Assembly: GCA_051294905.1 (NCBI GenBank)
Contig: CM119378.1
Location: 14,818,001-14,882,000, forward strand
DNA length: 64,000 bases
Reading direction: 5' to 3'
Source: Botryllus schlosseri
Taxonomy: Eukaryota
The stretch's first letter is position 1; every line of letters begins with the position of its first letter. Below are positions 1 through 64,000 of this stretch, one piece after another. The notes under the pieces are model-generated. The model worked only from the letters and a program-made list of their open reading frames with translations. It was not told the DNA's origin and searched no databases. The position numbers and the translations under genes were made by a program.

Positions 1-2167
1 CCAATGAATGTCAGATGGTATGCTGGTCCTACTGCCTGTGTCATAGTGGAAATTTGTTGATTCTTGTTCCGAATCTCTAACTGACACAAGTAAATTGTAC
101 CGGCCACCTTGGACGATTACGAGTGTCCCGAGTTAATTCCAGACCGTCGGTTGGTTTTGCTGAATGTCCCGCTTGCGTGTTGCTTTGAGATTGAACATTA
201 AGATTCTCTGCATACGCGAGGCTGTCTGTTGAAATCAAGTTCAAAGCTTATGTCGTCAAGCTGAAAAGTCACACGATCCTGTGTCTAGAGCAGGCCCGAG
301 ACATTGCCTGGAACGAATATTTCTGTGTCGTACGAAATATTGCCAATCTTATCTCTTTCGAAATGCGATCCACACTTCCAAAATGGAGCCGCATTCAAGC
401 GTCTCGCTACCCTTGTCAGCGTAATGGTTCAATGTGTTTGTCGCTCGCTTGATGTTTTACATTGTGTCTTTGTGTCGCGGCTTTTGCATTTGTAAGCTGT
501 ATATCTCAGATTTTCTCTCGACTCCACCAGCTTTTACAGTGTCTATTTTCCTAATTGAATCCTATGGTATTTGTAATGTTGCTTTTGCCGGCTTGTCTCT
601 TTGCAATTCGCAGCATGACACAGATTTAATTGTAATGATAGACAACGTTATTGTGCATAATATTCTATACACTGATCAATATGTTTAGGTACTGTTTCTC
701 CGCGTTTGCCAGTCGGGCGTTTTAATAAAATATTTTTATTATCAATTCCAATTTCTGTTTTCTACATTTCTTCTCCATTATGTGGTTGCCTACATTATTC
801 TTTTTATTTGTAAAATATAGGTGTATATGCCTACTTATGCATCGCCGAGTGCTGGTATGTCATGTTGTGAAGAAGATCAAATGTGGAGAGGGATTATACA
901 ATCTTGAGCGCACTGCTGGACTTATTTGAAGCGTTCGACATCTGATTTCTTGGATTAGATGGTGAGTACGTCGGCCTTGATGATATCCTTGTGAAGTGTA
1001 TTGCCTTTTAGCTATGCCTTTGTGAGTGTACTGGTGTTCCAATGTTGTCTGATTGATTGGCAAGATTGCAAAGAATGAACTGATTTATGAGTATATTTTG
1101 TCGATGGTGATGCCTTCACCAAATACGATTTGGAATTATTAGTTATTGAAAACGAATGGTAATGAAAGATCTGATTGTGTACTACTAACACTTATAAATA
1201 TAAATTAATGGTCATACTTGTCAGAACAATAGCCAAGTGGATGTCAGATTACGAAGAGCAGTTTACTAGACTCACTGTCTTGACTGTTGATGACTCTTGA
1301 TTATGTTTTGAAAGTAGGCTTCAAAAGCTGTGGGATCAGGTCGACTACCAAGAGTGCCTCAAGATATTCCTAGATTCAGTGAGAGCATTAGACTCGTTCA
1401 GCTAATGTATTTAGAAACTATAGGTACTGCTTGATGTGATGAAATTCCTAATTAATACCTTAACATTGTTCCTAAAAATGATATCTCAAATCCTATTCTT
1501 TCTGGGAATATGTTATTTTTCTCTATTTTATGTATTATGCTCTTTGTCCTAGGAATTGCCACCCTAATTGGTTGGTAGGCACTCTCCTCCAGTTTTAATG
1601 CTAGTTTCCAATGTGGAAGGCTTAAAACACTGATTGGCTGCATTGAAGCATACGAAACATAGTACAAAGCTACAAAGCTTACGTGAAATAACACATTTTC
1701 GAAGTCATAATCATCCCATAACCTTGTCACGAAGTGCAATGAAATCGGTATAGTCGAAAAAATATCAAAGCATCTTTAATGCGGTGGATAACAGGCATTA
1801 TTTTAATTGCTGTGGCATAAAAGGTACATATTTGAACTTTGACATATCACATTCTGTTATGACGTCATATAGTGTGATACTCGAATACTCGACTCGACTC
1901 GAAGCATAATACGTGATTCAGAATCGAATCACTCAGGTACTCGATTTTGCCCAGCCCTAATCCTAAATCAGTCTCCAAATTGGGTGTGTTATAACCGTAG
2001 ATTAACGTCAGGTGATTTTTTCAATATCATATCGATGGGTTCATTCGTTGAAGTATGCGTATAGTCTTCTTGGTAATTGGTTCACTGGTGCTCCCATGCT
2101 GTGCAAGTCGGCAAGTTTGTCCAGCTAATCCCTTCATCATTTGTTTTGCTGGTATAGTATTACCAAT

Positions 2168-5100
2168 ATGGTTGAAGAATCGGAAAGAAGTGAAAACTCG
2201 GTTCTCAAAAGTATACAAGAGAAAAGGAATAAGAGGAGGGAGGAAGAAAGGAATGTTGGTTGGTGAGTAAGTTAGCTACCAGTACGACCCTTTTATTACA
2301 ATACAAAAAGCTGTCCACACATTAGGTATAAGATGCAAACGAGTACCGCAGAACGCATTCATTTTGTACTTGTTTTGTTAGGTATTCTTGGCTGCTGTCC
2401 GACTATCCAGTGTTGGTGTTGTTCTTGTGCACTTGTCTCATTGCTGGCAGTGTAGCCGTTTCTGTGATTTATGTTGACCCGCCAGACTTCAGCGAACCAT
2501 CAAAAGTAAGCTGCTTGTTACTATGCTGAATCTGTGTCGCAATCAGCTTTGCATGAATGTTGGCGCTGGAGTTCGAAGATACCTCTGTACCACGTGTATG
2601 ATGTAAAAGAATAATGTACATTATGATTTTCATATGAATTGGGAGAGGAAGAAAGAGATACTTTGTTTTGGAATCGCATATATACGATTCCGGTAATTAA
2701 CATTAAGACATCAACAGAACCGCTGTCAGGTTTATCTAGGCTTGATACTGCTAATAGTACATAAAATACGAAATGAAGAACACAACTAAAAATCATAAGC
2801 GGGTCGGTTATAATGCTGTACTATTTGTATGTTTTTACTGTAGCCCACTGTCTGTATGGCACACCCTACTTTATTTTGCTAGACTTGGGTGTATTTTACA
2901 CTTATGTTTGATGAGTGTTTGACCCCAAGTTTAACAGATTTCGTAATTTCTTTACTATGTTGAAGTCTTATATTTAAAAAACTTGATTGCTTATTTAAGA
3001 TAGGGTTTCACTTGGATGTATCGTTAAAAGTCTCGCTAAATAGCACTTCAGCCGCATAGCCAATTCAGGAAACTGTATGATTGTCATTTGTTGCTTACAT
3101 TTGGATTGGATCGCAGTGCTCAGCTCAAGCCAAGATCTATTGAGGCATTCTTGGTAGTTCTGAAGAGGCACCGTTTATGTTAAAAAGTAGTTTCATTTAG
3201 TGTTTTTTATCCAGCAATTCCATCATTTCCATTGATTGCAAGGTCAAATATATCTTGCGATCAAACACAATGGAGATGAGATGAGGCAGATACACTAATT
3301 ACAAGCATTGCATAAAAAGTCACATTAACAGCCCCCACGTGAATAGTGGTAATGTGTTGATGTCGATGCTAGCTGGCCGATTCTAACCCAGCATGGGCTG
3401 TGCAAGTGCACTGTGCAGTGTGCGGGCCAGAGTAGACCTAGCAGTATTTGAGCATAATCCATATGCCGCTATCATCAAATTGAAATTTTGGTTTGGCAAC
3501 CGTGCCTACAATTCGTTAAATGTTGGTGTTGATTTCTAGCCTTGTTACATTGTCTCACTATTGGCTTAATCCCTGAGACAACCATGTTTGAATTATTCAT
3601 CGTTACGGGCGATTGCGCCAGATTTCATTTCGTCTTGTATTTGCTGCAATAAAACCCAATTTGTACTTTATCGACAAGAAATTTTGTTAATTTTTCAGTT
3701 CAGAGTTGAAATTTTAAACCCTATCCCATCAATGCTACCATAATTCAAGTTTTATGCAAATTCAACAGGAACCACGGCAAAAAAATCTTTTCAAATGGGC
3801 TGAAATTACATGTGTACATGATATCATACATATGCTAAAACTGCATTTGTTGCATGATGCAACTTGCATCAATGACATCCTGCCTGCTAATATTCACTGA
3901 ATCAAATATGATGTTACTTTTTTGCTGCAGGGATTCGAAGTGAGAGGGACGGATCTAGCAGATCGTGTCGTAACTTGGAAAAACTTGTATGATAACACCG
4001 GTTACAATCAGACACTTGCCACCTATCCTACTCTTTATGCAAAACGCCGTGTGGAAGCTCAGAGACAAATAGTACTGTCAAAGAATCGAACACACCCTTA
4101 CCGATCTATAATAGGTCTTATTTTCAACTTGTTCAGGACAAAAAGAAGCGACGTCTTGACAGAAAGAAAAATAAAAATAAACGGAAAACCAAAAACTCCC
4201 GTTCTAGACTGCGAAGGAGCGCCTTTATGCCCCGATGGAACTTCACAGAGAATGGATACTTCTGTTACAATCCAAGTGAGATAGGAACCTACCGTATGGA
4301 CTTTGCTTGATATCCAGGATCATTGTACCGCCATCAATGCAATGAAAGGCACGGTGCTTTTTATACGGTGATCATCGAACCATCAATGGTGACTAATACC
4401 ACAATAATTCCTCCCGAAAGTAGCTATGTTAATATTGAAATAACAGAGGTCTGGCTGGAAGCAAGATATGGGGAGATAATCTACACGAAATTTAACACAT
4501 GCCAAGATTGCTCACTCCTAATGGTTGTGTTTAGTTTCTGTTAATGTCTTGCCTACATCAGAAATGACTAATGTACCGTGTAGTGAATGGAAACAAGTAC
4601 TGATTGTTCATGGTTTCTTAACAAAATTCACTTTGAATTGCACCCATTGCACTTTGTGTCTATGACGTCAATGTAAGTTTTGTGATAACTAGTGGTAACG
4701 CTAGTATGCTAGACTTGGCTATTAGTAACTTAGATAGTCTGATATCAAGACTGGAGACTGTGATATTTCTGGTTGCATTTATCATTCTTGCGCCGAAAGA
4801 GATTTGCTTTTGTATACGATTACTACAGTAATCCCGGAAATTTTGGAGGTGATGTCCTTTGTTCAAGGGTTTTCAGTACGGGATTCAAGGCTGTTAACTA
4901 ATCGAGTTGAAGTATGTATTATTCAGCGGATCACTTTCAAGACTATTTGTTCACACTTCTTGTGATCCGACTTACTCGCTGAGACTATATGAAGGCCTAT
5001 GACTCTGTACCATTGTGCTAGTAATCAAACAGTGTTGAATCTTAGCATCATAGTCCGTCATAAGATATCTTACCCATGTCAGGTTAATGATTTTATAGTT

Positions 5101-8100
5101 GAAATGACAAAAATAAGGATAACAAGCAATTACGAATGCTATTCACGGTACCCAGTGCTCACAACAATGCTGGAAAGTGAATACTGGTAGCACCTTTTGT
5201 AACTAAGATCAGTACTGATATTTTCCATATTCCTGTGTACCGGTATATCGTGACTAGCTCCTAATAGATTTCCTTATATAATCTGCGATGCTCATTACTC
5301 GCTATCAGTTGCTGATGTAATTGTTGGAGTGCATGTATCGATTATTATCTTCATGCTACAATCATTCGGTGAAATGTAAACTTTTTGGGAGTTCAATGAT
5401 GTTTGATTCTCAAGCCAAATTAGATACTCGGTCATTCACATTTTAACCTGGTAGTCTGGTAATTTTATTGTATGTGTAAGTGTAATCAAATGGTCTACAA
5501 ACAACGAGCTAGGTATATTTCTATCCAAATCTCGTTCAAAGATGATCTTTCAACTTCTACTTCACGATTAGGCCTATTTCAGATCGGTAAAATGCCAATG
5601 ACTGTTTGATAATGTTTAGAGTCAAACTATGCACGATTTGTCTTGGAGTCGACACAGCAATCTTCCCTTTGGAGCGTGGAAGGCTTGAGCAGCGTGTGCC
5701 AGGCCGAAAGAGCCCTTCTGAACCACGTCACTTATTCGGATGTGTGTATCCATGCGGCAAGTCCGTCCAGTCATCCTGTTGACGTAAGATGATAATTTTG
5801 TAATCAACTTCTGTGCGAGCTATGGATTACTGTTTTTCAATTTTGGTATGAATTTGATTCTCAGTATAGTTCAATATTATATTATCAGTTTATCACTTGC
5901 ATTTTGGTAAAGGACACATACAACGATGAAATTGTTACGGTATTGTTTTTAAATGAACTAAGTGTACTCTAATTACCGGAGGGCACTCTGTTCACGATTC
6001 AAATTGAAATCACCGACAAGATAGCGTAATGGTGAAGCGTCCGGCTTCTTGATTGGTAGGTCGTGGGCTCGATCCCCGGCCGGGGCAGACCAAAGACCTG
6101 ATTAGTAACACCGGTATCCATGACTTCCCCGCTTGGCGCTCCTGCATTACTGGGATAGCATGGAGCGGGGGTGCAAGACTCAGAATGCCGTACAAGGCTA
6201 TATCTGCACCTACCTTGTCCAGCGGCATATGCGGATTATGCACTCGAGGTAGGCATATGCACAGATCGTGTATATGTCTATCATGAGTCGGTGTATATGC
6301 CGCAAAAATATCAAGGACAAAATAAACTACGAGACAAAGCCATAGCGGTATGTTGAGACATGGGTATCGGAGGGCTTTTCCATTGAAAGTCTCGTAATAT
6401 TCAAAATTTACTGTTCAAGGCACACAATAGATTATTTATCTAGTAGTGGACCAGATGTGACATTACACGACAAAATAATAATGAAACTCTTATTGTTGCT
6501 GGATCCCATAGAATATAGATAATTGGTTTTCGATGTCGTTTAAATTTGTATATGGTGTACAAATTCTTTTTAAAAGTGAAGTATTTCATGATTATTATAT
6601 TTTATTTATGATGTCGCTAGTTGATTCATCATTTGGGATGAATTGCTGGTGTAATGAGCAAGAATTGCTTGATGTCTCGTCTTGAACACAGTGTGTCTCA
6701 TCTTACTCTCATCCGGGGGTAGGTTGAGACGTTTGAGCAACGATTTTTGAGGGCCAAGAAATCCATAAGTATGTTGTTCAATATAACTCAAGACATAGTC
6801 ATAAATAGTACAGATCACAGGCTTTCCATTGGTACCAAAATTAATCCTCATAAGGCAATACTCTTAGAGTGGCGTTGAAATATCAGAAAAGTGTCTCATC
6901 TTGGCCCCCTCTCCCCTACATCTAACATCGTTGATAGACGATGGTACAGTAGGTACACATAACTTTATTGGCTACCCCAAATTTTGGGATGGCAACCCTG
7001 CATTGAACGTCCGCCTATCCCGTATCGATCCAACATGACAGTAATGGCCGGCATATTTCAGGTCGCCACCTCGTGCTGTCCGACTTTCTCCGTCTCCAAC
7101 TACGTCGCGTACCTCGCCGGCGTCTCGTCGTGCAGCGCCATCACGAGCCGCGACCTGCGCAAAGTATCTTCCCTTTTGCGCGACTGTGCGCCGTTTTACG
7201 CCAACAAGTCGCTCTCTAGCCACTGCTGGAAAAGGCGTCGCGACGAGCGTCTCGACGAAAACGACGGTTGCAAAGGCGCGCCGTCGCGTTGTGTCAAGTA
7301 TGACGCTGTCTTCTCGGTGTTCCATTATCTTGCTGATAAAGACTTTTTGACCAGCATGCTAAAAAGTGACAGTGATTTTAAATATTCTCTGCGTCACACG
7401 GCAGTTTTCCTGCCTGCTATGAAAAATAGGGGCTTGCTGGACTTGTATTACAACAATTTTCGCGATCCAACACTAATGTCTGGCACGGGATTGCGCGTAG
7501 CTGGCGTCGACTTTGGGTTAAACGACCATGTTTTCGATCGAACCCTGCAAAGTGACATGAAGTACCCATTAGCGGCGATGGCTGCTGTCATGGTGATTAT
7601 CTCGTTTTACACCAAGTCCATTTTTGTGACAGCCATGAGCGTCATAGCATCTGTCAGTTCGTTGTTCATGGCTTTTTTCTTGTACAAGGTCATTTTTGAG
7701 TTTACGCATTTTCCATTTATGAATTTGACCGCCATTATGGTTATGGTCGGGGTGGGCGCCGATAATGTGTTTGTGTACTGCAGCGCGTGGAAAACGTATA
7801 AACAGTTTGACGCCCGCGGCTCTGGGCCTTACGGTAGGAAAAACAATGGCAAGCTTGACCCCGCCAGGCTAGGCGTTGTTACCAGGATGACTTTAAAACA
7901 CGCGGCGCGCTCGATGTTCGTGACTGGCGTCACGACGGCGTCCGCATTTTTGGCGAATTACGCCAGCACAGTCACTGCTATCAAATGCTTTGGGGTATTC
8001 ACGGGACTCACCGTGCTGATGAATTTGTTCCTGTGCGTCACCTGGCTGCCCGCCGCGGTTATCGTGCACGAAAAGTACTTTTCTCAAATCTTTTTTACTA

Positions 8101-11100
8101 TGTTCAAACGCTGTGTCGCCGAAAAAGGCCGCTGTTCTTTCTTCAAATGCTGCTCCGTCTTCAAATGCCTGCAAGATTGTTCCCGGGTGTTTTTCCAAAA
8201 GATACAAATCTACATTATCGTGAAGTTACGATGGTTTTGGCTGTTTGTCGGCGCTGCGCTAGCGGCCGGTGGTTGTGTCGCGATATTCGTCCATCCCAAG
8301 CTGCGTCTGCCTTCGAAGAATTCGAAATTTCAGTACTTCAAGTCTTCCCACCACTTTGAGGCGTACGCGTTGACGCTGAGCGATCGTTTCGATTTCGAAA
8401 ACGAGGGGATCGGATACATGCCAGTTTCTGTGGTCTTTGGCATCGTGCCTATGGACAATGGGAATCCGCTGGATCCCGATAACAAAGGGAGCATCGTCTT
8501 TGACAAGCATTTCGATATGTCGCACCCACAGAGCCAGCAATGGCTGTTGGATTTTTGTGCGAAAATACGGAAGCAGCCATTTTACAAACCCCACGGGGGG
8601 GAATACGATGATTTGAAGTAAGTCGCAATCATTAATATTCGGAACGCCGAGTGTACCCACTTGTAATAGCACACCTGCACGAGCATTCATTTCATCGGTG
8701 GAAATTTTTCTCATGTTCGTTTTAATAGATGCCGTTATGTCAGACATAATGGCGCGACTCCGTCTTGTTCGTATTACGTTGCAGTCCTTGCATTCGTCAA
8801 AACTGCCGGAAAATGAGAGGTAGTCAGTATCAAATTACCTCTGTTTAGTTCCAAGCTCTCGATTGATCAGGCTTTCCTTGGTCTAATTGATTTTTGTTGT
8901 TGTTCTGCAATAGGCCTACTTATACTTGTATGTCACTTTTCAAAGCGGGGATAAAATGTTTCTGATTGTTTTTCTCCCGGTAAAGAGCAGTCGAAAAATG
9001 GATTTCTGTCATTTTTTGTGCGATGAAATGCACTGTACTGGTCACTGCAAATTGCATAAATGCATATTCTAATTTTGAAAAGTAGGCATGTCTAGGAATT
9101 ATTGGGAATGCATCTTTCGACACCAATCCAAACTTCTGAACGGCACCAACAGATTGAGCATATATCTGTTTTCTTATCGTCCGCGATTATAGATAGCGTG
9201 CATCAATTAAGCATCCCCTACACTTGGCACCTTGCTCTGACCAGATTCAAGACGAATATATTTGATACGTTGCTGCCTCGTGACATCACTTATTCATGTC
9301 TGCCTAAATGATAAATATTGCTGATTTACCGGTTGCATTATCGACTTTGTAGGATATGCTTCATTGAGCCATTCAAGGAGTGGATGACATCTGATTGCGT
9401 CACGGCAGACAACTCCGATAATTCGCCGTGTTGTAAGAAGACCAAATTTCCGTACCCGCCAATGGTTTTCGAGAAGTGTTTGAAGAGGGCTGTTTACAAA
9501 CTGTACAACACAATCAGTTTCGATCGGTTGACGCCTGGCCCAAGGTATGACGTATTTGACGACTGCAGGTCACTTGCAAAATCTTTCAGTAAAATCTGCC
9601 GCTATGTTATATTAGGGTTTTCTTAGTTTTTGACAGTGATTGAAAGAAGAATAACATATGTTTAAAAACAGACCGTTTGTTATGCAAAAATGAAAACAAT
9701 CTACAGCACAACTACCCCTGCAAGGCGATAATGCCACAGTCTACTACCTGCCATGATTAAAATGTAGCTGTAAAATGCTGTACATTCATTGGCCCTATTA
9801 TCGCGTAAGTAATTGAACTGTTGTCTTATATTCTATGTGATTTGTTACAATATTACTATTCTAGTTGTGTGGAACGTAATGTTTAGTAATAGAAGATACC
9901 AAATCATCGCAATTGCGTGTAAATAAGTTTTAGGACCCAATAAGGATGCAACGGGATGTAAGACTTGTGCGCATAAGGGGCTAAACGAAACACTACCTAA
10001 CTTATATTAATAGGATTCACACCCACTTTGATAAACCTGATCCTATTCTGTTATCAAGTGGACGGCCTTGTATAGGAAATCGTTCATATTTCACGAGAGG
10101 CAGATCGTTGCGAAAGCGATTTGAGTTTCCTGAATGGTCTGATCGGATGTTACTCTGTCATTTTGGAGTGAAAGTGCTCTAGCTGGTATCTGCACGCTAG
10201 GTTCAAGCCTCGTGTTGCGACTCTAGGATGTGTCACTACTGTCATATATTGCTATTGTCAGGATTAACTCGTATCCAGCCTGGCTTAATATTGTCGATCC
10301 CAGATCATCCATCGGTATGCTACTTTGTGTACTAGTTGTTTTATTGCACATTGAATTTAATCCAATTAGTTATGATCCGTAACTTGTGATCCATGCAATA
10401 TCAGAAAGACGTAATATTCTTTTGCATTAATCGGTAATAATACTCCGTCAGCAATATTGTGTGTGTGTCTTCGATCACCAATTTCGGATATATAGATATC
10501 AAAATGTACATCAAAATCATAAATTCGATTCTTTTTGGCGAGAAATCACCTAGGAACACGCGTTTTGGCAACCGGCCAGCATTGACTTGGCTGATGTCCA
10601 GATGCATTAATTTAATTTCATAGTTATCATTACTCCGATTTTTCTTAACTTTTCCGTTTGCACGGATAGAACCGTTGAATCTGGTTTCGCATGGATAAGG
10701 GCGACGAGTATTTGGTTATATTAAGATACCAGTCGTAAACGAGCATCTATGTTTCCCTTGATTTTTGAAACATCTAATACAGGGGTTCTTGAACTTTTTT
10801 TTTAGCGCAGACGTCATAATTAGATTCTCTATTGTGACCTGGTCTTAGAAAACTAAGGTTGGCGATGACATCGATTATAAATTAAGAACAGCCCAAATTC
10901 TGAGTAGCATACCCACAAAATTTGGCAAATTATGACTGGCTAGGCCCTATTCACTTTCACCCAGACCTAGTCAAGGCCTGATTACTAGTTGCAGTTCAGT
11001 GATTACCGATTACTGTTCCCATCTTCTCTGTGGTTATCGTGATCTCTGTGATCACTGAACTAAGACGAAATATGCGCATAAGTCGAAAATAAGAAAGATC

Positions 11101-12361
11101 TTACAAATAAGGACAATGTACTTTATAGTTATAGTTTCAGCATTTTCCTTCTGCGGACCTTAAAACTAGTCCACAGATCCCAGTTTAATAGCACTTGATC
11201 AAAAGAAAGACTAGTATCTGCGCAGAGAGAATAGAATGGTTTTTTGGAGCGTGTGATCGAGTTGCATCTAGCATCGTCTTCACGTAGTTTTCTGTGCACT
11301 CTGGCTCCTGTTGACGCGGAGATCGTCATGATCTTATCACAGGGTACCAGTCAATACCGATAAAACCACTGTTTTGTACCGCATATTGCACACATTTTTT
11401 GGCCTCATCTGTTGACGAAATGAATCTCTCTCTATACTCCTGATACCACTGTAACATAAGGCCGACTATCGTTATTTACGTATCGGCATTTTACCACAGA
11501 TTCGACGAGAATGACACTTTGCGAGCGGTCATCATAGAGTTCCAAAGCGTGCAGCCCTACACGTCGTCCTACCAGGACGTGGACGCCTTCTACAAGGACA
11601 TTAAAACCTGGATTAAGAACGAAAGCGACCACGCGCCCGAGGGCCTGCGACACAACGCCTGGCTCCGCAGCGAGTTGGAGTTCTACTCCTTACAGCTGGG
11701 ACTCTACCAGGGCACTGTGACCGCAATCGGATTGTCCATGGGCGTTGTGTGCGTGACACTGATAGTAACGACGTGTAGTCTTACAGTGACTATTCTTGCG
11801 AATGTTACCATCGCGTCTACCATTTTCATGACGGTGGGCGTGCTAGTGCTGTGCGGATGGGAGTTGAACATTCTGGAGTCTATAACAGTGTCGATAGCTA
11901 TTGGTTTGAGTGTTGATTTCACGGTGCATTACGCGGTGGCTTATTTGTTAGCGCCGGCTATGGGTAGGACTGAAAAAGTGGAACACTCTGCCAGCTCGAT
12001 GGGACCTGCCATCGCTCTGGCGGCCCTGACCACTTTTATAGCTGGGCTGTGCATGCTGCCCGCTCAAGTGAGCGCGTATTACAAGTTCGGGGTGTTTCTA
12101 ATGCTGATCATGACCACGAGTTGGTTCTACGGGACGTACTTTTTTCAGTCGCTTTGCTGCGTGCTCGGTCCCAGGGGTACGCCGAAACGCTGCTGCGATT
12201 GTAGCGGCAGTAGCAACGCGGATGACCGATGCTCGCGTAGCTTGTCGACTGCGGCCAGCAAAAGCAGTAAGACGTGCGGCGAAGGTAAGGTTGCCTCGTC
12301 GGAAAGTCAATCCGCAGCTATGATGGAGATGTCGTCATGTACGTCTGCAGCCGGCGACTGA
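2168..12361 (+). CDS. DISP1: Dispatched (RND/sterol-sensing-domain Hedgehog exporter), 8 coding exons: 2168-2262, 2382-2505, 3931-4071, 4137-4275, 5620-5783, 7062-8617, 9353-9544, 11500-12361 (~1090 aa)
   Basis: All introns are GT-AG and phases are consistent. The translation shows Dispatched motifs: YSWLLSDYPVLVL..PPDFSEP/GFEVRGT..VTWKNL..NTGY, WNF...YFC, SCCPTFSVSNY, SSD with HFPFMNL and GVGADNVFV, AIKCFGVF, GPRFD..LRAVIIEF, GWELNILES..IGLSVDF.VHY. The start codon at 2168 is the best candidate but is not proven. Confidence 0.92.
6013..6200 (+). mobile_element. tRNA-derived SINE, family A
   Basis: A-box-like TAGCGTAATGG and B-box-like GCTCGATCC, followed by CAGACCAAAGAC..GGTATCC. Similar to 26047-26298. 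Confidence 0.75.
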
Positions 12362-14937
12362 TATTATGGTTGGGCCAACCGGTGAATTCAGCACGTGGTG
12401 GCCCATAATCCTACTCCAAGACTACCCCTAACCCGAATATATTAAAACATATATACCAAGTAACCATTGCGGAATTGACCAAGTGCCGAAATTCTCAGTT
12501 CACGCTCATGTTCGGTGAAACATTAATTTTTGAATTTATTAATACGATATTGATGACTCTCTTCATGGCGCTGTGGTGATTACAAGTCTGTGATGACGTC
12601 TCCGAGGCATGTGGGCGATTAGCTCACTGTCGACTGCAATGTATTGAAATTGATTCCAAATAATAATAGGATTGTGAAGAGGTAGTGTCTGGAAATTCCA
12701 CTTAGAATTGGAGTCACGGATAATGCTTGCACCCCTCCCTTTTCTGCGAGTTTGGAAAATTTTATACAATAATATTACCGTACTCTTGTGTTGATGTCAT
12801 GCTTCTGTTGATTCAATTACCGATGTGACGCTTTTCAAAATATTGGACTGTTACCTTTCTCTTTTCGTATGCACGATTTCTCGTCTTTCTAATGGGCAGC
12901 TACAAAGCGATCGACTTAAAGAAGTGTGCTAATATTCTTATAGCGTGTTATGAATAATTTCAATCACTTGTATATTCTGCCAAAGCTAGGATCACAACCA
13001 TACCATCGCACTGGATACTTGCCATGCGTAATATTTTCCCTGAACAGCTTCATGTTTCTTTCTTGGTTATGTTGATCTGCAGTTAGGCTCGCTCATGTGT
13101 GAAATAAACTGTTTTACATGTAGTCCTTGGCTTATTGGAAACAACATCTCAGTCTTTTTTTATTTTACGAGATATTAGAATGTTGTGTCGTGTGCAAAGG
13201 AAATCTTTTTCTTGTAGAGTTTGGTGCTGAATTCGATAAGAGTCTGTATTTGAGTAATTTGTAGACTTATTTTGTTTGAAATCTTTCATCCGATATTTCT
13301 GGGGCCTTGAAAGCGTAATGGGTATTGGGTAAAGATCTTTTGTGGAAGTTTGCCTTGACCGAATTTTATCATATGTTTCACAATGCACAATATTATGGTT
13401 TTTACTGCAAACTGCTTTTTATATGTTTTACCTTATCTTATCACGAGCTGCTATGTTGTGATGCTTGCAATTTTTCCATTCAATTGTACCGAATTTCAAC
13501 AGCTGTATTTATATTGTTATTTCAATGGTGCCAGTGTATAGTTCCTGTTTTGTCTGCAAATTTTCAGAAGTGTTCAAAATAGTCACTGATCGTTCTGGAG
13601 CAGTAGTAATAATGCTTTGAAATTTGTACTCTGTAGAAAAAATGTTTCATGTGACCATGTCCCAGATATATCCTTGCTGGCAACTCAGAATAACTTATGA
13701 ACTGCAGAATGGTCACTGTGACTTGAGCACAATTGGAAATATTACTTTGCTCCAAATCCATCCAAGTATTTGAGCACTGAAAATAGTTACATCTTACATG
13801 TACTCTTTTTATGACTGCTCTGTGGTCGTTTTGTACCATGTGTAATGTGTAGGGCTTCACTCGGCTATACAGTAAAAATTGATTTCTTCTTTGTTATTGA
13901 CTCTATCTATAAATGTAAAATTGTTTGCCAAATCCGAAAGGTGATTGTTCTGCGTAGCACCATTTTTGTGTTCATCAAGTATTACAAGCTTTGAATTTTT
14001 GCAATATTTTTCACTTTCATAATTATCTACCTTTTTTTCATCTACAGAAATTTATTTATTGTAGGCTACAATGACTGGTTGATGTGAGAAATGAAGAAAG
14101 TTACTTTTGTCACAAATGGGAAGTGCGATACGCTGTGCACTTGGAATTACGGATGCCACACCACTAGTACATTTTTTGGGAAATACAACCAAACGAGCTT
14201 AGTCGATGTCAAATTTCAACTCATCAATATTGCTTCTCGTAGCATTAATGTAGGTCAGGGTTCACCAACACGCGGCCCTCTAGGTCATATTTTGCGGCCC
14301 GCGACATGATTTGAAATTTCGTAAGAACGCATATTTAAGCATTTTGAATGATGAAATTGATGGCAGTTTGAAAATATTGTGGTTGTTGGTTGCCGAACAT
14401 CACTATTCCTCACTAGCTGATACGGCTTCGGCGAAGATAATACCGGTAGCATTTCATTATGGGAGAATTTGTTGACGTGAATGGGCATATGGAGCCATTA
14501 AAATTTTCACATATTTTTTGACAAAATTCTCCATCCGATTCTCCTTCAGCTATTCTCGATTGTTGTATGTCGTACGAAATCGTACGTTAATGATGAGTCT
14601 CGCCATGACCATCACCAATTTGAGATCATTTGCCTCGCAGTGGTAATGAAAAGCCGACCCGCAGCCCACGATCTCCTTGCATTATCTATGTTCATCCTGA
14701 TTGCCAGAAAGGTTGCACACGTGCAACATGTAGATAATATCAGTGTACCGGTCATACTCTACATCACCTTAGGAACACATCGCATTCATTCCCTACCCCG
14801 ATCCGATATAGATTGCACAACTAACCTTCGCCACTCGTGTTACATAACTTTATCCTCCGATTGACGATCCGTTTTTAGATATCTAGACGATAAAAAGTGG
14901 CACAGATACACCGATTAGGTCACTAGGACAGCTGGCG

Positions 14938-15570
14938 ATGGCCGCCAACAGACCAGAACTCTACCAAGAAGTGAAGCTGTACACTTCGGCTCGCGAGCGC
15001 GAACACTACGATAACTTAGCGGAAGTCTACTCCATCGTCAAGACTCTGCAAGCGCTCGAGAAGGCCTACATCAAAGACTCGATAACGGCGAAGGAATACA
15101 CTGGCGCGTGCTCGCGCCTGCTGGCCCAATACAAGGCCGCGTTCAGGCAAGTGCAGGCCAGCTACCGTACTCTCGAGGACTTTGTGAAGGAGTATAGGCT
15201 GGAGAGTTGCTCGGCGGCTTTAGAGAGGATAAAAGAAGACAGGCCAATTACGATGAAAGACGACAAGGGGAATACAAGCAAGTGTATCGCGGACATCGTG
15301 TCGCTGTTTATAACGGTTATGGACAAGCTGAAACTGGAGATTAGGGCCAAGGACGAGATTCATCCTGATTTGAAGGACTTGACAGACAGCATGGAGCGTA
15401 TGAGCACTTTGCCGTCGGGTTTTGAAGGGAAGGCGCAAGTCGACAGGTGGTTGAGTACTTTGAACGGTATGGCGGCGTCAGACGAGTTGGATGAGAATCA
15501 AGTCAGACAAATGGTTTTCGATATGGAATCGGCGTACAACGCATTCAATAAATTCTTGCACGACTCGTAG
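14938..15570 (+). CDS. VPS28: ESCRT-I subunit VPS28, single coding exon, 210 aa
   Basis: Uninterrupted ORF with [60 protein letters not shown]...[15 protein letters not shown]. Confidence 0.97.
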
Positions 15571-16650
15571 TGCGTGTGACAAGAATAGCGGAAAGATTTT
15601 TCTATATCTGCTCTTCTGTATGACATACCGCTATCTGATCGCAATGACTGATCCCTATGAATGATCAAGAAGAATAGCGAATGCTTTCTTTGTAATTGAT
15701 GCGCGATTACCGAATTGAAGTGTAAATGTGATATTTAATGGATATGGCGTTTGTGTAATGATTTTTTAACACTAATCTTGCTACTGCAGTTGCAGAATTA
15801 GGCTTTAACACACATCGTGGGTTTTGTTTGGGTTTGACGTCGGGTTTGCCGGTGTCCCGATTTGTAACTCTCTTTTGAAAATCAGTTCCTTTACTGTTTT
15901 GTATTATTGTGTGTTTCGTTAATGTCATCAGTGATTTGCGATCAGGCCTTGGTACCCCGACTGTGCTGGCTGCACGCAGCAATGAAAATTGTCCTGACGA
16001 AATATGGCACATACCTGATTGGAATGATATCATCGGCATTCAGCACTATATTTACTAGCGGTCTAATCGAGTAATCAGTCGAAAACATTGGCCAGTCGAC
16101 TGTGAAGAGATTGGTAAAGTGCTCTGAATAATCCTTGGTTGCCGATCGCACTTGTGGCCCGCTAGGGTTTTGTAGGCGGGTGAGGGACATTGTTGAGAAC
16201 CATTGTACCTGATTTTTCGTATTTTAATTTAGGTGATCTGCCATATAAGTATTTCGTAGTGATTGCCTTAGCTGGTCGAATTTGAACTGTGAAGGATTTG
16301 TGCAGATGTGTTTTTAACATTAGCGCAATCCATTCCCTAGCCCGAAATTGGTTTGGATTTTCCGGTGACCTGGATATTGAAATATAGGTTTGAATCTGAT
16401 TTCGGGCAAGTCTGTGCAGTGTACATAAATAAGAATTTGTTCTAGGAGCGTAGAGGGTACCTCAATCCCACTCGGCAAGGCGCATATCACTGACTTGTCA
16501 GCTTCTTGTGTACATGTCCTTCACGCCGGCTTGCTGGATCTTTTATTTATGTTATTCATGTTTCCGTATTCATCAAATGTTATCGTGTGAAACACTGCAT
16601 ATATTTCCGTAAACTTAGATGTAACTTTGAAGCGTAGTGAATAGTGATAC

Positions 16651-19600
16651 ATGTCTAAGTCTATGCGTGACATGGGGAGAAGCACGAGACGCGAAGTGGC
16701 TCTGTGCTTGGCTCTGCTGTTGGGCGTCGCGTCGGTTACCATCTACTTGAACGTGTTCTCTGTTCACGGACAGTCTTCCACAGCCAAACTGCATCTGAAA
16801 AGCAGGTCGGGAATGCTATTTTCAGGCGTTCTTCAAAATATTCATGAAATGTCATTTGTAGGTTGTCTGCCGATTTCCGCGATGCGGATCTTCCCTCGGT
16901 CTCCAGAGAGAATACGGTCGTCCTGATTAGTAACGACTTTGGTCCTGTTCGCGGGGACTCCAATCACTCGATTTCATACGGTCGTGACAAATCTATGCCT
17001 TTCAACTCGGGTGAGCAGAGCGTATTGTAACGATTGAATATGATACTATTCCCATTATTAGGGTGAACATGACAAAAATACGTAAAAGTCAGTTGCAGTT
17101 CTAGCAATTCTAATTTTTCCATATTACAATGGTATTTCGGTTGATATAAGAGGGTATTGATCTTGAATGGCAGCCTTGTGATTATCAGTCATCTTAATGC
17201 GTCCTTTATTTAGGTTTAGCTGTCATTGGTGTGAAATCCATTCTGTCGCTCACACGATATCTAACTGCAAGGTTTAAGCGGTCTTGGTCCGGAAATTGGT
17301 TGGTTCTGGCTGACCAGTTTGTAGGAAATTGATTTGAAATATCAGGCGTTGCTCCTGATACCCTGTTTCCATGCTTACTGTAAGCCTCGCGACACGGTGT
17401 GGCTCGGAATTCCTCATACAATCAGAAGTTTGTAAAATATAAGGGAATAAATACTCTTAACTTTTTCGGAGTGCTCAAGTAGGTTTTGACAGAAGACCAC
17501 CCTGTGGTGTTCATTTTGGATTGGTTTGCATTGACACGAAGATACATCTTGAAATTGCGACTTCTCGATCAAGAAGTACTTTCAAAATGTATCAATTTAG
17601 ACTTTAACATGTCTTGAAAATGCTACCTGTAATTGAGTAGAAATTTACGGCATCACTCCTACTTGAGTAGCAATGCTAACTTTGACAACGTCTGAATATG
17701 AATTGTCATTGACAGGTGAAGTCTTCAGCCACGAGGAACTTCAGCATCACAAGAGCGAAACGGCGAAACACGCGTACAACGTTCTTATCAGCGACCGCAT
17801 CGGCTCGGTGGCTAGGCCCGTGCCTGACACAAGACACGAATTGTAAGATGTCGGTATCTAGTAGGCGTTGAAATGTGAATCCGTTTGACTTACGGCTCTT
17901 ACTCTGCCGACCCTTGTGGTATCTCGTGTGTCCACTGTCCACTTGTTGTTAAGACAGATGCACTTCAATGCTGTCAATGCGGGGTTCGCTTTTATCCATC
18001 TATTTTGTATTGATGATGTCATAGAGACTTTGTGGCACGTGCTCCTTTTCCATTTCGTGATATTTTTTTTTGTCACTATATACACTGTCCACTGCCTGAT
18101 CATTGATGTAGTTAACCATCGGACGGAAGCGGTAATCGTGACTAATGAGTGTTGCGGCATGCACGAATGCTAGAATAAATTTGCACCTAATTTCGACATT
18201 TTGTGCAGGATTTTTTCACCCCCTAAATAACTTTTATGGGAAAAAACTACTGTATTCAGCTGGTAAATCAACAATTGATAGGAGCCAATATTTGACACAC
18301 CTAAATTATACGTTAAATAAGACCACAGCATAATAAGAAACCCGTTGATTGATATAGCTTTAATAAATCCATGCAAGCTTTTCTGCGATCGTTGCATCTG
18401 GCAGTGTTCAAAGGCTTTCCGTGATTTTCAACCTTTACATCGACTAGTTTCGAAATGCTTTGTGAATCACTACTGAAACACGAGAAATTTCGACTCTACG
18501 CCGCCTCACTCATGCTTGTCCTGCTCGCAGGTGTCAAAAGAAGACTTATTCGAACATAAGCATCACCGCGTCCGTGATCATATGTTTTCATAAAGAGGCT
18601 TACTCCGCTCTATTAAGGACGGTCGCGTCCGTGGTGGAACGGACCCCGCCTCAGTTGCTGCAAGAAGTCATTTTAGTGAACGATTTTAGCGGTAATATAT
18701 CAAATTCGTTGTCTCGGGCGTAGCTGCATCTCATTCCGATCGAATTTCAGGTGACGGCGTTGCCGAAGTTTCGGAATATTTGAATCAAAATTATCCGTAT
18801 GGCAAAGTTTCTATGGTACACACCGGCGCGAGACTGGGTCTTGTCGGGGCGAGGTTGATGGGAGCAAAACACGCTGCCGGTGGGTAAACGTGTGGCTGGA
18901 ATGCTGTTGCTAAGCAGTTTTTTATGACAATCCCAAGTTGTTGTGTTATTCTTACGATAATGATTAGTGCCTGTTTATGTCGCAGACACCGTGTTTTATC
19001 CAAATTGCACAGCTGTAAGTGAACAGAGGCGGTCAGTAAGGTAGTACTTCTACTTTTTCCTGAAATCATTTTGCCGATTTGCACCAATTACTGAAGTGGT
19101 TCTGATTTTAGACTAAACTTCCGTGTTGCTTTGAGCAAAACTGAGTTCGTGAGTTTTCAGTTCATTGTATAGTTCCATTTACGTAGTTTTACCATATCTT
19201 GGAAACTTTTGCTTAGAGTAATTCAATAGAAATTTGTGGCGTTACTTTGGTAGTAACGCCTACCACCTCTGGCAAGCGAGGCCTGAAGTGTTGCAATGCA
19301 GCGGGAAAAGTGTGTTGGGGGGGTTGTCGGTGTTGAAGCGATACCTCAGTGTCCATAAGTTAATTTTTATTTTGTAGGTGACGTGCTCATTTTCTTGGAT
19401 TCTCACTGTGAGCCTAACGTCGGTTGGATTGAGCCTTTGCTGGACTTGGTACAGAAAGACAGGTATTAGACCATTTTCTGTTTTGTTATAGTCGGGAGTT
19501 ATTTGTTCCCATGTCCACTCGTTATTTAATATGCAGTACGATATAAGCGACTCTGTGTTTTTTTTTTTGCACACAATCTTGACTTTTTGGGGGTGCAATC

Positions 19601-22600
19601 GGTGGTGACAGCACGTCTGACATTCTGCTCAGATGCGCACATACTGCATACAGCGATGGTCAGTAACGAAGTTGGAGTGCTCAAGTTGGTTTTGCTTACT
19701 GAAACTGAGGCGGATGGATATGCTTTTCGACTACATACACTTGAACAGATTTCAGTTTTCTAGGCCAAGTTACATACTTATACTTGGCTGTGAAATCACT
19801 ACTTCTTCTTACGTAGACTTCTACTTCCACTTGAGTACCAACGTTGACTAGTTTGACCACCTTCGACTGCATATTTTGTGTCGCTGTCCAACTGGAAACA
19901 ATGTACGTAGGCCGATTACATTATAATCATACTCGGCTGCATACCTTCGTTGTGTTATCGATATACCTAGACACGAGTAATCTGAAATATTTCGTGCGAT
20001 TGTTTTCCAGAAAAACTGTGGTTTGCCCTATTGTTGACATCATCAGTTCCGACACGCTGGTGTACAAATCTTCGCCTGTACTCAGAGGTGGATTCAACTG
20101 GGGATTGCATTTCGCTTGGGAAGCGTTGCCAAAGCAGCCGGAGGTATTGCGTTCTCGCAGTTGACGATTAGCGTGTGAATCAATGAAATCCCTGCGATAT
20201 TTCAGGACGTTTCTTTGCCTTTCCTATCTCCTACAATGCCGGGAGGGTTGTTTGCCATCAACCGGCTGTATTTCCAAGAGATCGGTTCTTACGATGAAGA
20301 TATGAAGGAATGGGGCGGTTCGTTACTTTTCCTTTGCGTCACATTGCTCTTTGTTGTGAAATGTTAAAAAGAAGGAACAGTAACACAAATTATAAAATTT
20401 GCTTTGCCACACATTTATTGTTAGGGCTGGAGAAAATCGAGTACCTGGGTGATTTTATTCCGAGTTGAGTGTTGGGCTTTGTGTAGAGCAGGGGTCTCAA
20501 ACTTGAATGTGCTTGCGGGCCAATTTCCTAGTTTTTGATGACACCGTGGCCCGCATCATCAATAATAGGGGTATTCAATGTCTGCTACGGGTCATGTTTT
20601 ATCATCCTGAATAGGCAATAGCATATGTTACAACGCATCGTAGCATTTGAAAGTGATGTGATACTGAAGTTTGATGAGTAGCCTAAAGTTTTTTAAGAGT
20701 GAATTTAGAGCAATTTTAGAGTGAACTTTGAGTTTTCAAATCTGAAAAAAGATATGTGGCACTTCGATATTGTCAAAAATTTGAAAATCCTAAATTTCGA
20801 CATGGGCAACCACAAAAGGTGGCCTGCGGGGGCCCCATGTTTGAGAGCCCTGGAGTAGAGCGTTCTACTACCGCCTATTATGATATCAAAAACGGTATTA
20901 TCAATGTGGAAAGTTTAAAAATGTATCCTTTTTGCTGACACAAGGAAAATACCGGCAGTTACGCGTCATGAATAATGATTTTGTATTTCTGGACCATGGC
21001 TACTTCATAGCGCTTTGTGACAATCCTGCAGAAATGTGATTTCAACCAACATGCGTTGCTTTGTGCAGCCTGTTTAGAATGCTGAGTTATGAACAACCAA
21101 GATTTCGAGGCTCTTGCGGTCGGACGAAAGCCCGTTTTTCCATTGATACAATATCGCTTGGTGTGAAGGGTGGATATTATTTTACTTAAAAGCATCTACT
21201 CTCGCTATCCGACTTGAATCATTACAATTGATGCTGGAATCGTTGTGCCATGGATTAATGCCATATCAAAATCCGAGTTGAAAATTGTAAATCTATATCA
21301 GGAATGATGTTTTAGTGCAATTCTATCTTTTCTTTTCCAATTCACTCGCTCATTTTGTTTAAACTTGATGACAGGTGAAAACCTGGAATTGTCGTTTCGT
21401 TTATGGATGTGCGGAGGTCGCCTCTTGATGGCGCCATGTTCAAGAGTGGGGCACATCTTCAGACGACGGCGTCCTAACGCCATCGCTGGGGTGGGGTAGC
21501 ACTGCGCTTCTTCCAAATTTCTACTGTTGAATCTATCGTTTTCAATTCAGGCCGATAATCCAACGATAAATGCGGCCCGGCTTGCTGAGGTGTGGATGGA
21601 CGATTTCAAAACTTATTTCTTCAAGCAGAGGCCGGCCGCTGTAGCAATCAATTTCGGAGACGTGTCAGCCAGGAGGAAGCTACGCGACGGTTTGAAGTGT
21701 CGTTCGTTTCAATGGTGAGCTGACGTGATGTAACTACTCAACGTTGCTCCTCAATCAGATACAGAAAAACACGCTGTATATTTCTACACAATATTACTCA
21801 ACGAAGGTGTGAATAGTACTAAAATGATTTGTTTCAACAATTAGATTTCAATGAGGGCTCACATACTTACACCGGTTATTTGGAGGTGGTTACTTTTGAA
21901 AGTTGTTGGCAGGGTTGTGACCAAGTCGCAAGGTTCCGAGTCGCAAGTCAATCTCACTTTTATAGTTTCGACTCGAGTCAAGTCGAGTCTTTTTCAATTC
22001 ACCACCGAGTCAAGTCCGAGTCATAGAGTAGAAGGTCGAGTCCGGGTCTAGTGTTGTCACTCGAGTCTAAGTCATTGTGTTCACTCTTCAGCTTTGAGTT
22101 TAATCTGGTGAACCCACTTTTTGAACTCTGCTGCAGTGATATACAATGGCTCGCATTGATATTATTGTAATTTTCCTCAGTCCTAACAGTTTCTGGCCAT
22201 ATTATCCAAATATCAGGACGGACAGACGAAGTACCTAACAATAATGTGGTGACTTTTCTATTCCAAGTTACATTGAAGTGTCTGTCTTGGCCGTCCTAGT
22301 CTCGAGTCATGCACAATGACACCAATGAGTGGAGAATTGGAATGTGGTGATACGATTGTTGACATGCAATGTTCTTTGCAATTCTCTACTAGCGGCAGAC
22401 GATTATCCCTGACGGGTGTCAGCCGAAAATATGGGGGCTCATTTCAATATGGATATGCTATTCAGAAGTGAAAGCAGTCTGAAAATATAACGAAGTACGA
22501 AACACATACGTGAGTGCACCGCATTGCAAAACTGTATACCGTATTCCGTTCAGGTACTTGGATCAGGTTTATCCGGAGATGGAAATACCCGGGAAGAGAC

Positions 22601-24295
22601 CGAGCAAAATCACGTACCATCGTCCTTCCGACAACGATCGCAAAAGCGATTTCAAGGCCGGCATGATCAAGGTGGCCGATCTGGACCTCTGCCTGCATAG
22701 CGACGAGAGTAAAGGCGCGGCGATTACCGCCCGGAAATGCGACGGCAACTCGCGATCGCAGATCTGGAGATACACCGCGTGGGGTGAGTGATCGAAGGTG
22801 ATCAAAGTAGTCAGCGTTGGACTTGAATAATAACAAATTTTGACATGAAAAAAACTTCATTTATACGAAATCTGGCCCTATGAAGAATTCCAGTAGTTAC
22901 ATCACGTATTATGGTAGAAATAATTGAAATTTGTTGTAGTACAATGAAAGATACTTTCCTACATTCTCGGGTAGAAAGTGTCTGTCCTCACTAAGTAGCT
23001 TGTCAAGAATATAGAAAGAATGTTCAACAGCAGCATTTGTTGGCTGACAACACTGACGTTGTGCGTACACTGCTGGTGACAAACTGTGTTGCTTCGTTCT
23101 GGCAATGGTGTCTACATCACAATTTTTCATTATGCGCTTCTTGATATATGAACCATGCAATGCCCAAGCAGTCTTGCTTCAGTTGGGTTATTACAGTACG
23201 TTGACAATAACACCATGTCAACCTGTTTGTTTCATTTGACCGTTTTTGATTCACAATGAGCAGACAATGGGCCGTCTACAACGGTAGGCCTATAAAGTAG
23301 GCGACAAGCTGTAAAATATCAAATGATAAGTTCACTGATAGTGCAAAATCTAAGACACAAACGAAATGGAGGGGTCAAAAAGTTTATACTTTGGAAACAA
23401 TTCTGACAATTTTTTGACCTAGCGCTTCAATTTTGACATGTCAAAAAAAATAGCCCTACTTATAACAGTTAATCAGAGGTAGCTACTTTCGAATATGCGA
23501 GATGTGTCTTATTGACTAACGCAAAATGACTAACGATACTGCAAATAGATGCAATTTTTACAAATGCATTCGTTTACCGTGGTATAGAGGCTATTTCGCC
23601 GGTTATTATGACATTTGCTGATAAAATTGATGCAAACACATCACACAACGACTTTCTACTTAACTAAATTTAAAGTGTTGAAGGTAAATACTTTTGACTG
23701 ATAAAACTGGTAGTAGTAGTAGGATCAGCCTGAAAACAGAACGACGTGAACTTGCATACCGTATCATAGAATCATTAACCACAATCTCTGGTAGTCATTA
23801 TTCTCAATCGGGGTCTGATCGAAATTGGTAATGTGTTTGTCGCTTGCCCGTCTCCAGGGGAGTTGAGGCTGGGAATGGATTCGCGTCTCTGTGTCGATTC
23901 TTCTGCCGGCGAGAACCCCAGGCTGCTAAAATGCACCGTCGAAGAAGGCCCGCAAAAATGGAGATTTTATCCAGCGGTGGGTGTTACCTTTGTGCAGTTA
24001 AGTGTGTGTACTTTAAGATCTGTTCTTGCCTACTCCTACGCACAACCCTTCTTAGACACTGTGTGGTTAGACCTTCGCTCTTGTACTGCAGCGTTACATA
24101 TCTTGCAGAAATGTTCACCGGTTGCAATCCTTCATTCAGAATGGCGAAAAGACGGAACTAACCGGGCGTCTCTATAGCATTTCTGAGGGATTATGCCTGC
24201 AATTGCGCGGAGGCGGCCAGTCGGACAAGTACGAACTGATCATGCAGCTATGCGGTAGCCCTTCGGTACAAACGTTCACGATGAAGTCTCTCTGA
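16651..24295 (+). CDS. GALNT11: Polypeptide N-acetylgalactosaminyltransferase, GALNT11-like, 13 exons: 16651-16805, 16862-17010, 17716-17842, 18531-18691, 18751-18879, 19378-19462, 20011-20143, 20206-20317, 21375-21490, 21551-21714, 22554-22783, 23858-23976, 24140-24295 (~611 aa)
   Basis: N-terminal signal anchor, [26 protein letters not shown] (DxH), [31 protein letters not shown] (GALNT11-type), [34 protein letters not shown] and a C-terminal ricin lectin domain. All exon phases are consistent. The subfamily call rests on recalled motifs. Confidence 0.9.
20489..20852. mobile_element. hAT-type MITE in a GALNT intron
   Basis: TIR CAGGGGTCTCAAAC / GTTTGAGAGCCCTG, with 8-bp TSD GTGTAGAG/GAGTAGAG (1 mismatch). 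Confidence 0.8.
21910..22070. repeat. GAGTC/GACTC-rich MITE-like repeat
   Basis: Many CGAGTC units after CAGGGTTGTGAC. Confidence 0.5.
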
Positions 24296-25014
24296 TTACC
24301 CAGCTCTAAGCTCTTTTACTAATCACTGTATTGGATTTGTACCTTTTTTACGATTTCTCATTGTATTGCAATCTTGAGATGGTCTGTCTCCTGTAGTTTT
24401 CATGGACTACGACACACATGTTCCTGATTCTATTTCATATGCACAATATTTGGTAGCGTGTTGTGTGTTGCTGATCATAAGGCGTTTTACCTTTTGTTGC
24501 GGTTTCTGTATGCAAAGCGTTTGATCTGCAACAATGTTGATTGATATATGAAAGGATTGTCTTCTTTTTGTCGGGTAGTGGGTTATGCGGGTATTTGTCA
24601 GCGACTGCCGACGTGGGTCGCTTCTGCTGTAAGGTATGATTGCGTATGTTACGCCGGTCCCACTGATGTTGGCAGCGTATATTTTGTTTCTGATATTACT
24701 GCGGTAGGCTGGATAGTGGATACGCAGGTTGCAGTGAGGTTCGTGGTTGGTGATCGAGGCACCGACCACTTTGGAGTGTAGTAGCCTAATTTTATACCCA
24801 AATTGCGGCTTCAACTTGACTTATCAAATTAGCAGTCTGCCAGAAAATGCTTGTATTTGTATGCTAACCGGCAAATTAACGGGTGTGGTCATTGGTCAAA
24901 GTAGTCGCTGTTGGTACAGAACTAGAATTTGCGCCGTACGATTATACTTTATGACGTGTCATTGCTACTTAGCTTGGGAAATTTCTGACACGCTTTTCTT
25001 CACTGTTGTACGTT

Positions 25015-25340
25015 CTCGGTTCGGTTTATTAGCAATTTTTATCAGTTCAATACACCACAAAAATTGCGATACAGCCTAATGAGAAGATAGGAAGGTGTCG
25101 AAACGACTTGGACGCTGTCAAATCAGGTGATGCAGCTACGACGGCTGGCGATTACACCGACGAGTGTCAGATGAAAATATTCGGGTTTGTTGTACCAATA
25201 GGCCTATATTGAATTAATTATTCAAGAGTCCGATATTATGAAGCAAGTTCAGTTCGGTTCATTAACAATTTTATCAGTTGAACGCCACAAGATTGTGATT
25301 CAGTGAAAAGATAGGTATAAGTTGTCGAAACGACTTGGAG
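25015..25340. repeat. Diverged direct duplication of ~100 bp, spaced ~230 bp apart
   Basis: CAATTTT(T)ATCAGTT..CCACAA..AAGATAGG..TGTCGAAACGACTTGGA occurs twice. Confidence 0.7.
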
Positions 25341-25539
25341 CAGTCTCTGATATCAAACGGCCACCTACACGCCTATAGGCGATGTAAAGACGAGGCACGC
25401 ACGCCGCACACTGAAAGAAAAGTAAAACATGACAAGCGACAAAATGTGGTGGAAGGTGAGATCGATATGTCAGGACGTGGTCCAGTAGCCTAATAATCAA
25501 GAATAAATTGCTTGTGCAAAATAGTCGAAAAAAGGTCAA

Positions 25540-25790
25540 CTTTCTCGCCCAGCGACCAAAATACAGTTTTTTTCTTCACATCATCAAGTGGTTGAATAAA
25601 AAAGGTCAACTTTCCAGCTCAGCTCGCGAAATGCCAGCCAGAGCGTTACTTCGATGCTGATTTACGGCATCAGAGTCGAATTTGGTCGTAACTTTGACCA
25701 ATATTCTCAAAAAAGGGCACAAAATCTAAAAAAAAAAAGAGGTCGAAAGGGCGTCCTCCGAGGACACTTTCAAAAAAGTCTAACTCTAAC
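25540..25790 (-). mobile_element. Truncated inverted fragment of the same hAT MITE family
   Basis: AAAGGGCGTCCTCCGAGGACACTTTCAAAAAAGT is the reverse complement of the internal segment of the 36804 and 45131 copies. Confidence 0.7.
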
Positions 25791-26046
25791 TTCTTCAACA
25801 ACACTGAGGCCAGCATATTCTGATTGTTCGCCACGCATTCTTCTTTTCTGCGAACTCTCCGAACAATCGGCCTTGACGGCTATTTCGGAGTGGTTCCGTC
25901 GCCATGTTAACATATTAATTGGTGTTTTCGGAATCAGCGCGACACTAGCTTTCGATTGAGACCTGTTTCATTAAATTTTAGTTCTGCCAGCTACAGGACT
26001 ACCAAACGCTTCTTTTAGCCGCCGTGTGTATATACGTACACTGTGT

Positions 26047-26298
26047 CGAGCGAGATAGTGTAACGGCGATGCGTTCGGCTTCTTGATCGGTAGGTCGTGG
26101 GTTCGATCCCAGGCCGGGTCAGACCAAAGACTCGAAAACTGGTATCCGTGGTTATCTCGCTAGTGCTCGGCGCTCAGCAACCACGGAGGAGAAAAAAGGG
26201 GGGTGCAGACTAGATGACCTCACTGTAAAGTCCGTATCGCATCTCCGTCGTCAAAACATTTCAATGGTGCAGGCGAAAAAGAATACCAGATCTCTCTC
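26047..26298 (+). mobile_element. tRNA-derived SINE, family A, with LINE-like 3' tail
   Basis: GAGATAGTGTAACGG..GGTTCGATCCC..CAGACCAAAGAC body, with tail CAGACTAGATGACCT...TCTCTCTC. Confidence 0.8.
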
Positions 26299-26734
26299 AC
26301 TGTGCAGCCTCATTTTGCCGCCCCCTTAGAGCCTGCCGCCCCTGGCGCAGAGCCAAAAACGCCAATGTGGCTGCTACGCCACTGCCTATATGCCCACTTA
26401 TCCTGCTGTCCACTGTGGCGAACCAAGCTTACCGAGCAATAGGCAGATATCCAACGGGGAAGACAACCCACAAGTCGTGGACTCGCGAAGGCGAAGGTTT
26501 TCAATCACCAAGTTGAGAATCATCCGATTGTTTCCCCCTTCGTCACATCATGGATTGGTTCCGTAAACGGCTCCGATCTGTTGTGGTGCTTATCAAATAT
26601 ACTGAGACGCGTAAGTCTTGTTTAGTAGGTAATTTGATGGATTGGGATGGGGTTATTATTAATTAATAATAATAATAATAATAATTTAATTTTGATAAAA
26701 TTATTATTGTAGGTAGCGGAAGAGATAAAGATAT

Positions 26735-27019
26735 GAAGCGATGCGTGTCGCCTTTTTCGCAAGTCCTACCTCAAATTCATTCGTTCTGGCATTGTCTGTC
26801 ATTTGCGTGAAGAAGCTTCTGTAGCTGGTTAGTAGTAATACCGTGATCGGTACGTCCGCTCGGTTATCAGTTATTCGCGATCACATGCATGGTCGATAAT
26901 GAATGTAGCAAGTGAAGTCCTCAGGTGTACAACGGAAACGCGTAAAAACGTGGCTCCACTGTAAAGCTGTTTGTACCGCATGTCACTCTCGCGCTCCATT
27001 GGCTATGTCACGTGGTCTC
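26735..27019 (+). promoter_or_regulatory. Host-gene promoter with motifs shared with the Pumilio promoter
   Basis: GAAGCGATGCGTGTCGC 26735-26751, TCATTTGCGTG, and CCATTGGCTATGTCACGTGGTCTC 26996-27019 (ATTGG plus a GTCACGTG E-box). Confidence 0.7.
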
Positions 27020-27870
27020 TCCGAGCTCAACTAAAAACCGCGCAGACGCCGAGTGGAGGATTGATCACAGTAGCAAATGCATAGTATATGCATCCGGAGA
27101 CATCGCCTGATCGGTTGGATTGTTTTAGGTGAGTGTTCTATAAAACTAAAGTTGAACATATTGTTTATTCTCATAATCCTTCATTGGATGCCGTATCTAC
27201 TCGTTGATACATATATCCTTTCGCAATAGGGCGAAGCTACGTAGGCATTGGCGCATTGCTGACTACGTAGACCTACAATGCAAAATAAGGGCCGATACTT
27301 TTATCAACTTGTAACTGTGGTTAACTGAATGTAAATAGAAAAAAGGCAAAGAAAAATTTGAAGTTAATAACTTGTCACCTGATTTAGAGCATTGAGATGT
27401 TTCTTTACTTTTCATTCATTGTACATGCCTCCTCTTTACATCGCTGGGTGTCTGATTCTGTAGACTACTCGAAGTCGCTTCGACACCTTCTGTCTTTTCA
27501 TTGTATCGCATTTTTGTGGTGTATTGAACTGATGAAAATTGCTAATGAACCAATGATGATAATGAAACAGCTTTGCCTAGACGTGTGCCATTAACTATTA
27601 GCTCAGAAATCACCTTTTGTAAGTGTTGTGCGTGATATTTCGACTTAACCATTGCCTGTTCAACGTATTATGTAATTGTATTACACTGTCGTTTCTGGTT
27701 TTTAATTATCACTGCCTTTGTGTTGCAGCTATATGAATGTGAGCAAAGGGAGGATGCGTGCTCTACTGTACTACTATAGCCTATTGTAGCATGGTCAGCT
27801 CCGTCTGCAATTTCTTCAGCATGCTCCTGTCTGTTTGGTGAGTTGAGAATCTGATTCTTGATTATATTGT

Positions 27871-27933
27871 TGCTTGTGATGACAACCTCATATCTATGAA
27901 TGTTCATGTATAAACGTCCGTGTTACTGAAGCA
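27871..27933 (+). ncRNA. C/D-box snoRNA, U18-like guide, copy 1
   Basis: C box GTGATGA 27876, D box CTGA 27926, terminal stem TGCT/AGCA, guide GTCCGTGTT complementary to conserved 28S AACACGGAC. Confidence 0.8.
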
Positions 27934-28150
27934 TCGAATAGTATAGTACAAGTAGAATAGGGAATTTCAATCTTATTGACATTGAACATCTTTCCTAGAC
28001 GGTATACGGTGCTACAAGTGTCAACCCACGAAGATCTGTCAACTATGACATCATACAACACCTTACCTTGAAGATCCTTGGAGCCCGCAGTCATCAAATC
28101 ATGGTCCCGTCATCTTGGTGAGTTTACAATCTATTTCATGACTCTATGCC

Positions 28151-28219
28151 AGCTTATGATGATAACTATACAAGACTTCTATGAATCTCTTATGTATAAT
28201 TGTCCGTGTTACTGAAGCA
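28151..28219 (+). ncRNA. C/D-box snoRNA, U18-like guide, copy 2
   Basis: C box ATGATGA 28156, D box CTGA 28212, stem GCT/AGC, same guide GTCCGTGTTA-CTGA. Confidence 0.8.
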
Positions 28220-28415
28220 TCGAACTGTATGTTGAGAGTAGTAAAGTGACAATCAGTCCTTCCTTCTTACTGACATTGACCTGTTTTGTAGCTATGGGCA
28301 GGACGATCTCTATGTCACGTCGCTTTGGTTCTTCTCACAGGCACCACAGCATGAGCCTGTCGGTTGTCTACAGTTGATCAACGGTGAGCATTGAATCACT
28401 TTTTATCCCAATTAT

Positions 28416-28482
28416 GCCTTGTGATGATAACTACTTCGACCTTTATGAATGTCTATGTATATACGTCCGTGTTACTGAAGGA
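28416..28482 (+). ncRNA. C/D-box snoRNA, U18-like guide, copy 3
   Basis: C box GTGATGA 28421, D box CTGA 28475, stem changed compensatorily to CCT/AGG, same guide. Confidence 0.8.
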
Positions 28483-28738
28483 TGGAACCGTGTGTTGAGT
28501 TGTAATGTAAATATCAGTATTATTCTGACACCGATGTTTCTTTTAAGGCGATGATTACCATGTAACAAAAGTGAATCGTTTTGCGCTAATGTCTTTGCCT
28601 GTCAGCTGAAGTGAAGGCTGTATCTCCCATCACCAGGCATCTTGGGTCGGCCACCCTGCTCTACAGTCTCCACACAATGTGCACCTGTTGCCATCGTTAT
28701 TTCAGGTTAGCTTTACATCTTGATATTTGATTTTTAAG

Positions 28739-28806
28739 GGCTCATGATGATAACTACTTCGACCTTTATGAATGTCTTATGTATACTCGTCCGTGTTACT
28801 GAAGCG
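28739..28806 (+). ncRNA. C/D-box snoRNA, U18-like guide, copy 4
   Basis: C box ATGATGA 28744, D box CTGA 28799, stem GCT/AGC, same guide. Confidence 0.8.
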
Positions 28807-29024
28807 TCAAACAGTATGGTTCGGGTATTGTTGTGAAAATTAGATGTATTAATACTGGCGGTTTTTCTGCAGGTGGGGACCCGCTGAATTCTTCTTCTTC
28901 GTGTGCAGAAGCGAGATGAGAGGATACCATACCATGGTTTCGGCTGTCACTGAATGTCGGACAAACCTTGGGAGTAAGATCAGGTTGGTTGATAGCATAC
29001 AGTTTCTGTATATCATTCATTTTT

Positions 29025-29091
29025 TGTCCTTGATGATCTATTCTTGTTCACGAGTTTTCGATGATTACATCAAGAGGCTGTTTCTGAGACA
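29025..29091 (+). ncRNA. C/D-box snoRNA, U95/SNORD95-like
   Basis: C box TTGATGA 29030, D box CTGA 29084, stem TGTC/GACA. Guide AGAGGCTGTTT-CTGA pairs with 28S GAACAGCCTCT and matches the 3' end of human SNORD95 as I recall it. Confidence 0.85.
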
Positions 29092-29285
29092 AGTCATGTT
29101 ATAGTTCCCTCATCACTCTTGTGATCTAAATGATGAAAATCACTGTCGTTTTTAATTCAGGTGTACGGTCTTGAGATATGTATGAACCTTGGCGATGCTG
29201 CGACACAATTTCGCTGTTCAGAATTTTTGCAAGATCTACACAGCTGAGGTTTGTACTTGAGAAGCTAGTTATTATACACATCAGT

Positions 29286-29350
29286 GCAAGTGATGAATTT
29301 AACCGATGGATACTACTGATTATCTCTGACGACAACTATGGTTCTGATGC
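29286..29350 (+). ncRNA. C/D-box snoRNA, U62/SNORD62-like (host-gene copy)
   Basis: C box GTGATGA 29290, D' CTGA 29316, D CTGA 29344, stem GCA/TGC. D' guide CCGATGGATACT would pair with 18S AGUAUCCAUUGG, the site equivalent to human Am590, if this species has that variant. Confidence 0.8.
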
Positions 29351-30919
29351 GTAGTTCGATGTTTCTTCATGTATATCACAAGTGGCGTGAGTTTTTGATT
29401 GTTCGATTTATTTGCAGGTTTATGTAAAGGTCTCCGGAATGCACACTCGGCAGCACTTCATTCAACAGGGATTTCTAGGCCCCATGCTTGTTGCCTGGGG
29501 TGATGGTACTGGGTTGAGCATTTAAATATTTTGCAGTGTTCAAATATATAATGTAAGTGTTAACTGTTGCTGCATGGTGTACTCCCGGGTCTCAGATCAT
29601 CATTTGATCTGCTGAAAACGATTTTGATGGTGTTTTTGTAGTCCTGTCCTGTGTTGGTGAATAAAAGCTGACTCTTCATGTATTCGTGTCCTGTCTGAGA
29701 TAGTATAAAGGACGAAAGGTAGGCCATTGTTTCTTTAGGGAGCCCCGCCCGTCATATATTGAAGGTGAAGTGTTCCTACAGAAGTAATCTACATTCGAAC
29801 TACAGCTAAAATCATCAGGACTACCGTTGCGCTCCAGCTGCCGTGATGATCGATCTTGTGTGCCTGGGTAGGGTCCTAATTGAGAGTGGAAACTGACTTC
29901 GATCCGTGCAGAACGTGTTTTTTTACAATAAAGAAGTAGGGGTTTTCAAAAGTGACCCTTATCGTACCGGCTACTTGATAAAATTGTTACGTTACCTAAT
30001 TAAGCCTACACACCGAATTTGATTCAATTCCAACCAGTGGAAGCGGAGTTGTCAAATTTGGATTATGAATAAAATAGTATCTACGGCAGGGCCGACCAGC
30101 CCGTGGCACGCGAGGTAATTTCCGAAATTTCTAATATCAAAAATGGATTGCACATATTGTGAACTTGCAAGGCGAACCAAAAATTTGATTAGTCTGGCCC
30201 CAACACTTGAGATGTGATGACTAAAATATCAGTTCCGACGCATTGACAGATCCATCGGCCATTCACATATTGGTATTTCTTCGTACACTACAATAAAGCA
30301 GAATAATTTGCGATAGATTTATCAAAGGATAAAAATTTTCTACAAGCTTGGTGCAACATGTTGTCACTCGATTTCTTGTTTTTAATATTGTTGCCCTTTT
30401 GTGAAAATGGAAGAATACCTAATGTATCAGATTGAGTCCAACTATATTCGCGAGTACGAGACAAAGTGTCGTTCAACATAGCCTATGCGACATTGCGTTT
30501 GCGCCCGCAGTAAGACCGTCGACTATGAAACCTAGGCACGAAATGATTGACGCATGTTGGTCGCAGCTTTCGATATCGATATGCCCATGCGCCGAATAGC
30601 CCAGTCTTCGCAAACTGAGCCCAGCGATATACAACAGGCCCGGAATACAGTCAAGTGACAATATTATTGACCTATGAACTTCAAAAAATTTTTGCGCTTC
30701 ACGCGGCTAGTGGCCCGCGCAATGTCAATCAGACATGGGGTAATCGTGATTAGTAATCGTAATCGATTACGACGATTACAGCATTTTCAAGTAATCGTAA
30801 TCGCAATCGATTACATTCGAAAAAAATCCGAAGTAATCGTAATCGACTACTTCCCATATCTAATCGATTTCTCAGTGAAAGAACGATTACTTTTTATTTG
30901 TACAAGGACTATGATATAA

Positions 30920-31607
30920 ACTGAACATTCGTGAACAAGGAAAATATGTTATACCAGGTTCGTGACAGCAATAACACCATCTCATCTGTACCTTTACGTA
31001 CCAATTTATCGCCTTACTACCGTAAGCATCGAATTTTGCGAGTTGATGAACTATATCGCTTCGAAGTATCAAAAGTTGTTCACAAATATTTTTCCAATAG
31101 TCTGCCTCCTGTGTTTGATGACTTTTTCATACCTGCTAAACATGTCCATTCCCATACACGAGATCCTCGTCTAAAGGAAACATCTATACTTACCCCCACC
31201 CAATAGCAATGATCTATCGACTACTCGGGACCTATCATCTGGAATGCATATTACCACCACATATCCGTGAATTGCCTTATAATAGATTCAAAAAAGCCCT
31301 ACTTGATCACATCTTGTCGTTACACTAACACTGTTGCCCTACCTCGCCCAGACATTGCTTCATTGATCATTTGCCACCATTGTTTTTTTTTTTCTATTTT
31401 CCTTTAACTAAACATTTCTTTACAGCCAGACTGTTCAGAGTCAAGTGTACCTGTTTGATGCTGGTGTGATCAGACTAGATGACCTTCACGGTCTTATCGA
31501 TCATTCCTATCTAATACCGAATACTGTGCGTGCACGCATATTTTCTGTACCACCATCACTGCCGTTCGTTATGTATTTTGGTTCGATGAAAATAAAGACT
31601 CTCTCTC
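30920..31607 (+). mobile_element. 5'-truncated LINE (CR1/L2-group) 3' end
   Basis: ORF remnant PYYRKHRILRVDELYRFEVSKVVHKYFSNSLPPVFDDFF..VHSHTR is typical of CR1/L2-clade ORF2 C-termini. It is followed by frameshifted GP.IWN and FKK.L segments and a 3' UTR ending AATAAA..(CT)n. Confidence 0.7.
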
Positions 31608-32515
31608 TTTTCAAACGCCACTGCTCATTATTACGTCAGAGGCAGCCTATTAGCTTTGCGCGTCATTGTGTAAAACGTATCCACAGTAAATAGATATTCG
31701 ATGTACCTACGTCGTCCGTTAGTCTGATTGTAAGAACACCCGCCGTGCTGTCTATCAGGTTATCAACGCGTTCCACACGCCACTATTACCTCGCAGCAGT
31801 ATCATTTATCTCCGCTCTTCCTATAGTTTAAAATAGTAACTTATGTGTTGATGTTTGGTTATGCTTATGCTTAGTTTAGTTAAAGGCAGTTTGACCGTTG
31901 CTGCTTGGCGAGCAGTAGGTACGTACCAGGTACGTACCAGTACGTACGTACACCGGACAAAGATTTGAAATTTGGTACTCGTCAAATAAAACATTGCGGT
32001 TTCCACAACGAAGCAGTAAAAATCAACAGCTGGTGATATATATATTATAAGCGACCCGTTTTGCCATTTGTCGTAACGGCAGCTTGCAGTACAATATTTG
32101 TATTAAGTTGAAGGCAGAATTTTATGTTCGCTTCGTCTTATTCTCATATGACTCTACTTGAAACGGGCGCCTATCGTTAATTCATAATTCTTTATTCAAC
32201 ATTGGGACTTGCCGCCGTGGACATGGGCTTATGTATCATGTTAGCGTGGGTTGTAGCTGGTACGAGGACCAAAACAGCAATTCGTCCCCCAGTCCAAACG
32301 TTGGTCTTTGGGCCCCCGTAGGGTGGTAATCGCAAGTTGAAGACTGAATTTCGTCAATAAATTTAGTAATTGCAATATATTACTACTAATTTTTAATCCT
32401 CTCTCAGCCCGCGATGGTCAGATATACCTGCAGAGTTTATTTGTTTCGGGTAATCATGATGTTTGTCAACTACCACAGACATATTACACCAGGCCGAGTT
32501 CATGCATTTTCGATT

Positions 32516-32706
32516 CTGCCGACTTGTAGCACGGCCGACTTCTAAGCTTTTTGTAAGACATATCGCTTACGTGGATGAGGCGGTGAGGAGGGGCCTAGAT
32601 AAACATCCAACACTTTGGTAGGAATTCCGAAGTCGACCTCGTTCAGACTCGAACCCGCAATCCATTGGTGTTGCAGCCATGGATTATACCACTGCGCTAT
32701 CTCGCC
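32516..32706 (-). mobile_element. tRNA-derived SINE, family B
   Basis: Minus-strand head GGCGAGATAGCGCAGTGG..GGGTTCGAGTC, with body shared with 56808-56960. Confidence 0.75.
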
Positions 32707-32711
32707 ACACA

Positions 32712-32783
32712 ATTACTTACCTATTACTTATTACTCACCTATTACTTACCTACTTACCTATTACTTACCTATTACTTACCTAT
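32712..32783. repeat. Simple repeat (TATTACTTACC)n
   Basis: Visible imperfect tandem array. Confidence 0.85.
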
Positions 32784-34429
32784 GGTTTCTTGTTATAATT
32801 ACTTTAGTGTATGTTCTTAATTCGTGACCTCCGGTTTGTTATATAATCAAAAGATATTGTAGTCAGTAGTGGCTCAAACGTAGTAGACTAAAAGAAAAAC
32901 TTTCGTGAGACGCATAAACAAATTGTCATGTCTTCATATCTGACCGCATGTCTAGCAACTCAAGTTGTAAATAGGGTCAGTGGTACTAGGGTCAGTACTA
33001 GGGTCAGTGGCCACATTAACTACAATAGGACTTGAAAACATTTTCATCATGGTTAAAAAGCATTCATTCAATGCGGCCGTTGAACTTAACAATCAAGTCA
33101 AATAATCCATTGGTTTGCTGGTCAGATCGCGTTGTAAAACGTGTTGTAACACCGCCTGCACTTAATTAAGTCTGGTGGTGAGCAGACTTAAATTTGATTG
33201 CCGATCCAGACGTATTTGAGTCTGAGCATACTTTTTGACGTGAGTTGAGTAACGAAATCGTTGCTGAGTAGAGAAGCGATACTCGACACCAAAGGAATCG
33301 GTCTTCACCATCAATTATAAACTCCAGATTCCAAGCAAAGCAAGTGAAATTTTTGAATATCAATTTTGTTTGTTATAGATTGATTTTTTATTATTTTTGT
33401 TGGATTTTCCAACGTCAAGGGGAGCCGCAAGTTGGCTAGCTGAGCGAGCCACATGCGGCTCTCGGACCCGCGGTTGGCAATCATTGATCTAGAGATGATT
33501 TTAATTTTAATTAGATCTCTCGAAAATACTCTATAACTTATGTTGGCTTACGAAATACTTTTTGAGTACCCTTCGAGCTCGCTCTCTCCCCTATTGGGAA
33601 ATTTGGGGTGCGGCAGTTATTGCCCTGGCAAGAATGCAAATCGTTGGGCGCGATAAATTGACGTCTATGAAAATGGGCAATGGATACATTATGACGTAAC
33701 AAACAAATGACGCATCTTTTTTAAAGGGAGTTTGTTATCTCATTAGGCCTTTTCAGCGCAATCCATATATTGTCTTCCAACATAGCTTCTAAGATGCAAA
33801 ATAAATGTAATCGTGAGTAATCGTGATTACTTTTCCAATGTAATCGTAATCATAATCGACTATACTTCCTGATTTTGCTGTACTCGTAATCGTAATCGTA
33901 ATCGCGTCATTCAGAAGTAATCATAATCGCAATCGATTACATTCATGAAGTAATCACCCCATGTCTGGTACTGATACTGATACGCCTCGTCAGGGATATA
34001 TAGAATTAGAAATCCCTAGACGCGTGTAGGTGTCAAAAGTCTGATGCAAAATAGTTTTATCACTTAAATCCTGTAACTCGCGATCTCAGTTTTAGAGGAA
34101 TTGGGAACCCTATCTTTGTCCGACGTGGACATTGGAACTTGTAGAGCAATTTTCATAGAGTGAGCATGATTGTGGTTACTCGTAATGTATTGGGTGTCAT
34201 TGGGTCGGCGAATTTGGCGATATTATGGCTGGAAAAATTATGGCCAACTTCGCTCCCATGACCAGGAAATTCAAGTTGACGTCCCTGTCCAGTGTCCTTG
34301 CACGCGAGCGCGACCTGAATGCAGATCGGCGATGCGTGCTGAGGTTGTGGTGCGTATATATGATATGGTGAACGCTGAACGTGCGTGCATGCTGTTTGCT
34401 GCTCAAAACTAATTGATATCAAATATTTT

Positions 34430-34570
34430 TGAAAAAAATCGCTAGAATATCGCTAAATATTTTTAAAAAGTCGCTAGATTTATCGCTAGTCGCTAGATCG
34501 ATATTTTTGTCGCTAAACCGAGTAAAAAATCGCTAGATCTAGCGACAAAATCGCTAAATTGGCAACACTG
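34430..34570. mobile_element. Single MITE end with TCGCTA subterminal repeats
   Basis: Repeated ATCGCTAG/TCGCTA units ending in TTGGCAACACTG (reverse complement CAGTGTTGCCAA). Confidence 0.55.
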
Positions 34571-35495
34571 TCTGCGCCAGGGCCGACAGGCTCCAAGGGG
34601 GCGGCAGAATGAGGCTGCACAGTGCAATGTTCACTGTACACAGCCGGCTAAAAATAGCGTAATTGGTAGTCCTATAGCTGGCGACCAGAGAGCTAAAATT
34701 TAATCGAACTAGTCTTAATCGAAAGCACAAATCAAAATGTGAGCATGGCTATCGAACCACTCCGAAATGGCCGTCAAGGCCGATTGTTCCGAACAATCGG
34801 AGCGCTGCAACACAATGACCAATTAACCATGGTAATGGGAATTGTATTAAGCGATTATTCGAAACAATGCCGATTTTCAGACCTTGATATCTATTTCGGG
34901 GTGGTCCCGTTGCCGCATTAATTTCCTTCTCCAGCTGCAGGTCGGCCACTCCTGCCCTAAACAGTCTTATAGCGTTCATCAGTCTACCGAAAAGATTTCG
35001 TGTTGAGGATTTCCATGCCGTCACCCCCGCTCAACTAACCCACGTGTTCATCGTGTGATTTTCGAAAAGAACAATTAATTACGGTATTTCGTCCGTGTCA
35101 TAGTGCGAGCCCAATGAGAAATCCAAGTTGAGTACAATATCCCCATCGTTTGCCCTCCGTTGCACCCGTGTTACTACCGTCGTTGTGAAGGACCATAGCA
35201 TAACTAGTTCGTGACATCAAGCGACTGTAATCAAACGAGACTAAGGCGATTGCTTCACCATTCGTCATTTCCTTGATTGTTTCGCAAAATTGATCCTATT
35301 TATGGGATATAGCAATTGAAACATTGAGATTGGAGATGCGACGTGCAACAAGCATTCATCGGAGTGCGATTCAATTGTGGGAACAATTGTGGATTGGTCG
35401 TCAACATGGTTAGGTCATAATGCAATTCGTTGTCATTTTATAATCTTAACAATGAAGTATTATAGGTAGGTTTGGCGGCAAGACGAAATAGATAG

Positions 35496-35901
35496 GAAGC
35501 GATGCGTGTCGCGTTTTTCGCGCGCCAAATTCCTACATGGAATTCTTTTCTCATACCTCATTTGCGTGGAACTACTCGTGTGGAAGAGTGTTGCAGTTGG
35601 GCCGTGTTGTAGTTCATCGGTAAAGGTCAAGCTCATCGGGCCTCGCCAACTAAGCGTATAGTCAGTAATGCACCGTAGCAGAAGAAGTCAGCAAGTGTTT
35701 CGAGGCTACTCACCAAGCCTGTTTTAGCAGAAAATTGGTTTTGTACCTCTTGGTGCATGTGATCGTCGTGCGCCATTGACTATGTCACGTGGTCTCGTCC
35801 CATAATTCCAAGCTTGACTGGAGAAGCTACGGCTCAGGGAATGATGGCGTGTTAGCATCTATGTATATCTAAAGACATCGTTTGAACGCCTGGATTGTAT
35901 C
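35496..35901 (+). promoter_or_regulatory. Pumilio promoter and non-coding first exon (donor after 35901)
   Basis: GAAGCGATGCGTGTCGC 35496-35512, CCATTGACTATGTCACGTGGTCTC 35773-35796, and GGATTGTATCAG|GTAGGT paralogous to host GGATTGTTTTAG|GTGAGT. Confidence 0.7.
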
Positions 35902-36579
35902 AGGTAGGTGTATTCTCAATCGATAGCAATCATATTTGTGTCTTACATTATCATATACGGCGAAATGATTACTTATAGATAGGCGATAATTATCATTTCC
36001 AAGTCGCGCGACTGCAAAACGCGTTGACTACGATTGAAAATACCTCTGTCGCTTTGGTCGTCTGGTCAGCTGTTGCTGCAATCTAAGTTACGAATATTTT
36101 GACAGGCATTTGTAAATACTGTACAATGCAAAGGCCTGCCAATGTGGCTGGTGGTCAAGGCGGATTGTGGCCAGATGGAGTTCCGACTTATGGACAACTG
36201 CCATTGCAGTCGTTAAATCTGAGAAATACTGCGGTAAGATGGATACTCATACAATATTATGTAGTTAGCCGGTCTTTCTGTGTTAGATTTTGTTTGTTAA
36301 TGGAATTAATGTGTTATTTTGCATATATATATAGTAATTTTCAGTATTCTCATTGTGGTGTTGACAATGTTCCAATCTAATGTATTTATGTAGACAGCAA
36401 GGTTGATTTGCGCAAGGAAGGTGGTTGGTTAGCATTCATAATTTTGTTGAGATATTAACCTGCAATTCTCCCATCTGCAATTCTCCCGTAACTCGCAATT
36501 GATTGCACATAAATCAATATTGAAGATACATGTGTAGCCTTACTGTATATTGAGCCATATCTGGTAAGGACTAAATAAA

Positions 36580-37852
36580 GGCCCTGTGGATATAAAGCTG
36601 TATCAGCTGTATCACCCTGTGGATATAAAGCTGTATCAGCTGTATCACCCTGTGGATATAAAGCTGTATCAGCTGTATTCCGATCTTGGAGGCCGATTTT
36701 ATCATGAATTAGTAAAAATTTTTGCGCTTAACGCTGGCTCACTAAACAGTACAACAATAATTTCGTTGCAAAAGCGAACAAGGTGATGGGGGACGGTTTA
36801 TCATAGGGTTACCATACGTCCTCTTTTAAGAAGATTTGTCCTCTTTTTTGACTTTTTTGAAAGTGTCCTCGGAGGACGCCCTTTTGTCCTCTTTTGAAGA
36901 TTTAGGTCAAATTTAGAGCAAAATGTGAGTGATATGCCGTAAATTAGCACAGAAGTGACGCTCCGGCGGGTATTTCGGAGTGAAAAACGGTGATTTGAGC
37001 TATGAGCGAAAAGTTGACCTTTTTTTTTAATCAACCAATCACAAAGTGGTAAAATGCACCGATTTTTGAGAATTCTTCTCCGGTTTTGCAAGTCTCAAAT
37101 TTCTGAAAAAGCGTCCTCTTTTTAGATTTCCGAAATATAGTAAGCCTAGTTTATCACCCTATAGGAGCCCAAGATTCAAGGTTTTTTGGGGAGCCTGACT
37201 AAGTGCTGTTTCGTTCCTGCCAACGGGTATACACACCCGGAGATGTTTAATTAATTATTATTCGAGGGGTCCTACCTTTTCAAACACACCTCATTCAGCT
37301 CTACCGGTCGGTAGCCTAAATTAGATTACGTGAGCAACTGAGCATAGAGACGTTAAAAAAATCGATAGCAATCTATATGCAATTCCCGATCATATATTGA
37401 CCGACTCAATCATGAAATATAGAAATTTTTCTTTCTTCGCGCATGTAGGTGAGAAGAGCTGACTCACTAAATGTGTGACAGCCTACTATACTATTTCGCG
37501 CATCCCAGACATAGTATAGACCTGATACTAATTGCAGAGTGATACCTGGGTGAATCTCGGTACGGTTTGTCTATGATATGGGAGCAGGGATGATTCTCAA
37601 GTTGAAGTAATTAAAAAAGTAATATTAAAAAAATCAAGAATTGTTTGAACACAAGACACCGATTACATACAGGTAGAGTGATACAGCTGATAGCTGATAC
37701 AGCTTTATATCCACAGGGTGATACAGCTTTATATCGACAGGGTGATACAGCTGATACAGCTTTATATCCACAGGGTGATACAGCTGGTACAGCTTTATAT
37801 TCACAGGGTGATACAGCTGGTACAGCTGATACAGCTTTATATCCACAGGGCC
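36580..37852. mobile_element. Foldback/Mutator-like non-autonomous element with tandem-repeat TIRs
   Basis: Ends GGCCCTGTGGATATAAAGCTG.. in inverted orientation, built from ~33-bp units, with a perfect 9-bp TSD CTAAATAAA (36571-36579, 37853-37861). Confidence 0.85.
36804..37148. mobile_element. hAT MITE nested in the foldback element
   Basis: TIR TAGGGTTACCATA / TATAGTAAGCCTA, with perfect 8-bp TSD GTTTATCA. Confidence 0.9.
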
Positions 37853-37939
37853 CTAAATAAAGCATAAACATGTATGTTTATAAAGTGTTCATTGCAGGGC
37901 GCTGGGACAAAATTATGGAATTTAGAGAGCAGCACCGCA

Positions 37940-40900
37940 ATGAATCCTGGTTCCGATAGAGCGTCATTGCTCGGTACGAAGCAGTGGGGCCGAGAATCTG
38001 GCGGGGCACCATGGGGGCAACTCAGCCCAACTGAAAAGTCTCCTGGGTCCAGTCAGAACATTCCACTGACTTCGTCAAGCTTGCTTGCTGCGGCTGCGGG
38101 TAAATTTTTATAATGAGGATGTTGTAGCAGCAAATATCCTGTGTGTGGTGTCTTCAGGTGGTTTCAGTGCAACAGACTCCAGCGCCAGTAACATTCAGGG
38201 ACGTGGAAATCTGTCATTCGATCTCGTGGACTATATGGCTAGTGGTTCTTCTTTGATGAATCCGTCTGTTTTTGTAAGAATTTTATATTCATTATTGGTT
38301 TTCAGTGTTTTGATTTGAACAATTTTGTCCAGAATCCTGGGATGGTTCATGAAAATAGAAACTGCAGCAGTGCTCAGCCTGGTCAGTCCTCATATGGTGA
38401 AGCAAAGACACATACTGAGAACACCAGGTGAATACATTTTCAGAATCAGGAGTACACCTTCAGATAACCCTAACAATATCAAATTCTAAAATGAAAAACC
38501 TCAGCATGCGGCTTTCATTCGTTCGTCTTTGGAGACAGTCACATTACGACAACATAGCAGACACAAGGTTGACATTCATCCTTTCCGAATTCCAACGGTT
38601 TAAAACGTGACCATGGCAGATATCTGTTGGATTGGAATGATTGTAAAGTAGTAGTTTGATCGATTGGTTAATGAGCTACACAGTCCTGCTTGACAAATCT
38701 ATGTCCCTTACCATTTTTTAATTAGCTCTGCACAGTTTCGATCATGTCGTTTTTTTACTCGATATGGACAAGCACGATCCCCTTTAGCTCCTTGCATTTC
38801 ACAACCATTATCTTGTTGGCTACTGAAAAATTTGAGATTGCATCGTTTTGGTACTTGGTATATACGCTTGCTGCCTTTTGACAATGTATGCCCTGTTGAG
38901 CTACTAAGCGCATTATCAATGCCATCAGGGATATGTCACTCAGTGTTGAGTAGAAGGTCGTCAAGCCAAGGATTCTACTCGAGACAATTGGAATTTGACG
39001 TCGAATGTGTTGTTGTTTAGCAGCAGAGACGGATCGCCACAGGAAGACAGATCAACCGCTCATCGGCATTCTGGGAACCAGCAGCAGTTGTCGCGTAACG
39101 GTAGAATATCCCCGCGTTCGATGCTGGCGCAGCACACTGGCAGTGTAACTACCACCACCAACCCTGCCGAGGAATCTGCGGTGGTAAACCAGTCCGAATC
39201 TCCAAAGGAAACAGACGCAGCCGATGCGGTGGCAGGGAACGGTATGTTGGTAGTGGAAATATGGTGGAGTAGTTCACTATACGACCAACTTCTCAGCACT
39301 CCGACTACAACTTTTCTAATATTACACCGAGTTCATCAGCTCATAATTATTACCAAGTGAATCAACCCATTTTTACACGACTTGACTCATAGATGGGAAT
39401 TGAGCTGATATACGTTACAGTTTTGTTATTATCGCCAAGTAAACCAACCCATTATTTTGATTTCAAAGACAAATTGTGCTCACAGATGAAAATTAGATAG
39501 TGCTTGTGAACGTTCGCCTGTGTGAAAAACTTGATGAATTCTGTAGTTGTAATGTTTTGACAACGTTTTAGGAACAATTTGGTCTTATTCGAAATTGTCG
39601 AGTCGGAGCATTTTAATTTACTCGGACTCCAGTCAGAACTCGTTTCCCCTACTCCAGACTCCAAAGGGTGTTCTAAATTGCGACATTATGGCACTGTCTG
39701 TTTTTCATGGCATGATTCGATATTCAATATTCATCTGTTTTAGGCGGTGGAAATTCAGCTACGGCGGTAGACCCCGGGCAGACAAGCGAACATTCGCAGG
39801 CTGCCAGCTTTCCTGGTGCTGTCGACGCGGAGTTGGGTCAGGTGCCGGCTGGACAGCCGATCGACGCAGTCTTGCAACAGCAGATGAGTCAGCTGAACCT
39901 CGATTATACGGCCCAGCAACAAGTGAGTGTGTGCTGCCTGTGTATCGTGCTTGGCGAGGTAACAGCCCGGTGTGTTTCCAGTCGCTGGCCGTGCAGCTGG
40001 CGATGCAGCAGCAATACATTCTGGCGCAGCAGCAGCAACTGGCGGCTATGCCTGGCATGTTTTTGCCGAACCCTTACGTCATAACGGCTAACGCGGGTGG
40101 TGAGTTTTTATCTCATTTGTCCAGTACTGAACGGAGGTTGTAAAAGTCACACAAGTCGAGTAGATGTGACTATGCATATTTCTACTTATAAGTGTAAGTG
40201 GCGATATCCAAGAAGTTTCAAAACTACTTCGACACTGAAAATTGAGTATAAGGTTATGAAAAGTACCACTAGTTGAAAAAGTATTTGATCGAAGGGTCGC
40301 ATACAGGAGTGTCATGATAGGTCTCAAGACTTATCGGTAGGGATGATGTGAACGTGAGGTTCGCGTTCTGTGTGTGAACCTCAAATTTAAGAGGTTCACG
40401 TTCCCAAACAAACCTTGCTCTGTTCTGCACTGTGAACCTTTTCATGTATTGCAGTTTTTCACGTCATTCTAACATCTTTGCTTCAATTTCTTTGCATTTC
40501 AACTATAGAACCACACTATGCATGGCTCTGGCAACATAAAAAATCAACACTAAACGAGAATGCACCTTGCCAATCTTGATAAATTTTACTTGCTTCGTTG
40601 CAAGAGTGTGCTCGAAATATTCTGCTTTCTGTTTGTGAATATTTTGTCACTCTCTGCTGTGAGCTTGCCCCGCAATAATACATCAATAATGAAATACACT
40701 ACGTGTAGGTAGTCAGGGGGGGTGTTATCGGTAGCAATGGAATCGGTCCAATGTGGGAATTGTAGTTTTGCCTAAACTAAAAGTAGAAGTACTCTTAACA
40801 TATTTCCATAAAAGTAATTGGTGCAAATAAGCAAAACCTGCTTGAAATCTCCAAATAGTTAATGCTAGTACTTCGCTGCTGACCGCCTCTGGTCGCAAAT

Positions 40901-43900
40901 CCGGTATAACCGTGTTTCCTTACTCCGACAGGGTATCCCGATCCCACTGGAGGAGGTCAATTTCCTATCATGCCCCAATACCCGTCTTATCCGAGCTGGC
41001 CCAATGTTGCCTACCCTTCCATGATAGCGCCTCACATGGCTTCATCGCAGCAAGCTGCTGCCCCTGCCACCAGCCTCCAGGTTTGTATGGCATGATCTCC
41101 AAAAGACTTGGATTGAATTTACCCATTGCTTTTTGTACAGGGCGGCAGACTATCTCAAACCGATGCGCAGATACCAAGATCGCAATCGCCACCCGTCCAG
41201 GCGGTGACGTCTGAACCAGGCGACCCGCCGACGTCTTTGCCGCCCCCTGTGTACCCGGATATGTTTAACGCTGCCGCGTTTGCGGGTCAGGGCGTCAATC
41301 CGGCGATGGCCATGTCCGGCTCTGGGTACCAGATGATTCCAGCTTACTACGACCAGAGCGGGGCTCTCATTGTGAACAGGGCCCCGGTCCATCTGCTGGC
41401 GCCTGGGATTCCTGCCCCGATGTTTCTCAACGGATCGCAAAGTGAGTGCCTACCGGTAGTTGATTCAGGAATGATGTTAACTGATCTGTGGTGGGGAACT
41501 TGAATATAGCTCTATTTCAAAAGTATATTTATCATAGCGTTAGTTCAACTCGAAAAACTTATTGCATGCCCTTTGCCCACTTTCAAGAGTTATAGGCACG
41601 ATGAAGGTAATAAGAACAGAGATCAATTCAAAACTAAGTGATAAGGGCGCATGAGAAGTTCATCAAGATGATGGATGTTATTATAAATCTACTTTCGCAA
41701 GAATGATTGTTGACTGCTCCTAACTTTCTGTTGATTAATGCCGCATACGGACAGTCGGACATGGTGCTCAATCAACATTTATCCCTTGATATTAACTATT
41801 GCAGTAAGAGATGCGTTGGCGGCGTGTCTGTAATTGAACCGTTTTAAGGTCAAAATGCTGGGATGTACACCAGTCCCAGTATGAGCGGTGGCAGTACCCC
41901 GGTTCCTGTACCGCCAAGCGGTTACAATCCTGGTAACATGGGTGGATTTGGCAGTTTGGGGTCGATCGCTGGAGGTCAGTTTTATCTCGCGAGTTGATCG
42001 TTCAGTTTTGACCTCGAGTTCGTTGCAGCTATGGGCAGTCAGTGCTCCACGCCGCAGAGAAGGGACTCCTTCTCTGACGTTACGAAACATCCGTCCTACG
42101 GAGGTCCCATGTCGCAGTTCTACAGCACGTTTGGGATGTCTCCGGCCGGCAGCGGTATGGGGATAGGCGCGATATCACCGTCTCCTGGACCACTGGGGGG
42201 CATGGTCGGATCTGCCCACAGCCACCACAGCATGAGCCCGCCACCTCTGTCGTCGCCCGGTGGATTTTTTGGTGAGTTGTAATTTGTAGATTCGCAAGAT
42301 TTCGATGTTGGCTTGTGATATTTTTTTAGGAGATAACGAATGTCTATGTATACTCATCCGTGTTACTGAAGCGATCGACAGTTTGATTTGCTCGGTTTTG
42401 TGAAAATCGGCTGTGCTATACATGTGCTGTGTTTTCTCAGGCGGTGGTGGTCACCGGATGTTTTCCGCGGCCCCAGGAGCGGAAGCGAGATACCGCAGTG
42501 GGTCCATGTACGGTTCTGCCAATGTCTTCGGCAATTCCGGGAGTTCACTGTTCCCTCCCACCAAGATCAGGTAGGCTGTCAGTGTCAGCAGAGGTCGACT
42601 TCTTTGAAGTGCTCGTTGGTGTTGCCTACCAGATTTGTTGGGTCCGAGAATGCTCACTTATTTAGTTGACTGAAAATTCTCTATACTTTTTTGCCTATTT
42701 GTAATGGTTGCTCAAGTGATTGATTTTAAACTGCTTCTTGGTTAGTTGTTGTGGTCAAAACTAGGCCTATAATAGAATATTCAAGTACTTGAAAATCCTT
42801 ACTTGTACTCGAGTAAAAATGGTTGCTTAGAGCACCTTCAGTTGTTAGTGATATTTCGACTTCAATTATTCATTCCATGATATTGATGTATCTATGAATT
42901 TTCAATTACACATCAAATCCCCCCCCCCCGTCATTGTAGCACTTGGCTTCTAGTGACGGAAATGACAAAGACTCGAACAGTTTGTTTTCTTTCTTCAGGC
43001 CAATATCGACCAAAGACGTGTCGCAGATGTCGGGACGCAGCAGACTACTGGATGACTTCAGGAACAACCGTTTCCCGAATCCGCAACTTCGAGACCTGTC
43101 GGGCCACATTGTTGAATTTTCACGAGACCAGCACGGCTCGAGGTACGCGCTCCTTCAGTCTAATGTCAGATACGTGCGAATGCGAGTGATGTATTTCAAC
43201 CGATGGATACTACTGAACTTCCATGTTGTCGACTACGGTTCTGATGCAAGATTCGTGAACGTTGGCGTATCTGATACTGCCGGCTGTATGTAATAATGTG
43301 ATTTTTCTTCCCAAAGGTTCATCCAGCAGAAATTGGAACGCGCCACCCTGCAAGAAAAGCAGATGGTTTTCAACGAAATAGCGAGAGCCGCTTATCAGCT
43401 GATGACTGATGTTTTTGGGAACTATGTTATTCAGAAGTTCTTCGAATTTGGCTCGCAGGTACGTGGTTTTCAACGATTTATCGTTTGATAGGTTCTCCAG
43501 GTTAATGATGATACTTCAGTTCTGACTCTATGATGTCAAAACTCTCTCTTACTGAAACCCCCACTGCGTAGCAGTATCACATAGTTTTAAGCTGCATGCC
43601 ACAGGGTTGACATCCTTATTTTGTTGCAGGAGCAGAAATTATCTCTCGCGAAATGCATAAGGGGCCACGTGCTCCCTTTGGCGCTGCAAATGTACGGTTG
43701 TCGAGTGATTCAGAAGGCTCTGGAATGCATACCCCAAGAAGACCAGGTTTGAGAGCCGTTCGTGTAACCTGAACTTGTGGCCTGTGACGATGATACTGTG
43801 TCCTTTATGAGCTTTTGTGATTTTTGCTATCTTTCCGAGGCTGAATAGCGATCTGTAGCAGCAGACTGCGTGAAACATCTGGGGCTGGGTTTGATTATAC

Positions 43901-46088
43901 TTCTGGTTTCAGGTGGAAATAGTCAAAGAACTGGACGGGCATCTCATCAAATGCGTCAAAGACCAAAACGGGAACCACGTTGTCCAGAAATGTATCGAGT
44001 GTGTCTTGCCCGTTCATTTGCAATTCATCATCGACGCTTTCAAGGGACAGGTGTTGCATCTTGGCTTGCTGTGGATGGGGTTTGGTTGTCTTTATCTTTG
44101 TTGCTCTGCAGGTGACACAGCTGTCCATGCATCCTTACGGGTGCAGGGTGATGCAAAGAATTTTGGAGCATTGTACTCCGGAGCAGACTGCGCCTATATT
44201 GGAAGAACTGCATCAGGTGTGTTGGTTCGGTGGTGATTTGTTTCTGTAGATTCTAATGTGTTGTTTTCAGGCCGAGTCGCTTGTCAGCGATCAATACGGG
44301 AATTACGTCATACAACACATTCTGGAGCACGGCCGCCCGGAGAACAAAAGCAAAATCGTTCTCGGTATCACGGGAAAGGTTTTCAAGCTGAGCCAGCATA
44401 AGTTTGCGAGGTACGGGTGGTCGGTTTCTGGATTATTGCTATCTCCCTGCAAGTTGTGTTTTTGTCATTTTGGACAAAGTGCAGCAGTGTAAACCTGTTT
44501 CTTGTTTTCGTGACAGTTTTGTATTGCTGCGCTTACACTAAATTGACAGCTGTCTTCGTTCTCTTGGTTGGGCAAAAGTGACTGTGGTAAAAAAAGTGTA
44601 GAAACTGTCAAAATAATTTAACTCTCATTAGCGGGAAGTTTGACTCGCTTGACTCGAATCATGAAAATAGATACTGGATTCAGATTCGAGTACTCAAATC
44701 GTTGCGGCCAGCCTTGGCAGCGCCGTTAGTTCTCTTTTATTTCGGCAGCAATGTCGTCGAGAAGTGCGTCTCGCACGCTTCGCGCATGGAAAGGGCGATT
44801 CTGATCGAGGAAGCCTGTCAAGAGCCGGAGGCTCTCTTGCACATGATGAAAGACCAGTACGCCAACTATGTGGTGCAAAAGATGGTGGACGTCGCAGAGA
44901 CGGCTCAACGAAACGTATGTGTAAATTTGTGGTCGGTTGCACATGACGTGGCAATTCCCAGCACATGCTGCAGTAGTGTAGTTTCAAAACTAAGATTTGG
45001 TTGAATGTCTCTCACGTTCGCCAGTTGTTCCTAAGACATGTCAGTGTTCTTTCCAATTCTCTACTAGTTGCTGACGATACCCCTGATGAGTGTCGGCTGA
45101 AAATATTTCGATACGTATATACTATTAAATTAGGCTTACCATACGTCCTCTTTTAAGAGGATTTGTCCTCTTTTTTGACTTTTTTGAAAGTGTCCTCGGA
45201 GGACGCCCTTTTGTTCTCTTTTTTGAGATTTTGTCCTCTTTTTTGAAAATTTAGGTCAGATTTAGAGGAAATTGCGAGTGATATGCCGCAAATTAGCGCA
45301 GAAGTGAAGCTCCGGCGGGTATTTCGGAGGGAAAAGTGGTGATATCAGCTCTGAGCGAAAAGAAGACCTTTTTTTTTTTTTTTTTGGTCATCCACCTGGC
45401 AATGTGGAGTGAAAAACGTGATTTTGAGCTCTGAGCGGAAGAGATGACCTTTTTTTTTTTCTTCTAAGTCAACCGATCATGAAGTGGGAAAAATTTACCG
45501 GTTTTTGAGAATTCTTCTCCAGTTTTGCATTTCTGAAAATGTGTCCTCTTTTTTCATTTCCGAAATATGGTAAGCCTATATTAAATTGTATACTCCGGAT
45601 AAGGATAGATTTGATTTGATTGAGGGGTCTCGTGCATCCCGGTTATTCCCATGTCATGACAAAACTACAAGTGGTAGTTCAAAGTTGAAGATCTGAAAAC
45701 TTGTTGGATGTCGCATACCTTCAGCCGACAATCGGCGGCTGCTACTTTTTGAATTGCAATTTCCGCAATACAGGGTGTATTTCGCATGGTTCTCGTGGCA
45801 ATTTCACTTGTAAAACTATAAGCACTTTTTACTGACCCCCTCTGGATGGTGTCGTCTTTATTCTCATTTTGACGGATTTGTGTTTGGTTTCAGATGCTCA
45901 TCACCAAGATACGGCCCTACACCGCTCAACTCCGCAAGTTCACATACGGCAAGCACATCATCGCCAAACTTGAGAGATTTCTGGTCAAGAGCGGAGCCGC
46001 GCCCGGCAGTGCCCTCGGCGCTGTCACGATGCCGCAAGGTCTCGTGTCTCCGCCTGTCGCTACGACCGTCGTGCAACCCAACCCTTGA
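37940..46088 (+). CDS. PUM: Pumilio (PUF RNA-binding protein), 19 coding exons: 37940-38099, 38158-38273, 38333-38427, 39021-39241, 39744-39922, 39982-40099, 40932-41080, 41141-41441, 41849-41974, 42029-42271, 42441-42570, 42999-43142, 43317-43458, 43630-43746, 43913-44050, 44112-44216, 44271-44410, 44749-44914, 45894-46088
   Basis: Phase-consistent GT-AG model. [23 protein letters not shown], and eight PUF repeats with canonical recognition motifs SRFIQ, NYVIQ, CRVIQ, NHVVQ, CRVMQ, NYVIQ, SNVVE, NYVVQ, then [16 protein letters not shown]-terminal low-complexity exons are slightly less certain. Confidence 0.95.
42311..42372 (+). pseudogene. Degenerate U18-like snoRNA in a Pumilio intron
   Basis: 3' half ATGTCTATGTATACTCATCCGTGTTACTGAAGCG matches the host copies. 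The C box is altered (GTGATAT followed by a T run) and the guide carries G>A. Confidence 0.75.
42865..42925 (+). pseudogene. Decayed remnant of the U95-like snoRNA in a Pumilio intron
   Basis: ATTCATT..TTGATG(T)ATCTAT..TTTTC..CATCAA aligns to host 29012-29073, but the guide and D box are replaced by a C run. Downstream GTCAT..GTGA..AAATGA also aligns. Confidence 0.55.
43182..43247 (+). ncRNA. C/D-box snoRNA, U62-like (Pumilio copy)
   Basis: C box GTGATGT 43186, identical D' guide AACCGATGGATACTA-CTGA, D box 43241, stem GC/GC. Confidence 0.8.
43500..43559 (+). ncRNA. C/D-box snoRNA, U26/SNORD26-like
   Basis: C ATGATGA 43505, D' CTGA 43522, C' ATGATGT 43530, D CTGA 43552, stem GGTT/AACC. Guide AACTCTCTCTT pairs 11 nt with 28S AAGAGAGAGTT, in the same register as human U26. 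Confidence 0.85.
43784..43848 (+). ncRNA. Candidate orphan C/D-box snoRNA
   Basis: C-like GTGACGA/ACGATGA, D'-like ATGA, C'-like GTGATTT, D CTGA 43841, lying 68 nt from the 3' splice site like the others. No target recognised. Confidence 0.5.
45131..45578. mobile_element. hAT MITE, same family, in the last Pumilio intron
   Basis: TIR TAGGCTTACCATA / TATGGTAAGCCTA, with perfect 8-bp TSD TATTAAAT. First ~85 bp nearly identical to the 36804 copy. Confidence 0.9.
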
Positions 46089-46134
46089 ATATGGCACGGC
46101 TGCGGTATTTTGTAGAAATGGTTTTCCAATGACT

Positions 46135-46526
46135 TGTACATAAGCGCGATATTTTAATTGTAGATAATTCGCGCATTTTAACAGGCTTGTGGTAGTCCCC
46201 TTGTTACGGAGCATTGTGATCTGTACATATACAATCGTGAGAGATAGCGTGGTCTCGATTACTCCTCCTCACAAGTATAATGGACTTGATTTTGTCTCGC
46301 GTGTATCGATAATTCTTGTGTATCAACGAGTGAATTTGTACATTGAAGACACTCTGGCGTTTATTCTTTCTTCTTCTTCTCGTCTCGTACAAAGCCGATT
46401 CCTCTTTCCTGTTGTAAATTTGGGTTCCCCCCTCTGCTCCTCTCGCTTGATGCTAGTTGTCAGTGGCCCTGTATATAACTGACTGGGTGCGACGCCCGCG
46501 TGCGTCGTATCGCGAATGTGTAAATA
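46135..46526 (+). promoter_or_regulatory. Four Pumilio-binding elements (TGTAHATA) in the Pumilio 3' UTR
   Basis: TGTACATA 46135 and 46222, TGTATATA 46470, TGTAAATA 46519, with AATAAA at 46636. Confidence 0.75.
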
Positions 46527-49500
46527 TTGAACCTGTTGTCGTGACAGTTTCGTTTGTGCCTAAAGAGTGCCTAAATACTGTTGTGGGATGCGTCACTGAA
46601 GGCGAACTGTATATTTGTTGATAATGTAGGTGTCGAATAAACACTGGATATAATACAGATGTGAATAGTGTAAAAAGAACGTTTAAAGAGTGTACAGTAT
46701 CTATTTTTTGACTGCGATCGTCATTGTAAATTCTGCTCTTTCAGATTTTTAGTAGTTCAGCGTTGCCTTGTTGCTGTACTCGATTGGTATTGCTACAGAT
46801 TTTACCCATTATGATGTTCCTGTGTTATGCGTCTGGCACCGCTCGGAATGATGCTTACCTGTTGGCTTTTTGAGTTGTGTGGAGTAACCGATTTGTGCGA
46901 TATACGGGGCCAAATTATGTCCAAATTACGTTGTGTACCGCAATTTTTTTCTTTGTGTCTTATAATCATGAATGTGTCGGATAAGTGTCAGTTTTCTTTG
47001 GATCATCCATTTATTGTATATCTTCTTCCACCCAGTGGGCTCTGTCTGTTCCATGCTTTCAACCTTATTTTCTTACCCTCAGAGATGTACAGGTTCGATT
47101 CTTGCTCCAATTTCAATACATAACAAATGTGAATACAATATACTATAGTACCAAGAAACTGGTTCGAGAATGCTTGTTGAGGTGCAAGGAATTCCTGAGA
47201 GTGATCAAGCCGTATTTCGAAGTTTCGTAGGCATGAGGGAGGTTAGTTTTATAAAAAGTTATATTCCGAAGATAGCATGTGTCAGCGTCGACCCATGAAG
47301 CGTGGAGTCGCTTTGGGTTAAAAATCCATATTTCCTAGTGACCCGAGAAAGTCTGTATGTGTGAGGACTTGAATGCAATCCCAAACTTCTTGTATCGTTC
47401 TTTTAATCTTTACTACCTGGAGTGGCTGTCGAGACCTGATCGGTGTCAGTCACAAGCTTGCATAGTGTTTCGGGCGTCCCTAGATACACGCATTTCCGTT
47501 TTCTCACATCACGAACATGCTGTCGCTAACATCCTCAGAGCAGTACTTCTGTCATCTTACCCAGGGATTTCTAAAACTAAAGTTTTAGATATCCCTGCAT
47601 CTTACCACATGATGCGCTACGTAGCCATCGGCGAAGCGGACATATTTTTGAGCACTGCTTCGTAAATGCTCACTGGCCAATCAAAACGCCCCGTAGCGTC
47701 ACTTCGTAGTAGTAGACGCTCTTGTGTTTGTCTCTGTAGTGAAGACAATGAAGAGCAGTGTTGTCGTAGTTGCGAGTTGCGTTGACATGGTAAATGATTT
47801 GACTGGAACGCATTGGCCATGTTTATCTGCCGAAGACATTTGTAGTGTAGTTGGAGTGGGATATTAGTGATGAGCAATGCCTTATCAGTTTAGAAGCAAA
47901 AAGTCTGTATAATGCATAATTTATACCTGTAGTGTAGAGTAGTATTTGGAGAAGATAAAACGCACTATGCATGGTTTTGTACCATGCTACGCTAGCCCTT
48001 ATATTATGAAGTGTGAAACAGGGAAGTTTGAGGAAAAGTAACTTTGAGTCTGGGTTGCATCTTTTATGATGAGAAGGAATCGATCAACTTATCACATAAT
48101 CATATGGTGCTCGTGGTATAGGGTATGATTATAGTGCTAGAAGGGTGCGATACTTGGTAACAGGGACTCTTTACAGGTGTGCTCCGCATTAGTGATTTTC
48201 AACTAATTGCTCTTCTGGGATCGCTCTGGACTGTTTTAGTCGAGAAATGTCAGCATGTTAAGTCCTTTATGAAGCTCATGCAATTGAACTACGAGAGCTA
48301 GATAAGACAAAGGATTTAACTGTTCCGGCTGTTGTTGTTGAGTAGATCATGAACTACCCCAAATAAAGAACTGCATTATACATGCTGATTTTAATATGTC
48401 AATTTTATTAGTGTCCAATGTAGATTATTCCTGATTGATATATAAATAATGATGCATATAATATCAATCAACATTTTATTGAGTTCCAACACTAAGGTCA
48501 CAAAATTATCTGGCTTGTCTGACTCTTGAATGGCATCCGACTGCATTGAAATAGTTGCTGTGCCAAGTGCCTGATAAGAGTCGACCGAAAAGCTCAGAAG
48601 AATAATGTAAAATATTGCATTATGCCAAAAGGAGCTGCAGATATGATAATATTTTACAGGATGACGTACCGGTATGCTGGTATTCTAGTCGGAAATGTCT
48701 ATTTAAGTGACTAAATTGATACTAAGCCAATTGTCAAATTTATTTTGTTGTCATAATAAATACAAGATAAAACAGATTAATAAGCACCATCAGCTTAATA
48801 ATAATCAACGAAAACATTGCTATTTACTAGATTATGCCAAATTGAGGGAAATGTCGTCTAGAGATTTATCAGAAAACCAAGTGCATTTTAAAGGCTGATG
48901 TAGGAAATTACCTGACTTTTTGTCTATACATATATAATATTATCCTATGTTGAATTGGGTAATTTAAAATTTGCATGTTCAATCTTGGATTTATGTGATT
49001 TTATTCGGGTGCCTCATCGAAAACAGGAAGTTGTAACATGATTCGATGTTTCAATGTAAACAGCTGGGCTAAATGTTGCCATTTGTTCCTTCTAATATTT
49101 GGAATTTTGCCGTATTGTACTTGGAGCGTTCATTAGCACACCTTGGTAGTGCTCAATTTTTCGAATTAATCAGACTCTAGCGGAGATTCAATTCAGTCAC
49201 TGACAAAATGTCACATGGAGTCGAGTTGATTATGTATCGATAATATTGGACAGTATCATCAAGAATTATTCTTGCATTATGTTGATCGAGGTGGGGATTT
49301 GCCCAATATTAGCAGATAGAAACTACGGCACTATGCTATTGCAGGAGCCTGACTTGTTCTCTTTAAAATCTCATGATTTATTGTGTATTTCATTTGCGAT
49401 GGGTTTGAGTCGCTGTAAACAATGCCAAAAATTTTTCAGCTTCGTTCGAGCCCCCGGAGTCTGTTTTAATTATAAACTACTCTTTCTTTGTGTAGATTTT

Positions 49501-49661
49501 TATTGTTGAAGATTCGGCGCTAAAATGCACAGCATATTTGCCGAATCACTCCAAGAAAGAAACAGCCGATAAACGCCCGCGATCGACTGGACCAAAAGAA
49601 GGAATCAATCAAAAATTACAAAATTTCAAATTTGAAAAGAAGCGATGTGGTAAATTTTACT

Positions 49662-50097
49662 ATGTCACTGAACCAAACTGGAAGGATAAACCGCGGTGCA
49701 AGGCGTTGCTTATTTCCTTCCGGTGGAAGTAACGATAGAAACGCCCAGGACCTTGACGCCTTGATCAAGAGAGAAGAAGAATCTCAAGCGAAAGCATTTG
49801 AAAGCCGATGGAACTTCAACATCCGAGATGAAACGCCAAAGCCTGGACGATATGAGTGGAAAAAAATCGATGACGTCAAATCAACACCATCCGCCAGTGT
49901 ATCCCATTTGCCGTCGTCCGAAACAACCTTATCCTCTTCTCCGAAAGCCGTAATATCGAATCATGAAAATACCACAATCACGCAATGTACGAAGACAAAA
50001 AGAGACTCGACCTGCGAGGATTCGACTCGTAACGAGACAGATTTGAATGAAAATGTGCAAAGTGCCACCAAGCGAAGCACTGTATCCTCTCAGGAAG
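49662..50097 (+). CDS. CDKN1: Cip/Kip cyclin-dependent kinase inhibitor (p27/p57-like), first coding exon; 3' exon(s) not identified
   Basis: ARRCLFP (cyclin-binding RxLF-like) and RWNFNIRDETPKPGRYEW (CDI domain). Donor GAAG|GTAGGC after 50097. Confidence 0.85.
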
Positions 50098-53000
50098 GTA
50101 GGCAGTTCTGTACTATCATATTTGAATATGAAAATAGATATATTTGTGGTGCAATGGCCAATCCACGTCAGATGAGTTTGACGTTGACATGTATATCAGT
50201 AGTAGGTACGCGAGTGGATTTGGGGCAACATAATGTCTTCTTTTCTGAAAAAAATGCAATATTTTGCAAGAACTCCTATATCTCCATTATAATTCACCAA
50301 TCACAATGTATATGCGCTTCGCCGGAATTTACAGTTAGCACTAAATTTTTATTCTCTGGTATATTGCAGCTATTGCAACAAGACTGTGTTATGTATGGCG
50401 CAGAATAACTCACTAAATCGGTTGCATTGACAGCAGTTTCAGTCTATTCCAATTGCTTTGAACTATTGTCCAATGTTTACCGATATTGCCAGTGAAATTG
50501 AACAACATTGCCAAATTTAGCAAACCCTATATTGTGCATCATCGTTGTCTAATTAACACAAAGATGATGGCTGTGTATGCACTTCCTTACTGCGCATAAT
50601 AACAGCGAGAGGAAACAAGCTCATCGCGTTATTGTTCTCGTTGTTTATAGCCATATTCTGACTGCAGGCTTTTGAAAGCACAGAATTTCAATATTGCAGC
50701 AAGCATTCTATTCATTGTTCATTGCCAGAACATTCCTACTCGGAAGGTTTTCAACTTACTCTCGCCCGAGTAAACGTCAGTATTTGGGATTAACCAAATT
50801 CAAAACTAGTAGCATGTCTGTTGTTGTGACGTAATTATGACAAGTGCACAGATTCACAACTGCATATAACAACGAAGAGTTGAACAAATTCGGCTATGAA
50901 AAACTATTTGTAACGATTACAACTCTGACTGTCCTGTGCTCAATTCAAGGCAATTCATCTGTCGGATTTTATTTTTTGTTTTGTTGATACCCTATATTAT
51001 ATATATCATATGTATGGTTTTTAGTATGATTCCGTTGTGAAATTTACGCGGTCTTAACGCCGGTAACTACCGTTCACTCCTTTGCGAATGCACTGCATCG
51101 CACGAATTCAATTGCAGTTATCCAGCTCCAGGTATCGCGCGGTAGGTCGCGCTTCCAAAATCGACCAACAGTTTCCATTATGGCATTTAGATGTTATTTC
51201 CTGTCGCAACGTCTATTGTGACGTTTCGTTTCAGTGCGCTGTACCGCATTGTCGCATTCCCTTGAGAATTTTACGATTAATTTGTGCAGAGAAGTTTTCA
51301 GTTTTGCGCTCCATGGCTACTGATTAATGTGTCAGCGTTCGGCTTTTTGCGCTCACGGGACCGTGGTATTTCTACTGGGCGGTTACGGTCGGCATAACAT
51401 GCAATAGCTATGATTATCAGCGGCTCGCTGTTGCAGCGGTTGGGTATATTACATCGCTAGAGGCTTGTCTACGCACCGCAGCGGTTGTTGGCGCCGACGC
51501 TGTTCTCTCTGGGGTGCCGGCACGCATCTGTTGCCGTCTATGTTTGACACACCCTCAACGCAAGCTTCGTCATACGAGAATCAAGACCCCGTGCTAAAAC
51601 TTTGTTATGAGTCTTTAGCGAGTTATCGGCGCTAACGATCGATACGTCACAACGCGATTAAAAACTGCTGAAAACGGACAGCTGAGAGATTTATCTGGAA
51701 GAGGAATGCTGTCCAAAGGTTTTCAAACTGCGCGCTCAGCGGTTGCGTGTTATGATCAGTGCGAAAGCAAACGCTGAATAAATGCTTAGCCCTTAACCGT
51801 GAATAGATTCCTGGAACACGCCCATGAGACCGCCATAGTCAGTGGTGATCACGGACCGCAGTGTCACAGTCAATAATGAAATACTTCTATTTCTTGGAAC
51901 ACTCAAGTATACTTTGCCTCCCTAAACTACTGTTTGTGGGGACTACTTATAGTCTACTTTGTTTTTTTTTTTGCGTAAAACTCCATACTTTTCTCAATTT
52001 GGATTTTGAGAATAAAAATATCTAGTTTTAGGACAAGTTTGCATCACTTTTACGAGTTGAATTATCAGAAGATCCGAGTTTAATATGCACTGTAACGGGG
52101 TAACTGAATATGCTTTCGAAAATTGCAGCTGTTCGCTGAGTCATTATTAGTCATATTGTGTTAGTCGCCAAGATTCATCTTGCAAGTATGCGACCTTTTG
52201 ACGAAATCTACCTTTTTGCAAGTAGTTAAATCCTTTCAGACATTTCATTTTATAGTACCACTTGAAGTAGTTTTGACACGTCCTGGAAAATTTTACTTCT
52301 ACGCTGACTACTGCTGACCTGAATCCCCTTGACTCTGCAGTTTCTAGTTTCGCGCCATCTCGACAGAAAACGGGATAGGCCTACGCGGGGATCGAGTTAT
52401 CGGGGCTCCCCATTCGTAAGTGTCAAGTAACGCGTTTTTCCGTCAAGCTTGACATGCGACACTTTGTTGTTGATGCCTGTTCGAGTCGTGTTCAAGGATT
52501 GTTGTTTCTATCATCAAGCGCTTTGAATTCGTTTTGGTTAGGCGAAGAGCTAGGCCTGCCGTGCGTTCGTAATTGCGCTGCCGCGGCGTATTGCGCCACC
52601 GCAATTTAAAAATTCTTCGTGTAATTGTTTCGAGGCAAGTACGGGCACGTTCTCACGGCGGAATAACTTCGTCCGTTTCCTGGTTTCCTCACAAATAATG
52701 AAATTAGACTTTCCTGCAGACTTGAACAAACTGCTGGGTTTTCCATAAGCGCAACTAGAACTAGCCACTCTCAAAACTCGCAACTAGAACTGTTGGCCTG
52801 GCCTTGGAAAATCCACAACAAACTAAAACACTTCTACCAACGGATAATACCATTATACTTATTACTGAATTGCAAATGTTCTAAGTAATATTGAATATAG
52901 AATCGGCATTTCAAAATGATGTTATTACGAGTTAGATATGGGAGGGGTTTCTACCCCAATGTAGAACTAGAACTCGCTGACTTCTCGAAATCCGCCACTA

Positions 53001-56000
53001 GAATTTGAACTGAAAAATATACAAGTCAGTTGACCGTCAACTAGCTATATTGGTAGTTGCACAAGTTTCATTCGATGGTGAAACCCCATGTTTTCGCCGA
53101 TTGGAAAAGGTCTGGACAGGCTTCTTGCCCGTAAAATCGCAAATTGCTGATATCACCTCGTATAACGATGATGTCCTTATGCCAAGTGTTGTATTCCCTG
53201 ATAGTAGTTTGTACGCTGTCCTTTTTTAACGTAATGTAGGGTTGTCGCTTCCTTTTTCTGTAAGTGAGATGAGTGGTATGTTTCTCGTGCTCGAAGACTT
53301 GTAATTGCACGTTTTGGACAGGACAAAGGAAATGTAGCAATATGTTTGGTCCCGTGTGCCGAATTAATGTGTCCGCCCCGTGGTTAACTCAGTCTGGGCC
53401 ATTTAAATCTGAATTTTGTGTCTTTGATTGCGTTGTAGGATTTTGTGCTGTGGCGTGGCGGCGAATAATTGTAGTCCGCCGATAAGGTTCGGACGAAGTA
53501 TCAACATGTGCAAACTGTGCATTCTGCAGGGTCTGCATTTGTAAGTTTACACAACACACTACTATAGCGGCTGTGTGTAATGTGAGCAACACGGTGTGAT
53601 ATCATTTAGGGTCGGCAAAACCGAATCACAGCCGGCTCGGATCGAAATTCGATACCCACTGCGAATTGAATTACTATTTTGTTATTACTTTTTAATTAAC
53701 CGAAATAAGATACCAACAGCACATTAATATACATGTGTCTTGAATGCAGGAGCGCATTGTACACATAATTGTATTTTGCAATGTACGGATAATTCTGTGT
53801 TCCTACATGATTGCGTGCGCCAATGAAGTCCACTAATGTTTGAGCGCGTGATCATTCGCGTAAGTCAGTTAACATGGTTATAAGGAGCTGTCGAAGTGTC
53901 CAATCATAAACAATCTAACACCGAAAATGCGATTTTTCCCGTCGATTCACCTACGATAACTTGTCGTAGACTCTCGGCCTCGGAGTCTAGTCCTCATTCG
54001 ATCGTAAATGTCCGATTTGAATCATAGCGGATTCATAGTGGATTTGTGGAACACGAGTACCACCATCCAAAGTCATGGGATATCAATCTGGGATTTGTGA
54101 GATCGTTTAAAGATTGTAAGGAGGCGTTTTCAACAGTGAATCCACCCCTTCGTGTCGAATATTTTCGCATCCATATGGTTTTTATCGCACCGCACACTTG
54201 ATTATCCTGGTGAAGCACACACTCAATTATATCCGTTTTCGGCTTGGAATTTGAATATACCTACAACACAATTTATTTGAGCGAATATTTGCAAAACTCT
54301 GCTTCCGGTTGTTAGACCGCTGCGTATTATCGTCGTATCGGCGCGACCACCGTCAACGCTACTCCCGGCTAAGTTACCGGTATCTGCATTCTGAAATTAC
54401 AGTAACCTGATTGTTTACACCGGCTTTGGAATCTTACGCGATGAGCCGGCAATTCCGCTGGTTTTTCGCGACCTACGCGATCACCAGGCACGCGTTTCGT
54501 ATTCGGGATTTAGGACAATTCTGTTTGCTTAGCCTCTCTGCAAATAGTTTTTCTGGGGAACGGTGCCATTGGGTACCGCGGGGCCCGTATGTTTTTTGAC
54601 AGCGTGCGTTTCCCACGCCGCGTTATCGTGATTATCGGCGGTGTGCTGCAGAAACAGCCACCGGTACGATACGTGTGACGTCTTGATAGCGCCGCGATTC
54701 AAGTGCCTCTCGCCTGCTTACTATTGGTTGTGTCACTTATAATGTAAATATCTGGTACAGGGGCGAATGGCTGTTTCTATTTAGGGCTGGAAAGAATCGA
54801 GCACACAGATGCAGAGTTGGACAAATGAATAAGTAGAAAGTCTGAAGCTTTTCTAAATTATATTAGAATTACCAAATTTGAAAAAACTTGGAAATTTTAT
54901 TAAATACTGCAGTTTAACTTGATCGGAAATGATTTCATCGGCGACGAAAATTTCTCCGTCACTAACTCGCAGATTGGTGAGCATGCCGCGCTGCTAAGTG
55001 TGCTTCGAAACGGTATTGTGATGACAAGCAAATATCCCTGTATTGATAAGGTCGCTCCACGTGCTAGATGCGCAACTGCGAGTGTTTTGACAAGACCCTG
55101 CCTCGACAGAGAATTGAACATGAAATTACACCGCTATCGCATCACTCGGAAACATTTTCACCGTTTTTGTGAGTTGCCACTTTTAGCTTCGGGGTTGACT
55201 GCGCCTCAACCGCTTCAATTGTCGTTAGTTTACCGCCAATTTATCGCGCAATATCATTGCCAGTGTAATTAACCCCCGTCCATTTAGAATCATTCGTTAC
55301 ATTTAGACCTGATAGCGCGTTGTCCGCGTACTGTCTATTCATCGGCGGGGCGTTGCGCTTATTAATCGATGTCGGTAATGAAATCGGGCGCTGCCTGTCA
55401 TGGTTGGCGGTAAAGTATTGAGAGCATGTTGACTTGTACAGATGTACACACTTAGAGGTGAACTTCACGCGTTGAACAACCATTAAAGCCAGAGCTAACG
55501 CGAAGTGGCCCTCGAAATCGCGTTGCCCTGACGCCTGGTAGCGTTTTACATCGGCGGGCTTGCGTTACGAGCCTCTTCAAGGCTTTGTTTGTTTTCCGAG
55601 TGTTCTCCGCTCCGCTTACACCCACTCGGGAAGTTGTCAGCTTGCTCCGAATGTTCGTTTAGCCCGGTGTAAACAAGCTTTTTAAGCGTTATGAGCTTGA
55701 TTTCGCGTCTTGAATTACAATTTTCTGCAGTCCGACCGCTCTACGCGAACTGTCATTTAACCGCGCGACAGACCGTAATTAATACAGCACCGTTTGGATG
55801 CAGGAAATAGGGCGATATTGTTTCTTGAATGCGCACGGAAACGCGTCTTTATAGCGTGTCGTTACGCTGGTTTCAGTTGCGATCTATGCCAGTGCTGTCG
55901 GCGATATTCAAACGGAGGCTTCGGGGTGTATTTTTTTAAAATCTCGGATTATTCCGACTCGCGTTCGCGTAAGCTGCCCACAGTGCCCAGCAGTGATCGA

Positions 56001-56807
56001 AGCATAGTCTGCATTCCTGCACAATTTAAATTATAGTCAAGAAATAGCGATTGGCAAGATGTACCAAATCTACTTTAATTAGTAGCATACAGGCTATACA
56101 GCGATAGCTCTGATAAGTGCTCAAATAGGGGCACCTTGTGAGAACAAAATATTCAGTTGCCATGACACAGGCTGTTTCGGTTAGTTAATTTGACTCTAAC
56201 ACACACAAAATCTACTGCGTTAAGCAATAAGTAGCATTGCTAAAAATCGCCAAGTAGAAGTTGAAGTAGCCTGAAAGCATACTCAATTGAATGTCCGAAA
56301 AAGTAGTGGTTCTTCGTTACTGAGCGCGTCTGAAACTATCGTTTCGCGCCCGTGCTCTGATTGATTCGCGAGCTAAATGCTCTTTCATGGGTGGATGAAT
56401 AGGGCGGCTTAACCAGACATCCGCGCTAATCGGTTTGGTCTTATTGCTTTTCGCTCTGCCAACAAAATTTATTGCTGACGCGCACCTTGCGCGCTGCTGC
56501 AATCGACGGTCGCGGCCGCCGGCTTCCTGTTTTGAACCTATTCACGGCTAGGGTCTAAAGCCAAAGAGTTTTTGTGTCGGTGATTTGACAGGTCACCGGC
56601 GCACGCGGCCTTTGTGCGTTTGAATAATGATTGGTGTGACAGCGCCGCTACAATATATTCCACCATCGATTCAGTATAGAGGTCATGACTCGCTCTGCTG
56701 CACCGTGTACAACGCGCTAGAATAGTTGTAGTGTGAGGTATTCATAGTGTTTGTCGATTACTATGGTCATTTGCACTAAGCCAATTTTCTTCATTTTTAT
56801 TCAGTAG

Positions 56808-56960
56808 CTGCCGACTTGTAGCGCGGCCCACTTCTAGGCTGTTTATAAGTCATCGCTTACACGGATGATATGGCGAGGAGCCTAGATAAACCTCCAACAC
56901 TTAGGTAGGAATTCTGGAGTCGACCTCGGTCGGACTCGAACCCGCAACCGATCTCGCCGC
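56808..56960 (-). mobile_element. tRNA-derived SINE, family B, with deletion in the head
   Basis: CTGCCGACTTGTAGC..CCTAGATAAAC..GGTAGGAATTC..GACTCGAACCCGCAA shared with 32516-32706. Confidence 0.75.
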
Positions 56961-57314
56961 ATCACTAGAATAGTGAATACCCGGGTAATGCTTGCTTCAT
57001 ATTTATTTTGATTTTCGAGAACAGAACATCGTTTATAGGAAAGTGACAATTTCAGAGCTGGCTTCGGAAACTAGGAACTTAGTGAACGTTTGCACTTGTA
57101 ATCAAAGTAGTCACCGTTGTGCTCTCACCGTTGTGCTCGAGTAGAATTCGTAAATTTCTACTCAGTACATGAAGTGACGGTTTCCAAGCAACTAAAAAGT
57201 GGTATTCCGGGCCCGGTCTCGTCAAAAGTAATGAAACCGATTCAGATCGAGAGTCAAACAACTTATCTGTCAATATTATCTTCAAATTTCACTGTCATCC
57301 CCATAAGATTATTT

Positions 57315-57475
57315 AGCTGTCTACAAAAACGATGCAAAACAAATTTGACGCAATTCCAACCCGCACAAGCGAAGTTATTTCGGCTGAAAGTTTTGTATTT
57401 GCAAAAATAGCATAGAGACTCTTGTACGGGTTGGAATTGCGTCAAATTTGTTTTGCATCGTTTTTGTAGACAGCT
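57315..57475. repeat. Long inverted repeat, 55-bp arms with a 51-bp spacer
   Basis: 57315-57369 is the reverse complement of 57421-57475 with one mismatch. Confidence 0.9.
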
Positions 57476-59822
57476 CAATAATATCATGTTTTTTGTTTTT
57501 TTTTAATTTCACGTTTTTCATAGTAAATTCGAAAATTTCAATTGGCTCTGTCTGCGTCGGCATATACTGGTTGGAATTGAGTCCAATGTGGTTAGTGTGC
57601 AGCGTTTTAGGCAACCTAACAATTTAACTCGTGAATGCCCGGGATCCGGAAAAAAGTCATTTTTGAACAACCCTGCTGTGCACAATGATGCGATGCGAGT
57701 ACTCGAATCCGAACCCAATCGAGTAATAATTCCAACGGTTCGAGTCGAGTTATTGTAAGGCGTTTTTTTTCGGATTCTTAAATTATACGACCCTTGCTAA
57801 TGCTACTACGAGTCGTTTTATCAACGAGAATTATAGTTTTGGTATTCTCTTCTCGCCGAGCAGCCACCCCAGCGTCCAATGTGCGCACGTTAGCGTAACC
57901 AAGACGATTGACCCGCAGAATTGTCATTAAATCTCATGAGACAGATGTGGTCGTAAAATAGTACATATTCTTTACTCGCTGGCATTATTAAACGGCACTT
58001 CTTGGACTTTCCGAGTCGTTCGTACTATTATAACGCCATACTGAGTGATAACCGAAGACTCGATTCGAAGCCTATTGGTTGATTCGGGATCGAATCACTC
58101 AGATTGTTACCAATTCCGCACTTGGCGAATTTGACATTTTAGAAATGTAATAACTATCAATAATATTGATAAGGAAGCGTTGCGTCAATATTGTTTTAAT
58201 AAATTCGAAAATGAATGTTTCACCGAATAGGAGTGTGAATTTTGATATATGGCACTTCCAGAATTCGGCGTGTTGAGTTCGGCACTCGGCGTTGGGTATG
58301 GAAGTATTAAGGTATTCGGGTTAGCGATTATGCCCAGGATTAGCAGGAGGGATTAGGGGCCGACGAGTGCAGATTGCGCCAAATGCCGAATTCACAGATA
58401 TCCGTTAAAGCACTCGATTTTGCCGATCCCTGTGGTATTTGTTGCTGTAAAATCATTTGGCGCATTTACTTTCGTAAAATCCAATTTGTGTTCGTTCGTG
58501 TTTACTCACCGGCGTCCCCGGGTATTTTGAACTTACGCCGCGCCCATGACAACAGCCGACAAACCCGTCTTCAACGCCCGAGTTCGTGTACCGCTCAATC
58601 CAGAAATCCACACAGCCTCTCGAATTTCGCCTTTTGTACGCTTTCGAAACGTCAGCTGATCGCTCCGTCCCATTCAATACCGCCGCGATTTACTACGAAA
58701 GTTAACCAATTCGCTTTGTTTGCTCGCAGCGATAGGCATAGCGCGGTTACTCGCGGCGATTGGCGAACCGCGCCGGGCGTCGCGCGGGTCAAGCGCATTC
58801 GAATGATGCCGACAGCCAAAGTTTACGCGGTATCCACGGGTTACGGTTCCCACGGTGGAAGCAGAACGGCGTGGTAGACGCTACTCTGCCGGGCGGCGTT
58901 GTTGGATACGCTGTGGTCGAGCGTGTGTTTTTTTACAAAAAAAATAGCGTGTTGTTTGCGTCGCGATCGTTTCCATGTGCGGATTATGCTTGGCGAAACA
59001 CTTGTGGCTTGTCGCTGCCTTGGATTTACGCGGCTCTTGACACGACCGTATCTACTCAGCGGGCGTTTGCCCACTCGGCGGAAGTGCGATTATGTTTTGT
59101 TTTTTTGGATTCGTGACGCGGTTTGGTGGGGGTGTTACGAGCGGCGTGTATGTATGTTCGTTCGAATGCACCGCTCGCTGCTGGCTGTTGAAGTGGGCTG
59201 TTCGTTGCGATTTTCGCAGTGTCATAACTGCAAAGGCCACTCATCCACTCTTAAATTGCGTTGCAATTTGCAATTTCGTTTGCATTCGACTCTATTTTAT
59301 TTCCTATATCGTCTAGGTACATTCAACTCTTGATAAGAGACTCGCGAAAAGTCTTCGAGTTGATCGAAGTTATCATGAACGTACTTTGAAAGCTTTATTC
59401 AAATTACAGTACCGGTGTATCGCAAGGTTACCCGAGTTTCCTGCCAACATCCATATTTTCGGGGCCAAGATCTTGACTATGATAACTTATTAACTAATAA
59501 ACTAGTTATCGTATAGAGCCCGGTATTGTATGTTCACTGTTCAGCTATGTCGCGATTTACGATCTCACCGTGTTGATATTTGTCTTGAAGGAAGTCCGTA
59601 TCGAAACAACAGTTGTGCGTGAACTGGCGCTGGTTCGTGAACTAACACAAGATATTTGAACTAGAGTCCGTACAGGGCTATAACGCTCCTCGCTAGTATT
59701 GAGCTAATATCATAATGATATCGTGATGAAGTCCACCTCCGGCCTTACTGTTGTTAAAAACTTGTCTTATCGCAAAAATTGGCTCGAAGTGCTTCTTGGA
59801 GGTACAGAACTTGAATATGCAA

Positions 59823-59907
59823 TTGAATAGTATATTCATATTAAAATAAACCCGAATATTCGGGCCGAAAATATTCGGGTTTATTTCAATATGAATATAC
59901 TATTCAA
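59823..59907. repeat. Near-perfect palindrome, 38-bp arms with a 9-nt loop
   Basis: 59823-59860 versus 59870-59907, one mismatch. Confidence 0.9.
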
Positions 59908-62078
59908 AAATTGGCTCGTGTGCAATACTGGGCCACGTGGCGAGTCGTGTCTATATTTATCTTTCGAGTATAACTTGCCATTCAATTCATCGGCGTTCCG
60001 TTTTACAACTGTATTCGGTAATCAGCAGTCGGACATACGCAGTGACATTGATTAACGCATTTAAAACACCGACACCGGCTATTCGACCCGTACTGCGCAG
60101 ATGATCATTTCGTTTGGGTAGATTCCGTTTACGCTGACACGGCGCACGTTAGCGACGGTAACGGGCGGATATCCGTCCGTTTGTGGGGGAAGTCACTAGG
60201 AAATGGAGCGGGACACGGTTGTAGATTTGAAAAAATCGATTGCCAATTTTTCAATTTCGTATTTCCACGCCCACGTCTCGCCTCCTGCTTTTCAGAAGTC
60301 GACCCGCCCAAAGCCGCGAAGCTTCAGAAGCCTACAGAAACGTGAAGAGTTCTCGAAGTCGTGCGATCGCGTGTGTCTGAGACATGTAAGTCGCGTCGAT
60401 TTAAAGTCGCTGCACCTTTTATTTTAGCCGCTGTTCTTTTCCAGTGTACGATGCAGTGACGAGGGTATCGCTACTGTGAAGATATCTATCTAGCACATAT
60501 TGAAAAGGTGGCGGTTACGTCACGATGACGCGGCCGCCACGGTCTGTTATATCGTAACGAATCAACGAGAGTCGGTGATAATAATAATCAGCCATTTTTG
60601 TTTCTTAGATCTGTAATCTTTGTATATGGTATCAAACTCTGTGATTTAAGAGTCCTTTATTGTAACGTCAGTATTCGATGTCCTCAATACGACGCGATGC
60701 GCGCGCGCCATACCCGGCGATCGCGCGGAAGGCGCAATTCCCCCCGCGACGCGGTGTTTCTTATCGTCAATACCACGATTTGTCAAAAACCTGTTTGCGG
60801 TGATACATGCGCCGCGTTGAAACCGTACTTGCGCGACGCGCCTCCGTAATCGTTACGTCCCAATCATTGTTACGGTGTGTTTTGATATCTTTTGTATGTC
60901 CGGTTCCGGGTGTGAAATCACTTTTACAACTACCCATCTACGCACTCAGGGACGACGCGTATAGCGCGCCTTAATGTTTCAATGTGACGACATAATCTCG
61001 GTGTAACCTCAGGTGTAGTGTGCTTGTCGTATTCCGTCTAAATTCTTGTTTGGTGGTTTTGGCCTACGGTGCGCAGACTTGGACAATGGACTTCTAGATA
61101 ATTCTAATTTTAATTCTAATCTAATTTGTTGATACAATTACCATACTCGGATTTGATATGAACTGAACTTGATTTTTGTTTTACTTCTGTCGCAAATTCA
61201 GTATTTCTAGTTGTAATCTAATTTGGCAAAATTGCGAAGCTAGTGATCTAATTCCAATGTAATTTGGAGAAGCTGAAATTTTCTAGTTGTCCTAATCTGG
61301 GCGCGCCAAATTGACACCCTCTACCGAGCTACGTTGATTGCGAATTATGATATTTAGTCCAGTTGTCCATGTGCGGTATTTCAGAAGCTAACCGGAATTG
61401 GTGTATTAGCGTTGTCGGTGCTGCGCTAGTTTTTAAATTTGATTTACCACCCCGGGCTTTATTTGGAACTGGTTTGATTTTAAATTAGCGCCCCGTTGTC
61501 GCATTTATCACGAAAAAGCACTCTTAACACTGTGCTCGGTGTGTGGCGGTGTGGTGTGGTTGGGATTTGGTGTAACGGTTGAGGTGCTTGGATGGGTTTC
61601 TTGGGTTTGGTCGCCTTACGCCGTTCCGTCCTTGTCTTGTTGATAGTTCTTTCGCACGAGTTCAAGTAATGTTATCGATTTTGGCGGCGCCGCGCACGCA
61701 GGCTTGCGTTTAAAAAATACTCATCGTGGGGCCAAGGGATGAATATAACGTCACGGTGACGCGTCGCCGGCACTAACCCCGACTCTTCATCGCCCCTTCC
61801 CCCGATACGATCCCTTGTGGATGATATCACGATAACCTATTGTTCCTCACGTCTTTTTTGTTGTGTCGTTGATGCCTCTGTTTTGCGATTGCAATGTTTA
61901 CGCACGAAGAATTATAATAAATTATAAAACTAACATAGTAAATGAAATTCTATATAAGAATTTAACTAGAATATATCTTTCTTTTGTCGCCTTTTTCTTT
62001 AAATATCTTTCATTTTACCGGTGTCTTGATGTAGCCCTGCCGGTGCGTACAGACTCTAGCCCTGGTGAGTGTTTAAAC

Positions 62079-62443
62079 CAGAGGTTTCCAACGTTTTTTA
62101 CACCTTGGCTCCCTTTAAAAATTTTGAAATCCATGCCCTCTATTAATTTAGCCTTTTCGAAAAATGAAGAAATATGTAATTTATACCGTGAACCGGTAGT
62201 AACTATGATAAAATGATATCAATACAACACACCATAAACGGAATAGTACATTAATAAATTGTTTCATGTACAGTTAATGTCATTGTTTTTGCTCTGACAA
62301 TGTCTTAATTGCTGGTTTGGTGGTGCAAGGAAGAAAGTAAGCTCATGAACAAGAAGCAGCTTATTGCTGTACTAGTATTTTTATTAAATTTGAATTTATT
62401 TCCTCTGTTAAGATGGAGTAAACTTCCGAGTTGGGAACCTCTG
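62079..62443. mobile_element. hAT-type MITE
   Basis: TIR CAGAGGTTTCCAAC / GTTGGGAACCTCTG, with degenerate 8-bp TSD GTTTAAAC/GTTCAAAA. Confidence 0.6.
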
Positions 62444-63881
62444 GTTCAAAATATTGACGGATTCCGTGTGTCCGCAAGCCAGCCGCTGGCCAGCCCGCTG
62501 GAAAATTTTTGCGGCACGGAATACGTTGTTCCGTTTCGCCCCTTATTTATTCAACTGCATCGACGCATGGTCGCCAATAAATAATGATGAATCTTGTACC
62601 GTACGCTTGTGGTATTGTGTTTTTTCCGCTGCACATAAGCACTGAGCAGGCGTTTGCTTCGATGTGCGGCGGTTTCCGCTCAGGTAGACAACAACGTGCT
62701 GCTTATTTGTGCAGTTAACGTGCGATTCCGGTCTCAGGCAATGCAGCGCGTGGTTGTAGGCAGTTATGTATCTTGGCTTTGCTGCAGTCACATCCTGTGG
62801 TTTGTGTTTACCGAACGCTGCAAGCATCAGGAATGCGCGATGCACTATTTTCGGCGAGCAGAGCCGTCTAGTAGAAGAGCGTTTTGAGATTTGGCTTACC
62901 TTGTCATCGGGGATTGATCATTGTTTGTAATTAATTTTGTAACGTGATGCGTTGTTAGAACGCAACCTGCGCTCACAAAGGCTGAAGGCAAAGCATCGTC
63001 TTGGTGACGCAGCAATTCGAGTTGAAGGAAGCGATGCGTGTCTGGACCGTAACCTGTTACCTAACAACATAGGGTAGACATCACGCTTGGTTGGTGTCCC
63101 ACATCGTTAGCCTACGCTGCAGACTGCATCTGTTTTTCAGATGCGGATCTAAATTTTTAGCGGCAAATATTCGGCTCTATTACGCCTCTTGGCGGAGCAG
63201 CGTTTGTGGCCTTGCTTTTTTCGGCAAGTGTCTCCAGAGGTGATCAAAGAAATCAGCTTTGGTACTGAAATACAAGTAACGACTAAATTTCTACTGGATT
63301 AAAAGTAGAAGTAGCAATTTCCATGACATGTCAAAGTTACTTCACGTGGAAGTAGAAATTGAAGAGTGACCAATCAATTTCAAAAAGTAGATTTCGTCGG
63401 ATAGTTTTAGCAGGTAAGGTGGCGACAATGATCGACAATCGAGTTATATTTTCATCTGAAGACACACACAACTGGGTTTGCATTTGAAACAAACGGTGTT
63501 TTAAAACACTTTGTATAAAAGTGTTTTAAACAAATGCCTTTTTGAAAAAATTATCATTTTTTTCAAACGTCAAATTATGTCATAATTGTGTAAATAGGGC
63601 CGAAAAACCATGTAGTATGAGCCTACTGACGATTCGCACCCAAATAGTCGGCGTATACGATGTACCATGTGGGGTAGCTGGACTCCTCGAAATCTTCGTC
63701 GGTTCAACAGTTTTTGCACATCGATATGGATCGTTGGTACGGAATGGGTGTTCTGACGGTGATAATGACCGCTGACCGTAAAATGCTGCATAACGATGTA
63801 GTCCTGGTAAAAGATATTTTTTATCTGTTTATGACAGTGATCAGAAGTCTTTTTCGTCAAGGAGGCACATTTACTCTATAT

Positions 63882-64000
63882 TAGGGTTGCCATACGTCCG
63901 GAATTTCCCGGACATGTCCGGAATTTCACTGAAAAATCTGCGTCCGGGAGGAATTTCTAAAATATGCCCAAATGTCCGGAATTTTGAAGGCTTGAAGCAG
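63882..64000. mobile_element. Start of a related hAT-type element, truncated by the window end
   Basis: TAGGGTTGCCATACGTCC followed by GTCCGGAATTT subterminal repeats. Confidence 0.65.

What the first reader, a model, noticed from the sequence alone, without database searches (positions are those of the whole stretch)
26700..29700. A non-coding snoRNA host gene born from a tandem duplicate of Pumilio
The ORF track shows nothing meaningful here, yet the region is a cleanly spliced multi-exon unit. Its promoter motifs, first-exon donor and later exons are recognisably the same as Pumilio's, 6-14 kb downstream. Shared items are GAAGCGATGCGTGTCGC, a 23/24 match at 26996 versus 35773, exon start CTATGGGCAG, CACCACAGCATGAGCC, GCRGAAGCGAGAT..AAGATCAG|GT and GAATTTT..CACRGCT(C)GAG|GT. 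Coding capacity is gone, most middle exons appear deleted, and an AATAAA truncates it just inside the PUF region. Splice sites and six intronic snoRNAs are intact. This looks like a snapshot of a GAS5/SNHG-type host gene being formed from a protein-coding gene, with the parent still next door. I do not know of this being described for Pumilio.
Basis: partly seen in the sequence, partly recalled or inferred. Interest (0 to 1): 0.93.

Follow-up and report, generated by a model that had tools for sequence, protein, structure and literature searches.

The report
Pumilio duplicate turned snoRNA host gene
In this sea-squirt genome, a partial copy of the Pumilio gene lying just upstream of the real one has lost its protein code but is still transcribed and spliced, apparently only to release six small nucleolar RNAs from its introns, which shows how such "inside-out" host genes can arise.

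Summary

- **Transcript.** RNA contigs and reads show an 8-exon, + strand transcript (about 26801-29680). All seven introns are GT..AG at the predicted junctions. Coverage stops just after an AATAAA.
- **Coding capacity.** The longest ATG ORF is 56 aa.
- **snoRNAs.** Introns 2-7 each hold one box C/D snoRNA, with the D box ending 69-76 nt before the 3' splice site. Four are copies with a U18-type guide, one is SNORD95-like, and one has an unknown target.
- **Homology to Pumilio.** The promoter, exon 1 and its donor, exons 4-6 (exon 7 weakly) and two intronic snoRNAs align colinearly with Pumilio, whose PUF repeats are confirmed by Pfam. These matches score well above controls.
- **Outgroup.** A related ascidian's Pumilio carries A-like, SNORD95-like and B snoRNAs in consecutive introns, the same order as host introns 5-7.
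- **Complementary loss.** In this genome Pumilio has lost the SNORD95-like snoRNA and its A copy has a damaged C box.

Caveats:
- Exon 8 shows no detectable PUF homology.
- Exons have decayed almost to noise, so this is not a fresh snapshot.
- Mature snoRNAs, the transcription start site, NMD sensitivity and the age of the duplication are untested.
- The 17-mer promoter motif recurs at a third site (63028), where it has 2 mismatches.

The scan's three other notes on this lie on the same window, not on other DNA.

The parts
26687..26800 (+). Promoter region homologous to the Pumilio promoter (35441-35560). It includes GAAGCGATGCGTGTCGC at 26735.
   Evidence: Local alignment score 71 against a control maximum of 34. 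End-to-end alignment. Exact 17-mer in both genes.
26801..27128 (+). Exon 1, non-coding. The 5' end is the start of the RNA contigs, not a mapped transcription start site. It contains the CCAAT/E-box-like 24-mer at 26996. Its 3' end and donor are homologous to Pumilio exon 1 (ending about 35906).
   Evidence: Contigs start at 26801 and 26811, with a junction 27128|27729. The 24-mer matches at 23/24. Donor region z = 6.1.
27129..27728 (+). Intron 1 (600 nt). It holds no intact C/D snoRNA. It contains a high-copy repeat at 27404-27551.
   Evidence: No C/D box pair found. The repeat matches 25023-25426 on the minus strand. RNA depth is in the thousands only over 27410-27570.
27729..27837 (+). Exon 2, a decayed copy of the cassette exon.
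   Evidence: Junctions. Its 3' end and donor align with E3, E4 and the Pumilio exon.
27871..27933 (+). snoRNA A1 in intron 2. Box C is GTGATGA, box D is CTGA, and the D guide is ACGTCCGTGTTA (U18-type).
   Evidence: The D box ends 69 nt before the 3' splice site.
27999..28117 (+). Exon 3, a decayed copy of the cassette exon.
   Evidence: Junctions. Alignment.
28151..28219 (+). snoRNA A2 in intron 3. Box C is ATGATGA, box D is CTGA, and it has the same D guide.
   Evidence: The D box ends 76 nt before the 3' splice site.
28292..28383 (+). Exon 4, a shortened homologue of Pumilio coding exon 42029-42271. It starts CTATGGGCAG and contains CACCACAGCATGAGCC.
   Evidence: Score 42 against a control maximum of 25. 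z = 5.4. Junctions.
28416..28482 (+). snoRNA A3 in intron 4.
   Evidence: Its best Rfam family is snoU18, sharing the guide GUCCGUGUU (E = 1.4, below threshold). The D box ends 69 nt before the 3' splice site.
28548..28705 (+). Exon 5, another decayed copy of Pumilio exon 42029-42271.
   Evidence: z = 4.8. Junctions.
28740..28806 (+). snoRNA A4 in intron 5. The rest of intron 5 aligns with the Pumilio intron up to its acceptor (28770-28872 with 42338-42440).
   Evidence: Score 76 against a control maximum of 25.. The D box ends 70 nt before the 3' splice site.
28873..28983 (+). Exon 6, homologue of Pumilio exon 42441-42570.
   Evidence: z = 5.4. Junction seen in the X2 contig.
29026..29090 (+). 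SNORD95-like C/D snoRNA in intron 6. Box C is TTGATGA, the guide is AGAGGCTGTTT, and box D is CTGA. It has no counterpart in this genome's Pumilio.
   Evidence: Rfam SNORD95 3' half, E = 0.38. An orthologue sits in the Pumilio intron of relative L004. No trace in 42571-42998. The D box ends 73 nt before the 3' splice site.
29161..29248 (+). Exon 7, a weak homologue of Pumilio exon 42999-43142. The last 29 aligned columns have 22 matches.
   Evidence: z = 2.4, with 11 of 500 shuffles as good. Junctions.
29284..29353 (+). snoRNA B in intron 7. Box C is GTGATGA, the D' guide is AACCGATGGATACTA followed by CTGA, and box D is CTGA. It is a paralogue of Pumilio 43181-43250.
   Evidence: 80.6% identity over 67 nt, E = 4e-10. 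Four-way alignment with two relatives..
29418..29680 (+). Exon 8, the terminal exon, with AATAAA at 29660. It has no detectable homology to Pumilio.
   Evidence: Junction 29248|29418; coverage drops to zero after about 29663. z = -0.7 against the first PUF exon.
35441..35906 (+). Parent gene: Pumilio promoter and non-coding exon 1. The donor at 35906 is inferred.
42029..43316 (+). Parent gene block that was duplicated. It holds exons 42029-42271, 42441-42570 and 42999-43142. Intronic snoRNA A' lies at 42315-42369 (C box GTGATAT, guide G>A). Intronic snoRNA B' lies at 43186-43244. Intron 42571-42998 has no snoRNA.
43317..46100 (+). The rest of Pumilio (PUF repeats), not present in the host gene. 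Further intronic C/D candidates lie at 43505-43555 and 43777-43843.
   Evidence: Pfam PUF hits on four exon translations.. No PUF relics elsewhere in the window.

Best explanation
The unit at about 26.7-29.7 kb is a non-coding snoRNA host gene.

**Origin.** It descends from a partial tandem duplicate of the Pumilio gene that starts 5.5 kb downstream. The copy kept four things:
- Pumilio's promoter.
- Its 5'-UTR exon 1 and donor.
- A block of three coding exons.
- The snoRNA-bearing introns that follow those exons.

The roughly 6 kb of middle exons and the PUF domain are absent. Inside the copy, the cassette 'exon 42029-42271 plus following intron with snoRNA A' was amplified to four tandem copies (E2-I2 to E5-I5).

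**How it works (inferred).** Pol II transcribes the unit from the inherited promoter. Splicing releases seven introns. Each of introns 2-7 yields one box C/D snoRNA. Each snoRNA sits at the distance from the 3' splice site known to favour splicing-coupled C/D snoRNP assembly. The spliced, polyadenylated RNA has only short ORFs. It is probably a by-product and a likely NMD substrate.

**After duplication.** The two copies degenerated in complementary ways. The upstream copy lost the protein. Pumilio lost the SNORD95-like snoRNA, and its copy of snoRNA A has a damaged C box and a guide mismatch.

**What is shown.** Transcript structure, absence of a long ORF, homology to Pumilio, intact boxes, and the outgroup arrangement.

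**What is inferred.** Production and activity of the mature snoRNAs, rRNA targets, NMD sensitivity, and the order and date of events.
For: **Transcript.**
- All seven junctions are GT..AG on the + strand.
- One 1168-nt contig spans all eight exons.
- The transcript is seen in runs from several studies.
- Coverage ends after the AATAAA.

**Non-coding.** The longest ATG ORF is 56 aa, and each frame has 16-20 stops.

**Homology and colinearity.**
- BLAST hits run in order 35247 > 35455 > 35755 > 35873 > 42023 > 42208 > 42338 > 43181.
- Scores are about twice the best of seven controls.
- Anchored z-scores are 4.8-6.1 for the E1 donor, E4, E5 and E6.
- The cassettes align together.
- Promoter and exon 1 align end to end.

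**Pumilio identity.** Pfam finds PUF repeats.

**Selection on snoRNAs rather than exons.** Among cassettes the snoRNA segment is 79-87% identical, against 40-51% for the exons.

**snoRNA anatomy.** All six have a C box, and the I6 copy reads UUGAUGA. The other features are:
- a CUGA D box;
- a C-to-D span of 54-60 nt;
- a D box ending 69-76 nt from the 3' splice site.

A strict C/D scan of both strands of the 64 kb window finds only five hits, four of them in these two genes.

**Guides.**
- GUCCGUGUU is shared with the Rfam snoU18 consensus.
- AGAGGCUGUUUCUGA is shared with the SNORD95 consensus.

**Outgroup.** Relative L004's Pumilio has A-like, SNORD95-like, B and C snoRNAs in four consecutive introns. 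The window's Pumilio intron 42571-42998 has no trace of the SNORD95-like snoRNA.
Against: - No small-RNA data were examined, so mature snoRNAs are not shown.
- Rfam matches are all below gathering thresholds.
- rRNA targets could not be checked, because no rRNA sequence was available.
- Host RNA depth is modest, about 30 in X1 and a few reads in the raw runs.
- Exons 2, 3 and 8 have no individually significant similarity to Pumilio.
- The 17-mer promoter motif recurs at 63028 with 2 mismatches, so on its own it does not show duplication.
- Whether other copies of these snoRNAs exist elsewhere in the genome is unknown.
- Whether the relative also has a host gene is unknown.
- The relative's A-like snoRNA has a different 3' guide, so the ancestral guide is unresolved.
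Confidence: 0.85

Rival explanations
1. This is a transcribed but functionless unprocessed pseudogene of Pumilio. The retained promoter still fires and the splice sites have not yet decayed. The intronic snoRNAs are redundant passengers.
For: Expression is low. No mature snoRNA evidence exists. Pumilio still carries B' with near-intact boxes.
Against: - Exons have decayed to 40-56% identity, while all 14 splice sites remain canonical.
- The six snoRNAs keep their boxes, their guides and a 69-76 nt spacing to the 3' splice site.
- The snoRNA cassette was amplified four-fold with the guide invariant.
- Pumilio's own A copy has a degenerate C box. Its SNORD95-like copy is gone, although it is present in a relative's Pumilio.
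Confidence: 0.08
2. The exons are upstream alternative 5' exons, or an alternative promoter, of Pumilio itself rather than a separate gene.
For: Same strand as Pumilio, 5.5 kb upstream, with a shared promoter architecture.
Against: - Exon 8 ends with AATAAA, and RNA depth is zero in 29664-29824.
- No junction leaves exon 7 or exon 8 towards Pumilio.
- The full-length contig ends in exon 8.
- Only 25.8-30.6 kb could be laid with reads, so rare read-through cannot be excluded.
Confidence: 0.03
3. This is an independent, older host gene. Its similarity to Pumilio comes from snoRNA mobility or gene conversion, not from duplication of the gene.
For: snoRNAs are known to move between hosts. In relative L005 the B-type snoRNA sits in a different Pumilio intron. 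The 17-mer motif also occurs at a third promoter-like site with 2 mismatches.
Against: - Similarity is not confined to the snoRNAs.
- It covers the promoter, the exon 1 body, the exon 1 donor, exon starts and ends, and intron tails.
- These matches run in the same order and with the same exon-intron boundaries as in Pumilio.
- Remnants of Pumilio coding sequence lie within host exons 4, 6 and 7.
Confidence: 0.04

Closest known systems
Non-coding snoRNA host genes of the UHG/GAS5/SNHG type ('genes with introns instead of exons', Tycowski et al. 1996, cited in PMC2831330; SNHG exons evolve neutrally, PMC11405852)
   Same: It is a spliced multi-exon RNA without a meaningful ORF. It carries one C/D snoRNA per intron. 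Its exons are far less conserved than the intronic snoRNAs.
   Different: - The protein-coding ancestor is identifiable and lies next door, with promoter, exon and intron homology still traceable.
- A 5'TOP start and NMD sensitivity, both typical of vertebrate SNHGs, were not tested.
- The organism is an ascidian.
Vertebrate PUM1 as a protein-coding snoRNA host (the human 1p35.2 locus lists PUM1, SNORD85, SNORD103A and SNORD103B: PMC9152224; that these lie inside PUM1 introns is from my own knowledge)
   Same: Pumilio carries box C/D snoRNAs in the introns in and around the start of its PUF-domain coding region. This is seen in this genome and in two related ascidians.
   Different: No Rfam match to SNORD85 or SNORD103 was obtained, so orthology of the individual snoRNAs is not shown. 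No non-coding Pumilio-derived host gene turned up in my literature searches.
Tandemly amplified exon-plus-snoRNA-intron cassettes of the imprinted SNORD115/116 and SNORD113/114 host transcripts (from my own knowledge)
   Same: One non-coding exon plus one snoRNA-bearing intron is repeated head to tail. The snoRNA is conserved and the exons are not.
   Different: There are only four copies here. The guide is of an rRNA type (U18-like) rather than an orphan. The cassette's origin from a coding exon of Pumilio is visible.
Duplication-degeneration-complementation (subfunctionalisation) of duplicated genes. The general idea that coding and intronic snoRNA functions can separate physically is noted in PMC2831330.
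   Same: The two copies lost complementary parts of the ancestral functions: protein in one, snoRNA cargo in the other.
   Different: The partition is between a protein and intronic RNA genes, not between regulatory modules or protein domains. The partition is incomplete, because snoRNA B is kept in both copies.
Rfam snoU18 (RF01159) and SNORD95 (RF00189)
   Same: The guide cores are shared with the family consensus sequences: GUCCGUGUU and AGAGGCUGUUU followed by CUGA.
   Different: Scores are far below gathering thresholds (15.5 against 47, and 20.3 against 55). In the snoU18 consensus the guide lies in the 5' half after box C, whereas here it lies before box D.

Membership tests
Non-coding snoRNA host gene (UHG/GAS5/SNHG type) | Spliced multi-exon Pol II transcript with its own 3' end | tested here: met
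   Seven GT..AG junctions. An 8-exon contig. Coverage ends after AATAAA at 29660. The poly(A) tail itself was not seen.
Non-coding snoRNA host gene (UHG/GAS5/SNHG type) | No long or conserved ORF in the spliced RNA | tested here: met
   Longest ATG ORF is 56 aa, with 16-20 stops per frame. Conservation of the short ORFs was not tested.
Non-coding snoRNA host gene (UHG/GAS5/SNHG type) | snoRNAs located in introns, typically one per intron | tested here: met
   Six of seven introns each hold one C/D snoRNA, ending 69-76 nt upstream of the 3' splice site.
Non-coding snoRNA host gene (UHG/GAS5/SNHG type) | Exons much less conserved than the intronic snoRNAs | tested here: met
   Paralogous cassettes: snoRNA segments 79-87% identical, exons 40-51%. 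Orthologue comparison was not possible.
Non-coding snoRNA host gene (UHG/GAS5/SNHG type) | 5'TOP-type transcription start | tested here: inconclusive
   Contigs begin at 26801 and 26811, but these are not mapped transcription start sites.
Non-coding snoRNA host gene (UHG/GAS5/SNHG type) | Spliced RNA unstable or NMD-sensitive, while mature snoRNAs accumulate | not testable with these tools
   Needs small-RNA sequencing and UPF1 depletion.
Box C/D snoRNA | Box C (RUGAUGA) near the 5' end and box D (CUGA) near the 3' end, with a short terminal stem | tested here: met
   All six have both boxes; the I6 copy has UUGAUGA. A strict scan requiring a stem of at least 4 bp passes two of the six, A1 and B. 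The other four stems were read by eye.
Box C/D snoRNA | Guide of 9 nt or more complementary to rRNA or snRNA, ending next to box D or D' | tested here: inconclusive
   Guide cores are shared with the snoU18 and SNORD95 consensus sequences. No rRNA sequence was available to test pairing. The target of snoRNA B is unknown.
Box C/D snoRNA | Match to a curated family at the gathering score | tested here: not met
   Zero gathering-level Rfam hits in the window. This is common for short invertebrate C/D snoRNAs and does not argue against the C/D architecture.
Unprocessed (duplicated) pseudogene of Pumilio | Homology to the parent that includes promoter, introns and exon-intron boundaries | tested here: met
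Unprocessed (duplicated) pseudogene of Pumilio | Disabled reading frame | tested here: met
   Only short relics of Pumilio peptide remain, such as GSSHRHHSMS against [10 protein letters not shown].
Pumilio/PUF protein (the parent gene at 35.4-46.1 kb) | PUF repeats | tested here: met
   Pfam PF00806 hits on four exon translations, E = 4e-6 to 3e-12.

The most novel reading that the evidence does not exclude
This locus is a worked example of how a non-coding snoRNA host gene is born. A protein-coding host (Pumilio) was partially duplicated in tandem. The daughter kept only the promoter, the splice sites and the snoRNA introns, and amplified one cassette. The protein and the snoRNA cargo were then partitioned between parent and daughter by complementary loss. 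The daughter is now the only source of the U18-type and SNORD95-like guides. If this path is general, it could explain the origin of UHG/GAS5-type genes whose ancestors are no longer traceable.
Probability: 0.55. Interest if true: 0.7.

Novelty: new member of a known kind. Interest (0 to 1): 0.6.

Why it matters
Non-coding snoRNA host genes have been known since UHG, but how they arise is mostly a matter of conjecture, because their exons evolve too fast to trace.

Here the parent gene, the daughter gene and an outgroup arrangement are all readable. The duplicated block, the internal cassette amplification and the complementary losses can be pointed to base by base. That makes a duplication-degeneration-complementation origin testable in a tractable chordate group. 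It also shows that a gene's intronic RNA cargo can be the reason a duplicate is kept.

In practice, it adds an unannotated-looking lncRNA and at least six C/D snoRNAs to the gene list of this genome. It also flags three or four snoRNA candidates in Pumilio's own introns.

Tried and rejected
- **Rfam at gathering thresholds:** no hits in the whole window. E-value scans gave only sub-threshold leads.
- **Relics of the missing exons:** tblastn of all Pumilio-region open frames against the rest of the window found no PUF or middle-exon relics in 29.7-35 kb or elsewhere. A whole-gene duplicate with a preserved 3' half is therefore rejected.
- **Exon 8 against the first PUF exon:** no similarity.
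- **Intron 1 against Pumilio intron 42571-42998:** a 22-nt match (27625 with 42841) is not above controls (score 34 against 32). It is left unexplained.
- **Finding orthologues in metagenome contigs:**
  - The snoRNA A pattern gave no hits.
  - The snoRNA B pattern gave two chance bacterial hits without C boxes.
- **HMMER with a Pumilio N-terminal exon:**
  - The library search found only two short fragments.
  - One of them has no contig on record.
  - Full-length ascidian Pumilio proteins, and so their upstream regions, could not be reached.
  - The duplication could therefore not be dated.
- **VPS28 search:** it served only to place the genome among ascidians.
- **tRNA scan:** nothing found.
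- **Literature searches:** no description of a Pumilio-derived host gene was found, nor of an SNHG traced to a neighbouring coding parent.

Full report
**Setting**

The window is eukaryotic, with 0.37-0.47 G+C and short introns. An intronless VPS28 ORF at 14938-15567 has its best named relatives in ascidians: Phallusia, Clavelina and Ciona at 73-75% identity. Closer relatives exist only as unnamed assembly fragments.

The gene downstream of the finding is Pumilio. Four exon translations between 43.3 and 44.9 kb hit Pfam PUF (PF00806), with E-values from 4e-6 to 3e-12. The N-terminal coding exons lie between 36.1 and 43.1 kb.

Other neighbours:
- A Patched/SSD-type gene at 7-12 kb.
- VPS28 at 15 kb.
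- A CDI-domain gene at 49.6 kb.
- A 5.5-kb stretch between the finding and the Pumilio promoter. It holds a non-LTR retrotransposon tail and tandem repeats, and no evident gene.

**Is the unit transcribed and spliced as claimed?**

Yes. RNA-derived contigs of two runs and raw reads of two further runs were laid on 25800-30600. They give these exons:

| Exon | Coordinates |
|---|---|
| E1 | about 26801-27128 |
| E2 | 27729-27837 |
| E3 | 27999-28117 |
| E4 | 28292-28383 |
| E5 | 28548-28705 |
| E6 | 28873-28983 |
| E7 | 29161-29248 |
| E8 | 29418 to about 29680 |

- All seven introns are GT..AG on the + strand.
- One 1168-nt contig carries all eight exons.
- Depth falls to zero in the bin after the AATAAA at 29660.
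- No junction leaves the unit towards Pumilio.
- Two small non-canonical 'joints' carry intervening letters and look like indel alleles of the same junctions.
- Depth is modest: about 30 in run X1 and a few reads in the raw runs.
- The very high depth at 25961-26282 and 27410-27570 belongs to repeats. The first is a tRNA-derived SINE with a GGTTCGATCCC box. The second is a high-copy element also present at 25023-25426 on the minus strand.

**Is it non-coding?**

The 1268-nt spliced sequence has 16-20 stops in each frame. Its longest ATG ORF is 56 aa. Relics of Pumilio peptide remain only as fragments, for example GSSHRHHSMS against Pumilio's [10 protein letters not shown].

**Is it homologous to Pumilio beyond chance?**

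BLASTN of 26400-29900 against the rest of the window gives a colinear series of hits in Pumilio:

| Host position | Pumilio position | Identity or E-value |
|---|---|---|
| 26525 | 35247 | weak |
| 26699 | 35455 | 82%, E = 2e-8 |
| 26978 | 35755 | 83%, E = 9e-6 |
| 27098 | 35873 | weak |
| 28286 | 42023 | weak |
| 28327 | 42208 | 87% |
| four intronic sites | 42338 | best two E = 1e-9 and 7e-7 |
| 29285 | 43181 | 81%, E = 4e-10 |

Unanchored local alignment of each host segment against Pumilio beats seven equal-sized control blocks about two-fold. This holds for the promoter, E1, E4, I2-I5 and I7.

Position-anchored alignments against shuffles gave the following:

| Segment | z-score |
|---|---|
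| E1 3' end plus donor | 6.1 |
| E4 | 5.4 |
| E5 | 4.8 |
| E6 | 5.4 |
| I6 | 3.3 |
| E7 | 2.4 |

E2, E3 and E8 showed nothing.

- Promoter and exon 1 align end to end, with conserved islands.
- The intron 5 tail aligns with the Pumilio intron right up to the acceptor, 28770-28872 with 42338-42440.
- Exon starts and ends coincide. CTATGGGCAG follows the acceptor in both genes. AAGATCAG|GT and GCT(C)GAG|GT close the matching exons in both.
- One caution: the 17-mer GAAGCGATGCGTGTCGC recurs with 2 mismatches at 63028, in front of what looks like another first exon. It may be a common promoter motif. The case for homology rests on the extended alignment, not on that motif.

**What was copied and what was not?**

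The daughter contains:
- Pumilio's promoter and 5'-UTR exon 1.
- Pumilio exons 42029-42271, 42441-42570 and 42999-43142.
- The introns that follow those exons.

The coding exons between 36.1 and 42.0 kb and the PUF exons are absent from the host gene. They are also absent from the rest of the window.

Within the daughter, the first exon-plus-intron cassette is present four times. E2-I2, E3-I3, E4-I4 and E5-I5 align with each other and with Pumilio 42015-42440.

**The intronic RNAs**

Introns 2-7 each contain one box C/D snoRNA.

- Box C is RUGAUGA, or UUGAUGA in intron 6. Box D is CUGA.
- The C-to-D span is 54-60 nt.
- The D box ends 69-76 nt before the 3' splice site in all six.
- From my own knowledge, this spacing is in the range reported as optimal for splicing-coupled C/D snoRNP assembly in mammalian cells (Hirose and Steitz 2001). 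Pumilio's own intronic snoRNAs have the same spacing.
- A strict scan needs a C box, a D box and a terminal stem of at least 4 bp. It finds only five candidates on both strands of the 64 kb window. Four of them lie in introns of these two genes.

The four cassette snoRNAs (A1-A4) share an invariant element, GTCCGTGTTA, in front of box D. The core GUCCGUGUU is also the guide in the Rfam snoU18 consensus. snoU18 is the best, though sub-threshold, family for this RNA (E = 1.4). From memory, this guide targets the conserved LSU site methylated by U18. I could not test pairing because no rRNA sequence was available.

The intron 6 snoRNA shares AGAGGCUGUUUCUGA with the SNORD95 consensus (E = 0.38). 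The intron 7 snoRNA (B) has a conserved D' guide, AACCGATGGATACTA, and no convincing family.

Among the cassettes, the snoRNA segment is 79-87% identical. The exons are 40-51% identical and the intron flanks 44-69%. Selection has therefore acted on the snoRNAs and splice signals, not on the exons.

**Outgroup evidence**

A search with the Pumilio exon 42031-42279 found two assembly contigs from other ascidians.

L004 is about 80% identical in coding exons and is the Pumilio orthologue. It carries C/D snoRNAs in four consecutive introns:
- An A-like RNA with the same 5' half as host A but a different 3' guide.
- A SNORD95-like RNA whose terminal stem, guide and D box match the host intron 6 RNA.
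- A B-type RNA.
- A fourth RNA matching window 43505-43555.

Host introns 5, 6 and 7 therefore reproduce the series A, SNORD95-like, B of an ancestral-type Pumilio.

In the window's own Pumilio:
- The A copy has a degenerate C box (GTGATAT) and a G-to-A change in the guide.
- The orthologous second intron (42571-42998) has no trace of the SNORD95-like RNA.
- B' and the fourth snoRNA are kept.

The more distant L005 has only a B-type snoRNA, in the first of these introns. B is thus the oldest Pumilio passenger, and snoRNA positions are not fixed.

**Interpretation**

The best reading is a partial tandem duplication of a snoRNA-hosting Pumilio. Three things followed:
- The daughter lost the reading frame and the middle exons.
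- One cassette was amplified.
- Cargo was lost in a complementary way from the two copies.

Shown here are transcription and splicing, non-coding status, homology, snoRNA anatomy and the outgroup arrangement. Inferred are that the snoRNAs are processed and active, that the spliced RNA is a by-product and likely NMD target, and the order and timing of events.

The near-random identity of the exons argues that the duplication is not recent. 'Snapshot of formation' is therefore too strong. The parent-daughter relationship is nevertheless still legible.

**Rivals**

- **Functionless transcribed pseudogene.** This is hard to reconcile with 14 intact splice sites, six intact and correctly spaced snoRNAs, an amplified cassette with an invariant guide, and decay of the parental copies.
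- **Alternative 5' exons of Pumilio.** The separate 3' end, and the absence of any joint towards Pumilio in the 4.8 kb examined, contradict this.
- **Independent host with snoRNA exchange.** This does not explain the homology of the promoter, exon 1, donor and exon boundaries.

**Comparison with the known**

It works like UHG/GAS5/SNHG-type host genes and meets the membership features that could be tested. A TOP start, NMD sensitivity and mature snoRNA accumulation were not testable.

Pumilio as a snoRNA host is not new. The human PUM1 locus lists SNORD85 and SNORD103A/B (PMC9152224). Cassette amplification recalls the SNORD115/116 hosts. The idea that coding and intronic snoRNA functions can separate is in the literature (PMC2831330).

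I found no description of a host gene derived from Pumilio. I also found none of an SNHG traced to an adjacent coding parent with complementary cargo loss. The library does not cover subscription journals.

**Verdict**

This is a real feature, correctly read by the first stage. It is a new member of a known kind, with an unusually clear origin. Interest is 0.6.

The scan's three other notes on this locus describe the cassette amplification, the cargo partition and Pumilio as a host. They come from the same window. I re-tested them here, and they are not independent support.

Noticed in passing
window 44460-44550 (+), in a Pumilio intron between PUF exons: A near-perfect 91-nt hairpin: -36.8 kcal/mol, z = -6.7 against shuffles. 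It gave weak sub-threshold Rfam hits to miRNA precursor models. It is a candidate intronic miRNA.
   Followed up: partly
window 43505-43555 and 43777-43843 (+): Two further C/D-box candidates lie in the next two Pumilio introns, each about 70 nt upstream of the 3' splice site. The first is conserved in relative L004 (about 3105-3160). The second has an imperfect C box.
   Followed up: partly
window 63028-63044 (+), with a likely exon 1 donor near 63414: The 'Pumilio promoter' motif GAAGCGATGCGTGTC recurs here upstream of what looks like another first exon. It may be a common promoter element in this genome.
   Followed up: partly
window 26050-26135 (+): A tRNA-derived SINE-like element with a GGTTCGATCCC box lies just upstream of the host promoter. 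RNA depth is in the thousands and reads run off into unrelated sequence, so it is a dispersed repeat. ARAGORN calls no tRNA.
   Followed up: partly
window 27404-27551 (+) and 25023-25426 (-): A high-copy repeat inside host intron 1, with an inverted partner 2 kb upstream. RNA depth is in the thousands there.
   Followed up: no
window 27625-27646 and 42841-42862 (+): A shared 22-mer, about GTGATATTTCGACTT plus flanks, lies in host intron 1 and in the snoRNA-less Pumilio intron. It resembles the 5' half of snoRNA A with a deletion and may mark decayed extra copies. The match is not above controls.
   Followed up: partly
window 36582-36678 and 37695-37827: Perfect 33-nt tandem arrays in opposite orientation, about 1 kb apart, in the first coding intron of Pumilio. 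They resemble the terminal inverted repeats of a transposon.
   Followed up: no
window 14938-15567 (+): A complete VPS28 (210 aa, Pfam E = 5e-70) is encoded in one uninterrupted ORF. It is either an intronless gene or a retrocopy.
   Followed up: no
window 30931-31206 (+): An ORF that I read by eye as the C-terminal tail of a non-LTR retrotransposon protein, in the spacer between the host gene and Pumilio. No family search was run. RNA depth is high nearby, at 29986-30600.
   Followed up: no
L005 2358-2440: In the more distant relative, the B-type snoRNA sits in the intron after the 42029-type exon, which is the position of A in the other two species. The next two introns are short and empty. 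snoRNAs have therefore moved or been lost between Pumilio introns.
   Followed up: partly

What the first reader, a model, noticed from the sequence alone, without database searches (positions are those of the whole stretch)
27871..43559. Reciprocal partitioning of snoRNA cargo between parent and daughter gene
Intron by intron: the U18-like snoRNA is intact four times in the host but has a broken C box and a guide mutation in Pumilio (42311-42372). The U95-like one is intact in the host (29025) but decayed, with a C run over the guide, in the equivalent Pumilio intron (~42865-42925). The U62-like one is kept in both. The U26-like and orphan ones exist only in Pumilio, because the duplicate ends before those introns. 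This is subfunctionalisation of RNA cargo rather than protein, and it would explain why the dead duplicate is retained.
Basis: partly seen in the sequence, partly recalled or inferred. Interest (0 to 1): 0.82.

Follow-up and report, generated by a model that had tools for sequence, protein, structure and literature searches.

The report
Pumilio duplicate turned snoRNA host gene
A partial copy of the Pumilio gene has lost its protein code but is still transcribed and spliced, and its introns carry intact guide RNAs for ribosome modification, one of which is crippled in Pumilio itself, so part of the RNA cargo has moved to the copy, though less cleanly than first claimed.

Summary
Pumilio (+ strand, clean ORF over 12 exons, 40932-44914) has box C/D snoRNAs in consecutive introns. 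At 26.7-29.7 kb lies a partial tandem duplicate of it, covering promoter and exon 1 plus the exon 4 to exon 7 segment.

The duplicate is transcribed and spliced at GT..AG sites and has 16-19 stops in every frame. It holds four intact U18-like snoRNAs, one U95-like and one U62-like.

Pumilio's U18-like copy has a damaged C box (GUGAUAU) and a G>A guide change. Its 3' half, however, is as conserved as in the working copies (82-92% against 39-59% in the flanks). It therefore died recently, or is only weakened.

The claimed U95 relic in Pumilio is not statistically secure (p about 0.02-0.18). That stretch matches a box-less segment in the duplicate's first intron much better.

The U62-like snoRNA is in both genes. 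It is also found in the Pumilio of three relatives, in other introns, and those relatives lack U18, U95 and U26 guides there.

The U26-like and orphan snoRNAs are in Pumilio only.

Verdict: a real non-coding snoRNA host gene born from Pumilio, with partial, probably stepwise cargo partitioning. "Reciprocal subfunctionalisation explains retention" is only partly supported. Earlier first-stage notes of this scan flagged the same locus.

The parts
26687..27128 (+). Host gene 5' region and exon 1 (RNA contigs start at about 26801; exon ends at 27128), paralogous to the Pumilio 5' region
   Evidence: blastn 26687-27178 vs 35441-35952: 61% over 531 nt, E 6e-20. The CCATTGG/CACGTG block is shared (family D20). 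An RNA contig covers 26801-27126 and is spliced on to 27727.
27598..27686 (+). Segment in host intron 1 that is homologous to Pumilio intron E (42822-42911) and has no C/D boxes
   Evidence: Local alignment z 5.6-6.2, p<1/2000; three-way alignment A6. The segment is not repeated elsewhere in the window.
27729..29690 (+). Host gene exons 2-8 (27729-27838, 27999-28118, 28292-28385, 28548-28705, 28874-28983, 29161-29249, 29419 to about 29690) with six snoRNA-bearing introns; non-coding
   Evidence: Every intron is confirmed as a GT..AG joint in RNA reads or contigs. The spliced RNA is 1281 nt, has 16-19 stops per frame, a longest ORF of 76 aa and no blastx match to Pumilio. AATAAA lies at 29661.
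27871..27934 (+). U18-like box C/D snoRNA, host copy 1
   Evidence: C box GTGATGA at 27876, guide GTCCGTGTTA, D box at 27926, 4-bp stem, D box 69 nt from the 3' splice site.
28151..28220 (+). U18-like box C/D snoRNA, host copy 2
   Evidence: C box ATGATGA at 28156, D box at 28212-28215. An intron-containing RNA contig covers 28088-28384.
28416..28483 (+). U18-like box C/D snoRNA, host copy 3
   Evidence: C box GTGATGA at 28421, D box at 28475-28478, compensatory stem CCTT/AAGG.
28740..28807 (+). U18-like box C/D snoRNA, host copy 4; positional counterpart of the Pumilio copy
   Evidence: C box at 28744, D box at 28799. Closest of the host copies to the Pumilio copy (35/38 identical in the 3' half). 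Weak Rfam snoU18 alignment of 13.6 bits.
29024..29092 (+). U95-like box C/D snoRNA, intact, found in the host gene only
   Evidence: C box TGATGA at 29031, D box at 29084, stem TTGTC/GACAA. Guide plus box is identical to the SNORD95, snoZ119 and Afu_300 consensus lines. No second copy in the window at up to 2 mismatches.
29284..29353 (+). U62-like box C/D snoRNA, host copy
   Evidence: 81% identical to 43181-43247, E 3e-10. The D' guide AACCGATGGATACTA+CTGA is conserved.
35441..35903 (+). Pumilio 5' region and first (non-coding) exon, parent of the host gene's 5' end
   Evidence: Homology found. The splice donor at 35903/35904 was read from the sequence and is inferred, with no RNA evidence.
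40932..44914 (+). Pumilio coding exons, 12 of them within this span, including the PUF repeats
   Evidence: Spliced ORF without stops. PF00806 PUF is recorded on orthologous exons in the fetched loci.
42311..42374 (+). U18-like copy in Pumilio intron D: C box GTGATAT, 5' half rearranged, guide G>A, D box and stem kept
   Evidence: Alignments A1 and A4. The 3' half is 82-92% identical to the host copies against 39-59% in the flanks, Fisher p 8e-6 to 1e-4. D box 71 nt from the 3' splice site.
42822..42929 (+).
   Evidence: Similarity to the host U95 is marginal. Similarity to host intron 1 is significant.
43180..43250 (+). U62-like box C/D snoRNA in Pumilio intron F, intact, with the family-typical C box UGAUGU
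   Evidence: SNORD62 is the best Rfam match (15.5 bits, E 0.92 in a 91-nt search; its consensus C box is also UGAUGU). Orthologues are present in L001, L003 and L011.
43500..43560 (+). U26-like box C/D snoRNA in Pumilio intron G
   Evidence: C box ATGATGA, D box CTGA, stem GGTT/AACC. The guide matches the SNORD26 consensus; the best overall Rfam score is SNORD52 at 24 bits.
43779..43843 (+). Orphan box C/D-like RNA in Pumilio intron H with non-canonical boxes (UGACGA, CCGA)
   Evidence: Weak Rfam matches to snoU83, ceN63 and snoR117; the ceN63 consensus also has a CCGA box. 5-bp stem, and D box 74 nt from the 3' splice site.

Best explanation
An old tandem duplication copied the Pumilio promoter and first exon together with the exon 4 to exon 7 segment and its snoRNA-bearing introns. 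The coding exons in between are missing from the copy, and its exons have decayed. The copy is now a spliced non-coding RNA whose only evident output is its intronic box C/D snoRNAs: four U18-like (after amplification of one exon-plus-intron cassette), one U95-like and one U62-like. Each sits 69-76 nt upstream of its 3' splice site, the position at which splicing-coupled snoRNP assembly works best.

From their guides, these snoRNAs should direct 2'-O-methylation of conserved LSU and SSU rRNA sites, the sites targeted by U18, U95 and U62 in other eukaryotes.

Pumilio still hosts U62-like, U26-like and an orphan snoRNA. Its U18-like copy has lost the G-A end of the C box (stem II of the k-turn) and one guide pair, so it probably no longer assembles. 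Supply of the U18-like guide, and of the U95-like guide whatever its history, therefore now rests on the duplicate.

The partition is partial and looks stepwise. U62 is still redundant. The U18 loss in Pumilio is recent relative to the duplication. Whether Pumilio ever carried U95 is open.

Shown: homology, splicing and expression of the host RNA, loss of coding capacity, box and guide states. Inferred: snoRNA accumulation, rRNA targets, non-function of the Pumilio U18 copy, dependence on the duplicate.
For: Duplicate homology, including the promoter and exon 1. Pumilio ORF. Host RNA spliced at all seven predicted GT..AG introns in RNA reads and contigs. One exon carries a 16-nt indel variant in the RNA. 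No coding capacity. Five U18-type guides against 0.29 expected. Intact boxes, stems and a compensatory stem change in the host copies; C-box and guide lesions in the Pumilio copy. U95 guide identical to the SNORD95 consensus and unique in the window. snoRNA cores 84-90% identical among host copies against 28-69% in the flanks, which indicates purifying selection. All D boxes lie 69-76 nt from the 3' splice site: for the corrected D-box positions.
Against: No read-level evidence that any of these snoRNAs accumulates; the runs used are polyA-type libraries or assembled contigs. The Pumilio U18 copy keeps UGAU of the C box, its D box, stem and internal boxes, and its 3' half is as conserved as the working copies, so it may still work weakly. 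The U95 relic is not significant. The host U18 guides pair with only about 9 nt of rRNA, and the rRNA of this species was not available to check. The rest of the genome could not be searched for other copies. Relatives show no U18 or U95 in Pumilio.
Confidence: 0.6

Rival explanations
1. Dosage and redundancy, not partitioning, is the main story. The duplicate was kept and its U18 cassette amplified because more snoRNA was useful, or simply tolerated. U95-like was acquired by the duplicate after the duplication. The recent damage to Pumilio's U18 copy is a neutral side effect of five-fold redundancy and explains nothing about retention.
For: The U18 cassette is amplified four times, with old, diverged units. 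The Pumilio U18 copy's 3' half is still 82-92% identical to the host copies, so it was constrained for most of the time since duplication. The U95 relic is not significant. Relatives have no snoRNA in the equivalent intron E. Unchecked earlier notes report similar cassette amplifications elsewhere in this genome.
Against: Today the only intact U18-like and U95-like genes in the window are in the duplicate. A colinear weak match to U95 at the right distance from the 3' splice site exists in Pumilio intron E.
Confidence: 0.3
2. The Pumilio U18-like copy is still functional or hypomorphic, so U18 is not partitioned at all. The variant C box UGAUAU would be tolerated.
For: The copy keeps GUGAU, the D box, the terminal stem, the internal D'/C' boxes, 8-9 nt of guide and the canonical 71-nt distance to the 3' splice site. 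Its conservation equals that of the working copies.
Against: Loss of the G6-A7 end of box C removes stem II of the k-turn, which is needed for NOP56, NOP58 and fibrillarin assembly (own knowledge: Watkins et al. 2002). The copy also has a 5'-half rearrangement and a guide mismatch.
Confidence: 0.2
3. The high similarity of the Pumilio copy's 3' half comes from a short gene-conversion tract from host copy 4 into Pumilio intron D. In relatives that intron holds a U62-like snoRNA. Pumilio would then never have had a working U18.
For: In L001, L003 and L011 the positional homologue of intron D holds a U62-like snoRNA. Only the 3' half of the Pumilio copy resembles U18, and it is closest to host copy 4.
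Against: The duplicate has U18 in intron D and U62 in intron F, as Pumilio does, so this layout most simply predates the duplication. The Pumilio 5' half shows no significant U62 similarity (read by eye; not tested by alignment statistics).
Confidence: 0.1

Closest known systems
Non-coding snoRNA host genes (UHG/SNHG1, GAS5, Drosophila dUHG genes)
   Same: A spliced transcript with no conserved ORF whose introns each carry one box C/D snoRNA. Exons evolve freely while snoRNAs and splice sites are conserved. Cassettes of one exon plus one snoRNA intron are repeated.
   Different: The origin is visible here: a partial tandem duplicate of the neighbouring protein-coding host (Pumilio), with its promoter and first exon co-duplicated and exon remnants still alignable. 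A TOP-type promoter and NMD sensitivity were not tested.
Duplication-degeneration-complementation (subfunctionalisation) of duplicate genes
   Same: Two copies with overlapping sub-functions in which different sub-functions are disabled in each copy: protein coding in the duplicate, the U18-like snoRNA in the parent.
   Different: The sub-functions are independent intronic RNA genes plus the ORF, not enhancers or protein domains. The parent's loss looks recent, U62 is still redundant, the U26-like and orphan difference is a truncation, and the U95 leg is unproven.
snoRNA paralogy by within-gene or segmental duplication, and snoRNA mobility (e.g. the four SNORD58 copies; Hoeppner et al. 2009, PMC2817437)
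   Same: The same snoRNA is repeated in successive introns. U62-like occupies different Pumilio introns in different species (A and D in L001 and L011; F here).
   Different: Here the duplication also produced a separate transcription unit.
Vertebrate PUM1 as a snoRNA host (own recollection: SNORD103 and SNORD85 in PUM1 introns; the one paper found holding both PUM1 and SNORD103A was not read)
   Same: A Pumilio gene hosts box C/D snoRNAs in its introns.
   Different: The snoRNA families differ. No relationship was tested.

Membership tests
Box C/D snoRNA (intron-encoded) | C box RUGAUGA near the 5' end and D box CUGA near the 3' end | tested here: met
   Met for host U18 copies 1-4, host U95, host U62 and the U26-like snoRNA. 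Pumilio U62 has UGAUGU, the SNORD62 consensus form. The Pumilio U18 copy (GUGAUAU) and the orphan (UGACGA, CCGA) deviate.
Box C/D snoRNA (intron-encoded) | Short terminal stem bringing boxes C and D together | tested here: met
   3-6 bp in all of them. Copy 3 has a compensatory change, GCTT/AAGC to CCTT/AAGG.
Box C/D snoRNA (intron-encoded) | One snoRNA per intron, about 70 nt upstream of the 3' splice site | tested here: met
   D box to 3' splice site is 69-76 nt for all ten elements. The host introns are confirmed by RNA joints.
Box C/D snoRNA (intron-encoded) | Stable accumulation as a 60-90 nt RNA bound by fibrillarin, NOP56, NOP58 and SNU13 | not testable with these tools
   Only polyA-type libraries and assembled contigs were laid on the region.
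U18 / SNORD18 | Guide GGUCCGUGUUU complementary to LSU rRNA ...AAACACGGACC... | tested here: met
   GUCCGUGUU is shared with the Rfam snoU18 and GlsR9 consensus lines. The rRNA pairing itself comes from own knowledge; this species' rRNA was not available.
U18 / SNORD18 | Guide placed upstream of D'; sequence reaches the Rfam gathering score | tested here: not met
   The guide lies upstream of the terminal D box. The snoU18 score is 13.6 bits against a gathering score of 47. The snoRNA therefore works like U18 but is not shown to be an orthologue.
SNORD95 | D guide AGAGGCUGUUU followed by CUGA | tested here: met
   15 of 15 identical to the consensus. The overall score of 20 bits is below the gathering score of 55.
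SNORD62 | C box UGAUGU and D' guide ..AUAGAUCCUU followed by CUGA | tested here: inconclusive
   SNORD62 is the best Rfam match for the Pumilio copy but is weak: 15.5 bits against 39, E 0.92. The guide is similar, not identical. It is conserved in four lineages.
SNORD26 | Guide AACUCUCUCUU followed by CUGA | tested here: met
   11-nt guide plus box identical to the consensus, but placed at the D box and not at D'. Score 17 bits against 44.
Non-coding snoRNA host gene | Transcribed, spliced, no conserved ORF, snoRNAs in the introns | tested here: met
DDC-type subfunctionalisation | Both sub-functions present in the ancestor and complementary loss in the two copies | tested here: inconclusive
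   Met for coding capacity against U18. Not shown for U95. U26 and the orphan differ by truncation. The timing of the U18 loss looks late.

The most novel reading that the evidence does not exclude
A protein-coding snoRNA host (Pumilio) gave birth, by partial tandem duplication that included its promoter, to a non-coding snoRNA host gene. Stepwise complementary loss of intronic snoRNAs has made this pseudogene-derived RNA gene the only source of two conserved rRNA methylation guides. That would be a caught-in-the-act example of how dedicated SNHG-type genes arise and become indispensable.

A further, weaker possibility concerns intron D. Its ancestral resident in relatives is U62-like, and in this lineage a U18-type guide replaced or split from it, which would be a change of guide specificity in place.
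Probability: 0.35. Interest if true: 0.65.

Novelty: new variant of a known kind. Interest (0 to 1): 0.47.

Why it matters
Non-coding snoRNA host genes are common, but their origins are mostly invisible because their exons evolve freely. Here the parent gene lies next door and the copy still aligns to it in promoter, exon remnants and introns. The route from coding host to dedicated RNA host can therefore be read directly.

If the duplicate proves to be the only source of the U18-like and U95-like guides, it would show that intronic RNA genes alone can preserve a dead duplicate. The system is testable, because the copies differ enough for copy-specific reads, and a single deletion should remove two defined rRNA methylations.

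Tried and rejected
- Rfam at gathering thresholds found nothing in the window. Only relaxed, small-range searches gave weak family matches.
- The search of protein representatives with one Pumilio exon returned only two fragments. One had no retrievable DNA and the other was not on record.
- The contig of the closest relative (83-93% aa identity, SRR25569784) could not be read.
- A metagenome scan for U18-type D-guide snoRNAs gave more than 120 hits, mainly archaeal sRNAs and assorted eukaryotes, none related to these copies.
- L002 and L004-L010 carry Pumilio but none of these guides.
- The idea that the host exons are alternative 5' exons of Pumilio was rejected. The host RNA has its own duplicated promoter region, ends near an AATAAA at 29661, and no joint leaves its last exon.
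- The idea that the segment shared by host intron 1 and Pumilio intron E is a dispersed repeat was not supported within the window.
- Literature searches found no description of reciprocal snoRNA partitioning between a host gene and its duplicate.
- The rRNA of this species was not available, so guide-target duplexes were not computed.

Full report
GENE MODELS. Reading 40-45 kb and joining GT..AG-bounded exons gives a stop-free Pumilio ORF over 12 exons (40932-44914) with the PUF repeats. Upstream, 26.7-29.7 kb contains short exons separated by introns of about 170 nt. blastn links this unit to Pumilio at three places. The first is 26687-27178 against 35441-35952 (61% over 531 nt, E 6e-20), which is the promoter and first exon. 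The second is the exon 4 / intron D / exon 5 region around 42208-42491. The third is the end of exon 6 plus intron F, around 43114-43247. The duplicate is therefore internally deleted (it lacks the N-terminal coding exons) and truncated at its 3' end. One cassette of an exon plus the U18 intron has been amplified to four units.

RNA EVIDENCE. Two raw-read RNA-seq runs and two sets of assembled contigs were laid on 26500-30500. They show joints at every predicted intron: 27129-27728, 27839-27998, 28119-28291, 28386-28547, 28706-28873, 28984-29160 and 29250-29418, all GT..AG. Spliced contigs run from about 26801 to about 29556 and 29770. The transcript ends near an AATAAA at 29661, and no joint leads on towards Pumilio. 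One exon carries a 16-nt indel variant in the RNA. The spliced 1281-nt RNA has 16-19 stops in each frame, a longest ORF of 76 aa, and no blastx similarity to Pumilio. The unit is thus an expressed, spliced, non-coding RNA. These libraries cannot show whether the snoRNAs themselves accumulate.

snoRNA BY snoRNA.
- U18-like. TCCGTGTTACTGA occurs five times, against 0.29 expected. The four host copies have canonical boxes and stems, with a compensatory stem change in copy 3. Their cores are 84-90% identical, while the intron flanks are 28-69% identical, which is the signature of purifying selection. The guide GUCCGUGUU is the U18 guide seen in the Rfam snoU18 and GlsR9 consensus lines, but it lies upstream of D and not D'.
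- U95-like. The copy at 29024-29092 is intact. Its guide plus box is identical over 15 nt to the SNORD95, snoZ119 and Afu_300 consensus lines. It is unique in the window.
- U62-like. It is present in both genes. The Pumilio copy's UGAUGU C box is the SNORD62 consensus form, and SNORD62 is its best, though weak, Rfam match.
- U26-like. The guide matches the SNORD26 consensus.
- Orphan. It has UGACGA and CCGA boxes.
- Position. All ten elements place their D box 69-76 nt from the 3' splice site. From my own knowledge (Hirose and Steitz 2001), this is the optimum for intronic C/D snoRNA processing.

THE PUMILIO U18 COPY. Its C box reads GUGAUAU. The stretch between box C and D' is rearranged, and the guide has G>A at its distal end. 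From established knowledge of the C/D k-turn (Watkins et al. 2002), losing G6-A7 removes stem II, which is required for assembly of the core proteins, so non-function is likely. The 3' half (D' to D plus stem) is nevertheless 82-92% identical to the host copies. That equals the host-to-host values, against 39-59% in the flanks (Fisher p 8e-6 to 1e-4). The copy was therefore constrained for most of the time since the duplication, and inactivation is recent. The alternatives are that it still has some function or that it was refreshed by gene conversion.

THE U95 'RELIC'. The host U95 against Pumilio intron E gives p 0.03-0.18, depending on scoring, with two competing locations. The whole-intron comparison gives z 1.4, against 13 and 12 for introns D and F. 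A 3'-end-anchored alignment gives p about 0.02 and places the shared ACATCAA 86 and 88 nt from the two 3' splice sites, but unrelated snoRNA introns score as well. By contrast, 42822-42911 is clearly homologous (z about 6) to a box-less segment of host intron 1, 27598-27686. I put the chance that Pumilio intron E once held a U95-like snoRNA at roughly even.

RELATIVES. Exon-level protein searches recovered genomic Pumilio contigs from other species.
- L001 (54-62% aa identity in tblastn) and L011 (about 60-64% in the less conserved exons) each carry two U62-like snoRNAs. These lie in the introns equivalent to 41081-41140 and to intron D.
- L003 (71-76% aa identity) carries one upstream of the exon 5 homologue.
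- The guide AAC(C/A)(A/G)ATGGATACT and the stem are conserved.
- None of the three has U18, U95 or U26 guides. L001's introns equivalent to E, F and G are only 55-71 nt long. L011 has a different C/D candidate in the G-equivalent intron.
- U62-like is therefore an old resident of Pumilio that has moved between introns. U18-like, U95-like and U26-like are lineage-specific in Pumilio, or were lost in those relatives.
- The identity of these organisms is unknown. An earlier, unchecked note calls the present genome a sea squirt.

READING. The most likely history has four steps. Pumilio in this lineage carried U18 (intron D), perhaps U95 (E), U62 (F), U26 (G) and the orphan (H). A tandem duplication, followed by internal deletion and truncation, produced a second transcription unit driven by a copy of the Pumilio promoter. 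The exons of that unit decayed while its snoRNAs, splice sites and snoRNA-to-3'-splice-site spacing were kept, and the U18 cassette was amplified. Much later Pumilio's U18 copy was damaged. The present state is a partial partition: the protein, U26 and the orphan in the parent, U18 and U95 in the duplicate, U62 in both. This is compatible with neutral complementary degeneration. However, the late U18 loss cannot be the reason the duplicate survived early on; dosage or an early U95 event are the candidates.

COMPARISON WITH WHAT IS KNOWN. Non-coding host genes and repeated exon-plus-snoRNA cassettes are known (Tycowski et al. 1996, cited in PMC2831330). Stable host association, mobility and within-gene duplication are also known (PMC2817437). 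I found no report of a non-coding host visibly born from its neighbouring coding host with complementary cargo. I therefore rate it a new variant of a known kind, of moderate interest.

LIMITS. There are no small-RNA data. The rRNA of this species was not available. The rest of the genome was not searched. The closest relative's contig could not be read.

Noticed in passing
window 44462-44550 (+), Pumilio intron 44411-44748: A strong, nearly perfect hairpin (-36.6 kcal/mol, z -6.6 against shuffles). Weak Rfam matches to mir-4524 and to a plastid psbA hairpin model. A candidate intronic miRNA precursor.
   Followed up: partly
window 41660-41745 (+), Pumilio intron 41442-41848: A possible decayed C/D element: AGATGATGG ... 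CTGT, with flanking ATCAA/TTGAT complementarity. Read by eye only.
   Followed up: no
window 27438-27571 (with 25023-25426 inverted): A repeat fragment inside host intron 1 with very high RNA and contig depth and loose ends on both sides, so it belongs to a dispersed, expressed repeat family.
   Followed up: partly
window 36800-37150 and 45130-45580: Two copies, 85-97% identical, of the same repeat. One lies in the Pumilio 5' intron region and one in the intron after exon 44749-44914.
   Followed up: no
L011 5984-6036: A box C/D candidate (C box UGAUGU, D' and D CUGA, stem GATC/GATC) in the relative's intron equivalent to the U26-like intron here, but with a different guide.
   Followed up: partly
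L003 35-47: The D guide of the relative's U62-like snoRNA reads CCAGTGTTTCTGA, one inserted base away from the U18 guide CCGTGTTTCTGA. This could be chance (rough p 0.02-0.04) or a trace of a double-guide ancestor in intron D.
   Followed up: partly
window 29448-29482: The host's last exon contains CAGCAC-TTCATTCAACAG, which resembles the spliced Pumilio exon 6 / exon 7 junction (CAGCACGGCTCGAG|GTTCATCCAGCAG). Possibly chance.
   Followed up: no
window 28951-28966: A 16-nt stretch of a host exon is missing from some RNA reads and from one contig. This indel polymorphism fits exons that are not under coding constraint.
   Followed up: partly
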